A stretch of DNA of 48,490 nucleotides from Collinsella sp. 60_9. Lineage in GTDB: Bacteria; Actinomycetota; Coriobacteriia; Coriobacteriales; Coriobacteriaceae. The position numbers were made by a program, and so were the translations under genes. Below are positions 1 to 48,490 of the stretch, piece after piece. Numbering within the stretch: position 1 is the stretch's first letter; every line of letters begins with the position of its first letter. The DNA lies in the NCBI GenBank assembly GCA_001915225.1, contig MNQC01000103.1:2440-50929 (forward strand). Direction: 5' to 3'. The notes below the pieces were generated by a model. That model was not told the DNA's origin. It worked only from the letters and a program-made list of their open reading frames with translations, and did no database searches.

Positions 1-1317
1 GGAAATGAGCATGCCGACCATAGCCCAAGCGAAGTTCATGGGGTCGGAACTCACGAAAGCCGGGAACGTAGTGACGGAACCGAAGGTGAACGCAGTGGTG
101 ACGACCTTCATGATACCGAGGAACGCGCCGCCGACGGCACCGCCGATGATCTGCGCAAGCCAGACCTTCTTGTTCTTCACGAGCATACCGAACAGCGTGG
201 GCTCGATGATGGCGGACAGGGCGATCGATACGACACCGGTCATCGCGAAGCTCTTGAGCTTCTGGTCGCGGGCCTTGAGGAACACGCCGAAGGCGCAGCC
301 GATAACGGCGAAGTTGCAGGCGAAGGTGAAGGGGCAGATGTAGTCGAAGCCGTTCTGAGCGATGTTGTTGATCATGATGGGGTTCACGGCCCAGTGGATG
401 CCCATGGACACCAGCACGGACCAGCCGCCGCCAACCAGCACGCCGGCGAACACGGAGCTGCGCTCGATCAGCCAGTTGACCACGAAGGCGATGGCCTCAC
501 CAGCGTAGACGCCCAGGGGACCGATGACGAGCATGGTGAGCGGAACCATAACGATCAGGGAGATGGCGGGCAGCACGACGAGCTTGAGCATCTCGGAAAC
601 GTGCTCATCGAGCCACTTGTACAGGTACGAGTAGACCCAGACAGACAAGATGGCAGGGATAACCGTGGAGTTGTAGTTCATGAGAACCACGGGGATGCCG
701 AAGAAGTCCGTCATGGCGCCGTTGCCCGCGTCGCCCATGAGGGCGATGAAGTCCGGGTAGAGCAGGCACGCGCCGAGCAGCGCCGACAGGTACGGGCTCG
801 CGCCGAAGCGCTTGCCGGCGGAGAAGCCGAGCAGCACGGGCAGGAAGTAGAACACGCTCATGGCCAGGGTGTACAGGATGGTGTAGGTACCCGTGCCCTC
901 AGCGATGATGCCGAGCTGGGCGGCCAGGATAACGAAGCCGCGCAGGATACCGGAGCCGGCCATGGCGGGCAGCAGCGGGGCAAAGATGCCGGAGATCGCG
1001 GAGAAGACTTGGCTGACGATGCTCTCGCCCTCGTCCTTGGTAGCAGCGGAGATTTCCACGCCCGAACCCTTGACCAGCGGCTCAAACTTCTCGTACAGCT
1101 TCGGGACCTCAGTGCCGATGAGAACCTGGTACTGACCGGCCTTGTTCAGCGTGTTCACAACGCCTTCGACTTCCTTGACCGCAGCGTCGTCGCAAGCCGC
1201 GTCGTCTTTGAGATTGAGGCGCAGGCGCGTCGCGCAGTGCGTCATGCCCGAGATGTTCTCGGGACCACCGACGGCGTCCAGAATCCCCTGAGCCATCGCG
1301 TTCCAGTCGCGTTTCAT
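1..1317 (-). CDS. PTS beta-glucoside/sucrose-family EIIBC (3' end runs off the window)
   Basis: Manual translation from ATG at 1317 (RBS GGGGAGG): MKRDWNAMAQGILDAVGGPENISGMTHCATRLRL... with the EIIB HCATRLR motif, then EIIC hydrophobic segments (GIFAPLLPAMAGSGIL). Absent from the ORF track because it has no stop in the window. Confidence 0.92.
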   Translation of the reverse strand, partial: MKRDWNAMAQGILDAVGGPENISGMTHCATRLRLNLKDDAACDDAAVKEVEGVVNTLNKAGQYQVLIGTEVPKLYEKFEPLVKGSGVEISAATKDEGESIVSQVFSAISGIFAPLLPAMAGSGILRGFVILAAQLGIIAEGTGTYTILYTLAMSVFYFLPVLLGFSAGKRFGASPYLSALLGACLLYPDFIALMGDAGNGAMTDFFGIPVVLMNYNSTVIPAILSVWVYSYLYKWLDEHVSEMLKLVVLPAISLIVMVPLTMLVIGPLGVYAGEAIAFVVNWLIERSSVFAGVLVGGGWSVLVSMGIHWAVNPIMINNIAQNGFDYICPFTFACNFAVIGCAFGVFLKARDQKLKSFAMTGVVSIALSAIIEPTLFGMLVKNKKVWLAQIIGGAVGGAFLGIMKVVTTAFTFGSVTTFPAFVSSDPMNFAWAMVGMLIS

Positions 1318-1320
1318 TGG

Positions 1321-2259
1321 TTACCTCCCCATTGCGCAGAAGAGCTCGCGGACAAGCTCGGCTGCCTTAATCGCGTCGTTTGCATCGATAACGGATTGGA
1401 TCTTCTCCATGCTTACGGCCTCGATGGCGTCGTTGAGCAGATGGATCATCTGGTCGTTCTGTGCAGCCTCGCCGGCAGCGGGCTCGATGACCGGGAACGT
1501 GTCGAAGTAGATTGCGCTGTCATAACCGTGCTTCTTCACGTAGTAGAGGAACTCGAGGGTCTTCACCGGCGTGGACGTACCAATCATAAGGCCATCGTCG
1601 AAGCGACCGTTGCCGTCGTTTAGGTGAATGCCGTAGAGCTTGCCCTCGCGGCCGAACAGGTCGGCGGCCATGGCAGGGTTCTCGTGCTTCATGAGCATGT
1701 GGCAGTAATCCAGCGTGACGCCCAGGTTCGGGCGGTCTGCAGCGTTGAGAATCATGCCGGTCATACCCATGGAGTCGATGAACGCGTACGCGCGCTCCTC
1801 GTAGGGTTTGTACTCAATCGAGATCTTGAGGTCGGGCGCGTAGTCGCAAACCTTCTGGAATGCGGCTACGAGCTGGTCGAAGACGCGAGCGTAGGCGATC
1901 TGGAAGCTGTAGTCAAAGCCGTCGTGGCCGAGCCAGATGGTCACCGTGTTGCCACCGGCAGTGCGGCAGTAGTCGCACGCCTCGTAGCAGAGCTCAAGGG
2001 CTTCCGCGGCAAGGGCATCATCGGCATTGCCCAGGTCACCGTTGAGGAAGGCGTTGCGGAAGCGCAGCGCGCAGCCGTTCAGCTGCAGGTCGTGAGCTGC
2101 GAGCTTGGCGGCCATGTCCTCAGCCGTGACACCTGTGCAGTGCTCGGGGTAGTTGAGGTCGACGTGCGTGAGGCCCACGCTCTGGAACTCCGCGAACACG
2201 CGATCAAGATTCTTGTCGCCATCGCGAAAATAGGAGTTGATACGAGTTGCAAGCTTCAT
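1321..2259 (-). CDS. Xylose isomerase-like TIM-barrel sugar (phosphate) isomerase/epimerase
   Basis: Start MKLATRINSY after an AAAGGA RBS; metal-ligand motifs EYKPYE, LDYCH, IHLNDG..FDDGL, YFDTFP. Confidence 0.85.
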   Translation of the reverse strand: MKLATRINSYFRDGDKNLDRVFAEFQSVGLTHVDLNYPEHCTGVTAEDMAAKLAAHDLQLNGCALRFRNAFLNGDLGNADDALAAEALELCYEACDYCRTAGGNTVTIWLGHDGFDYSFQIAYARVFDQLVAAFQKVCDYAPDLKISIEYKPYEERAYAFIDSMGMTGMILNAADRPNLGVTLDYCHMLMKHENPAMAADLFGREGKLYGIHLNDGNGRFDDGLMIGTSTPVKTLEFLYYVKKHGYDSAIYFDTFPVIEPAAGEAAQNDQMIHLLNDAIEAVSMEKIQSVIDANDAIKAAELVRELFCAMGR

Positions 2260-2691
2260 GCTTCTACGTCCTTTACCTTCGTCCTTGATCGTTTCTGCCC
2301 GTTCGAGCACCTGATCTATATCCGTAATTCGATAAGGGCCGCCGCCTGCGCGCCGGGGCTTACCCTGTGACATGTAGATTACTGCCACATAAGTTCATTT
2401 TCAATCAGTATTTTTCACTCTTTTTCTCATTGTGTCAGAGTTTTTCACCGTATAAAGCCATCTACCTTGTGGTATTGCTGTTAATCAAGTTTGACCATTC
2501 TTGAAATTACCTGATTTTTTCTGAATTAATTTGCCGTTTATCGGTAAAAATCGACCGCTCACGGCTGACGGCGACGCAAGATGGAAGATACTTGCATGAG
2601 GAAAAGCACTGAATTCCCAGCGCCGATTCGAATGACGCGATTGGTGACGCGAGCGTCGACGGCCCGAATCTGCCGTCGGCCCCCACTAACC

Positions 2692-2719
2692 AAAAACGGC
2701 GCCGCTCACGCGACGCCGT
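2692..2719 (-). terminator. Intrinsic terminator downstream of tRNA-Arg
   Basis: Minus strand ACGGCGTCGC-GTGA-GCGGCGCCG followed by TTTTT. Confidence 0.65.
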
Positions 2720-2728
2720 CATATTCCC

Positions 2729-2804
2729 TGGTGCCCCCGGGCGGATTCGAACCGTCGACACCCGCTTTAGGAGAGCGGTGCTCTATCCCCTGAGCTACGG
2801 AGGC
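2729..2804 (-). tRNA. tRNA-Arg(CCT)
   Basis: GCCTCCGTAGCTCAGGGGATAGAGCACCGCTCTCCTAAAGCGGGTGTCGACGGTTCGAATCCGCCCGGGGGCACCA: 76-nt cloverleaf, anticodon arm CCGCT-CT CCT AA-AGCGG, GTTCGAATC T-arm, encoded CCA. Confidence 0.97.
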
Positions 2805-2907
2805 ATGTTGTACTAGTGTAGCAGATTTGCCCCTTGGCCATGTAGCGCATGGCCACTCATCAAGAAGGCTCTGCAGCGAATTATCGCCGTAGAGCCTTCT
2901 CAATAAC

Positions 2908-3079
2908 GGAAAATTATAACCCAGAATAACGCAAAATAATGGGATGGGGTTTCCTCTAACCACATGTAAGGGAAATTCCATCCCGGTATTCGGCTAAAAA
3001 ATGGGACAAGCTTTCCCAACTGGCGCTCAAAAGGAAAATGCATCCCGGAATGAGAACGAATTCCGGGATGCATTTTCCG
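2908..3079. repeat. 172-bp three-hairpin element, copy 1
   Basis: Three 48-bp modules (GGAAA-N5-(T/A)CCC...GGG(A/T)-N5-TTTCC) starting at 2908, 2970, 3032; period 62. Confidence 0.8.
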
Positions 3080-3096
3080 CCATCTATCGCAGACGA

Positions 3097-3495
3097 CTAG
3101 TCGCCTTTGTGAAAGAGGCTTTTGATGGCAGCAGGGATGCTCTTGGCGCCCTTGGTCGTTACGTCGATAAAGTCGGGCGAACGCACGAGTCTATCCTCGT
3201 CCACGTACTTGCGCACAGCGCGCAGCGTCTCTTTGTCGTCGCGCGTCGAAAACGTAAAGTGACCGTTGTCCTTGGTGAAGATGGCAAAACGCGTAATCTT
3301 CTTGGTGCCGCGCAAGACCTCGGCGGCAATATAGTCGACCTCGTCCCACGGGATTTGAATATAATCCTCGGGATTGCGCTCGTTATAGTACTCAAACGCC
3401 TTATTGCCCACCATCACGTTACCGTGGCTGGTAAGCCCCATCAGGCAGGTTGCCGGCGTTGCCAGATCGACCGTGCTGTTCTGAGATTGCGCCAT
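3097..3495 (-). CDS. DUF956 family protein (ManO-like, mannose PTS associated)
   Basis: MAQSQNSTVDL...GNVMVGNKAFEYYNERNPEDYIQIPWDEVD, immediately downstream of the mannose-family IID gene. Confidence 0.85.
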   Translation of the reverse strand: MAQSQNSTVDLATPATCLMGLTSHGNVMVGNKAFEYYNERNPEDYIQIPWDEVDYIAAEVLRGTKKITRFAIFTKDNGHFTFSTRDDKETLRAVRKYVDEDRLVRSPDFIDVTTKGAKSIPAAIKSLFHKGD

Positions 3496-3514
3496 ACGCG
3501 CCTCGCCCTCCAAT

Positions 3515-3559
3515 AAAAACAATCGGACCGCATCCAGTGTACCCACCGGGTGCGGTCCG
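3515..3559 (-). terminator. Hairpin/terminator between manZ and DUF956
   Basis: Minus strand CGGACCGCACCC...GGATGCGGTCCG followed by ATTGTTTTT. Confidence 0.55.
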
Positions 3560-3615
3560 TTTCAATGGCTCAAAAGCCCTTGCCTAGCAATTCTCGGTCT
3601 TAAGCCGAAGCGTGC

Positions 3616-4536
3616 TTACATGAAGCCGCAGAAGCGACCGATGATGCCGACGGCGAAGAGAGCCAGGATGATGACGATCGGGCTGACCTTCTTCTTGAGG
3701 AGCTTGCAGACCAGCAGGGTCAGGCACACGGCGGCAAGGCCGGGGATGAGCTGATCGAGGTTGGCCTGAAGCGTGGTGACCTTCATCTGATCAAGGGCGG
3801 TAGCACCGACGGAGTTGTACATCGTCAGCGCTTCCTTGATACCCTCGGAGCCGGAGGGCAGGCTAGCCCAGTCGATAAAGGCGCCAGCAGACTGCTTGAC
3901 CGTGGAGACGATCGGGGGGAAGGAAATGGACACCCAGCGCTCGACCAGGGCGCCGATGATGAACATACCCAGGATGGAAGCGCCCTCGGTGACCTTGCCC
4001 ATCAGACCACCGGAGAGGTCCTTGGCGATGGAGGAGCCGACCTTGTAGCCAAACTCCTGCGTGTACCACAGGAAAGCGTAACGGATGATGTTCCACGCGA
4101 AGAAGAACAGCAGCGGACCGACGATGCTGCCGGACATGGCCAGGGAAGCGCCCAGAGCGCCCAGAATCGGGCGAAGGGTGAACCAGAAGACGGGGTCACC
4201 GACGCCGGCGAGCGGGCCCATCATACCGACCTTGACGCCCTGGATGGCGACATCATCGATCGGAGCACCGTTGGCGCGCTCCTCCTCGAGGGCGAGGGTA
4301 ACGCCAATGACGGGGGCGGAAACATAGGGGTGGGTGTTATAGAACTCCAGGTGGCGCTTAAGAGCGGCAATCTGGTCATCCTTGCTGGTGTAGAGCTTCT
4401 TGATCGCAGGGATCATTGCGAAGCACCAGCCGCCGTTCTGCATACGCTCGTAGTTCCACGAGCCCTGAAGGAACTGATGACGGAAGCAAACCTTCTTGCG
4501 GTCAGCCTTGGTGAGCTGAATCTTGTTCTCTGCCAT
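3616..4536 (-). CDS. manZ: PTS mannose-family EIID
   Basis: QGSWNYERMQNGGW, HLEFYNTHP, KVGMMGPLAGVGDP motifs. Confidence 0.95.
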   Translation of the reverse strand: MAENKIQLTKADRKKVCFRHQFLQGSWNYERMQNGGWCFAMIPAIKKLYTSKDDQIAALKRHLEFYNTHPYVSAPVIGVTLALEEERANGAPIDDVAIQGVKVGMMGPLAGVGDPVFWFTLRPILGALGASLAMSGSIVGPLLFFFAWNIIRYAFLWYTQEFGYKVGSSIAKDLSGGLMGKVTEGASILGMFIIGALVERWVSISFPPIVSTVKQSAGAFIDWASLPSGSEGIKEALTMYNSVGATALDQMKVTTLQANLDQLIPGLAAVCLTLLVCKLLKKKVSPIVIILALFAVGIIGRFCGFM

Positions 4537-4552
4537 ATGTATCACTCCCCTC

Positions 4553-5321
4553 CTACTCGTAATCGTTCAGAATGTCGCCGAGCGGGTCGCCGGAGCCACC
4601 GCCCATGCCGCCACCCTGCTTGGCCAGATCCTTAAGGCCAAGGTAGATGAGGGCAAGGGAGATGCCGATGAGACCAAGGGCGATCAGCGTGAGCTGAGGG
4701 ATGGCAGCAAGGACAAAGCCGAGGACGAAGAACGGCCAGGTCTCCTTGGTGGCCATCATGTTGATGACCATGGCGTAACCGACGGAAGCGACCATGCCGC
4801 CGCCGACAGCCATGCCGCCGGACAGCCAGTCGGGCATAGCGTTAAGCGCGTTGGTAACGGCCTCGGCCGGGATGACGCACAGAAGCACTGCCGGGATGGC
4901 GATACGAAGGCCCTGCATGAGGATGGCAGCATACTGCCAGCGCTCGATGCCGGAGAAGTCGCCCTTCTCGGCGCAACCGTCCATGGCGTGAGCGATAGCG
5001 GTAGCAATGGTACGGCAGATCATGGTCAGGAACAGACCAGCGACCGACAGTGGGACGGCGACGGCGATAGCGGTGGTAACGGCCTTGGCCGAATCGGGCC
5101 AGAGCGGCGTCAGGCGCGACAGCGGCGCCGACGTTAGCCCAGCCAAGGGCCATCATCTGGAGCGAACCGCCCAGGAGGATGCCCTCCTGAAGGTGACCGG
5201 TTACGAGACCGATAAGCGTGCATGCCACGAGCGGCTGATGGAACTGGAACTCATCCAGAATGCCTTCCATACCGGCAAGCAACGCGACAATCGCAACAAG
5301 CAGAATAGTGATTGCAGACAT
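4553..5321 (-). CDS. manY: PTS mannose-family EIIC, frame broken near 5097 (probable assembly deletion)
   Basis: N-half MSAIT...ILDEFQFHQPLVACTLIG...WANVGAAVAPDAALA; C-half DSAKAVTTAIAVAVP...GGMVASVGYAMVINMM in another frame; the usual segment after APDAALA is missing. Confidence 0.88.
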
Positions 5322-5339
5322 GTATCGGACCCTCCTTTA

Positions 5340-6329
5340 CTATGCTTGAGCGGCCAGTTCGGCCTTAGCTTTCTTCAACATGGCGTCGAGATCCTCGGAG
5401 GAATCCGAAGGAACCTTGCGGACCTCGAACTTGACGCCCTTGGCCTTGAGGGCCTCGAGAGTCTTAACGTCATCATCGCCCATAGCGACGGCGTTGGTGA
5501 CGACGACCTTGCCCTTGGAGTGAGCCATGGAACCGATGTTGACTTCCTTGATGTCGACACCGGCCTCGATGGCCTTGAGCAGATCCTGCGGGTTCTCAAA
5601 GAGCAGCATGGCCTTGGTGTCACCAAAGCGCGTGTCCTTGACGACCTCGGCCATCTTCTTGATGGGCACGACGTTGGCATGGACTCCCGGAGGGGCAGCC
5701 TGCTCGATCATGGTCTTGCGGAGCTCGTCGTGAGCAACGCCGTCGGAAACCACGATGATGCGGTTGGGGTTGATCTGCTTGGTCCACGTGGTGGCCACCT
5801 GACCATGAAGCAGACGGGTGTCGATACGGACGTGGGCGATCTTGATGTGCCCATCGCCGATGACCGTTCCCGGAGGGATGGCGCCTGCAGGAGCAGCGGC
5901 GGCCGCAGCCGGCTTCTTCTCTTCGGGCTCCAGAGACTCGGGCTTGACACGCACGCCAGCCTTAGCCTCAGTCACGAGATGTTTTGCGATCGCATGTGCA
6001 GTGTTCTTTGCGTCAAAGCGCTGCGAATATGCCTCGATGAGCATAGGCAGGTTGACACCGGTGACGATAGCCCAGGAATCGTGGCCCTCGATGAGCCCGC
6101 TGATCTGGTTGAACGGCGTGCCGCCCCACAGATCAACGAGGAAGAGCACCTGCTCCTGGTCCTCGAAGGAAGCGACTGCTTCCTCGACCTTGGCACGGAA
6201 GTCGTCGGGGCCCATGCTCGGCTCGAGCGAGACCACGGCAACAGACGGCTGATCGCCAAAGACCATCGAGCCCGTCTGCTTGATTCCAGCTGCCAAGTCC
6301 CCGTGGCTAGCAAGAACAATACTTACCAT
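5340..6329 (-). CDS. manX: PTS mannose-family EIIAB
   Basis: IVLASHG, VDLWGGTPFN (IIA), Ala-Pro linker, RIDTRLLHGQV (IIB); RBS AGGAGG (alternative GTG start at 6332). Confidence 0.95.
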   Translation of the reverse strand: MVSIVLASHGDLAAGIKQTGSMVFGDQPSVAVVSLEPSMGPDDFRAKVEEAVASFEDQEQVLFLVDLWGGTPFNQISGLIEGHDSWAIVTGVNLPMLIEAYSQRFDAKNTAHAIAKHLVTEAKAGVRVKPESLEPEEKKPAAAAAAPAGAIPPGTVIGDGHIKIAHVRIDTRLLHGQVATTWTKQINPNRIIVVSDGVAHDELRKTMIEQAAPPGVHANVVPIKKMAEVVKDTRFGDTKAMLLFENPQDLLKAIEAGVDIKEVNIGSMAHSKGKVVVTNAVAMGDDDVKTLEALKAKGVKFEVRKVPSDSSEDLDAMLKKAKAELAAQA

Positions 6330-6666
6330 CACATAACCTCCTTTTTGTCTACGTATTTCCTACACGACATTAAGGAAGTATACCTGTTTGGTTTGTGGAA
6401 TTATAGCTAAATTCGCAAAAGGTTGGTTTATTTGTTTAAACGTCTAGGTTTGTTACAAGTTGATTACGTTGCCGGTTTACAGCTTATTGCCTGCTAAAAC
6501 GTGATTTGCTGATTGCTTTCAAAGACATATAAAGGTGCACTGTTCGTTAAGACCACTTTTAGGTGGATCCCAATGCGCCTGCGTGCCGCCATTTTGTTTA
6601 AACAGACATGACTTGACTAACCGAAGCAAATATGTTTAGAACTCTAGCCCATGTAGTCATTGGATG

Positions 6667-7095
6667 TTAGGCGATGTGGAGTGGGTTGGCGGCGTCGACG
6701 GCATCGGGGGCGTCGGAGGGGTCATCGGGAACAGTGTCTGCCGGGTCCTCGTCGGGGGTCTCGATCTGTTTGATCATGACCTCTTGGCCCTGCAGCAAAT
6801 AGGTCTCGCCGCTACCGCAATGGGGACAGGTCTTGCCGTGCTCGACTGTCGAATAGTCGCGGCCGCACGCCTCGCAATGTGTCACGGCCTCAACGGGCTC
6901 CACGATAAGCTCTGCACCCTCGGTGATGGGCTTTTTATCTGCCGCCCAGCGCCAAGCGTCGAGTAGCAAGTCGGGAACGACGCCCGAGACCTCGCCCAGC
7001 AGCAGCGTGACGCTCGAAACGCGACGCACGCCATTGGCGCGCGCCACGTTCTCGACATCGCGAATGATGTGATAGACGATCCCCAGCTCGTGCAC
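6667..7095 (-). CDS. hypA: Hydrogenase maturation nickel metallochaperone HypA
   Basis: MHELGI N-terminus, GEVSGV, CEAC and CPHC zinc motifs; GTG start after GGAAGGA. Confidence 0.92.
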   Translation of the reverse strand: MHELGIVYHIIRDVENVARANGVRRVSSVTLLLGEVSGVVPDLLLDAWRWAADKKPITEGAELIVEPVEAVTHCEACGRDYSTVEHGKTCPHCGSGETYLLQGQEVMIKQIETPDEDPADTVPDDPSDAPDAVDAANPLHIA

Positions 7096-7107
7096 TTTTA
7101 ATTCCTT

Positions 7108-7270
7108 CCGCCGTTCTAACGAACGGCGGTCGGCTTGACGCTGCGCGAGTCCCAGACGGGCGATCTGCCTTTCAATCGTCGGGCATGGGCAAAAGCCCTA
7201 TGCCCTCCTCTTTCAAGGCACCTCGCCACGCCTGGGACCCGCTCGCTGTCCAACCGCCCTCTGCGCCGTT
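7108..7270 (-). repeat. Dispersed structured repeat, copy A
   Basis: Reverse complement contains GGACAGCGAGCG...GAGGTG-CCTT-GAAA...TTGA-AAGG-CAGATCG...GCAGCGTC plus a terminal hairpin, as in copies B-E. Confidence 0.8.
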
Positions 7271-7280
7271 CACTTACTTG

Positions 7281-10067
7281 TTAGGTCTCTTGCTTCTTCC
7301 CAAATTTGATCTTAATTGCACGCTTCAATGCGTACTTGCCCAGGCTTGGGAGCTTTTGCTCGTATTTGACCATCGTGGAGCACTCGGGGCGGTCGCGATC
7401 CAGATGGATGGCGTCAAACGCGCACTTGGTGGTGCACAGGCCGCAGCCGATGCACTTGTTGGGGTCGACGATCGAGGCGCCGCAGCCCAAGCAGCGGGCG
7501 GTCTCGGCGCGCACCTGCTCCTCGGTAAAGGTCTCAACATACTCGCTAAACGGCGCAGCCTTCTCGCGTTCGCGGTCCACGTGGGCAACCTCGCGGCTCG
7601 CGTTGTCGTAGCTTTCGATCACGACATCGTCGCGGTCGAGCGCGGTGTAGCGGCGCTGGTTGCGGCCGATGGTGAGCGTGGAGCCCGGCTGCACAAAGCG
7701 ATGGATGGACACCGCGGCCTCGTGACCGGCGGCGATAGCGTCGATGGCAAAGCTGGGACCAGTGTAGACGTCACCACCCACAAAGATGTCGGGTTCGGCG
7801 GTCTGGTAGGTCTGGGGATCGGCAAGGGCACCCTGACCGCGGCCAAGCTCCACCTGGGAACCAGCTAGCAGGTCGCCCCACACAATGGACTGGCCAATCG
7901 ACATGACGATACGGTCGGCATCGACACGGCGCAGATCGTTCTCGTCGTACTCGGGCGCAAACCGGCCCTCGTCGTCAAAGACACGCGTGCAGCGCTTGAA
8001 GGTGATACCGCACACGCGACCGACCTCGTCCAGGTGAACCTCCTTGGGGCCCCAGCCGCAGCTGATGTGAGCGCCGTCCTCAACGGCCTCGCGACGCTCC
8101 TCCTCGCTGGCGGGCATCTGGGCCTCGCCCTCCAGACAGAACATCTCAACATGCTCAGAGCCCAGACGGCAGGCGTTGCGGGCAACGTCGATGGCCACGT
8201 TGCCGCCGCCCACCACAATGGTGCGGCCGGACAGGGTATCGATCTTGCCGCTGTTAACCTCGCGAAGGAAGTCGACGGCCACGGTCACGTCCTCGGCATC
8301 CTCGCCCGGAATGCCGGCAAGGCGGCCGCCCTGGCAGCCAATGGCAACGTAGAAGGCCTTGAAGCCCTGCGCGCGCAGCTCGTCGAGCGTCACGTCGCGA
8401 CCGACCTCCACGCCATAGCGGAACTCGGCACCCATCAGGCGAATGATCTCGACCTCGGCCTCGATAACATCCTTCTGCAGCTTAAAGCTGGGAATGCCAT
8501 AGGTGAGCATGCCACCCGGGCGCTCGTTCTTCTCGAACACGACGGGCTTGTAGCCCTTCTCGGCCAGATAGAAGGCGCAGGACAGGCCGGCCGGACCGGC
8601 ACCGATGATGGCGATCTTCTGATCAAAGCCGCCAGCGCGCGTCGGCGTAACCACGGGCGGGACGTAGCGGGTCGCGGCATCCAGATCGCGCTGGGCGATG
8701 AACTTCTTGACCTCGTCGATAGCCACGGCGGCATCCACACGGCCGCGGGTGCAGGCATCCTCACAGCGGCGGTTGCACACACGGCCGCAGATAGCGGGCA
8801 GCGGGTTCTCGCGCTTAATGAGTGCTAGGGCCTCGTCATAGCGACCCTGAGCCGCGAGCTTCAAATAGCCCTGAACGGCAACGTGCGCGGGGCAGGCCGT
8901 CTTGCAGGGAGCGGTGCCGGACTCATGCGTCTCGATACGGTTGTCGTTGCGGTAGTTGGGCGACCACTTGGTGTGATCCCATTTGGTGGCGTCGGGCAGC
9001 TCCTGGCGCGGATACTCGGGCACCTGTCCGCCGGCCTTTTTGCTGCAGAGCTTCTGGCCGAGCTTGGCGGCGCCGGCCGGGCACACCTCAACGCAGCGAC
9101 CGCAGGCAACGCACTTGTCCTTCTCGACCTTGGCGACATAGGCCGAGCGCGACAGGTTGGGCGTGTTGAACAGCTGCGAGGTGCGCAGGGCGTAGCACAC
9201 GTTGACGTTGCAGTTGCAGATGGCGAAGATCTTGTTCTCGCCGTCGATATTGGTGATCTGGTGCACAAAGCCGTTGTCCTCGGCCTGGCGCAGGATGTCG
9301 TAAACCTCGTCGCGGGTCACGTAATGGCCACGATCGGTCTCAACCACGTAGTCGGCCATATCGCCCACGGCGATGCACCAATCGGCCGGGTCGTCGGCGC
9401 AGCCCTCACCCATCACGCGACGGCTCGCGCGGCAGCTGCAGGTGCTAGCGGCATATTTGCCATCGTATTTGTCGAGCCAATGCTCGATATGCTCAATCGG
9501 TACCGAGGTGCTCGCGGCGTCGATAGCCTTCTCGACCGGAATGACATGCATGCCGATACCGGCGCCTCCGGGCGGCACCATCGGCGTGGCCTTCGACAGC
9601 GGTCCCTTGGACGCCTGCTCAAAGAACTTGGCATAGACCGGATGCTCCTCGAGCTGGCTCGCGCGCATGTTGAGGAACTCGGCGGAACCCGGCACCAGCA
9701 TGGGCAGCACCCACTGCTTGGCGCGCTCGGGGTTTTCCCAGTTGTACTCGAGCAGACCCGTGTAGCTCATGTCGTCGAGCATCTTCTCGATATCGGCTTC
9801 GGGCATGCCGGTGAGCTTGACCATCTCGGGCAGCGTATAGGGACGGCGCATCTTCATCTTGCAGAGCACTTCGGCCTGCTCGTCGGTTGCGGCCTCGGCA
9901 AACGACCAGTACTCGTAGCCCAGCAGCTCATCGCGATGCAGCAGACGGTTGGTGCAGTGCTCGCACAGTTTGACGATGGCCTCGCGCGGATGCTCCGGTA
10001 TCGGCGGCACGAACTCCGCGCCGATATCGGGCTCGGTATAGCTAATCCCCGGTCCGTTGAGAATCAT
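7281..10067 (-). CDS. Large FAD/NAD(P)-dependent oxidoreductase with multiple 4Fe-4S domains (GltD/NfnB-like core)
   Basis: Start MILNGPG after AGAAGGGA; CVACGRCVEVCP and CIGCGLCTTKC ferredoxin motifs, APCKTACP/CGRVCNRRCE, GAGPAG, GGGNVAID, RCLGC; about 928 aa. Confidence 0.9.
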   Translation of the reverse strand: MILNGPGISYTEPDIGAEFVPPIPEHPREAIVKLCEHCTNRLLHRDELLGYEYWSFAEAATDEQAEVLCKMKMRRPYTLPEMVKLTGMPEADIEKMLDDMSYTGLLEYNWENPERAKQWVLPMLVPGSAEFLNMRASQLEEHPVYAKFFEQASKGPLSKATPMVPPGGAGIGMHVIPVEKAIDAASTSVPIEHIEHWLDKYDGKYAASTCSCRASRRVMGEGCADDPADWCIAVGDMADYVVETDRGHYVTRDEVYDILRQAEDNGFVHQITNIDGENKIFAICNCNVNVCYALRTSQLFNTPNLSRSAYVAKVEKDKCVACGRCVEVCPAGAAKLGQKLCSKKAGGQVPEYPRQELPDATKWDHTKWSPNYRNDNRIETHESGTAPCKTACPAHVAVQGYLKLAAQGRYDEALALIKRENPLPAICGRVCNRRCEDACTRGRVDAAVAIDEVKKFIAQRDLDAATRYVPPVVTPTRAGGFDQKIAIIGAGPAGLSCAFYLAEKGYKPVVFEKNERPGGMLTYGIPSFKLQKDVIEAEVEIIRLMGAEFRYGVEVGRDVTLDELRAQGFKAFYVAIGCQGGRLAGIPGEDAEDVTVAVDFLREVNSGKIDTLSGRTIVVGGGNVAIDVARNACRLGSEHVEMFCLEGEAQMPASEEERREAVEDGAHISCGWGPKEVHLDEVGRVCGITFKRCTRVFDDEGRFAPEYDENDLRRVDADRIVMSIGQSIVWGDLLAGSQVELGRGQGALADPQTYQTAEPDIFVGGDVYTGPSFAIDAIAAGHEAAVSIHRFVQPGSTLTIGRNQRRYTALDRDDVVIESYDNASREVAHVDREREKAAPFSEYVETFTEEQVRAETARCLGCGASIVDPNKCIGCGLCTTKCAFDAIHLDRDRPECSTMVKYEQKLPSLGKYALKRAIKIKFGKKQET

Positions 10068-10160
10068 GGTTGTCCCTTCTCTTGCCACAGCCCCGCGAGA
10101 CCGCGGCGCCCCTCTTTTTTTGCAGGCCGGGCAAGCCCTATGCCGTGAACCCGCCATTAG

Positions 10161-10198
10161 TTGACATTGTGTCAAAAATAGTATTGACGAACCGTCAA
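10161..10198. promoter_or_regulatory. Two TTGAC-N5-GTCAA palindromes, probable TetR operators in the divergent promoter
   Basis: TTGACATTGTGTCAA (10161-10175) and TTGACGAACCGTCAA (10184-10198) between divergent oxidoreductase and tetR. Confidence 0.7.
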
Positions 10199-10257
10199 CA
10201 ATATTCAAGACTGTTAGGCGAACGGTCAGGCAAAAGAGGATGAAAGGCGGCAAACGC

Positions 10258-10920
10258 ATGGACGACACGTTCGCAGATATCCCTGTGGCCGACGCCACCC
10301 TTGCGTCCGATAGCGCGACAAAGCGCTTGACGGGCGACGAACGCCGTCGCGAGATCCTCGCCGCCGTGCGCACCGTGAGTTCCGAGCTGGGCGTGTCGCA
10401 TCTATCTGTCTCGGCCGTGACCAAGCGAGCCGGCTGCACGCGTTCGCTGTTCTACCACTACTTCGCCGACATGGACGCCGCCGTCACCGCCGTCATGGAC
10501 GAGGCAATCGACGGTTTTATCTCCGAGCTCGAGCAGTGGAATGCCAACCGCACCGTCGGCGATATCGAGGGCGCGCTCGACACCGTCGCCCCGCTCTTTA
10601 AGCGTCTGGTCGCCAGCGGCCACGAACTGCCGCACACTCTGACCTCCAACAGCGGTGCACTCTACGGCGGCTTTCTGCACAACGTGGTTCAGCGCGTGGC
10701 TCAGTACATCTGCGACACCACCGTGGTGGACTTTGTCGCCCATCACGAGCTGCGCATCGACCATGTCTACGAAACGTTCTACACCCTCATCATGGGTCTT
10801 TTGATGTATATCCGCACGCACCCCGATGTGCCCGACGAGACGGTCAAGGAAATCATCGCCTCGACACTCCACATCGAGGGCTATACCGCCAAGTATCCGG
10901 AGCGCATGCCCCAGGACTGA
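10258..10920 (+). CDS. TetR/AcrR family transcriptional regulator
   Basis: RRREILAA...LSVSAVTKRAGCTRSLFYHYF HTH; start MDDTF after GAAAGG. Confidence 0.92.
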   Translation: MDDTFADIPVADATLASDSATKRLTGDERRREILAAVRTVSSELGVSHLSVSAVTKRAGCTRSLFYHYFADMDAAVTAVMDEAIDGFISELEQWNANRTVGDIEGALDTVAPLFKRLVASGHELPHTLTSNSGALYGGFLHNVVQRVAQYICDTTVVDFVAHHELRIDHVYETFYTLIMGLLMYIRTHPDVPDETVKEIIASTLHIEGYTAKYPERMPQD

Positions 10921-10983
10921 CGGCATTTGGCCAAACTGCCCGCGATCAGAAGAGGGGCCGCGGGCGTGTGAAAGGAGAGCAGC

Positions 10984-11941
10984 ATGCTGTTCGATGTTTG
11001 GGGTAGCGATACCCTTATCCACTGGGCCGGCTGGGCCATGGTCTTTATTGGCCTGATCGTGCTCAACGACGATCTGGAGGTGCATCTACTGCGTCGCCAT
11101 CGCCATCGGCGTCTCACAGGGCGCCGAGTGGGCGCTCACCAACCCCACCCATGTGTACCAGAACAGCTGGTTCCACTATGCCAAGGTATACGCGGCGCTG
11201 GCCGGTTGCTGGGGCTTCATTGCCATTAAGTACCAGTGGGGAAAGATCGGCAAGGCGCATTGGTTCCGTGCGTGGCCGTTTGTGATCGTCGCCATCAACA
11301 TCATGATCGCCGTCGTGTCCGACTTTGAGAGCGCCTACCACTTCTTTGTCCTGGGCCAGTCCACCTGGGTCACCTCCGAGGGCGCCACGCAGCTGGCCGG
11401 CTGGAACAACGTGTTCAACGGCATCGCCGGTATCATCAACATCTTCTGCATGACCGGTTGGTGGAGCGTCTACGCCTCCGAGGATCAGACCGACATGCTG
11501 TGGCCCGATATGACCTGGGTCTACATTATCGCCTACGATATCTGGAACTTCTGCTACACCTACAACTGCCTGCCCACCCACTCCTGGTTCTGCGGCTTTG
11601 CGCTGCTGTTGGCGCCCACCGTCGCTGCCTTTATCTGGAACAAGGGCGGCTGGATCCAGAACCGCGCCTTTACGCTGGCCATTTGGTGCATGTTTGCCCA
11701 GGTGTTCCCGTACTTCCAGGAGGAGTCCATCTTTGTGACCCACTCCACGCTCGATCCCGGCGCCGCTACCGCGGTCTCGATCGCCGCGCTGATTGCCAAC
11801 GTCGCCGCAATCATCTACATCGCCTACCGCGCCAAGAAGCTCGGCCGCAACCCCTACAAGCAGGATGTCTTTGAGGGCACCAGCGATTGGGAGAAAGCCA
11901 CTGCCCGCCGCGCCAAGGTTGATTACGCGCACGCCGAGTAA
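10984..11941 (+). CDS. DUF5692-like integral membrane protein, frame broken near 11069-11083
   Basis: MLFDVWG...FIGLIVLN, then in another frame IYCVAIAIG...NSWFHYAKVY...AINIMIAVVSDFE...DMLWPDMTWVYIIAYDIWNFCYTYNC...WIQNRA. Family assignment is from recall of these motifs. Confidence 0.75.
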
Positions 11942-12008
11942 CGTGCTGGTCGCTGTTGGCACTTGGGCATAGGCCCGCCTGCCAGATTTTCAATCCGATG
12001 TCTCGCAG

Positions 12009-12048
12009 AGCCCCCGGAAAGCGTTTCGCTCGCTTTCCGGGGGCTTTT
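12009..12048 (+). terminator. Intrinsic terminator
   Basis: AGCCCCCGGAAAGCG-loop-CGCTTTCCGGGGGCT followed by TTT. Confidence 0.85.
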
Positions 12049-12176
12049 GTCGTTGCGTCTTATTCATCTATTCAAAAACGTGCGCATATATAAAATCGGA
12101 TTTCAAATCATGCGGCGGCTCTATGGGGTCCCGTTTTTGGGTACAGTGTTGTCCCGATATTGAGCTTGGGGGATAT

Positions 12177-13584
12177 ATGAAAGATGAAACGATGGGCCAA
12201 GAGGATGTGGCCCAAGATGCAGAAGCGTGTGCCGAAGCCCTGGAGAGCCTAGACCGGATTTCACTTGATGAGATTGCGTTTGACGATTCGGGCGTTGATG
12301 TGCAGGATGAGTCGGAAGCCGAGGCGCAGTCCGATGATCAGGATGCAGACGACGTTGAACCTGCCGAAGATGAGGCAGATCACGAAGACACCGAATGCGA
12401 GGCCGACGACCAGCCCGAATCCGACACGAGCGAGGAAACCGTCTTGCTCGACAGCTTGCCGGCCGAGGATTCGCTGACTCGCGAGCTTCCTGGCCTGGGT
12501 TCCGCACCAGCCGTGGACGAGACCATCGCCATGGGCGATATTCCCCTACCGTCCGTTCCCTCGGCACGCGAGGCCGAGGTTCGCCATCGCAAGATGTCGC
12601 CCAAGCGCCGCAATCTGATGGTCGCCGGTGTCGTGGCCGTAGGCATCGTTCAGCGCCTTGAGGTTATCGAGGTCAAGCATCATGAGCGCCGCATGGCCCA
12701 GACGGGACGGTGCGCGGAACAGGCGCTCGCAGGTGCGGTTGAACGCCTTGCGGTTGTAAAGGCCGGTCAGCATATCGTAGTCGCGCTCGTGCTCGATGCG
12801 CAGCCGCTCCTCCATCGCCGCCTCCCCCATCGCGGCCGACGGCACCATCTATACCGTCCCGACCACCAAGACGCAGGTCGCCGTTAAGAGCGATGGACAG
12901 GATTTAAGTGCCCAGGCCACCTTTAAGCTCAAGGTGCCTTCGGCCGACACGGTGACTGACGACCAGATCGATGCCGCCGCCAAGTATGCCGAGGAAGGCG
13001 GTGCGAGCTCCGCCGCGGCCGCCAAGATACTTCAGCAGGCGGCAACCGCGCGGCGCGACGCCGCCGTCAATGCCGTGAGCGCGCAAAAGGCACAGGCGGC
13101 CCGTGATGCCGACGCCCGCCACAAGGCAACCGACCTCTACCAGCTCGATATCCCCGTCGAGTGGTACGGCAAGGTCGAGACTTGGCAAAATGGCAGCACG
13201 CTATGCATCTATCTTGCCGGCGACAGCGATACGCCGATTGTGACGCTCGTCGCGGTGCGCGAGGGCGAGAGCTTTACGCCCGATGAGGGCGATACGGTTT
13301 TGGGTGCGGCCAATCTAGGCAACGGTTATACCGTCTATGCCAGCGGCCCCGTCTATCCGTACGTGGTGCCCCAGACCATCAACGGACGGACGCAGAATCC
13401 CGTGTCAACCTACCCCATGGACACGGCCATTGAGCTTGTCGAGCTCACGACCGGTAACCGCTACACCTATAGCCAGATCAAGAACGTACTGGTCGGCAAA
13501 GACGGCAAGGCAGACGCCGCGACCAAACTCGAGACCGACTACCTCGCGCAGATCCTACTGCCGAGTATCAAAGCCCAGGACTAG
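12177..13584 (+). CDS. Membrane-anchored hypothetical protein (acidic N-terminus), interrupted by an inverted foreign segment
   Basis: Very acidic N-terminus, basic KMSPKRRN then the start of a TM helix (LMVAGVVAVGI); C-terminal part in ORF 12796-13584; the junction is occupied by a GGDEF fragment on the opposite strand. Confidence 0.6.
12621..12822 (-). other. Isolated fragment of a GGDEF (diguanylate cyclase) domain
   Basis: Translates as ERDYDMLTGLYNRKAF...ALMMLDLDNLKALNDAYGHDTGD (DxLTGLxNR and DLDxxKxxNDxYGHxxGD motifs). Confidence 0.85.
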
Positions 13585-13657
13585 CCGGGCGCAGCAAGGT
13601 GCTCCCCAACCGTGATGAAGGAGCCAGGAGGTCCTGACCCCACAGGTCCATAGATGA

Positions 13658-15010
13658 TTAGGCAAGGAGCCACTTCCATGCGGGCACAACGTGTACCACA
13701 CCATGCTCGCATGGAATATCGGTCTGTTCATCCATGGTAACGATTGCCGACTCGCCAAGATCGAACTGGGCCATCGAGGCATCAAGCGCGGCAATTTCGC
13801 GCTCGCGCGTTTTCTCACTTGCCATATCCGCACTCACCTGAATCAGGCTATAAGCCCGCATGAGAAGCGCGTCCCCAGCCACAAAGTCCACCTCATGGCT
13901 TTTGCTCTTCTCTTTGATTAGCAGGCGGCAGACCGAGCCGGTCCTCACCGCGGGAGTCCTTCTTCTTAGCGCATTGAACACTGCGGTCTCGAGCCTCTGG
14001 CCCTGGTCCAATGCCGATGCGGGAGAGAATGCTCCAAACATCGCAGGGTCGACAGCGTAGACCTTAGACGCAGACCGCATGTTATTTGCCAGTGAACGCG
14101 TGAACTCCGGCACAGAAAATAACAGGTAGGCGTCCTCATAATACTCAAGCAAATCGCTGAGCGAATTACGGCTGACGGGTATCTGTCTGCTCTTGAACTC
14201 GTTGTACACTTTGTTCACTGACAGCTCTCGTCCCGAAGATGCCATACACCGCGTCAAGAACAGCGATGCCAGGCGAGGGTTCTTGACGTCGTACCGTTCA
14301 ACGACGTCCATGGCGACCGTTCGCGAAGCATATTCCTGTAGCAGCTGAATCGCGTCTGCAGGCGTCTGCTCAAGTGTCGCGATGAATCCCCCTCGTTCAA
14401 GATACCCGATCAGATGATGTCGAAGCAGCGCTGCATCGCTCGGGGAAAAGGTCGCATCTGGCTCGGGAACACTCCCCGTCTTATATCGAACGTATTCCGA
14501 AAAACTCAACGGAAAAAGCTCTCGCACAAGAGAACGACCCCTGAACTCGCTCTTAAGTTCTGAGGACAGCATCTTAGAAGAAGATCCCGTCACATAGACG
14601 GTCGCTTTCTCCGTATCGACTACACGCCGCAGAAACGCGCCCCATTCGGGAATTTCTTGGATCTCGTCAAAGAAAATGTAAGCGCCCTCGGTTCGAGCAG
14701 CAGGATACAGCGCATAGAACGTGTCGAGCACGTCCGCCAGCAGCGATGGCTCATACGGGCGCAAGCGCTCATCCTCAAAATTGAAGTAAAGCATCCGGTC
14801 AAGCTCGACGCCCCGGCTCTGAAGCCGCCGCATCTCCTGATACAGGCGATACGTCTTTCCACAACGGCGGGCCCCCACAATCACATTTACGATGTTGTCG
14901 CGCTTTGGCTCCTGTGGGTTTCCTAGATCAAGGTCTCGCTCAAAGACCTGCGGAACCCCCTGCTGTTCAAAGTCCTTTATTTTCTGGGCGATCAAGTCGT
15001 TGAATGCCAT
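13658..15010 (-). CDS. AAA family ATPase with C-terminal DUF4143 domain
   Basis: Walker A GARRCGKT, Walker B FFDEIQE, YVTGSSS, ELFPLSFSEY, KVYAVD, HEVDFV, VVPAWKWLL. Confidence 0.88.
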   Translation of the reverse strand: MAFNDLIAQKIKDFEQQGVPQVFERDLDLGNPQEPKRDNIVNVIVGARRCGKTYRLYQEMRRLQSRGVELDRMLYFNFEDERLRPYEPSLLADVLDTFYALYPAARTEGAYIFFDEIQEIPEWGAFLRRVVDTEKATVYVTGSSSKMLSSELKSEFRGRSLVRELFPLSFSEYVRYKTGSVPEPDATFSPSDAALLRHHLIGYLERGGFIATLEQTPADAIQLLQEYASRTVAMDVVERYDVKNPRLASLFLTRCMASSGRELSVNKVYNEFKSRQIPVSRNSLSDLLEYYEDAYLLFSVPEFTRSLANNMRSASKVYAVDPAMFGAFSPASALDQGQRLETAVFNALRRRTPAVRTGSVCRLLIKEKSKSHEVDFVAGDALLMRAYSLIQVSADMASEKTREREIAALDASMAQFDLGESAIVTMDEQTDIPCEHGVVHVVPAWKWLLA

Positions 15011-15018
15011 TATTCTCC

Positions 15019-15078
15019 AATCTTGCTCTCTAGCTAATCAAAATTATAGTGATTCTTGATTAATTAGAGAGCAAGATT
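15019..15078. promoter_or_regulatory. 23-bp inverted repeat upstream of the ATPase
   Basis: AATCTTGCTCTCTAGCTAATCAA (15019-15041) and TTGATTAATTAGAGAGCAAGATT (15056-15078), 21/23 complementary. Confidence 0.65.
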
Positions 15079-15254
15079 ATATCTGACTTGATTAACACTT
15101 AAGCAAGTTTTTTCACTATTACTGCTCGAAGGATGCCGAGTGGCTGAGAGGACAACCAAGCTCGAATGCGACTCCCTGGACAGTCGATTTGGGACGGGAC
15201 TTTTTTGACTACCCCGTCCCAGAAAATCATCGCCAAATTAGCTACTTGATGCAA

Positions 15255-15449
15255 TTAGCGCCACGGGTCAGCTTCGAACATCGGCTCACGCTCGGGGCGT
15301 CGGTCGCTGTAGGGGTCGTAACCGTCATCGTCCTCGTTCTCGGCACGAATGTAGGGGTCGCACGGCTTGGGCGCCGGTTTCGGTGCGGGCTTTGGTGCGG
15401 CGGACGCGGCGTTAGTCGCCGGCGTGTTCGTCTTGATCTCGACGTTCAT
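15255..15449 (-). CDS. Small Pro/acidic hypothetical protein (64 aa)
   Basis: AAGGAG RBS before MNVEIKT; PAPK repeats; DPYIRAENEDDDGYDPYSDR. Confidence 0.6.
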   Translation of the reverse strand: MNVEIKTNTPATNAASAAPKPAPKPAPKPCDPYIRAENEDDDGYDPYSDRRPEREPMFEADPWR

Positions 15450-15501
15450 CTGCATATCTCCTTGCCATGTACTCATGCTCAACATTATCGATTGTCGCAC
15501 G

Positions 15502-15538
15502 AAAAAGGGCGGCGGACCCAATTGGATCCACCGCCCTT
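15502..15538 (-). terminator. Terminator after clpB
   Basis: Minus strand AAGGGCGGTGGA...TCCGCCGCCC followed by TTTTT. Confidence 0.7.
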
Positions 15539-15583
15539 GGCGTTTAGAGACGGCTGGCAGATTTTAAGGCATGTCCCATAAAT

Positions 15584-18211
15584 CTACTCGGCGTCGGGGA
15601 CCTCGTAGGTGGCCGCCGGCGTGTTGTCGCACACGACGGTAAAGCCGCCGTCCTTGTCGGCATCGACCGTCACCTGATCGCCCTCGCGCACCGTGCCGTC
15701 GATGATAGCGGCGGCGATGGCATCCACGACCTCGCGCTGAACCAGACGCTTGAGCGGACGGGCGCCAAAGACCGGGTCCAGGCCGCCCACGGCGAGCATC
15801 TGCTTGGCCGCCGGGGTGATGGCAAGCGTCATGCGCTCCTTGGCCAGACGCGCGCGGACGTCGGCGAGCTGGATGTCGACGATCTTCTCGATCTGCGCCA
15901 TACCGAGCGGATGGAACACCACGATATCGTCGATACGGTTGAGGAACTCGGGGCGGAAGGTCTGAGCCATGGCAGCGTCGACCTGATGGCGCATCTCCTC
16001 CTCGTCCTTACCGGACTGATCGGCGATGGCCTTGGAGCCCACGTTGGACGTCATGATGATAATCGTGTTCTTGAAGGACACCTGGCGACCCTGGCCATCG
16101 GTCAGACGACCGTCATCAAGCACCTGCAACAGCACGTTAAAGACATCCGGATGAGCCTTCTCCATCTCGTCGAGCAAGATCACAGAGTACGGACGACGGC
16201 GCACGGCCTCGGTGAGCTGGCCGCCCTCGTCGTAGCCCACGTATCCCGGGGGCGCACCAATCAGACGCTGGACGCTGAACTTCTCCATATACTCGGACAT
16301 GTCGATACGCACGAGCGCGCGCTCGTCATCGAACAGGCACTCGGCCAGCGCCTTGGCGAGCTCGGTCTTGCCCACGCCGGTGGGGCCCAGGAAGAAGAAG
16401 CTGCCGATGGGCTTGTCCGGATCGGAGAGGCCCGCACGGCTGCGGCGCACGGCCGCGGCAACGGCGGAGACGGCCTCATCCTGACCGATGACGCGCTTAT
16501 GCAGCTCGCCCTCCAGGCCCTTGAGCTTGTCGAGCTCGCCCTGCATCATCTTGGACACGGGCACGCCGGTCCAGGCGCTCACGACCTCGGCGATCTCATC
16601 GGAGGTCACCTGCTCGTTGAGGCCCTCGCCGTCCTGCTGCTTTTGCGCCTCGAGCGCGGCCTCGGAATCCTGAATCTGCTGCTGCAGGCCCGGAATCACG
16701 GAGTAGCGCAGCTCGGACGCACGACCCAAATCGCCGTTGCGCGTCGCACGCTCCTCCTCGCTCTTGGCCTCGTCAAGCTGGCTCTTAAGCTCCTGCACGT
16801 GGTCGATGGCGTTCTTCTGGTTGAGCCAGCCGGCCTTTTGCACGTTGAGTTTTTCCTGGACCTCGGCAATCTCCTGGCGCAGGGCCTCCAGACGCTCCTT
16901 GGAGGCGTCATCGGTCTCTTTCATGAGCGCCTGTTCCTCGATCTGCAGCTGAGTGAGCTGACGCGTGGTGGCGTCGATCTCGACCGGCATGCTGTCGAGT
17001 TCCATGCGCAGGCGGCTTGCCGCCTCATCGACCAGATCGATGGCCTTGTCGGGCAGGAAGCGGTCGGCGATGTAGCGATCGGAGAGGTCGGCAGCTGCCA
17101 CGAGCGCGCTATCGGTGATATGCACACCGTGGAAGATCTCGTACTTCTCCTTCAGACCACGCAGGATCGAAATGGTGTCCTCGACGGTAGGCTCGCTCAC
17201 CATAACGGTCTGGAAACGACGGGCGAGCGCCGCGTCCTTCTCGATGTACTTGCGGTATTCGTCGAGCGTGGTCGCGCCGATCGCGTGCAGGTCGCCACGG
17301 GCGAGCGCCGGCTTGAGGATGTTGCCGGCGTCCATGGAGCCCTCGGTGGCACCCGCGCCCACGATGGTGTGGAGCTCATCGATGAACAGGATGACCTTGC
17401 CCTCGGACTTCTGGACTTCCTTGAGTACGGCCTTCAAGCGGTCCTCGAACTCGCCGCGGTACTTGGCGCCGGCGACCAGCGCGCTCATGTCGAGCTCGAT
17501 AAGGTCGCGGTCGCGCAGGGTGCTCGGCACGTCGCCGGCCACGATACGCTGGGCGATGCCCTCGACGATGGCCGTCTTGCCGACGCCCGGCTCACCGATG
17601 AGCACGGGGTTGTTCTTGGTGCGACGGGACAGGACCTGGATGGTGCGGCGAATCTCATCGGTACGGCCGATGACCGGGTCGAGCTTGCCGGCGCGGGCCA
17701 GATCGCAGATGTTGCGACCGTACTGCTCCAGTGCCTCAAACTGAGTCTTGTCCTCGGCAGACGTCACGCGGTCATCGCCACGCAGCTCCTCGTAGACTTG
17801 CTCGATGCGCTCCTTGGTGACGCCGGCGTCGCGCAGCACGCGGCCCGCCTCGCCCTTGTCCTCGGCAAGCGCCATCAGCAGATGCTCAGTCACCACAAAG
17901 CTGTCGCCCATCTTGGTGGCCTTCTTCTCGGCCTTTTCGATGACGCGGACGAGCTCGTTGGACAGGCCCATCTGCTGGCCCTCGCCCGAAACCTTGGGCG
18001 CGTGGTCGATGGCATCCTGTGTGGAGCGTGCGAGCTGAGCCGGGTCGGCACCGATGCGCTCGATGATCACGGAGATATTGCGCTCGCCGGCACCGAGCAG
18101 GGCAGACAGCAGATGAATCGGCTCCACCGCGCCGGCCTGCGCGTCAGCGGCCGTGCTCATGGCGGTCTGCAGCGCCTCGCGCGACGTCATTGCTAGCTTA
18201 TCGATTCTCAT
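15584..18211 (-). CDS. clpB: ATP-dependent chaperone ClpB
   Basis: 875 aa; [18 protein letters not shown], coiled-coil middle domain, [23 protein letters not shown]. Confidence 0.97.
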
Positions 18212-18300
18212 GGAATCACCTCTCTTGGGGCGGCCGCCCTACGGGGCGGCTTCACGTTGTTCGAGAAGTATTGTTGCCAGCTTTGCGCGATCTTATACAC

Positions 18301-18327
18301 AAATCTAAGTCTCTATATATAAGATTT
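18301..18327. promoter_or_regulatory. Putative HspR operator upstream of clpB
   Basis: AAATCTAAGTC-N5-ATATAAGATTT, with identical arms upstream of dnaK (26990-27016). Confidence 0.7.
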
Positions 18328-18388
18328 TCTGAGTGATTGATGGATAGGGTACTGAGACGTCGGTCCACTGTATCCCCGACGCCCGATT

Positions 18389-18606
18389 GTCTCAATCTGT
18401 AACATCTATTGACCGTTTCTGGCTCCAGATGTTACAGATCGAGACGAATTGTTCAGCGGCGCTCGTTTGTCTCAATCTGTAACATCTAATCGGCAAATAG
18501 GGCTCTATCTGTTACAAATCGAGACGAGCAGAAAACACCCAAATCGAAAATCTAAATCTGTAACACCAGGCCCACTTTTAGCGGCCAAGATGTTACAAGT
18601 CGAGAC
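18389..18606. repeat. Array of six alternating-orientation 19-bp repeats (three hairpin modules)
   Basis: GTCTCAATCTGTAACATCT-type units at 18389, 18469, 18550; AGATGTTACAGATCGAGAC-type units at 18427, 18507, 18588; loops 19 nt, linkers 23-24 nt. Confidence 0.88.
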
Positions 18607-18614
18607 AAACCGAG

Positions 18615-18651
18615 AACCACCACAAAGGTGCCTGTCCCCCTTGTGGTGGTT
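18615..18651. repeat. REP-like hairpin with GTCCCC loop
   Basis: AACCACCACAA-AGGTGCCTGTCCCCC-TTGTGGTGGTT. Confidence 0.7.
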
Positions 18652-18703
18652 TTCGACAAAAAGAAGCCGCCCCATTAACAGAGGCGGCATCAAGCAAGTC
18701 CAT

Positions 18704-18735
18704 TTATTAGCGTCCCTCAAGACCCAACGAAAACG
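18704..18735 (+). repeat. 32-bp direct repeat, left copy
   Basis: TTATTAGCGTCCCTCAAGACCCAACGAAAACG; 30/32 identical to 19790-19821. Confidence 0.85.
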
Positions 18736-19101
18736 CAGCGATGGAATCGAGAACCGACAATAGCCCGTTCGCACAGATAGAGGCAGAGATTCAAGGTCAG
18801 AGTCCGGCTTAAACGGCTTAGCTATCGCACGTCACATTGTTCTCGTCGTCCCCCTATCATATTTATAGTGCTTATAGTGAAAATAGTGAGTTTAGTGAGA
18901 AGAGTATCGCTCAAAACTCGTGGACTCAATTATTGACCTCACGCCCAGAATGAGTGGGGCAAATATTTCCATTAGAGGTCAAATCGAAGCCCAATAGGGC
19001 CTTTTCACCCCGTCATTTCGATCGATCGCTTTCTTTTGAAGATTGTCGTAAGCTGGTATCACTTATCTTAATGAATGCATACTATTTGCGAGGTACCCGC
19101 C

Positions 19102-19749
19102 GTGAAACGCTCCACCTATATCGGCCTGCTCGTCTTAGCGTTTGCGATTACCGCAGTCGGCGTAGGAATTATCTATCTCGCATTTCTCCCCGCCTCTGCG
19201 ACGCAGGCGGCGGTTGAGACCGTAAGCTATCCCATCGAGGTCCTCACCGATATCGTCAAACCCGATTCGGTCACCGTCGATTTTGACGGTACGCCCGCAG
19301 CGCTTGGTGTCAGCAACTATCCCCGCATCGAACTTGGGGCCAGACGCTACACCAAAGATGAGCAGCTTATCGGCAAGGCAACCAGTTTACTCAAAGGCAA
19401 GACGTTTAAGCGGTGGTACGGCGCCGCAATATATCGAGCCAAGAATGGCCAAATGGTTGGCGGATATTATTCGACCCTTGAGCTCGATGCGGCAAACGGG
19501 AGCAAATTGTGCAACGTCTCATACGACCCCGGCTGCGTGGACAATGAAGGACCGGGGGTCTATATCTCGGATGGCGACGTAATCTACGTCATGGAGGGCG
19601 ACCAGACGGCAGTCGTCGATTTTATGGATCGGTGTACCGAGGATGCCTACGAACAAACCTGCGAGCCCGATCCGCAGACAGCGCGCAACAGTGGCTCGGC
19701 ACGCACTTGGCTATTTGACGATGAAATAACCTGGACCCCATCGAAATAA
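19102..19749 (+). CDS. Hypothetical protein with N-terminal membrane anchor/signal
   Basis: GTG start MKRSTYIGLLVLAFAITAVGVGIIYLAF after GAGG; no recognisable domain. Confidence 0.7.
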   Translation: MKRSTYIGLLVLAFAITAVGVGIIYLAFLPASATQAAVETVSYPIEVLTDIVKPDSVTVDFDGTPAALGVSNYPRIELGARRYTKDEQLIGKATSLLKGKTFKRWYGAAIYRAKNGQMVGGYYSTLELDAANGSKLCNVSYDPGCVDNEGPGVYISDGDVIYVMEGDQTAVVDFMDRCTEDAYEQTCEPDPQTARNSGSARTWLFDDEITWTPSK

Positions 19750-19789
19750 GGACCCGCCGGGCAGGCAACTTTGTGATGGTCCCGGTCAA

Positions 19790-19821
19790 TTATTAGCGCC
19801 CCTCAAGACCCAACGAGAACG
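19790..19821 (+). repeat. 32-bp direct repeat, right copy
   Basis: TTATTAGCGCCCCTCAAGACCCAACGAGAACG. Confidence 0.85.
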
Positions 19822-19829
19822 TCGCGGTA

Positions 19830-19901
19830 GCCCCGGCCACACCTTTCCCTCGGGCGACCCTCGCGAAGCGCGTGAGCACGAGGGAAAGGTGTGGCCGGGG
19901 C
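19830..19901. repeat. 23-bp perfect inverted repeat between convergent genes
   Basis: GCCCCGGCCACACCTTTCCCTCG (19830-19852) and CGAGGGAAAGGTGTGGCCGGGGC (19879-19901); no U-tract. Confidence 0.8.
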
Positions 19902-19912
19902 GTACAGCAGAG

Positions 19913-22213
19913 TTACTCGGCAGCGGCCTTGAACTTGTTGTAGTTGATCAGGCAGCCAGCCTTGACGATGGCACGCTCCTCTGCCGTCATATCGGCAATG
20001 TAGAGCTCAATCTGCTCGACCGCACCATCGGCGCGCACCACGTAGGCGGCGATGCCCTTCAGGTCGCCATCGAGCGCGGCGCGGATACCCGGCACAAAGA
20101 CGTAGTCGCCCACCTCAAAGCTGGGCTCGGCCTCCATCTGGAAGGGCACCATGCCCCAGTTCATCACGTTGGAGCGATAGCGCTTGGTGGCGTACTCGTG
20201 GACGATGTTGGCCAGGCCGCCAATTACGCGCTGGCAGCTCGCGGCCTGCTCGCGGGCAGAACCGTCACCGGGCTTCTTGGCATAGAGCATGGAGCCGTAC
20301 TCAGTCGCCTTGGCATCGGCCGCGACACCCGCGCCGGTCAGCGCCTCAAACACGCTGGCAAGCTCGGCATCGAGTGCCGCCAGGTCGCCCGCTGCCTCGC
20401 CGGCAACGCGGCGCTTTTCCACCGCGTCGACCTCCTTGGAGCGGCCCACGTAGGCAGGGTCGCGACGGCTGAGCGTAAACTCGGCCAGACCCAGCGGGTT
20501 GGAGCGGAAGGAGCTCGTCTCGCCCGAGGGAATGAGCTCGTCGGTCGTAGTGACCGGGTCCATGATCTTGGAGCACACCTTGAGCAGGATGTCGTCGCCG
20601 AGAGGCTCCATCGCGGGCCACGGCTTGATGTTGGGGCCCTCGACCAGCTCGTCGGCCGGCTCAGCCTTGCCAAAGCCCCAGTACACGCGCTTCTTGTACG
20701 GCGCGTCGTCAAAGGTGTACTCGCAGGCCTCGTCCCAAGTCTCCTCGGGCAGGTCGGTCGCCGGCGTCAGGACGCCGCCGTTGGCAGCCGTCGCCGCAAT
20801 GGAGCGGGCGTCCATCAGGGCCACGGCGCTCAGCTGACCGTTGCCCGGCTTGGAACCCTCGCGATTGGGGAAGTTGCGCGTGGTGTGGCGGATCGAAAGG
20901 CCGTTGTTGGCAGGCGTGTCGCCGGCGCCGAAGCACGGGCCGCAGAATGCCGTGCGCACAATCGCGCCGGCCTCCATAAGGTCGTAGATGTAGCCGCGGC
21001 GTGTAAGCTCGAGTGCCACGGGCTGGCTCGTGGGATAGACCGACAGCGAGAACTCGCCGCAGCCGGTGTTAGCGCCCTTGAGCACGCGAGCAGCCTGGAC
21101 CACGGAGTCGTAGTTGCCGCCCGAGCAGCCGGCGATAACGCCCTGCTGCACGTGCAGCTTGCCGTCGACGATCTTGTCGAGCAGGCTAAAGTGCGTCTTG
21201 CCCTCGCCGATCTTGGCGGCCTCGAGCTCCACCTCATGCAGGATGTCCTCGAGGTTCTCGTTGAGCTCGTCGATCTCAAAGCCGTTAGAAGGATGGAACG
21301 GCAACGCGATCATGGGCTTGATACTCGACAGATCGACTTCGACGCAGGCGTCGTAGTAGGCAACATCGGCGGGCTTGAGCTCGCGGTAGTCCTCGCCGCG
21401 ACCGTGCATGGTCAAAAACGCGTGCGTGTCCTCGTCGGTGGCCCAGATGCTCGACAGGCAGGTGGTCTCGGTGGTCATGACGTCGACGCCGTTGCGGTAG
21501 TCGGTCGTCATGCTCGCGATACCGGGGCCCACGAACTCCATAACCTTGTTCTTAACGTAACCCTTGGCAAAGACGGCGCGGATGATGGCGAGCGCCACAT
21601 CGTGCGGGCCGACGCCGGGGCGCGGGGCGCCCGTGAGGTAGATGGCGACGACGCCGGGATAGGCAACGTCGTAGGTGTCGCGCAACAGCTGCTTGGCCAG
21701 CTCGCCGCCGCCCTCGCCCACGGCCATGGTACCCAGGGCGCCGTAGCGGGTGTGCGAGTCGGAGCCCAGAATCATCTTGCCGCAACCGGCAAAGTTCTCA
21801 CGCATAAAGGAATGGATGACAGCGATATGCGGCGGGACGAAGATGCCGCCGTACTTCTTGGCCGCGGAAAGGCCAAAGACGTGGTCATCCTCGTTGATGG
21901 TGCCGCCCACGGCGCACAGCGAGTTATGGCAGTTGGTAAGCACGTAGGGCAGTGGGAACTGCTCCATGCCCGAGGCGCGCGCCGTCTGGATGATGCCAAC
22001 GAAGGTGATGTCGTGGCTCGCCATGGCGTCGAAGCGAATCTTGAGCGCCTCGGGATTGCCGGACGTATTGTGTGCCTGGAGGATCGAATACGCGATGGTG
22101 CCGCGCTTAGCATCCTCGGGCGTCTGCGTAATACCGCGCTCGGCAGCCTCGGCCACAGGCACAACCTCGCTGCCGTTACGCAGGTAGATGCCGTCCTCGT
22201 ACAGCTTGACCAT
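19913..22213 (-). CDS. Aconitase-family hydratase (YbhJ-like)
   Basis: MVKLYEDG start; [72 protein letters not shown]. Confidence 0.9.
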
Positions 22214-22384
22214 ACTGTCTCCCACTCTGCCCGAAAGGCTCGGGCGCATAGCATACATTCGTTCAATATCGTGCCATAGAACGGTTGCAAGTGGGTTACG
22301 AATCTGCACGTTCACTTTATTTCGGTAAAGTAAGGGACGACCCCGGTGCAGGACCGGCAGATTTGGTGCAAGAGTGTCCCTTCC

Positions 22385-22453
22385 GACTAGTCATTTAAGA
22401 ACGTCCCCAATGACTACCAGACTAGTCATTTAAGAACGTCCCCAATGACTACC
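22385..22453. repeat. Tandem duplication of a 35-bp REP-like unit
   Basis: GACTAGTCATTTAAGAACGTCCCCAATGACTACC twice (22385, 22420); internal IR TAGTCATT/AATGACTA; near-identical copy at 45860-45888. Confidence 0.88.
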
Positions 22454-22464
22454 CTACCGTATCC

Positions 22465-22643
22465 GGAGCAAGGCAACGCCGCAGGTAGAGGACGGACAGC
22501 GAGCGACGTCCAGGGCGAACAAGTTGGCATGAAAAAGGCGAGGCATTGACCTTCTGGTCATGCCTCGCCTTTTGAATGACAAATTGTCGCCCTGGGCGGC
22601 GCGCAGCGTCGGCCGGTTACGGCGTTTGGTAAAACGCCGTAAC
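22465..22643 (+). repeat. Dispersed structured repeat, copy B
   Basis: GCAGGTAGAGGACGGACAGCGAGCG...CAAGTTG-GCAT-GAAA...TGACCTTCTGGTC...TTGA-ATGA-CAAATTG...GCAGCGTC...GTTACGGCGTTTGGTAAAACGCCGTAAC. Confidence 0.88.
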
Positions 22644-23060
22644 CTAGAGATCCCCGCCTGCGCCCAAAAGTTTGCGCATGACCTGTTCGGGGTTGACTGA
22701 GCCGTCGCGCGGGGCCAGGGCGGTAATCTTCTTCTGCATCTTGTACTCGTGCAGTTCGTCCTCGAGCTGGCGCACGCGGGCACGGAGTTTTTCGTTCTCG
22801 CGCTCGCGCTCCTCGGCACGCTCCTTCATATCGAGGATGCGCACCACGCCGGCAAGGTTGATGCCTTCGTCGGTCAGCTGGTTGATGAGCTCCAGACGCT
22901 CGATATCGGCACGCGAATACAAACGCGTGTTGCCGCCCGAGCGCTGGGGGTTCACCAGGCCCTTGGACTCGTAGACGCGCAGAGTCTGCGGGTGCATGCC
23001 GGTCAACTCGGCCGCCACGCTGATCATGTACAGCGGTTTGTTCCTATTGTCCTCGGCCAT
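22644..23060 (-). CDS. hspR: Heat-shock repressor HspR (MerR family)
   Basis: PLYMISVAAELTGMHPQTLRVYE...RSGGNTRLYS...EGINLAGV; last gene of the dnaK operon. Confidence 0.93.
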   Translation of the reverse strand: MAEDNRNKPLYMISVAAELTGMHPQTLRVYESKGLVNPQRSGGNTRLYSRADIERLELINQLTDEGINLAGVVRILDMKERAEERERENEKLRARVRQLEDELHEYKMQKKITALAPRDGSVNPEQVMRKLLGAGGDL

Positions 23061-23132
23061 GCTACCTGACCCCTTTCCGTCTCGTTATCGTCCATCATAA
23101 GCCCGCAGACGCGGGCGTGCGCCACGACCGCC

Positions 23133-24080
23133 CTAGTACGTCGCCTTGTAACGGTTGACCTTCTCGCGATAGTCGCGCGTGTCGGTCTCGCGCAGCTTGG
23201 TCATGGCATCGCGCTCGTCATCAGACAGGTTCGTGGGAACCTGCACCTTGATCTCGACAAGCAGTGCACCGGTGCGCCCGCGATGCTTAACGTCGGGCGC
23301 ACCCATCTCCTTAAAGCGGAACTTCTTGCCCGTCTGGGTGCCAGCGGGCACCTTCAGACGAACCGTCGCGCCGCCGGGCGTCGGCACGTCCACCGTGCAG
23401 CCGAGCGCCGCCTCATAGACCGAGACCGGTACCTCCATGGTCACGTCGGCACCTTTACGCTTAAACAGCGGATGCTCCTCCACGTGCGTGGTCACGACCA
23501 GGTCGCCGCGCTCGCCGCCGGCAACGCCATACTCGCCGCGACGTTTGTAGCGCAGCTTGCCGCCGTCGACCGCGCCCGCGGGGACCGAGACCGTAATGGT
23601 CTGCTGCTCGCCTGTCGAGGGAATGCGATAGGTGACCTTGTGCGTCACGCCGCGGAACGCGTCCTCAGCCGTCACATCGACGGTCAGCGACAGGTCGCCG
23701 CCCTTGCGAGCGCGGCTGCGACCCGCGCCGGCACCGGCAAAGCCCGAGCCCCAATCGCTGCCCCAGGCGCCGTTGCCGCTAAAGATGCTGTCGAAGATGT
23801 CGCCCCAGCCGCTGGCACCCGCGCCGGCACCGTAGCCGCCGCCATACGCGCCGCCCGCGCCCGGCATGCCGCCAAACATGAGCATCTGGTCGTACTCTTT
23901 GCGCTTCTTCTCGTCCGAAAGCGTCTCGTAGGCCTCGCTGATCTCCTTGAACTTGGCCTCGTCACCGCCGGCATCGGGGTGATATTTTTGCGCGAGCTTG
24001 CGAAACGCGCTCTTGATCTCTTTGTCGGAGGCGCTCTTGGATACGCCCAGGATGTCATAGAAGGTTTTGCCTGCAGCCAT
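23133..24080 (-). CDS. dnaJ: DnaJ/CbpA-type co-chaperone (no zinc finger)
   Basis: J domain with KYHPD, G/F-rich linker, DnaJ C-terminal domain; no CXXCXGXG repeats. Confidence 0.9.
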
Positions 24081-24152
24081 CGTAGCTCCTCTCCTGTTTC
24101 ATCCGTCGCCCAGCGGGCGGCGGTTCATGCTTTCATATGGCACTAGGCCAGA

Positions 24153-24182
24153 AAGGGCCCCGGGTGTTGCCCCGGGGCCCTT
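24153..24182 (-). terminator. Hairpin between grpE and dnaJ
   Basis: GGGCCCCGGG-TGTTG-CCCGGGGCCC stem with a short T-run on the minus strand. Confidence 0.6.
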
Positions 24183-24187
24183 CTCAA

Positions 24188-25030
24188 TTACTCCTCGGTG
24201 CTCTCGGCCGTATCGGCCGCAGCATCCTCGGGCGCCGCTTCGGGCTCCGGTGCGGGGCGCTTCTCGCCACCGTAGGTCACCGTCACCATCGCGGAACGCA
24301 GGATGCGGTCCGCCATGCGGTAGCCCTTCTGGTACACGTCGTTGACGGTCTCGTCGTACTGCGATGCGTCCTCGACGCGACCCACAGCCTGATGCTCGAG
24401 CGGATCAAACGCTTCGCCCTTGGGGTCGATGGGCTCAACGCCCTCATGCGCAAACACGTCGAGCAGCTTGGCATGCACCGCGTCGACGCCGTCGACGAAC
24501 TGCTTAAAGTCGTCGGCAAGCTCCTGACTGCGGGCGTGGTCGATCGCACGCTCGATATCGTCGACCACCGGCAGCAGCGCAGTGACGAGCTTCTCGGTCG
24601 CGCGCTCGCGCTCGGCGATACGCTCGTTGGCGGTGCGGCGACGGAAGTTCTCCCAGTCGGCCTGCAGACGGGCGGTGCGCTCGGTGGCGTCCTTTGCCTT
24701 GTCCTCGGCGGCCTTCTGAGCCTCTGCCGCAGCATCGAGCTCGTTGCGCACGTCGGCAAGCTCTTTCTGAGCCTGCTCGAACTTGAGCTTAAAGTCGTTG
24801 TCGGCGGCTTCCTCACCGGCGCGGATAGCGGCTTCCACCATCTCGTCCTCGGTCATCGTCGCCTCCTTGTTGGAATCCTCTACTTGGTTCTCGGCAGCCT
24901 CGGCGGCCGGGGCCTCGTTGGCCTCGGTAACGTCTGCGGCCTCTACGGGAATCTTCACGTCCTTCTCCTCAGAGTCAACGGGGGCGGCACCAACGGCGGC
25001 CGCCTCCGTGCGAGCTTTACGAGCGGACAT
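24188..25030 (-). CDS. grpE: Nucleotide exchange factor GrpE
   Basis: RLQADWENFRRR, LLPVVDDIERA, FDPLEHQAV, QKGYRMADRILRSAMVTV. Confidence 0.95.
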   Translation of the reverse strand: MSARKARTEAAAVGAAPVDSEEKDVKIPVEAADVTEANEAPAAEAAENQVEDSNKEATMTEDEMVEAAIRAGEEAADNDFKLKFEQAQKELADVRNELDAAAEAQKAAEDKAKDATERTARLQADWENFRRRTANERIAERERATEKLVTALLPVVDDIERAIDHARSQELADDFKQFVDGVDAVHAKLLDVFAHEGVEPIDPKGEAFDPLEHQAVGRVEDASQYDETVNDVYQKGYRMADRILRSAMVTVTYGGEKRPAPEPEAAPEDAAADTAESTEE

Positions 25031-25032
25031 GA

Positions 25033-26880
<1,848 letters not shown>

Positions 26881-26989
26881 TAGAAATTCCCTCTCTCTTG
26901 TGCGTTTGCACCGACTCGGCGGTCTGCCAAGCGGTGTTTCGGCTTGTCTTTCAGGATGTAGTGTATCCCCTTATGGGCCGGAATATACA

Positions 26990-27016
26990 AAATCTAAGTC
27001 AATTCATATAAGATTT
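26990..27016. promoter_or_regulatory. Putative HspR operator upstream of dnaK
   Basis: AAATCTAAGTC-AATTC-ATATAAGATTT; same arms as upstream of clpB. Confidence 0.7.
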
Positions 27017-27143
27017 CTTATTGCCAAGAGTTTAGGTTCGCAAATATGCAGGTAGACGCGCTGTTTGAGTTCTGGGCAGATCTATCGAGATCTATGTAGA
27101 GATGGCTGAGGTTTGCGTCCGGGGGTGCCTGGGGGCCGTCTTG

Positions 27144-27315
27144 CGGAAAGCTCATCCCGGTTTGATCGTGGATTCCGGGTCGCAGTTTCCGTCTGAAGGC
27201 TCAACCGGAAACCGTATCCCGTTTTGAGAGCTGATACCGGCTCGCATTTTCCGCTAGCGGGCCTAACCGGAAACTGCAACCCGTTTTTCGACAAAATAAT
27301 GGGATGCGGTTTCCG
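27144..27315. repeat. 172-bp three-hairpin element, copy 2
   Basis: 48-bp modules CGGAAA...TTTCCG starting at 27144, 27206, 27268. Confidence 0.85.
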
Positions 27316-27538
27316 CATGCGCGCTCAATAGCTCAATATTTCAAGTCACCTTTAGCTAACATTTGCGCAGCTCAACGGCCCCACCTGCGCGTTTTTTAGT
27401 AAACCTTGGCATACTCGGCGAACGGTATGAAGATGCCGGCCAGAGGGTATTGCAAACGGTCGCTCCCGTGGTATGTTTTTGCCCGAATCAAACCGGCGCG
27501 CATCGTCTGTAGCGTCGGTCAACAGAGAGGAAACTACC

Positions 27539-27724
27539 ATGGCTCATCCCGTAATTGATGCCGACGAGTGCATCGCTTGTGGCGTTTGCGTCGACTCCTG
27601 CCCCGCTGGCGTTCTGGAGCTCCAGGACGTCGCTACCGTCGCTGACGAGGACTCCTGCGTCGCCTGTGGCGCTTGCCAGGACGCTTGCCCCGCTGGCGCG
27701 ATCACCGAGATCGTCGAGGAGTAA
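27539..27724 (+). CDS. 2x[4Fe-4S] ferredoxin
   Basis: CIACGVCVDSCP and CVACGACQDACP; RBS GAGAGG. Confidence 0.95.
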   Translation: MAHPVIDADECIACGVCVDSCPAGVLELQDVATVADEDSCVACGACQDACPAGAITEIVEE

Positions 27725-27759
27725 CAACTCCCCCACTTGCACACTCAAAAGTACACCGT

Positions 27760-27809
27760 GCACAAAAAAGGAGGCCTCCGCATCGCCGCGGAGGCCTCCT
27801 TTTTTGTGC
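27760..27809. terminator. Bidirectional intrinsic terminator
   Basis: GCACAAAAAAGGAGGCCTCCGC and GCGGAGGCCTCCTTTTTTGTGC form a perfect stem. Confidence 0.9.
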
Positions 27810-27848
27810 GGATAACTAATTTGGCACCGCCGTTGGTTGAACTCGCGC

Positions 27849-27962
27849 CAGCGAAAACGCCCCATTTGAGGCAAGGTGGCCTGAAAGAGGAGGGAAGCGT
27901 ACTCTGGTACGCGACCGACGATTGAAGGCCAGATTGTCCAAATGGGGCGTTTGCAGCGTCGG
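27849..27962 (+). repeat. Dispersed structured repeat, copy C (core only)
   Basis: AAACGCCCCATTTG..GCAAGGTG-GCCT-GAAA...TTGA-AGGC-CAGATTGT.CAAATGGGGCGTTT-GCAGCGTC. Confidence 0.8.
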
Positions 27963-28508
27963 CTAAGAGAGATCGTCTTCGTAGGGCATCAGGTCTGCTA
28001 GGTAGCCTTTCTCCTTGAGCATGGCCTCGATCTCGTCGAGGGTCTGCTCGTCTTCCGCCGCGATGCGATGGAAGTGGTAGCCGCTCGTCACCGTTAGTAG
28101 TGGAAAGCTCTTGCCGCTCTCGATATCGCGCAGATAGCGCTCAACATCGCGACGATTGCGGATGTCCAGGTCGGCCGTGATCTTGCCGTACACACGATGG
28201 TTGACGATCACGTTGAGCACGGCGCCGCCCGCGTCGACGATACTCGTAAGCTCGTCGCCCGCCTGCTCCACGCTGTGGCGCACCTTAACAAGACGCGTGG
28301 GCACAGCGGGGCTGCTGGGGGCCTCCTGCAGCACGTAGCCGCGATTGGTCGCCACGATATCGTGCCCATCGGCGCGCAGCAGGGCGATGTCTTGCACGAC
28401 AATCTGGCGGCTCACACCCACCTCACGAGCAAGTGCGCTGCCGGAGACGGGGCCCTTGGCTCCCTCGAGCACGCCCATGATGGCACGGCGACGCTCGCGG
28501 GCGTCCAT
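27963..28508 (-). CDS. niaR: Niacin-responsive repressor NiaR (HTH_11 + 3H domain)
   Basis: PVSGSALAREVGVSRQIVVQDIALLRA, ATNRGY, HRVYG, GYHFH; in the nad operon. Confidence 0.9.
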   Translation of the reverse strand: MDARERRRAIMGVLEGAKGPVSGSALAREVGVSRQIVVQDIALLRADGHDIVATNRGYVLQEAPSSPAVPTRLVKVRHSVEQAGDELTSIVDAGGAVLNVIVNHRVYGKITADLDIRNRRDVERYLRDIESGKSFPLLTVTSGYHFHRIAAEDEQTLDEIEAMLKEKGYLADLMPYEDDLS

Positions 28509-29368
28509 TATTTACCGTCCAGCAGACGCAGGTGCTTAAGCGAGAGGTCGAGAATCGGCGCAGAGTGCGTCAGCGCCCCCGAGCTAATATAGTCGACACC
28601 CAGATCGGCGAGTGCACGGATATTGCTGGCGTCCACGTTGCCCGAACACTCGGTCTTGGCGCGACCGGCGATAAGCTCGATAGCGGCGGCCATGTCGTCA
28701 TGGGTCATGTTGTCGAACATGATGATGTCGGCGCCGGCCTCCACGGCCTCGCGCACCATGTCCAGGTTCTCGCACTCGATCTCGACCGTCGTGGTAAACG
28801 ATGCATGGGCGCGCGCCATCTCGATCGCACGCGTCACGCCACCGGCGGCATCGATGTGGTTGTCCTTGAGCATGACGGCCGTCGACAGGTTGTAACGGTG
28901 GTTGCTGCCGCCGCCGATCTCGACTGCCGCCTTTTCAAACACACGCATGCCCGGTGTGGTCTTGCGCGTGTCGACAAGCACGGTCTTAGTGCCCTCGAGC
29001 GCCGCGGCCATGCTGTGCGTGTAGGTAGCGATGCCGCTCATGCGCTGCAGGTAGTTGAGCGCCACGCGCTCGCCCGAAAGCAACACGCGCGCGTCGCCGC
29101 GCACCTGGCCCACGTGATCGCCGGCATGCACCTCGTCGCCATCCGAGACATCGAACAACACGGAGCTCTGCGGATCCAGCAGCTCAAAGGTGCGGGCGAA
29201 TACGTCCAGGCCGGCGATAATGCCGTCGGCCTTGGCGATAAGCTCCACCGTGGCGGGACGCGCCGTGGGGCACACGCTCGCCGTGCTCACGTCCTCAAAC
29301 GTAATGTCCTCGCGCAGAGCCTGCAGAATCAGATCATCGACGACGAGCTTCATGGTAATGGGATTCAT
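28508..29368 (-). CDS. nadC: Nicotinate-nucleotide pyrophosphorylase
   Basis: ERVALNYLQRMSGIAT, DTRKTTPG, NHRYNLS, MLKDNH, DYISSGALTHS. Confidence 0.96.
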   Translation of the reverse strand: MNPITMKLVVDDLILQALREDITFEDVSTASVCPTARPATVELIAKADGIIAGLDVFARTFELLDPQSSVLFDVSDGDEVHAGDHVGQVRGDARVLLSGERVALNYLQRMSGIATYTHSMAAALEGTKTVLVDTRKTTPGMRVFEKAAVEIGGGSNHRYNLSTAVMLKDNHIDAAGGVTRAIEMARAHASFTTTVEIECENLDMVREAVEAGADIIMFDNMTHDDMAAAIELIAGRAKTECSGNVDASNIRALADLGVDYISSGALTHSAPILDLSLKHLRLLDGK

Positions 29369-29371
29369 GGT

Positions 29372-30775
29372 CTACTCCTCCACGGCCTGCGTGCCGGCGG
29401 CACGGGCCAATTCATCGATTGCCAGGGTGTCGACGCTCAGGGCGCGATGACGGCCATCGAGCGCGGGATCGCCCGCCTGCTCCACGGCCAGCGACTCGCC
29501 GGTGCACATGTACCACGCGGCGCGACGACCCCAGACCAACGCCTCGAGCAGGCTGTTTGATGCAAGGCGGTTCTTGCCGTGCACGCCGTTGCAAGCCGTC
29601 TCGCCCGCGGCGTAGAGCTCGGGCATCGAGGTGCGGCCGTCCCTGTCTACCCACACGCCGCCCATAAAGTAGTGCTGCGTGGGCGTAACGGGAATGGGCT
29701 CGTCCAAGATGTCGCGACCGTCCTCAAGGCAGCGCGCGCGAATGTTGGCAAAATGCCCGGTCACCACGTCGCGCTCGACGGGGGCAAAGCTCAGCCACTC
29801 GTGCTCGGTGCCGTCCTGCTTCATCTGCTCGCGGATGGCGGCGGCGACCACATCGCGCGGCTGGAGCTCGTCGGTAAAGCGCTCGCCGGCGGCGTTGAGC
29901 AAAATCGCGCCCTCGCCGCGGCAGCTCTCGCTGATCAGGAAGGTGCGGCCCGGCTGTGGCGAGAACAGTCCCGTGGGGTGAATCTGCACGTAGTCCAGGT
30001 GCTCCATCTTAATGCCATGCTCCTGAGCAATGTAGCAGGCATCGCCCGTGAGCTGCGGGTAGTTGGTCGAATGGTCGTACACGCCGCCGATACCGCCCGT
30101 CGCCCACAGCGTGTGGCGGGCATGGATCTTAAACGGTTCGCCGGCATGCACGCCCTCGGCGGCATTTGTCAGCTCGTCGGCGGGACGAACCGAGTTGTCC
30201 TCGTCCACGGGAACGGCGACGACGCCGGTGCACACCGTAGCGCCGTCACGCTCGCCCGTTAGGATGTCGGTCATGGCCACGTGCTCCAAAATCTGCACGT
30301 TATCCAGCTTGCGAACGGCCTGGAGCAGCTTGGTCGTGATCTCCTTGCCCGTAATGTCGGCATGGAAGGCAATGCGCGGACGGCTGTGCGCGCCCTCGCG
30401 GGTAAAATTGAGGCTGCCGTCGGCCTTGCGCTCAAAATCCACGCCCATCGCTAGCAGGTCGTTGATGACCGAGCGGCTCGAGCGAATCATGATGTCGACG
30501 CTCTCGCGGCGGTTCTCGTAGTGGCCGGCGTGCATGGTGTCCTCAAAGAAGGCATCGTAGTCCGAGCCTTCGGGCAGCACGCAAATGCCGCCCTGCGCGA
30601 GCATCGAATCGCACTCATCAACCGCGCCCTTGGAGAGCATGATCACGCGCGTGCTCGTCGGCAGATTGAGGGCCGCGTACAGACCCGCTACGCCGCAGCC
30701 GGCAATGACGACGTCGCACTCCATATCGGGGTATTGCTTGGTTTCCACAGGAATCCTCTCCCTTGAATGTGACAT
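29372..30775 (-). CDS. nadB: L-aspartate oxidase
   Basis: GCGVAG, SMLAQGGI, REGAHS, QIHPT, LISESCRGEGA, HYFMGG, GVHGKNRLASNSLLE; alternative GTG start at 30748. Confidence 0.94.
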   Translation of the reverse strand: MSHSRERIPVETKQYPDMECDVVIAGCGVAGLYAALNLPTSTRVIMLSKGAVDECDSMLAQGGICVLPEGSDYDAFFEDTMHAGHYENRRESVDIMIRSSRSVINDLLAMGVDFERKADGSLNFTREGAHSRPRIAFHADITGKEITTKLLQAVRKLDNVQILEHVAMTDILTGERDGATVCTGVVAVPVDEDNSVRPADELTNAAEGVHAGEPFKIHARHTLWATGGIGGVYDHSTNYPQLTGDACYIAQEHGIKMEHLDYVQIHPTGLFSPQPGRTFLISESCRGEGAILLNAAGERFTDELQPRDVVAAAIREQMKQDGTEHEWLSFAPVERDVVTGHFANIRARCLEDGRDILDEPIPVTPTQHYFMGGVWVDRDGRTSMPELYAAGETACNGVHGKNRLASNSLLEALVWGRRAAWYMCTGESLAVEQAGDPALDGRHRALSVDTLAIDELARAAGTQAVEE

Positions 30776-30803
30776 AAGGGACCTTCCCTCATGCAACATT
30801 GTT

Positions 30804-31829
30804 CTAGCGTGCTGCGTACTCGAGCATACGGTCGAGCGTGAGCTTGGCCCGGTCTGCTGCCTCGTCCGAGACGCCGATCTGTACCTCGCCCTCGCCCGTC
30901 TCCAGGCAGTGCACGAGCTTTTCGAGCGTGATGAGGTCCATGTTGACGCAGGTGGGCTGCACCGCGGGGAAGTAGAACTTCTTGCCAGTGCCCTGGCAGC
31001 GGCGCTCGAGCTCGTAGAGCACGCCGCGGACCGTCACGATAATGAACTCGCTCGCGTCGGACTCCTCGGCATACTTGATGATGCCGGCGGTGGAGCCGAT
31101 GTAGTCGGCCTCGGCCAGGACGTCGGCCTTGCACTCGGGGTGCGCCAGCACGAGCGCGTCGGGGTGGGCCTCCGTCGCGTCGACGATCTGCTCGACGGTG
31201 ATGATGTGATGGCGCGGGCAGTAGCCGTTGTTGAGGATGACGTGCTTTTGCGGCACCTGCTCGGCTACGAAGCGTCCCAGGTTTTGGTCGGGAATGAACA
31301 GAATATGCTGCTGCGGCAGCTCGGACACGATCTTAACGGCGTTGGAACTGGTGACGCACACGTCGCTCCAGCTCTTGATCTCGACCGTGGAGTTGACGTA
31401 GCACACCACGGCCAGGTCGTCGCCGTACTCGGCGCGCGCCGCGTCGACCGTCTCGCGCTTGACCATGTGCGCCATGGGACAGTCCGCGCCCGGCTCGGGC
31501 AGCAGCACGGTCTTAGTGGGATTGAGCAGCTTGGCGCTCTCGCCCATAAACTCCACGCCGCACAACACGATGGTCTGCTGCGGCAGGCTTTTGGCGAGCT
31601 TTGCCAGGTAGAAGCTATCGCCGACGTAATCGGCAACGGCTTGGACCTCGGGCGCCACGTAATAGTGCGCCAGGATCACCGCGTCACGTTGGGTTTTTAG
31701 TTGCTGAATGGCCTCGACGAGCTCTGCGGGCACCAGTGCCGCACGCTCCGTTGCCGTCGTTGCCGATGCCAGGCCGGCCGCGATATCGCGTGCAAGCTCC
31801 GACGCATCCATGTTCGCGCTCTGTGCCAT
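30804..31829 (-). CDS. nadA: Quinolinate synthase
   Basis: ILAHYY, GDSFYL, CGVEFMGE, ADCPMA, YVNS, VTSSNA, LAHPEC, GSTAGII. Confidence 0.95.
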   Translation of the reverse strand: MAQSANMDASELARDIAAGLASATTATERAALVPAELVEAIQQLKTQRDAVILAHYYVAPEVQAVADYVGDSFYLAKLAKSLPQQTIVLCGVEFMGESAKLLNPTKTVLLPEPGADCPMAHMVKRETVDAARAEYGDDLAVVCYVNSTVEIKSWSDVCVTSSNAVKIVSELPQQHILFIPDQNLGRFVAEQVPQKHVILNNGYCPRHHIITVEQIVDATEAHPDALVLAHPECKADVLAEADYIGSTAGIIKYAEESDASEFIIVTVRGVLYELERRCQGTGKKFYFPAVQPTCVNMDLITLEKLVHCLETGEGEVQIGVSDEAADRAKLTLDRMLEYAAR

Positions 31830-31868
31830 CAAGGCCCCTCTCTTTTGGCGAATCTTGGGGCTTTAGTA

Positions 31869-31916
31869 TGACACCTAGGTTTACAGCTGACAAGACAGCT
31901 GTAAACCTAGGTGTCA
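31869..31916. promoter_or_regulatory. Perfect 21-bp inverted repeat, probable NiaR operator overlapping the nadA promoter
   Basis: TGACACCTAGGTTTACAGCTG-ACAAGA-CAGCTGTAAACCTAGGTGTCA; a minus-strand TTGTCA-N17-CATACT promoter overlaps it. Confidence 0.8.
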
Positions 31917-32121
31917 AGTTGAAATAAAGATTCAATCATGTGGCAGGTCCATTTTCGAACTGGCAAGCTATGGATAGCCGAGTTCTCGATAGCGCAGGAG
32001 GCATCTTTCGCCACCGCAATACCGCTTGGCGCGAGTTGTACGCCGTGGGGCGCAAACGGTCCGCACCCCCGCAAGCGGCGCGTACCCGATGTGGCAAAAT
32101 CGAACTACTTAAGGGGGCCGA

Positions 32122-32844
32122 ATGCTCAAGATTATTGCCTGCGACGATGACGTCGCTTTTCTAGATAGACTGCACCGAATGATCGACCGTTGGTCGAGCG
32201 AGACGGGCACGGCGGTCGACGTTGCGCTCGTTACGCGTGGCGAGGACCTGCTGGCGCGCCATGCCGCGTCGCGCGCCGACATCATTCTGCTCGACATGAT
32301 CATGCCGCTCGTCAACGGCATGGACACCGCACGCGAACTGCGCCAGGCCGACACCGCCGTGCGCCTGGTGTTTCTCACCTCATCGCCCGAGTTTGCACTG
32401 GAGTCCTACGAGGTCAGCGCCTTCGACTACCTGCTCAAGCCCGTGACTTACGAACGCCTGGCGCAGTTACTCGACGAGCTTTCGAGCATGCGCCCGGCGG
32501 CAACCGACGAGCTCGTGATCAAAACGTCCTTTGGCTACCACGCCCTGCGCCTGTCCGACATCGAATATGCCGAGGCGCGCAACAAGCACGTGGTCTTCCA
32601 CCTGCGCGACGGACGCGATATCGAGGCACTCGAGTCGTTCCGCAGCGTCGAGGACCGCTTGGAGCAAAACGCAGTCTTCTTTAAATGCCACCGCAGCTAC
32701 CAGGTCAACCTGCGCAATATCGATCACTTTGACCGCACGGACATCGTCATGCGCTCGGGCGCGTGCATCCCGCTTTCGCGCAGTTGCAAGCAGGGATTCC
32801 AAGACGCCTACTTTGCGGTGCGCTTTGAGGCTGGGAGACACTGA
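32122..32844 (+). CDS. LytTR-family response regulator
   Basis: Receiver (ACDDD, LLDMIM, YLLKP) plus LytTR domain (FFKCHRSYQVN). Confidence 0.93.
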   Translation: MLKIIACDDDVAFLDRLHRMIDRWSSETGTAVDVALVTRGEDLLARHAASRADIILLDMIMPLVNGMDTARELRQADTAVRLVFLTSSPEFALESYEVSAFDYLLKPVTYERLAQLLDELSSMRPAATDELVIKTSFGYHALRLSDIEYAEARNKHVVFHLRDGRDIEALESFRSVEDRLEQNAVFFKCHRSYQVNLRNIDHFDRTDIVMRSGACIPLSRSCKQGFQDAYFAVRFEAGRH

Positions 32845-34121
32845 TGGTCTCCTCGGTCGAAATGGTCCTTTGGGCAATCCACCACGCCACAACGCTACTC
32901 TTTGGCGTCTTTGCCTCGGCGGCGCTGTGCGGTATCGAGATCAACCGGCGTCATGCGCTTGAACTGGTGCTGGTCGGTGCCGTAACCGGATGCGCATTTG
33001 GCCTCGCCAATGCCGTCGGCGGAGAGCTTTTCGCCCGCCAGGTATATCCGCTCGTCGTGCATCTACCGCTCATCATCTATTTGTGCGCGCGCTACCGCCT
33101 GAGCCCGCTGCTTGCCGTGCTCGGCATTACGAGTGCCTATCTGAGCTGCCAGTTCAGCAATTGGATGGGCATCGCCGCATTTGCCGCAACCGATTCTCAG
33201 ATCGCGTACTATCTGGCGCGCATCGCGACCACACTCGCCGTCTTTGCCGTCCTGCTGCATTGGGCCGGCGACATCGGTCCGCGCTTGGCGATTAAAAGCA
33301 CCACCGAGCTGGGCATCCTTTTAATCCTGCCGCTCGTCTATTACGTCTTTGACTATGCCACCAACGTCTACACCACGCTGTTCCACTCGGGCTCGGTGGT
33401 GACGGTTGAGTTTTTGGCATTTGCGCTCTGTGCCTTCTATCTTATGTTTCTTGCCGTTTACCTGCGCGAATACGAAGAAAAGGAAACCGCCGAGCGAGAG
33501 CGCTGGATGCTCGAAACCCGCGACAGCGCCGCCATCAAAGAGCTCGAGGCTTGGCGTCAATCTGGGCGCGAGCTGTCGATTCTGCGCCACGACATGCGCC
33601 ACTTCCTACGCGGCCTGGCCGCTTTAATTGAGGAGGGCCACACCGACGAGGCGCTCGATCGCATCGACGAACTCTGCGAAGCCGGCGACCGCACCGCCGT
33701 ACGCCGCTTCTGCGCCAACGAGACCGTAAACATCGCGCTTTCGTCGTTTGGCTCGGATATCAGCAAGCGCGGCATTTCCGCCGACTTGCGCGCCGCCGTG
33801 CCCCAGAGCGTGCATGTGGCCGATGTCGACCTGTTCAGCGTGCTTTCGAATGCCCTGGAAAACGCCATTGCCGCGGCGAGCACCGCCCCCGAGGGCAAGC
33901 GCTTTGTCGATCTTGATCTGCGGTTTGAGGACGGGCAGCTGCTGCTTTCGGTTTCCAACACATTTGGACGGGCGCCGCACATGGTCGACGGCATGCCCGT
34001 GGCTCAGCACGCCGGTCACGGCTTTGGCACCAAGAGCATTAAGCTCGCCGTGGAGCGCATGAACGGCAACTGCCAGTTCCGCATTAACGGCGATCGGTTT
34101 GAGCTGCGCGTTGTGATGTAA
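32844..34121 (+). CDS. Membrane sensor histidine kinase (GHKL, AgrC-like)
   Basis: Multiple TM helices, LRHDMRH H-box, NALENAI N-box, HGFGTKSI. Confidence 0.9.
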   Translation: MVSSVEMVLWAIHHATTLLFGVFASAALCGIEINRRHALELVLVGAVTGCAFGLANAVGGELFARQVYPLVVHLPLIIYLCARYRLSPLLAVLGITSAYLSCQFSNWMGIAAFAATDSQIAYYLARIATTLAVFAVLLHWAGDIGPRLAIKSTTELGILLILPLVYYVFDYATNVYTTLFHSGSVVTVEFLAFALCAFYLMFLAVYLREYEEKETAERERWMLETRDSAAIKELEAWRQSGRELSILRHDMRHFLRGLAALIEEGHTDEALDRIDELCEAGDRTAVRRFCANETVNIALSSFGSDISKRGISADLRAAVPQSVHVADVDLFSVLSNALENAIAAASTAPEGKRFVDLDLRFEDGQLLLSVSNTFGRAPHMVDGMPVAQHAGHGFGTKSIKLAVERMNGNCQFRINGDRFELRVVM

Positions 34122-34195
34122 GGGCGCGGACGCGACGGATTTGCGTTCCGCGGGTGCGGCTCGCCCGCTCGGGGTCTTTTGTCGATGCGGGCTCG

Positions 34196-34771
34196 CTACA
34201 GCGGCGCGGCTGCCGGGGTCAGCTGCTTGATGTATGCCCACATGCGCTGCTTGGCGGCTTTGTCAGTGAGCGCCGCCTCAAAACCGTCGAGCGCGAGCAC
34301 GCGGCGACCCTGCACATGGGCGACCAAGCCGGGCTTGAGCATGGCGGTGTCGAAGTCATCGATCGCCACGAGCATATCGGCGTAGGTCTCGCGCATGGTA
34401 TCGGCCGCGCGATCGTCCAGCAGTAGCACCGCCTCGGGGTCCAAAGCCTCAAGCGCCTCACGGAACAGCTCGCACGGCAGAGTCTCGCCCACCGCGACCG
34501 CTCCGTCACCCACGCCGGCGACGCTTGCCAGCACGCAAAAATCCTCGGGCGCGTAGCCGATGGCCCCAAGCGCCTTGCGCAACGCCGCGCCATCCGGGCC
34601 GGCGGCAAGCTCGCCACCCGAACGCTCGGCCTCGTCCAAATCGCCTTTGACCAGCACGATCGGCGAGCACGCGTTGCCCGCGATACGCACGCCACGGACC
34701 GCAAGCGATGTGAGCTCCTGCTCGGCCGCCTGGGCGATGGCTTCTTTTTTCTGGCTTTGTGACGTGGGCAT
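34196..34771 (-). CDS. Hypothetical protein (possibly a degenerate uracil-DNA-glycosylase-like fold)
   Basis: RBS GGAGAG before MPTSQ; GN..SPIVLVKG, GPDGAALRKAL, EALDPEAVLLL, KQRMW. Confidence 0.6.
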   Translation of the reverse strand: MPTSQSQKKEAIAQAAEQELTSLAVRGVRIAGNACSPIVLVKGDLDEAERSGGELAAGPDGAALRKALGAIGYAPEDFCVLASVAGVGDGAVAVGETLPCELFREALEALDPEAVLLLDDRAADTMRETYADMLVAIDDFDTAMLKPGLVAHVQGRRVLALDGFEAALTDKAAKQRMWAYIKQLTPAAAPL

Positions 34772-34907
34772 GCGCTCTCCAATCGTTTGCGTGCCCACCA
34801 TTATATAAAAGAGCTGCCCGCGAGTGGTTGCTTTGCGATCGGCTGGGTATAAGCACGGTCGTACTGAGTTTTACGCGGCCGAGCCGCGTCGCATTATGGA
34901 GGTCACC

Positions 34908-35228
34908 ATGGCTGACATTAATCAGATTACCCCCGAGAACTTCGATTCCATCGTTAACGACAGCCTGCCCGTGCTGGTCGATTTTTGGGCACCGTGGTGC
35001 GGGCCCTGTCGATCCCTCTCGCCCATCGTTGACGAGGTTGCCGATGAGCTGGCGGGCAAGCTCGCCGTTGCCAAATGCAACGTCGACGACAACCAGGACC
35101 TGGCCATGAAGTATGGCGTCATGAGCATCCCCACGCTGATTGTGTTTAAGAACGGCGAGGAGATTGACCGCTCGGTTGGCGCTCTGCCCAAGGCGAGGCT
35201 GCAGGCGCTGCTGGAGAAGCATCTGTAA
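34908..35228 (+). CDS. trxA: Thioredoxin
   Basis: VDFWAPWCGPC; SIPTL; RBS GGAGG. Confidence 0.96.
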   Translation: MADINQITPENFDSIVNDSLPVLVDFWAPWCGPCRSLSPIVDEVADELAGKLAVAKCNVDDNQDLAMKYGVMSIPTLIVFKNGEEIDRSVGALPKARLQALLEKHL

Positions 35229-35339
35229 TACGCTTGTTACCTGTCTGCCGTCCATGAGCGGTTTCGCACCGCTCGCCGGAGTGCCAAACGCAAGGCATGC
35301 GACCACGGATAGTATGGTAGACACAAACAGCCCCCAGTG

Positions 35340-35374
35340 AACGGGTGCGAGTCAGACGGACTCGCACCCGTTTT
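35340..35374 (+). terminator. Intrinsic terminator after trxA
   Basis: AACGGGTGCGAGTC-AGACG-GACTCGCACCCG followed by TTTT. Confidence 0.85.
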
Positions 35375-35448
35375 CTTATGCGGCGGCGCCCAAGGCGGGC
35401 GTAGTAGAATCTGAACCACCATTTCGCCCCGTACAAAAGGAGATTCCC

Positions 35449-35697
35449 ATGCATGACGTCGGAATGAACATGAGCCAGCTTGCCATGAGCGTCAAGCAGG
35501 TCGACGACACCATTGAGCTCGCTCACGAGTGGAGCCATCAGTTGCTGCATGCGACCGAAAACTTTGACATGGAGCGCATTGGCGCCAAGCTCGAGGCCGC
35601 CATGTCTGCGCTGCACGAGGCGCACGATGCGCTCGATGGCTACGAGGAGGCCATCGAGGCAGATCACAACTCCGTCGGCTCTGTGAAACTGGTGTAA
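35449..35697 (+). CDS. Small His/acidic-rich helical hypothetical protein
   Basis: RBS AAGGAG; 82 aa; ends 1 nt before nikR. Confidence 0.75.
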   Translation: MHDVGMNMSQLAMSVKQVDDTIELAHEWSHQLLHATENFDMERIGAKLEAAMSALHEAHDALDGYEEAIEADHNSVGSVKLV

Positions 35698-35698
35698 C

Positions 35699-36193
35699 GT
35701 GGCCGAGCACGAGCACGCGCACGATCACGGTGCGGACGACGATGCCAGCTGCCGCTGCAGCGGCTCCAGCTCCGAGCTGGTCCGCCTTTCGGTCACCGCG
35801 CCCGATGACCTGCTGCGCCGCTTTGACGAGCAGATCGCGCGCCGCGGTGACGTGGCTAACCGATCCGAGGCCGTACGCGATCTGATTCGCGCCTCGATCG
35901 CCAAGGAGCAGATGCGCACGCCCGACGAGCAGGTCATCGGTTCGCTCACCATGATCTATGACCACCATACCGGCGACCTGACGCGCCGTCTGGACGAGGT
36001 GCAGCACGACTACACCGACGAGATTGTCTCGACCATGCACGTGCATCTGGACCACCACAACTGCCTGGAGATTCTGGCGCTCAAGGGTCGCGGCAAACGC
36101 GTCTACGAGCTGGCGGACCGGTTGCTGGGGCTGCGCGGCGTTAAGCACGGCGAGCTCACCTGCGCCGCCACCAAGCAAAGCCTGGGGCTCTAA
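35699..36193 (+). CDS. nikR: Nickel-responsive regulator NikR
   Basis: RHH domain NRSEAVRDLIR; IYDHH, HVHLDHHNCLE nickel site. Confidence 0.93.
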   Translation: MAEHEHAHDHGADDDASCRCSGSSSELVRLSVTAPDDLLRRFDEQIARRGDVANRSEAVRDLIRASIAKEQMRTPDEQVIGSLTMIYDHHTGDLTRRLDEVQHDYTDEIVSTMHVHLDHHNCLEILALKGRGKRVYELADRLLGLRGVKHGELTCAATKQSLGL

Positions 36194-36222
36194 CAGCACA
36201 TACTTCAATGAAGGAGGGTCGC

Positions 36223-38826
36223 ATGCGGCATGTGCATATTCATGTGACGGGCATTGTGCAGGGCGTTGGCATGCGGCCATTTGTGTATCGCGAGGCTATG
36301 GCGCATGGCATTTGCGGCTGGGTGCTCAACGCGGGCGATGGCGTGCACATCGAGGCGCATGCTTCGGTCGAGGCGCTCGACGGCTTTGTCGCCGCGCTGT
36401 CGGAGCACGCGCCTGCCGCGGCCCGCGTTGAGCATGTCGCTGTTGCAGACCTGGAGCCCGACGTTTGGGATGCTGACGATGAGCAGGCCTTTCGTATCGT
36501 AGCGTCGCAGGATCAGACCGCGCACACGACGCTCATCTCCCCCGATATCGCCACCTGTGACGACTGCCTGCGCGAACTGTTCGACCCCGCCGACCGGCGC
36601 TATCACTACCCCTTTATCAACTGCACCAACTGCGGGCCGCGCTTTACCATCATCCGGTCGCTGCCTTATGATCGAGCGGCCACGTCGATGGATTGCTTTC
36701 CCATGTGCCCCGAGTGCGCCGCAGAGTATGGCGACCCGCTTGACCGGCGCTTTCATGCGCAGCCCGATGCCTGCTTTGACTGCGGGCCACATATTACTTG
36801 GCGCGAGGCCAATCGCGGTGTTGCGCCAGCGGGCGTTGACGCAACACCAGCCGTCGGCTCCACGCGCGAGGCCAGCGATGCCATCATCGAACGCTGCGTC
36901 GAGCTGCTGGCAGGCGGCGGCATCGTCGCCATCAAGGGTCTGGGCGGATTCCACCTTGCCTGCGATGCCAGCAACAAACAAGCAGTGCGCGAGTTGCGTC
37001 GTCGCAAGCGTCGCAGCAACAAGCCGCTTGCCGTTATGGTGCGCGACCTTGCCGACGCCGAGCGCCTGTGTCATATCGATGGCGTTGAGCGCGAGCTTCT
37101 CGCCGGCAGCATCCGCCCCATCGTGCTGCTGCGCCGGCGCACTGTTGGCGAGGGCAACGGCGATTCTCCCGACGCCCTCGTACTCGCGCCGTCCGTCGCG
37201 CACAACCTGCCCGAGCTCGGCGTTATGCTCCCCTACACCAAGAGCCCATCGAGACCGATGACGATCTTGCCCGGGAACACCTCGTTGCCGCCGGCATCGC
37301 CGACGCGTTGCTCGGTAACGACCGCGCAATCCTCTCGCGCTACGACGACTCTGTAGTGCGCGTGGTCGACGGCGCCGTTATGCCCGTGCGCCGCGCTCGC
37401 GGATATGCACCCCGGCCGCTGCCGTTGCCGGCGCTCGACGGCGCTCCGTCCTGCGTGCTCGCCTGCGGGCCACAACAAAAGGCCACGATTGCGCTCACGC
37501 GTGAAGGGACGAACGGCGAGGCAACCTGTTTTGTGTCGCAGCATATCGGCGATGTTGAAAACGGCGGGACCTTCGATGCCTGGAACGCCGCGCGCACGCG
37601 CTTGGAAGATCTCTTTGACTTGGCGCCCGCCGCCTTGGCCTGCGATGTACATCCCAGCTATCTATCGAGCCAGTGGGCGCGCGATCAGGCGCGAAAATGC
37701 AATCTGCCGCTCGTCGAGGTGCAACACCATCATGCGCATATCGCGAGCGTAATGGCCGAGGCTATCGCCGCGGGCCAGCTTACAACCGACGCGCGCGTCC
37801 TTGGCATCGCCTTTGACGGCACCGGCGCCGGCACCGATAGGACCATTTGGGGCGGCGAGTTTCTTGTCGCTGGCCTTGCTGACTTTGAGCGCGCAGCACA
37901 TCTGCGCACTTGGGCCCTACCCGGTGGCGTAGCGTCCGTACGCGACGCTCGGCGCAACGCCTTTGCCCTGCTCAGCGAACTCGGCCTGCTCGAACACCCA
38001 GGTGCCGCTCGGCTTTTGGGCACCCTCGACGAGCAAACGCGCAGCGTGACAGCCACCATGATCGAGCGCGGCATCAACAGCCCGCGTACCAGCAGCATGG
38101 GGCGTCTCTTTGATGCCGCGGCAGCAATTCTGGGCACCTGCGACAAGGCAACCTACGAGGGCGAACCCGCCATAGAACTCGAAGCCGCCGCCTGGCGCGC
38201 GCTTGACGGCGAAATCAGCCGTTTCGCTGGCAATCAGGTGGGCGTATCCGCATCCGTCTCAACGTCTCTGGACAGTTTGTTCAGATACGTATTAACTACT
38301 AACCCCTTGTCTGGCATTTTTGCCTCAAATTTGGCCAAAAAAGGCTCTCCAGACACCCTATTTGCGACAAGCGCGCCCGGCACAGGCCCCAAATCGACCC
38401 ATTTGGAGTCCTCACAGACGGCTTTTGCCACCCAGAGCCACTCTAAAAAACGTATCTGAACTAACTGTCCAGGATGCCTCGGACAGCCCTCTCATTCTGA
38501 ACCCCAAGCCACTTTTTGAGGCACTTTTGAGCAGAATCGAGACCGGAGAATCCGCCGACCGGCTCGCGCTCGGATTCCACATCGCTATCGCGCGCTCTTC
38601 GGCACGAATCGCACGCGAAATCTGCGCGCGCGAAGGCATCGATACCGTCGCGCTCTCGGGCGGCGTGTTCATGAACCGACTTTTGCTCCAGCTCCTCACC
38701 CGCGAGCTCAAAAGCATGGGTCTCACTGTCTTGATTCCCCAAACCGTGCCCGTTAACGACGGCTGCATCGCCTACGGTCAGGCGGCAGTCGCAAGCGCTC
38801 GTCTTGCGCAGATTGCATCGCAGTAG
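36223..38826 (+). CDS. hypF: Carbamoyltransferase HypF, broken by a deletion (~37240) and an inserted element (38268-38472)
   Basis: GIVQGVGMRP, CDDC/CTNCGPR, RRFHAQP, KGLGGFHLAC, SQHIGD, QHHHAH, SSMGRLFDA, LSGGVFMN, NDGCIAYGQ spread over three frames. Confidence 0.92.
38268..38472. mobile_element. 205-bp MITE-like element with 23-bp terminal inverted repeats inside hypF
   Basis: CTGGACAGTTTGTTCAGATACGT ... ACGTATCTGAACTAACTGTCCAG (22/23 complementary); interior more AT-rich than hypF; no target duplication seen. Confidence 0.72.
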
Positions 38827-38960
38827 CTCACCCTCGCACGCCGCTGTGCCCAGCCGTCTCACAGGCGTAACGCGTTTGCCCGCAAACCCCGTGAGCGCTA
38901 CCATCAACTGATGGATTATCAAGCGCCTATCCAGCGCAAAGCGTATAAAAGGGGAACAAT

Positions 38961-39221
38961 ATGTGCCTGGCCGTTCCCGGCAAAGTAGTCAAACGCGACG
39001 ACGACCTCAAGGCCACCGTCGACATGATGGGCATCGAGCGCCCCGTGTCGCTGAGACTCGTGCCGACGGCGCAGGTTGGCGACTATATTCTCGTACACGC
39101 CGGCTTTGGCATCCAGATTGTCAACGAGCAGGAAGCGCAGGAAACGCTCGAGCTTGTTAATGCCATGTCCGAGCTGGTCGAAGAAGACCAGCTTGCCACC
39201 AACCCGGCGGAGGCTTACTAG
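38961..39221 (+). CDS. hypC: Hydrogenase maturation chaperone HypC
   Basis: MCLAVPG N-terminus; VGDYILVHAG. Confidence 0.96.
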   Translation: MCLAVPGKVVKRDDDLKATVDMMGIERPVSLRLVPTAQVGDYILVHAGFGIQIVNEQEAQETLELVNAMSELVEEDQLATNPAEAY

Positions 39222-40333
39222 TGGCGCCCGAGCAGCCGGCTCGCTCCGGTATCGACTTCTCGGCATTCCGCGATCCCAAGCTGGCTCGCGAGCTCATCGA
39301 GCGTATTCATGAGCTTGCCGGCGACCGCGCCATCAACCTTATGGAAGTCTGCGGCACGCATACCGTGAGTATCGGGCGCTATGGCTTTCGCTCCATTATG
39401 CCTGCCGGGCTCAAACTGCTAAGCGGTCCGGGTTGCCCCGTCTGCGTTACCGCCAACCGCGACATCGACCACGCAATCGCGCTCGCCAACATAGACGGCG
39501 CCATCATCACCACCTTTGGCGACATGATGCGCGTGCCCGGGTCATCCACCTCGCTCGCTGCGCAAAAGGCGGCAGGGCGTGACATTCGCATCGTCTACTC
39601 CCCGCTCGACGCGCTCGACATTGCCGAGCAAAACCCCGATCGCCCGGTCATTTTTATGGGCGTGGGCTTTGAGACCACAACGCCCACCATCGCCGCCGCC
39701 ATTTTGGAGGCCGATGCACGCGGACTCCAGAACTTCTCGGTCTACTGCGCCCACAAGACCACGCCGCCGGCGCTGCGCGCCATCGCCAACGATCCCGAGA
39801 CCACTATCGACGGCTTTATCCTGCCGGGCCACGTCGCCACCATCACGGGCTTAGCCCCCTTTGGCTTTTTGGTCGACGAGTTTAAGACTCCAGGCGTGGT
39901 AACGGGATTTGAGCCGGTCGACATCTTGCAGGGTATCTGCATGCTGGTCCAGATGGTTGTCGAGGACAGGCCGGCGATTGACAACGCCTACCGCCGTGGC
40001 GTCAACGCAGACGGCAACCCCGTGGCGCGCCAGCTGGTCGAGCAGGTGTTTGAGCCATGCGACACCACGTGGCGCGGGCTGGGGCCGATTGCCAACTCGG
40101 GCCTTTCCATCCGCCCCGAGTTCTCGCGCTTTGATGCCCGCGTTCGCTTTGACGTGCCCGTTGAGCCGACGGTTGAGCCGCGCGGATGCCGCTGCGGCGA
40201 CGTGCTGCGCGGAGCCATTACGCCGAGCAGCTGCCCGCTCTTTGGCCGCACCTGCACGCCCGAGCACCCCGTCGGCCCGTGCATGGTGAGTTCCGAAGGC
40301 AGCTGCGCGGCATATTTCCGCTACCGAGGCTAA
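39221..40333 (+). CDS. hypD: Hydrogenase maturation protein HypD
   Basis: MEVCGTHT, GPGCPVC, GFETT, PGHV, CMVSSEGSC. Confidence 0.96.
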   Translation: MAPEQPARSGIDFSAFRDPKLARELIERIHELAGDRAINLMEVCGTHTVSIGRYGFRSIMPAGLKLLSGPGCPVCVTANRDIDHAIALANIDGAIITTFGDMMRVPGSSTSLAAQKAAGRDIRIVYSPLDALDIAEQNPDRPVIFMGVGFETTTPTIAAAILEADARGLQNFSVYCAHKTTPPALRAIANDPETTIDGFILPGHVATITGLAPFGFLVDEFKTPGVVTGFEPVDILQGICMLVQMVVEDRPAIDNAYRRGVNADGNPVARQLVEQVFEPCDTTWRGLGPIANSGLSIRPEFSRFDARVRFDVPVEPTVEPRGCRCGDVLRGAITPSSCPLFGRTCTPEHPVGPCMVSSEGSCAAYFRYRG

Positions 40334-40339
40334 TAGGTT

Positions 40340-40378
40340 CCGCCGTTCTAACGAACGGCGGACCAGTCGACGCTGCGC
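40340..40378 (-). repeat. Fragment of the dispersed structured repeat (terminal hairpin plus GCAGCGTC)
   Basis: CCGCCGTTCTAACGAACGGCGG identical to 7108-7129, followed by GACGCTGCGC. Confidence 0.75.
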
Positions 40379-40417
40379 CTCACCCATATAATTCCACCCA
40401 CGATTGGAGTTTTCGAT

Positions 40418-41536
40418 ATGTCCCATAGCGTTACCGATAGCACCGTCCTGTTGGGCCACGGCTCTGGCGGTCAGATGATGAAACGCATCATCGATGAGGT
40501 CTTTTTGGATGCCTTTGGGTCGCCCGAGTTGCTCGAGGGCAACGATGCCGGCGTCGCCGCGCTGCCCGCGAGCGGGCGCATCGCCATGTCGACCGACAGC
40601 TTTGTAGTCTCGCCGCAGTTCTTCCCCGGTGGCAACATCGGCCGCCTCGCCGTGTGCGGAACCGTTAACGATGTCGCGACCTCGGGCGCCAACGTGCGCT
40701 ACCTGTCGTGCGGCTTTATCCTTGAAGAGGGCTATCCCATGGATAAGCTCCGCCAGATTGTGCAGACGATGGCCGAAACGGCGCATGAGGCGGGCGTGTC
40801 CATAATCACGGGCGACACCAAGGTGGTCGAGCGCGGCGGGGCCGACGGCGTCTACATCAATACCGCCGGCGTGGGCGAGGTTCCCACGGGCGTGGCGCTC
40901 AGCGGCGCCAACTGCCGCCCCGGCGATGTCATCCTGGTCTCGGGTACGCTGGGCGACCACGGCATCGCCATCATGAGCCAACGCGAGGGCTTGGCGTTTT
41001 CGAGCACGATCGAAAGCGATGCCGCACCGCTCAACCACCTGATTGCCGACGTTCTGGCCGCAGCACCCGACACACGCTGCTTCCGCGACCCCACGCGCGG
41101 TGGCCTGGCCTCGACGCTCAACGAGTTTGCGCAGGCCAGCGGCGTTGCCATGGAGATCGACGAGGACGATGTGCCCGTGCGCCCCGACGTGCAGGCAGCC
41201 TGCGAGATGCTCGGCTACGATGTGCTGCAGGTGGCAAACGAGGGCAAGATGGTTGCCGTCGTGCCGGCCGAGCAAGCCGATGCCGCGCTGAGCGCCATGC
41301 GCGCCGCCCGCTACGGCGAGAATGCCGCCGTCATCGGTCGCGTGCTGCCGCTTGCCGAGGGCGCCCGTCCCGCCGTGCGCGTGCGCACCGGCTGGGGTTC
41401 GACCCGCATCCTCGACATCCCTGGAGATGTTCAGATTCCAAGCACGCCCAACGCGGAAGCCCAGTATTATGAGGTGCGTTTTAAATCCAATGACGGGAGC
41501 TTTCATGGCAGCAGCTTTTTCCCATGTGATCTTTGA
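40418..41536 (+). CDS. hypE: Hydrogenase maturation protein HypE; native C-terminus replaced after ~41417
   Basis: GHGSGG, STDSFVV, CGTVNDVA, GDTKVV, RDPTRGG, ANEGK. After TRILD the expected PRIC end is absent and an unrelated tail overlaps the next gene. Confidence 0.9.
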   Translation: MSHSVTDSTVLLGHGSGGQMMKRIIDEVFLDAFGSPELLEGNDAGVAALPASGRIAMSTDSFVVSPQFFPGGNIGRLAVCGTVNDVATSGANVRYLSCGFILEEGYPMDKLRQIVQTMAETAHEAGVSIITGDTKVVERGGADGVYINTAGVGEVPTGVALSGANCRPGDVILVSGTLGDHGIAIMSQREGLAFSSTIESDAAPLNHLIADVLAAAPDTRCFRDPTRGGLASTLNEFAQASGVAMEIDEDDVPVRPDVQAACEMLGYDVLQVANEGKMVAVVPAEQADAALSAMRAARYGENAAVIGRVLPLAEGARPAVRVRTGWGSTRILDIPGDVQIPSTPNAEAQYYEVRFKSNDGSFHGSSFFPCDL

Positions 41537-42173
41537 CCTGGACGGCACCATCCTCAACACGCTCGAGGACCTGGCGGCCGCCGGCAACCATACCTGCGAG
41601 ACGCACGGCTGGCCCACGTTTGCCGTCGACGAGTACCGCTACAAGGTGGGAAACGGCATGCTCAAGCTGGTTGAGCGTTTTATGCCTGCCGAGTATGCGG
41701 GCGACGGCCGTATGTTTGAGCAGACGCTTGCCGAGTTTAGGGCTTACTACGGCGAGCACAAGGAGGACCACACCGCCCCCTATGCCGGCACAATCGAGAT
41801 GCTCGACCGCCTGCGCGCCGCGGGTGTGCAGCTAGCCGTGCTCACTAACAAGGACCACGTCTCGGCGGCTCCGCTTATCGAAAAATACTTTGGTTCCGAG
41901 CGCTTTGCGCTGGTACAGGGCCGTGTTGATGCGTTTCCGCCCAAGCCCGAAGCACCCGTCACGCTGCATGTGATGGAGGAGCTGGGCGCCAATCCGGCAA
42001 CCACGCTCTATGTGGGCGATTCCAATGTCGATATCCTGACCGGTCACAACGCCGGCCTTAAGAGCGCGGGCGTCAGCTGGGGCTTCCGCGGCCGCGCAGA
42101 GCTGGAAGCCGCCGGCGCCGACTACGTGGTGGACACCCAGGACGAGCTCGCAGCGCTGATCCTGGGCGAGTAA
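41505..42173 (+). CDS. HAD-superfamily phosphatase (phosphoglycolate phosphatase-like)
   Basis: FDLDGT, LTNK, KP, YVGDSNVD, GVSWGFR. Confidence 0.92.
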   Translation: MAAAFSHVIFDLDGTILNTLEDLAAAGNHTCETHGWPTFAVDEYRYKVGNGMLKLVERFMPAEYAGDGRMFEQTLAEFRAYYGEHKEDHTAPYAGTIEMLDRLRAAGVQLAVLTNKDHVSAAPLIEKYFGSERFALVQGRVDAFPPKPEAPVTLHVMEELGANPATTLYVGDSNVDILTGHNAGLKSAGVSWGFRGRAELEAAGADYVVDTQDELAALILGE

Positions 42174-42214
42174 CGAGCGACACTGCTTAACGCAGCTGCG
42201 ACAATTCTTCCGCG

Positions 42215-42386
42215 CAGAAAGCGCATCCCGTTTTGGAGCTCCGGAATGGGATATGCTTTCCGTTTGAGGCACATCAGGGAAACCGCATCCCGTTTCAGAA
42301 CAATATTCCGGGTCGCACTTTCCGCAACCCACCCCATCCGGAAAATGCGACCCACTATTCGGCCAAAAACCGGGTCGCGGTTTCCC
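42215..42386. repeat. 172-bp three-hairpin element, copy 3
   Basis: 48-bp modules starting at 42215, 42277, 42339. Confidence 0.85.
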
Positions 42387-42403
42387 AAGCACTCGGTGCA
42401 ACG

Positions 42404-42457
42404 CTGGCACAAGGAGTGTCCCCAACTGCCGGCAGAAAAGGAACGTCCCCAGCTGCC
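42404..42457. repeat. Two tandem REP-like GTCCCC-loop hairpins
   Basis: GGCA-CAAGGAGTGTCCCCAAC-TGCC and GGCAG-AAAAGGAACGTCCCCAG-CTGCC. Confidence 0.65.
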
Positions 42458-42483
42458 GCCTTCCCAATGACTACTTCAGCGAT

Positions 42484-42671
42484 GGCAACGTCGCAGGTAA
42501 AAGTGCCACTTTAAGCCAACCAAGGGAACGAAAGCCCGCCAGAGCGAGCAAGGTGCCTTGAAACAAGGCGGCATTGACCTTTTGGTCATGCCGCCGAAGT
42601 TGAAAGGCAGATTGCCGCTCTGGCGGGCTTGCAGCGTCGAGCAGTTGCGGCGTTTGGTAAAACGCCGCAAC
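42484..42671 (+). repeat. Dispersed structured repeat, copy D
   Basis: AAGCCCGCCAGAGCG.GCAAGGTG-CCTT-GAAA...TGACCTTTTGGTC...TTGA-AAGG-CAGATTGC-CGCTCTGGCGGGCTT-GCAGCGTC...GTTGCGGCGTTTGGTAAAACGCCGCAAC. Confidence 0.88.
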
Positions 42672-42674
42672 GAA

Positions 42675-43232
42675 CTAGCTCAACATTGCATCCATCATCT
42701 CGGAGTTGACGGAGTCGTCGGCAGACCACTCGCCGTCGTCGTTGCAGGTGTACTTGAAGATGACCGTGGTCTTCCTGGGCTCGGTGGCCTTGGTCACATC
42801 GACCATGACCTGACCGGCCATCTTGTACAGCTCGTCATCGGAAGGAACCGTATCAAGCGCAGCGACCTTCTCCTGATACTGGGTGGAGAAGTCCTCGACG
42901 ATCTTGTTCATAGACTTGCAGGTGATAGAGACCTCGGCGGTCGCGACACCCTTGTCCTCGTCGACCGTCACGTCGCCGATCTTGTAGTCAAAGCCCTCGA
43001 GATAGGTCTTGGCGTACTCCTTGGGATCGATACCCAGCTGCTCGAACTCGTCGCCCGAAGCCTCCTCCAGACCAGAGAGGAAGTCGTCGCCACCGTTCTT
43101 GACCTCGTCAAACTGTGTCGTAAGATCCTCGGTGATGAGCTCCTCAACCGAAGGACCTCCACAGCCGGAAAGTACGACCACGCATGCAACCAAGACGGCC
43201 ATGAGGGGCGCAAGCAGCAGCTTCTTTTTCAT
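42675..43232 (-). CDS. Acidic lipoprotein of unknown function
   Basis: MKKKLLLAPLMAVLVACVVVLSG-C lipobox; RBS GGGAGG. Confidence 0.85.
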   Translation of the reverse strand: MKKKLLLAPLMAVLVACVVVLSGCGGPSVEELITEDLTTQFDEVKNGGDDFLSGLEEASGDEFEQLGIDPKEYAKTYLEGFDYKIGDVTVDEDKGVATAEVSITCKSMNKIVEDFSTQYQEKVAALDTVPSDDELYKMAGQVMVDVTKATEPRKTTVIFKYTCNDDGEWSADDSVNSEMMDAMLS

Positions 43233-43413
43233 GTTGTTCCTCCCAATGAGCGGCACCGCGCTTCCCGGACGCGGCACACGTTGTAATAAGTAAGCCCATA
43301 CTATCCACTTATGAACACCCTCGGCAACGCGAAGGCGCGGTCGGTTCGTTTTAGCGTCCGAACGGTTTGCAAGCCCGCCCAACGTGCAATAAAACGCTTC
43401 CCCGCGATGCAAT

Positions 43414-43445
43414 AAAAAAGGTGGCCGGAAAACCCGACCACCCTT
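43414..43445 (-). terminator. Terminator after the PTS EIIA gene
   Basis: Minus strand GGTGGTCGG-GTTTT-CCGGCCACC followed by TTTTTT. Confidence 0.75.
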
Positions 43446-43468
43446 GCACATCCTTTGGATGCCGCAGT

Positions 43469-44005
43469 TTACTTGCGGACGACCTTAACGATGGCGTCAC
43501 CGGCGGCGACGGCGGACTCTGCCTCAACGGTGAGCTCGACGTCGGCAAACTCGGCGGTGTTGGACACGGCCACCACGACGCAGTCCTTATAACCAGCAGC
43601 GGCGATCTTGGCACGGTCGATCTTGAGTATGGGCTGGCCGGCCTTCACAACGTCGTCGGCCTTGACGAAGCCCTCGAAGCCATCGCCGTTCATGTTGACA
43701 GTATCGACGCCAACGTGCACCAGAACCTCGATGCCGCTATCGGACTGCAGACCCACGGCGTGACCCATGGTGACGGTCACCTTGCCGTCGCAGGGAGCGT
43801 AGACCAGGTCGTCCTCGGGCCACACGGCGCAGCCCTTGCCCAGAACCTCGCCACCAAAGACGGGATCGGGCACGTCGGCCATCTTGATGACCTTGCCCTT
43901 GACGGGCGAGCACAGCACGTCGGCGCCGGCAGAAGCAGAGATGGAAGCGGGAGCTGCAGCAGCGGCAGGCTCAGCCTTCTTCTTAAACATGTCAAACAGA
44001 CCCAT
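43469..44005 (-). CDS. crr: PTS glucose-family EIIA (Crr-like)
   Basis: MGLFDMFKKK amphipathic tail; DVPDPVF, GHAVG, LVHVGVDTV. Confidence 0.9.
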   Translation of the reverse strand: MGLFDMFKKKAEPAAAAAPASISASAGADVLCSPVKGKVIKMADVPDPVFGGEVLGKGCAVWPEDDLVYAPCDGKVTVTMGHAVGLQSDSGIEVLVHVGVDTVNMNGDGFEGFVKADDVVKAGQPILKIDRAKIAAAGYKDCVVVAVSNTAEFADVELTVEAESAVAAGDAIVKVVRK

Positions 44006-44279
44006 ACGTTTTCTCCTCTTGATTAAGCGCAACGTTATGCGCATGCCTATGGTGATTATAGTGCCAAATGGTTCAAATGCTAAGGTGGGGACTCGAATCG
44101 CGAGCCCTTCCCGGTAGTGCTCGCGGGACGAGCATCTCCTTTGCATCGCGGGTCGATAAGCCGAGTATCGTCTGCGCACGGGACGGGCAGAAGCGGGCGC
44201 ACCAAACCCGATACTTCTTTTCGCTCTCGAGTCCTGCCGCCGCCCCGTCCCTGACACTTCCTGATACCGACCGAAACGT

Positions 44280-44305
44280 GCCAAAATAAACCCGTCCCTT
44301 TTTGG
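44280..44305. repeat. REP-like GTCCC-loop hairpin
   Basis: CCAAAA-TAAACCCGTCCCT-TTTTGG. Confidence 0.55.
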
Positions 44306-44343
44306 TAGGTTTGGCGAGTGTGGATTTTCGGACGCTTAACTAA

Positions 44344-44417
44344 CGAGCGTGGATAATCTCCCACTTTGACTTTGAGGCCGTCACCGAGCCAAAAACGGGA
44401 GATTATCCACGTTCATT
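44344..44417. repeat. Palindromic element, left of fic
   Basis: CGAGCGTGGATAATCTCCCACTTTGA...CCAAAAACGGGAGATTATCCACGTTCATT. Confidence 0.88.
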
Positions 44418-44458
44418 TTGGATGACCCCCTTGTACCAAGCCGAGCTCCATGGTCAAG

Positions 44459-44561
44459 TAATAACGACTTTTTATCATTAGATTGTTTACATCAATTCTA
44501 ATAACTATTTAATCCTTAAACTCGTTATTAGAATTGATATGATTAGCCTAATAACGAGTTT
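44459..44561. promoter_or_regulatory. AT-rich alternating inverted repeats upstream of fic
   Basis: ATCAATTCTAATAAC (44491) with GTTATTAGAATTGAT (44524); AAACTCGTTATTAG (44518) with CTAATAACGAGTTT (44548). Confidence 0.65.
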
Positions 44562-44587
44562 CCGGCACTAAAGATATGGAGGGCGCG

Positions 44588-45760
44588 ATGCAAATCGAGG
44601 AGAACGGCCAGGGAACGCTCCGCAATAATCTATCGGGGAAATTGGCTTACTATTCGTTTTTTCCAACGCCCTTGCAATCATTGAGGCAGCTAAACCTCAC
44701 CGAGGAAACCTATCGCACGCTTTCCGCATGCTCACGAAAACTTGGAGAGCTTGAAGGCATGCTCTACTTTGTTCCCAACGCCGATATGTATCTGACAATG
44801 TACGTGCGCAAAGAAGCACTCCTTTCTTCGCAAATTGAGGGAACCCAGTGCACGTTTGACGACCTACTTAGTCCATCGCAAACACAACTCCATCATAAAG
44901 ATGTCGCAGACGTCGTGAATTACGTCCGTGCTGTCGACCGCGGCGTAGAACTGCTCAAAAAGATGCCCTTGTGCACGAGACTTCTTAGGCAAGTTCATGC
45001 GGTCCTGCTGGACGGAGTGCGCGGAACGGAGAAGAATCCAGGCGAGCTGCGCTCCTCACAAAACTGGATTGGCCCCTCAGGCTGCACCATTGCAACCGCA
45101 TCGTTTGTCCCTCCAAACATTGAAGATTTGAGTAACACGCTCCAGGACCTCGAACGCTTTATCAATGAGCCTCAAGTCGAAATGGATCCGATTGTGCGGG
45201 CGGCGCTCGTCCATTACCAATTTGAAACTGCCCATCCATTCCTAGACGGAAACGGTCGCCTGGGCAGGCTTCTCATTACACTTATGCTCATCAATGATGG
45301 CGTTCTTCATTCTTGCTTGTTCTATCCATCGTTCCAGTTCAAGAAAAATCGAAGCGAGTACTACCGGCAACTCACATCCGTAAGGGAGAGAGGCACTTAC
45401 GAGGAATGGATAGAGTTTTTCTGCAACAGTCTTCTCGAAAGTGCGAAGGACTCGGTAGGGTCTTTAAAAAACCTTGTTGACCTCCATAACCGTTCCACAG
45501 CAACCATTACCGAAAATCTCGGAAGGACTGCTGCAAACGGGCAAAGGCTGTTGGGCATTCTTGAAGAGCACCCCATCGTCGACACCGCATTCATCGCTGC
45601 CCAACTCGATATCGGCAGGAGTACCGCGAGCTCGCTCGTCAAATCATTTGAAGAATTGGGTATCCTCCGTCCGCTCGACGAGTCAAGACAGAGATACCGG
45701 CAGTACGGGTATGAAGAGTATCTTTCGATTCTCAGGGAAGACGCCGAGCCGATTAGATAG
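44588..45760 (+). CDS. Fic family protein (N-terminal Fic_N region, Fic domain, C-terminal HTH)
   Basis: EALLSSQIEGT inhibitory-type motif, HPFLDGNGRLGR catalytic motif; RBS GGAGG. Confidence 0.92.
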   Translation: MQIEENGQGTLRNNLSGKLAYYSFFPTPLQSLRQLNLTEETYRTLSACSRKLGELEGMLYFVPNADMYLTMYVRKEALLSSQIEGTQCTFDDLLSPSQTQLHHKDVADVVNYVRAVDRGVELLKKMPLCTRLLRQVHAVLLDGVRGTEKNPGELRSSQNWIGPSGCTIATASFVPPNIEDLSNTLQDLERFINEPQVEMDPIVRAALVHYQFETAHPFLDGNGRLGRLLITLMLINDGVLHSCLFYPSFQFKKNRSEYYRQLTSVRERGTYEEWIEFFCNSLLESAKDSVGSLKNLVDLHNRSTATITENLGRTAANGQRLLGILEEHPIVDTAFIAAQLDIGRSTASSLVKSFEELGILRPLDESRQRYRQYGYEEYLSILREDAEPIR

Positions 45761-45785
45761 GCATCGCAACCCAGGCAAATTAAAG

Positions 45786-45853
45786 CGAGCGTGGATAATC
45801 TCCCACTTTGAGCCTGCACACAGGCCAAAAACGGGAGATTATCCACGCTCATT
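45786..45853. repeat. Palindromic element, right of fic
   Basis: CGAGCGTGGATAATCTCCCACTTTGA...CCAAAAACGGGAGATTATCCACGCTCATT; same arms as the left copy, different and shorter centre. Confidence 0.88.
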
Positions 45854-45859
45854 CCTGAG

Positions 45860-45888
45860 TAGTCATTTATGAACGTCCCCAATGACTA
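45860..45888. repeat. REP-like unit
   Basis: TAGTCATTTATGAACGTCCCCAATGACTA; 1 mismatch versus the 22385 units. Confidence 0.85.
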
Positions 45889-45936
45889 GTCCGGCAACGC
45901 CGATGTTTCGGCAACGACAGCGAGCGAGCCGCATTC

Positions 45937-46096
45937 GGAGCAAGACGACGCCGCAGGTAGAGAACGGACAGCGAGCGGGTCGCATTTGAGACAAGGTGAC
46001 GTGAAACGAAAGGGCGCTGACCTTCTGGTCGCGCCCTTGAAGTTGAACGTCAGATTGTCCAAATGCGAGTTACGGCGTTTGGTAAAACGCCGTAAC
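45937..46096 (+). repeat. Dispersed structured repeat, copy E
   Basis: GCAGGTAGAGAACGGACAGCGAGCG.GTCGCATTTG..ACAAGGTG-ACGT-GAAA...TGACCTTCTGGTC...TTGA-ACGT-CAGATTGT.CAAATGCGA-GTTACGGCGTTTGGTAAAACGCCGTAAC. Confidence 0.88.
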
Positions 46097-46776
46097 TAAC
46101 GTGCTCCGTACTGCTCGTAGTAGGCGTCGATGGCGGTCTTGAGCTCGTCGTCGATGACAACCTTGCCGTCGATCTCGTGGTTGTAGAGGGTCTCGACGAC
46201 CTCAGCCATGGAGACGATGCTCGCGACGGGGAAACCGTACTTGGCCTCGATCTCCTTCTGCGCGGTGGTCACACCGCCCTTGCCGACCTCCATGCGGTTG
46301 AGGGACACGATCAGGCCCTTGATCTCGACATCGGCAGCAGCCTTGACCTTGGGATAGGTCTCGTCGATGGACTTGCCGCTGGTGGTAACGTCCTCGACCA
46401 TGACCACACGGTCGCCGTCCTTGGGCTCATAACCCAGCAGGTTGCCCTTATCGGCACCGTGGTCCTTGGCCTCCTTGCGGTCGCAGCAGTACTTGACCTC
46501 CTTGCCGTACAGCTCGTGGTAGGCAATTGCGGTCACGACGGCCAGCGGAATACCCTTGTAGGCCGGTCCAAACAGCACATCAAAGTCGTCGCCAAAGTTA
46601 TCGTGGATGGCCTGGGCGTAATACTCGCCCAGCTTCTTGAGCTGATAGCCCGTCACGTAAGCGCCGGCGTTCATAAAGAACGGGGACTGACGGCCGCTCT
46701 TGAGCGTAAAGCTGCCGAACTTAAGGACGTCGGACTCGACCATAAACTTGATGAACTCTTGCTTGTAAGCCTCCAT
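46096..46776 (-). CDS. pyrE: Orotate phosphoribosyltransferase
   Basis: FGSFTLKSGRQSPFF, LFGPAYKGIPL, RKEAKDHG, VEDVTTSGKS. Confidence 0.96.
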   Translation of the reverse strand: MEAYKQEFIKFMVESDVLKFGSFTLKSGRQSPFFMNAGAYVTGYQLKKLGEYYAQAIHDNFGDDFDVLFGPAYKGIPLAVVTAIAYHELYGKEVKYCCDRKEAKDHGADKGNLLGYEPKDGDRVVMVEDVTTSGKSIDETYPKVKAAADVEIKGLIVSLNRMEVGKGGVTTAQKEIEAKYGFPVASIVSMAEVVETLYNHEIDGKVVIDDELKTAIDAYYEQYGAR

Positions 46777-47002
46777 GCGGGCTCCTCTCGTAATCGCGTA
46801 CGTGCCTTCCAGTTTAGCGCAGGCGAAGCGTCGATGCGGGCGCGCTTTGGGGCCACGGCATTCTGTAAAGGCTTTGTCAGGGGGAATGGTTTTCCGAACA
46901 ATGGGGTTGACATGTCAAACCCCCTCATCAAGAATACGGGCGGATTAAAAAGGGGTACGAGATACCCAAAGCGCGCTGCGCTCAGCCTTTAGGAGGTGTG
47001 CC

Positions 47003-47074
47003 ATGGAAGGCAGTCCTAGTCGAAAAACCTGCATGTCGCCCTCGGCACGCCGCGAGGACTCCGCACACGCATAA
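47003..47074 (+). CDS. Candidate leader peptide (uORF) upstream of mgtA
   Basis: AGGAGG RBS 6 nt before ATG; MEGSPSRKTCMSPSARREDSAHA*. Confidence 0.4.
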   Translation: MEGSPSRKTCMSPSARREDSAHA

Positions 47075-47213
47075 ACGCCACCGGCAGATCGCCAAAACCA
47101 CCGCAAAGGCGCGCTGCACCCTTTGTGGGCTCAAGAGCTTGACGTGAGCGACATCTAGGTTTTTTGAAGCAAATACGACACGTACGCTAACTCCCCTCAA
47201 CAAGGAGGACCCT

Positions 47214-48490
47214 ATGCTGATGCTCAAAACCGTCACGGTACTCGAAGCCATCTCCAAGCGCCGCCGCACGGCGCGCCCTGCCGCTCATACCGGCCTGTCC
47301 AAGAACACCATATTCGCCGCCACCCATAGTGCCGAGGACGCCCTCGTACTGCTTGACGCCACGGCAAACGGCCTCACCGTCGAGCAGGCAACTGAGCGCC
47401 TGAACGCCGTCGGCCCCAACACCATCGAGGCAACGACCAAAACGCTCGCCCGCCGCATCGCCGACGCGTTCATCGATCCCTTCGCCGGCATCCTCGCCGC
47501 GCTCGCACTGGTCTCGCTCTACATCGACGTGCTCGCCGTGCCCGAACCGCAGCGCGACCCCTCCACGGTCATCGTCATCGGCACCATGCTGCTGGTATCG
47601 GGCGGCATGAAGTTTATCCAGGAAGCCCGCAGCGGCAATGCGGCCGAGGCCCTCAAGGACCTGGTCTCCAACACTTGCACCGCCCTGCGCGACGGCGAGC
47701 GCATCGAGATCCCCTTCGACGAGCTCGTCCCCGGCGATGTAATCCGTCTCTCTGCCGGCGATATGGTGCCGGCAGATGCCCGCATCATCACCGCGCGCGA
47801 CCTGTTTGTGATCGAGTCCGCACTCACCGGCGAGAGCGAGGCCGTCGAGAAGACCACCGCCGTCACCGTCGTCGAGGGCGCCGACGGCTCCGCACTGCCA
47901 CTCTCTGCCTGCAAGAACATCGTCTTTGCCGGCACCTCCGTGCAAAACGGCGCCGCCATGGCGCTTGTCGTTGCCACCGGCTCGGACACCTACCTGGGCG
48001 GCATCGCCAAGATGCTCAACGGGCGCGGCGAAAAGAGCGCGTTTGACCGCGGCGTCTCGAGCGTCTCCATGCTGCTGGTGCGCCTGATGCTCGTTATGGC
48101 GCCGGCCGTCTTTGCCATCAACGCCGCCACCAAGGGCAACGTCATCGACGCGCTGCTGTTCGCCACGAGCGTGGCCGTGGGCATCACGCCGCAGATGCTT
48201 CCCGTCATCGTGACCACGAGCCTGTCGCAGGGCGCCAAGGACCTCGCCCGTCGCCAGGTTATCGTCAAGGAGCTGCCGGCGATTCAAAACCTCGGAGCGA
48301 TGGACGTCCTGTGCTGCGACAAGACCGGCACCCTCACCGAAGACCGCATCGTGCTCGAGCGCTACCTCAACACCGATGGCAACGAGGACGCGCGCGTGCT
48401 GCGCCATGCGTTTTTGAACAGCTTCTTCCAGACCGGCCTCAAAAATCTTATCGACCTGGCCGTAATCGACCGTGCCGATGTGACGCCCTC
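47214..48490 (+). CDS. mgtA: Magnesium-translocating P-type ATPase (3' end runs off the window)
   Basis: RBS AAGGAGG; ELVPGDVIRLSAGDMVPAD, ESALTGES, FDRGV, AVGITPQMLPVIV, IQNLGAMDVLCCDKTGTLT, NSFFQTGLKNLID. Confidence 0.92.
   Translation, partial: MLMLKTVTVLEAISKRRRTARPAAHTGLSKNTIFAATHSAEDALVLLDATANGLTVEQATERLNAVGPNTIEATTKTLARRIADAFIDPFAGILAALALVSLYIDVLAVPEPQRDPSTVIVIGTMLLVSGGMKFIQEARSGNAAEALKDLVSNTCTALRDGERIEIPFDELVPGDVIRLSAGDMVPADARIITARDLFVIESALTGESEAVEKTTAVTVVEGADGSALPLSACKNIVFAGTSVQNGAAMALVVATGSDTYLGGIAKMLNGRGEKSAFDRGVSSVSMLLVRLMLVMAPAVFAINAATKGNVIDALLFATSVAVGITPQMLPVIVTTSLSQGAKDLARRQVIVKELPAIQNLGAMDVLCCDKTGTLTEDRIVLERYLNTDGNEDARVLRHAFLNSFFQTGLKNLIDLAVIDRADVTP

What the first reader, a model, noticed from the sequence alone, without database searches (positions are those of the whole stretch)
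22465..22643. Dispersed 110-190 nt structured repeat with compensatory base changes (5 copies plus 1 fragment)
Seen: copies at 7108-7270(-), 22465-22643, 27849-27962, 42484-42671, 45937-46096 and a fragment at 40340-40378(-). Unpaired motifs are near-constant (GGACAGCGAGCG, CAAGGTG/CAGATTG, GAAA/TTGA, GCAGCGTC) while the stems differ yet still pair. The 4-bp stem is ACGT/ACGT, CCTT/AAGG or GCCT/AGGC; the outer stem is TCGCATTTG/CAAATGCGA, AAGCCCGCCAGAGCG/CGCTCTGGCGGGCTT or AAACGCCCCATTTG/CAAATGGGGCGTTT. G-U(T) pairs in copies A, B and C all favour the CAAGGTG...CAGATTG strand. Five of six copies end within 0-6 nt of a stop codon of a gene pointing toward them (hspR, niaR, lipoprotein, pyrE, hypD); the sixth ends at the hypA RBS. 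Inference: structure rather than sequence is under selection, suggesting a multi-copy ncRNA or an ssDNA substrate of an HUH/RAYT-type enzyme that targets gene ends.
Basis: partly seen in the sequence, partly recalled or inferred. Interest (0 to 1): 0.75.

Follow-up and report, generated by a model that had tools for sequence, protein, structure and literature searches.

The report
Stop-codon-hugging mosaic hairpin repeats in Collinsella
This is a family of mosaic hairpin repeats, seen here almost only in the gut genus Collinsella, that sits directly against the stop codons of ordinary genes and looks like a REP/BIME-type selfish element rather than a known RNA gene.

Summary
The repeat is real. 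A covariance model finds exactly five full copies in the window (99-127 bits) at the stated places, plus one partial copy.

Each copy is a fixed-order mosaic. I label the parts: optional S hairpins, a ~30-nt leader P ending in CAGCG, a ~105-nt imperfect hairpin H, the tag GCAGCGTC, and a perfect 10-12-bp hairpin T.

- **Structure:** in 128 distinct copies, 97.8% of stem cells pair, against 76% in shuffles. 23 of 33 pairs show double changes.
- **Strand:** G.U outnumbers A.C by 68 to 18 events, favouring the CAAGGTG...CAGATTG strand.
- **Position:** in 64 of 88 non-redundant copies, a convergent gene's stop codon lies -4 to +6 nt from the element's 3' end.
- **Mobility:** one clean empty/filled pair shows (C)TAG on both sides.
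- **Turnover:** orthologous sites carry different discrete variants even where flanks are at least 95% identical (68 of 137 pairs).
- **Known families:** no Rfam family matches, including Collinsella-1. No promoter and no partner transposase were found.

Best reading: a REP/BIME-like non-autonomous element whose one strand must fold, probably as ssDNA. It would also give host genes 3'-UTR hairpins. The enzyme, the left boundary and transcription remain open.

The parts
7132..7253 (-). Copy A, long hairpin H with the end of leader P (CAGCG) and the GCAGCGTC tag (tag at 7137-7144)
   Evidence: CM R1 122.4 bits; sequence; tag position
7108..7129 (-). Copy A, terminal hairpin T (9-bp stem, loop GTTA). 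It is followed by AAGGAATTAAAA and the hypA GTG start at 7095.
   Evidence: Sequence; ORF 6667-7095; weak hypA match, E 1.3e-18, below the curated cutoff
7254..7280 (-). Copy A, leader P. It starts directly after the TAA stop (7281-7283) of the 1052-aa Fe-S/NAD(P) oxidoreductase gene. The 5' boundary is approximate.
22385..22453 (+). Copy B, two tandem S hairpins (stem TAGTCATT/AATGACTA, conserved loop containing GAACGTCCCC)
   Evidence: Repeat family D15; loop motif at 22399 and 22434
22457..22505 (+). Copy B, leader P ending in GACAGCGAGCG
   Evidence: Repeat family D9
22492..22615 (+). Copy B, hairpin H of the variant with CAAGTTG...CAAATTG; GCAGCGTC at 22603-22610
   Evidence: CM 111.2 bits; DNA fold -49.1 kcal/mol against -41.6 for the other strand
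22615..22644 (+). Copy B, terminal hairpin T. Its last base is the first base of the hspR stop codon (22644-22646, minus strand).
   Evidence: HspR match above cutoff, E 4.3e-35
27844..27965 (+). Copy C, end of P, H and GCAGCGTC (27953-27960), with no T hairpin. The stop of the niaR-like gene is at 27963-27965.
   Evidence: CM 114.1 bits. At the same site, L037 carries a different hairpin in front of the same tag.
42410..42520 (+). Copy D, S-type hairpin region (loop GAACGTCCCC at 42441-42450) and leader P. Boundaries are approximate.
42521..42643 (+). Copy D, hairpin H; GCAGCGTC at 42631-42638
   Evidence: CM 126.6 bits; DNA fold z-score -10.1
42644..42671 (+). Copy D, terminal hairpin T, 3 nt before the stop (42675-42677) of a 258-aa ORF with no family match
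45857..45977 (+). Copy E, one S hairpin (45857-45890), then a duplicated leader: P, a stub of an older H left arm, and a second P
   Evidence: Families D9 and D15
45964..46068 (+). Copy E, hairpin H. The outer 3' arm is shortened and the GCAGCGTC tag is deleted.
   Evidence: CM 99.0 bits; alignment with L027 and L106, which keep the tag
46069..46096 (+). Copy E, terminal hairpin T, overlapping the pyrE stop codon (46096-46098) by one base
   Evidence: Inverted repeat I25; pyrE match above cutoff
40339..40378 (-). Copy F, a solo tag plus T module (GCAGCGTC at 40369-40376, hairpin at 40339-40362), 5 nt after the hypD stop (40331-40333). It is absent from the same site in 4 of 5 other species.
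   Evidence: hypD and hypE matches above cutoff

Best explanation
This is a Collinsella-specific family of non-coding, non-autonomous mosaic elements of the REP/BIME kind.

**Anatomy (shown).** Each copy follows a fixed order. I use my own labels for the parts:
- S: zero to two small hairpins.
- P: a leader of about 30 nt that ends in CAGCG.
- H: an imperfect hairpin of about 105 nt.
- The tag GCAGCGTC, followed by a 4-6 nt linker.
- T: a perfect hairpin with a 10-12-bp stem.

The 3' end of the element touches the TAG or TAA stop codon of a gene on the opposite strand.

**Behaviour (shown).**
- The stems co-vary.
- The strand carrying CAAGGTG...CAGATTG is the one whose folding is preserved.
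- Copies occupy the same orthologous gene ends in most species.
- The variant present at a site changes far faster than the flanking genes do.
- One clean empty/filled pair has (C)TAG on both sides of the insert.

**Mechanism (inferred).**
- The element enters at the TA or TAG of stop codons. In a 60% G+C genome where about 95% of stops are TAG or TAA, these are the main tolerated sites of that sequence.
- A trans-acting enzyme, not identified here, recognises the folded forward strand, most likely as single-stranded DNA.
- Resident copies are then overwritten module by module, by gene conversion or by re-insertion at the same spot. Older copies are pushed to the 5' side and decay there.
- As a side effect, every abutting gene gets two strong hairpins immediately behind its stop codon. 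These could stabilise or terminate its mRNA, or insulate convergent genes from each other.
For: **The family is real and multi-copy**
- 158 nhmmer hits in 1.278 Mb (123 loci plus the window), 146 of them near full length. That is roughly 30 copies beyond the ones that defined the loci.
- Five full copies and one partial copy lie in the 48.5-kb window.

**Taxonomic range**
- Of the 123 loci, 119 are titled Collinsella or Coriobacteriaceae, 3 'uncultured bacterium', and 1 is a 3.8-kb contig of a bin labelled Bulleidia.
- Among plasmid records, one C. aerofaciens record matches, at 9 places. No phage record matches.

**Structure**
- 33 consensus pairs, 23 with double-sided changes.
- 97.8% of cells pair, against 76.1% in shuffles and 23-43% with slid partners.

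**Strand**
- 68 G.U events against 18 A.C events (binomial p 5e-8). G.U is the majority state in 14 cases and A.C in none.
- Purine-purine mismatches are conserved, including the tandem G.A at TGAA/TGAA.
- The forward strand is more stable as DNA in 5 of 5 copies.

**Gene-end targeting**
- In 64 of 88 non-redundant copies, an opposite-strand ORF of at least 80 codons (mean GC3 0.79) stops -4 to +6 nt from the 3' end. In 13 more the stop lies 9-54 nt away, behind tandem T modules or remnants. In 11 there is none.
- The NCBI annotation of tyrS in L124 confirms a 1-nt overlap with the T hairpin.
- In about six sites, the left gene's stop codon directly precedes P.

**Mobility**
- L077 is filled where L074 and L044 are empty. 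The empty site reads ...GTC CTAG CAC.... The filled site reads ...GTC ATAG [about 195 nt] CTAG CAC....
- Of 26 orthologous regions that were not themselves the reason a locus was retrieved, 20 are filled and 6 are empty.

**Turnover**
- 135 copies fall into 44 sites.
- Among same-site pairs with at least 95% flank identity, 68 of 137 have H identity below 85%.
- For 49 of 117 copies, the nearest H relative sits at a different site.
- Stubs of older copies lie on the 5' side in L015, L084, L065, L067, L122 and window copy E.

**REP-like behaviour**
- An annotated IS110-family transposase gene sits inside an S-module loop in L124.
Against: - No transposase or HUH gene was found. Eight of the ten ORF clusters without conserved neighbours in the loci were scanned against Pfam, and none is a recombinase. 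Two clusters, and all whole genomes, went unscanned.
- The composite has no terminal inverted repeats, and its 5' boundary is not defined.
- Only one of four empty/filled sites is clean. The other three look like replacements.
- Site occupancy across species is high (20 of 26). Each variant is nearly identical across species and sites. Selection for a host function would explain both just as well.
- The forward strand tends to be the C-rich strand: 24 of 35 site representatives, p about 0.04, and these are not independent. A model based on the lagging-strand template, recalled from IS200/IS605 biology, would not predict this.
- The covariation is among a few master variants, so the number of independent compensatory events is smaller than the cell counts suggest.
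Confidence: 0.5

Rival explanations
1. The repeat is a host-selected cis-acting 3'-UTR element. Hairpins T and H directly behind the stop codon terminate transcription, block 3' exonucleases, insulate convergent genes, or modulate translation termination. The repeat family then exists because a useful cassette was copied to many gene ends.
For: - The reverse strand must be transcribed, because there is no room for a terminator between the stop codon and T.
- 43 of the 58 copies with a resolved left neighbour lie between convergent genes.
- Site occupancy is high (20 of 26) and each variant is nearly identical across species.
- On the reverse strand, copy B's inner hairpin is followed by TTTTT. 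The AAA-type outer stems are followed by TTTT.
- From the abstract of Di Nocera et al.: REPs lie mostly downstream of coding regions and may act as RNA elements.
Against: - The G.U/A.C asymmetry (68 against 18 events; majority states 14 against 0) and the conserved purine-purine mismatches favour the opposite strand.
- That opposite strand is also the more stable one in 5 of 5 copies.
- The consensus terminator scan finds no site at T, or at the whole H hairpin, beyond chance levels (4 found against 5.1 expected; 6 against 5.9).
- The GAGCGGG-type variants have no T-run.
- Frequent swapping of variants at one site is not needed for such a function.
Confidence: 0.25
2. The repeat is a multi-copy trans-acting or antisense small RNA. 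It would be transcribed from the forward strand, with H as its structured body.
For: - Forward-strand folding is the preserved one.
- The tandem G.A and the other purine-purine mismatches resemble RNA protein-binding motifs. That resemblance is my inference.
Against: - No sigma-70-like promoter lies in or before any window copy.
- No T-run follows H or T on the forward strand.
- Several copies sit behind a canonical terminator of the left gene, for example 27749-27818 before copy C.
- In 15 of 58 resolved cases the left neighbour is on the other strand, so no read-through can supply the RNA.
- No Rfam match.
Confidence: 0.08
3. The elements are linked to an IS110-family (DEDD, bridge-RNA-guided) insertion sequence. 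They would be either its preferred targets only, or non-autonomous passengers moved by its recombinase.
For: - An annotated IS110-family transposase gene lies inside an S-module loop, immediately upstream of P-H-T at the tyrS end in L124.
- IS110 members are reported inserted into REPs (abstract of PMC12288879, seen in the listing).
Against: - Only one such case was seen.
- The IS interrupts S. Neither of its ends resembles H, P or T.
- This makes S a target but does not explain how P-H-T spreads.
Confidence: 0.1
4. The elements are structure-specific recombination sites of the integron attC kind, recombined as folded single strands by a tyrosine recombinase.
For: - Structure is conserved while sequence varies.
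- Folding is strand-specific.
- The position is immediately after an ORF's stop codon.
Against: - The flanking genes are core housekeeping genes in conserved synteny (hspR-dnaJ, pyrE, hypCDE, tyrS), not cassettes.
- No cassette array is present.
- No integrase was seen among the proteins scanned. Only 18 window proteins and 8 locus proteins were scanned.
Confidence: 0.03

Closest known systems
REP / BIME elements of Enterobacteria and Pseudomonas (with REPINs and RAYT transposases)
   Same: - Abundant extragenic palindromes arranged as mosaics of several motifs.
- Mostly located after coding regions and between convergent or co-directional genes.
- Variable composition at one locus.
- Targeted by IS110-family elements.
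- Thought to be read as folded single strands.

Sources: abstracts of PMC3733652, PMC2817692 and PMC3337134.
   Different: - The main hairpin here is about 105 nt with conserved internal mismatches, not 20-40 nt.
- There is no invariant GTAG tag.
- No RAYT gene was found.
- The order and orientation are fixed relative to one abutting stop codon.
- The host is an actinobacterial genus.
CGTC-tagged REPs (Di Nocera et al. 2013, PMC3733652; abstract and passages read)
   Same: - A conserved unpaired ...CGTC motif lies 5' of a perfect small hairpin with a 4-nt loop (the tag plus T module).
- That class also has no dedicated transposase known.
   Different: - Here CGTC is 4-6 nt away from the stem.
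- Stems are 10-12 bp and start GTTAC or GTCC, rather than 8-9 bp starting with A/T pairs.
- There is no CCA tail and there are no head-to-head dimers.
- The paper lists five phyla for this class, and Actinobacteria is not among them.
Bacterial MITEs such as Correia, ERIC/IRU, RUP and BOX elements (properties recalled, apart from the review abstracts listed)
   Same: - Size of 100-250 nt.
- Long hairpin potential.
- Modular build (as in BOX).
- Insertion at TA-containing targets with a short duplication.
- Effects on neighbouring transcripts.
   Different: - No terminal inverted repeats bound the composite.
- The termini vary while internal motifs are constant, the reverse of a transposase-bound MITE.
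- No parent IS was found.
Collinsella-1 RNA motif (Rfam RF01700; Weinberg et al. 2010, PMC2864571; table row read)
   Same: - The same genus and habitat.
- Also a candidate structured non-coding element.
   Different: cmscan gives no RF01700 hit at E up to 10 on copies B and D, or at E up to 0.1 on the whole window. It is a different element.
Integron attC sites
   Same: - Structure is conserved rather than sequence.
- One strand is the active folded form.
- They lie right after an ORF.
   Different: - The flanking genes are core genes in conserved synteny.
- There is no cassette array and no integrase.

Membership tests
REP/BIME (GTAG-type, RAYT-associated) | High-copy extragenic palindromes combined with other motifs into mosaics | tested here: met
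   Fixed S-P-H-tag-T mosaics; 158 hits in 1.278 Mb; modules reassort
REP/BIME (GTAG-type, RAYT-associated) | Small palindrome of 20-40 bp with an unpaired GTAG at one end (abstract) | tested here: not met
   T is 22-30 nt but carries no invariant GTAG. H is about 105 nt.
REP/BIME (GTAG-type, RAYT-associated) | A RAYT (Y1 HUH) gene flanked by the repeats | tested here: inconclusive
   None among the 8 non-syntenic ORF clusters scanned, of 10 found.
CGTC-tagged REPs | Terminal unpaired CGTC motif next to the stem | tested here: inconclusive
   GCAGCGTC is nearly invariant: present in A, B, C, D and F, and in 127 of 128 aligned copies at the G, C and G positions. However, it is separated from the stem by a 4-6 nt linker.
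CGTC-tagged REPs | 8-9 bp stems beginning with A/T pairs, 4-5 nt loops, CCA tail, head-to-head dimers | tested here: not met
   Stems are 10-12 bp starting GTTAC or GTCC; loops are GGTA, GTTA or GTA; no CCA tail; no dimers
MITE (DDE transposon derivative) | Terminal inverted repeats at both ends of the mobile unit | tested here: not met
   In the clean insertion in L077, the 5' end GACCCCTCGC... and the 3' end ...CCGCGTAAC are unrelated
MITE (DDE transposon derivative) | Target-site duplication | tested here: inconclusive
   (C)TAG lies on both sides in 1 clean pair. The other 3 empty/filled sites are not clean.
Rfam Collinsella-1 (RF01700) or any Rfam 15 family | Match to the covariance model | tested here: not met
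   The only hits are sub-threshold generic long-hairpin hits, the best being mir-789 at 29 bits against a gathering score of 100
Intrinsic terminator | G+C-rich hairpin followed by a T-run on the transcribed strand | tested here: inconclusive
   The consensus scan reports nothing at T or at the full H hairpin, and totals are at chance level. Reverse-strand T-runs exist in some variants only.
Integron attC | Sites bound gene cassettes in an array next to an integrase gene | tested here: not met
   Neighbours are hspR/dnaJ, nadC/niaR-like, hypCDE, pyrE and tyrS in conserved synteny
IS200/IS605-type palindrome-associated element | Single-strand transposition with subterminal hairpins and a fixed short target on one flank | not testable with these tools
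   Strand-specific folding and the CAGCG direct repeats on both sides of H are compatible. No enzyme, circle junction or defined ends are available.

The most novel reading that the evidence does not exclude
The family is a previously undescribed kind of single-strand mobile element that homes to stop codons.

- The tag-plus-T unit would be a CGTC-type REP that enters at the TA or TAG of a stop codon and regenerates the stop.
- The long hairpin H would be a second element nested in it. H is bounded on both sides by the same pentamer CAGCG. An unknown structure-reading enzyme (HUH-type or other) would cut it at those two sites on the forward strand.
- This would explain three things together: solo tag-T units such as copy F, the forward-strand bias, and the cassette-like swapping of H variants at fixed gene ends across a whole genus.
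Probability: 0.2. Interest if true: 0.75.

Novelty: new variant of a known kind. Interest (0 to 1): 0.55.

Why it matters
- **A prevalent gut genus.** Collinsella is common and extremely species-rich in the human gut. A repeat that fills many of its gene ends will affect assembly, binning, strain typing and 3'-UTR annotation. Many copies in the loci sit at contig ends.
- **An unusual combination of features.** The near-contact with stop codons, the clear one-strand structural constraint and the fast variant turnover at conserved sites do not usually occur together. Together they could expose a new enzyme that reads folded single strands. Alternatively, they could show how a selfish hairpin becomes a standard gene-end module. 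The REP field has left that question open, and CGTC-type REPs still have no known mobilising enzyme.
- **A ready tool.** The covariance model and the module grammar built here make a census straightforward.

Tried and rejected
- **Rfam.** I ran the gathering threshold on the whole window (only a tRNA at 2732-2804), E up to 10 on copies B and D, and E up to 0.1 on the whole window. Only generic sub-threshold hairpin hits appeared.
- **Promoter and terminator consensus scans** over 42100-46200 and 22200-28100. There were no promoter-like sites inside the elements, and terminator-like sites were at chance level.
- **Search for a partner gene.** 1019 ORFs from the loci clustered into 473 groups. 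Ten groups lacked conserved neighbours. I scanned 8 of them against Pfam (ParA-like ATPase, UvrA-like ABC, AAA/DUF4143, RpoA, RelB, DAHP synthase, MFS, apiosidase). None is a recombinase. The other two were not scanned: one is a large paralogous group, and the other consists of short ORFs overlapping the repeats themselves. I prepared a full Pfam inventory of all 473 groups but did not run it.
- **Target-site duplication at other sites.** The pairs L036 against L012/L018, L070 against L051, and site F are replacements with changed stop codons. They give no clean junction.
- **Replication-strand bias.** The forward strand is C-rich in 24 of 35 site representatives. Several representatives share a locus, and gene orientation confounds the measure, so I treat this as inconclusive.
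- **Plasmid and phage collections.** One C. aerofaciens record matched and no phage did.
- **Literature.** Three searches combined Collinsella or Coriobacteri* with REP, MITE, RAYT, REPIN, BIME, intergenic or interspersed repeat, and Collinsella-1. They found no paper describing these repeats. PMC6006769 mentions neither Actinobacteria nor Collinsella. A search for work on REPs near termination codons did not retrieve the paper I recalled, so that analogy rests on recall only.
- **Small-ORF idea.** An SD-like GAGGAGG lies in one inner-hairpin type, but no start codon lies at a usable distance (read directly). I rejected it.
Full report

Yes. All six stated places carry related sequence. A pattern built from the constant motifs hits four copies and never occurs in 100 shuffles.

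A covariance model built later from 128 distinct copies finds exactly five full copies in the window, at 99-127 bits on the stated strands. Their reverse strands score 18-31 bits, and nothing else exceeds 17 bits.

The sixth place, 40339-40378 (-), is only the 3' module.

The neighbouring genes match as follows:
- Above the curated cutoffs: HspR, DnaJ, NadC, HypC/D/E, PyrE and ClpB.
- Weaker matches: HypA and a NiaR-like regulator.
- No family match: the 258-aa 'lipoprotein'.

**2. Anatomy**

On the strand that reads CAAGGTG...CAGATTG, which I call forward, the order is fixed. The module names are my own labels.
- S: zero to two small hairpins with a conserved loop containing GAACGTCCCC.
- P: a weakly conserved leader of about 30 nt, ending in CAGCG.
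- H: a hairpin of about 105 nt.
- The tag GCAGCGTC, followed by a 4-6 nt linker.
- T: a perfect hairpin with a 10-12-bp stem and a 3-4 nt loop.

TGAA pairs with TGAA to give a tandem G.A. CAAGGTG pairs with CAGATTG to give G.A plus G.G. In the copy-B type this becomes a single G.A or A.G. On the other strand these positions would be pyrimidine-pyrimidine mismatches.

H is flanked on both sides by the same pentamer, CAGCG.

Individual copies lack parts. Copy C has no T. Copy E has lost the tag. Copy F is tag plus T only. Some copies in other genomes carry two tag-T units in tandem.

**3. Relatives elsewhere**

Of these, 119 are titled Collinsella or Coriobacteriaceae, 3 'uncultured bacterium', and 1 is a short contig of a bin labelled Bulleidia.

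A profile search over these loci and the window (1.278 Mb) gives 158 hits. Of these, 146 are near full length and 21 do not match the scan pattern.

Among plasmid records, only one C. aerofaciens record matches, at nine places. No phage record matches.

No Rfam family matches, and Collinsella-1 (RF01700) is specifically absent.

**4. Structure and strand**

On 128 distinct copies, RNAalifold predicts 33 pairs, 23 of them with double-sided changes. The counting tool gives these figures:

| Measure | Observed | Shuffled | Slid partners |
|---|---|---|---|
| Cells paired | 97.8% | 76.1% | 23-43% |
| Covariation score | 0.541 | 0.155 (0 of 500 reach the observed value) | 0.03-0.12 |

Most of this variation lies between a few discrete master variants. 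The number of independent events is therefore smaller than the cell counts suggest.

The strand test is clear. I counted one event per sequence cluster, pair and type. This gives 68 G.U events against 18 A.C events. G.U is the majority state in 14 cases in clusters of three or more, and A.C in none. Single-copy variants of the T stem read off one search show the same trend.

As DNA, the forward strand is more stable than the reverse in 5 of 5 window copies.

**5. Position**

In 64 of 88 non-redundant copies, an opposite-strand ORF of at least 80 codons (median 309 codons, mean GC3 0.79) has its stop codon -4 to +6 nt from the 3' end. The commonest class shares one base with the T hairpin. In 13 more copies the stop is 9-54 nt away, behind a second T unit or a remnant. 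In 11 there is none.

The NCBI annotation of tyrS in L124 confirms the one-base overlap independently of my ORF calling.

The stops used are TAG in 42 cases, TAA in 19 and TGA in none. The background in the loci is TAG 350, TAA 285 and TGA 35.

The left neighbour is convergent in 43 cases, co-directional in 15 and unresolved in 20, out of 78. In about six sites the left gene's stop codon directly precedes P, so the element fills the whole gap from stop to stop.

**6. Mobility and turnover**

135 copies fall into 44 orthologous sites.

Of 244 cross-genome comparisons where both flanks were found, only 8 lack H, and these come from 4 sites. This count is biased, because the loci were chosen for having H. 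Among 26 regions that were not the reason a locus was retrieved, 20 are filled and 6 are empty.

One pair is clean. In L074 and L044, two convergent genes share CTAG. In L077, about 195 nt (P, H, tag and T) lie between ATAG and CTAG, and both stops are kept. The other three empty/filled sites look like replacements.

The variant at a site is often unrelated to how close the genomes are. Among same-site pairs with at least 95% flank identity, 68 of 137 have H identity below 85%. For 49 of 117 copies, the nearest H relative lies at a different site. For example, the window and L066 share about 98% identical flanks at site D but carry different outer stems, 4-bp stems and inner hairpins.

Stubs of older copies lie on the 5' side of the current one. 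This fits new material always arriving next to the stop codon.

At site C, one species has an unrelated hairpin in front of the same GCAGCGTC tag.

**7. How it most likely works**

I commit to a REP/BIME-like non-autonomous element (confidence 0.5).
- **Shown:** the mosaic anatomy, the one-strand structural constraint, the contact with stop codons, presence/absence at some sites, and module replacement at many.
- **Inferred:** entry at the TA or TAG of stop codons; recognition of the folded forward strand, most likely as ssDNA, by an unidentified enzyme; homogenisation by gene conversion or re-insertion; and a secondary effect of the reverse-strand hairpins on the abutting mRNA.

The points against this reading are:
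- No enzyme was found.
- There are no terminal inverted repeats.
- The 5' end is undefined.
- Only one junction is clean.
- Site occupancy is high.
- Each variant is nearly identical across species.
- There is a weak tendency for the forward strand to be the C-rich strand.

**8. Rivals**

- **Host-selected 3'-UTR module (0.25).** This fits the obligatory transcription of the reverse strand, the convergent-gene setting and the high occupancy. It is contradicted by the strand asymmetry and by the lack of consistent terminator features.
- **Forward-strand sRNA (0.08).** This lacks a promoter, a terminator and, in many contexts, any source of transcription.
- **IS110 link (0.10).** This rests on one annotated IS110-family gene sitting inside an S loop next to a copy. 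That makes S a target, as REPs are for such elements, but it does not explain P-H-T.
- **attC-like site (0.03).** This fails on gene content.

**9. Comparison with known families**

The element works like REP/BIME elements and resembles the CGTC-tagged REP class in its tag-plus-hairpin unit. It fails the defining details of both, namely the GTAG tag, stem and loop sizes, the tail, dimers and the phyla reported. It also fails the MITE criterion of terminal inverted repeats.

Three literature searches found no description of these repeats in Collinsella.

I rate it a new variant of a known kind. It is of moderate interest because of three features together: stop-codon contact, the one-strand constraint, and cassette-like turnover across a whole, very common gut genus.

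Noticed in passing
L124 18596-19925 (record NZ_OY725717.1): An annotated IS110-family transposase gene (CDS 18789-19901) sits inside an S-module loop, between ...AAGAACGTCC and ACCCAACGACTACC. It lies just upstream of a P-H-T copy at the tyrS stop codon. The S loop therefore appears to be a specific IS110 target, as REPs are in other bacteria.
   Followed up: partly
L001-L123 as a whole; L124 7771-8919: TGA is a rare stop codon in these genomes. Among ORFs of at least 200 codons with GC3 above 0.72, the counts are TAG 350, TAA 285 and TGA 35. Even so, a release factor 2 gene (prfB) is annotated in L124. TAG accounts for 42 of the 61 stops of genes that abut the repeat, against 350 of 670 in the background.
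   Followed up: partly
window 3032-3093, 27144-27267, 42197-42385: A second, unrelated hairpin repeat family of about 62 nt (CGGAAA..CGCATCCCG...CGGGAT..GCG..TTTCCG) is present in several copies and both orientations. At site D it is present in some species and absent in others.
   Followed up: partly
window 18377-18608: Three tandem palindromic units of about 80 nt (core TGTCTCAATCTGTAACATCT...AGATGTTACAGATCGAGAC) lie upstream of clpB (15584-18211, minus strand). This is possibly a repeated operator or another repeat family.
   Followed up: no
window 45787-45850; L016 and L066 at the same site: A 30-bp-arm hairpin (GAGCGTGGATAATCTCCCAC...) follows the Fic-domain gene and is conserved across species. 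In L016, L032 and L066, about 800 bp lie between it and the repeat. That insert carries what looks, by my reading and without a family scan, like a small helix-turn-helix regulator gene on the opposite strand. A partial copy of the hairpin's flank lies on the far side.
   Followed up: partly
L007 10074-10112: A public MAG contig ends, right after a truncated H copy, in a stretch that I recall as a Nextera-type sequencing adapter (CTGTCTCTTATACACATCTCCGAGCCCACGAGAC). This is probably an assembly artefact. Many other contigs also break inside or next to the repeat.
   Followed up: no
L082 (contig CAVEET010000094.1): A 3.8-kb contig in a bin labelled Bulleidia carries a copy at the same site, and of the same variant, as the Collinsella loci L045 and L075. 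This is probably a binning error rather than a second genus.
   Followed up: no
window 27749-27818 and 19830-19901: A canonical A-tract/T-tract bidirectional terminator lies between the ferredoxin gene and copy C. A perfect 26-bp inverted repeat lies next to the stop codon (3' end) of the hydratase gene (19913-22315, minus strand).
   Followed up: no
L013 7321-7376; L079 1965-2023; L124 32202-32272: These are divergent 'core-only' H hairpins: the 4-bp stem, GAAA, the inner hairpin and TTGA, with other outer arms and no P, tag or T. Two of them again lie a few nt from a stop codon (map in L124). This suggests older or sister lineages of H.
   Followed up: partly
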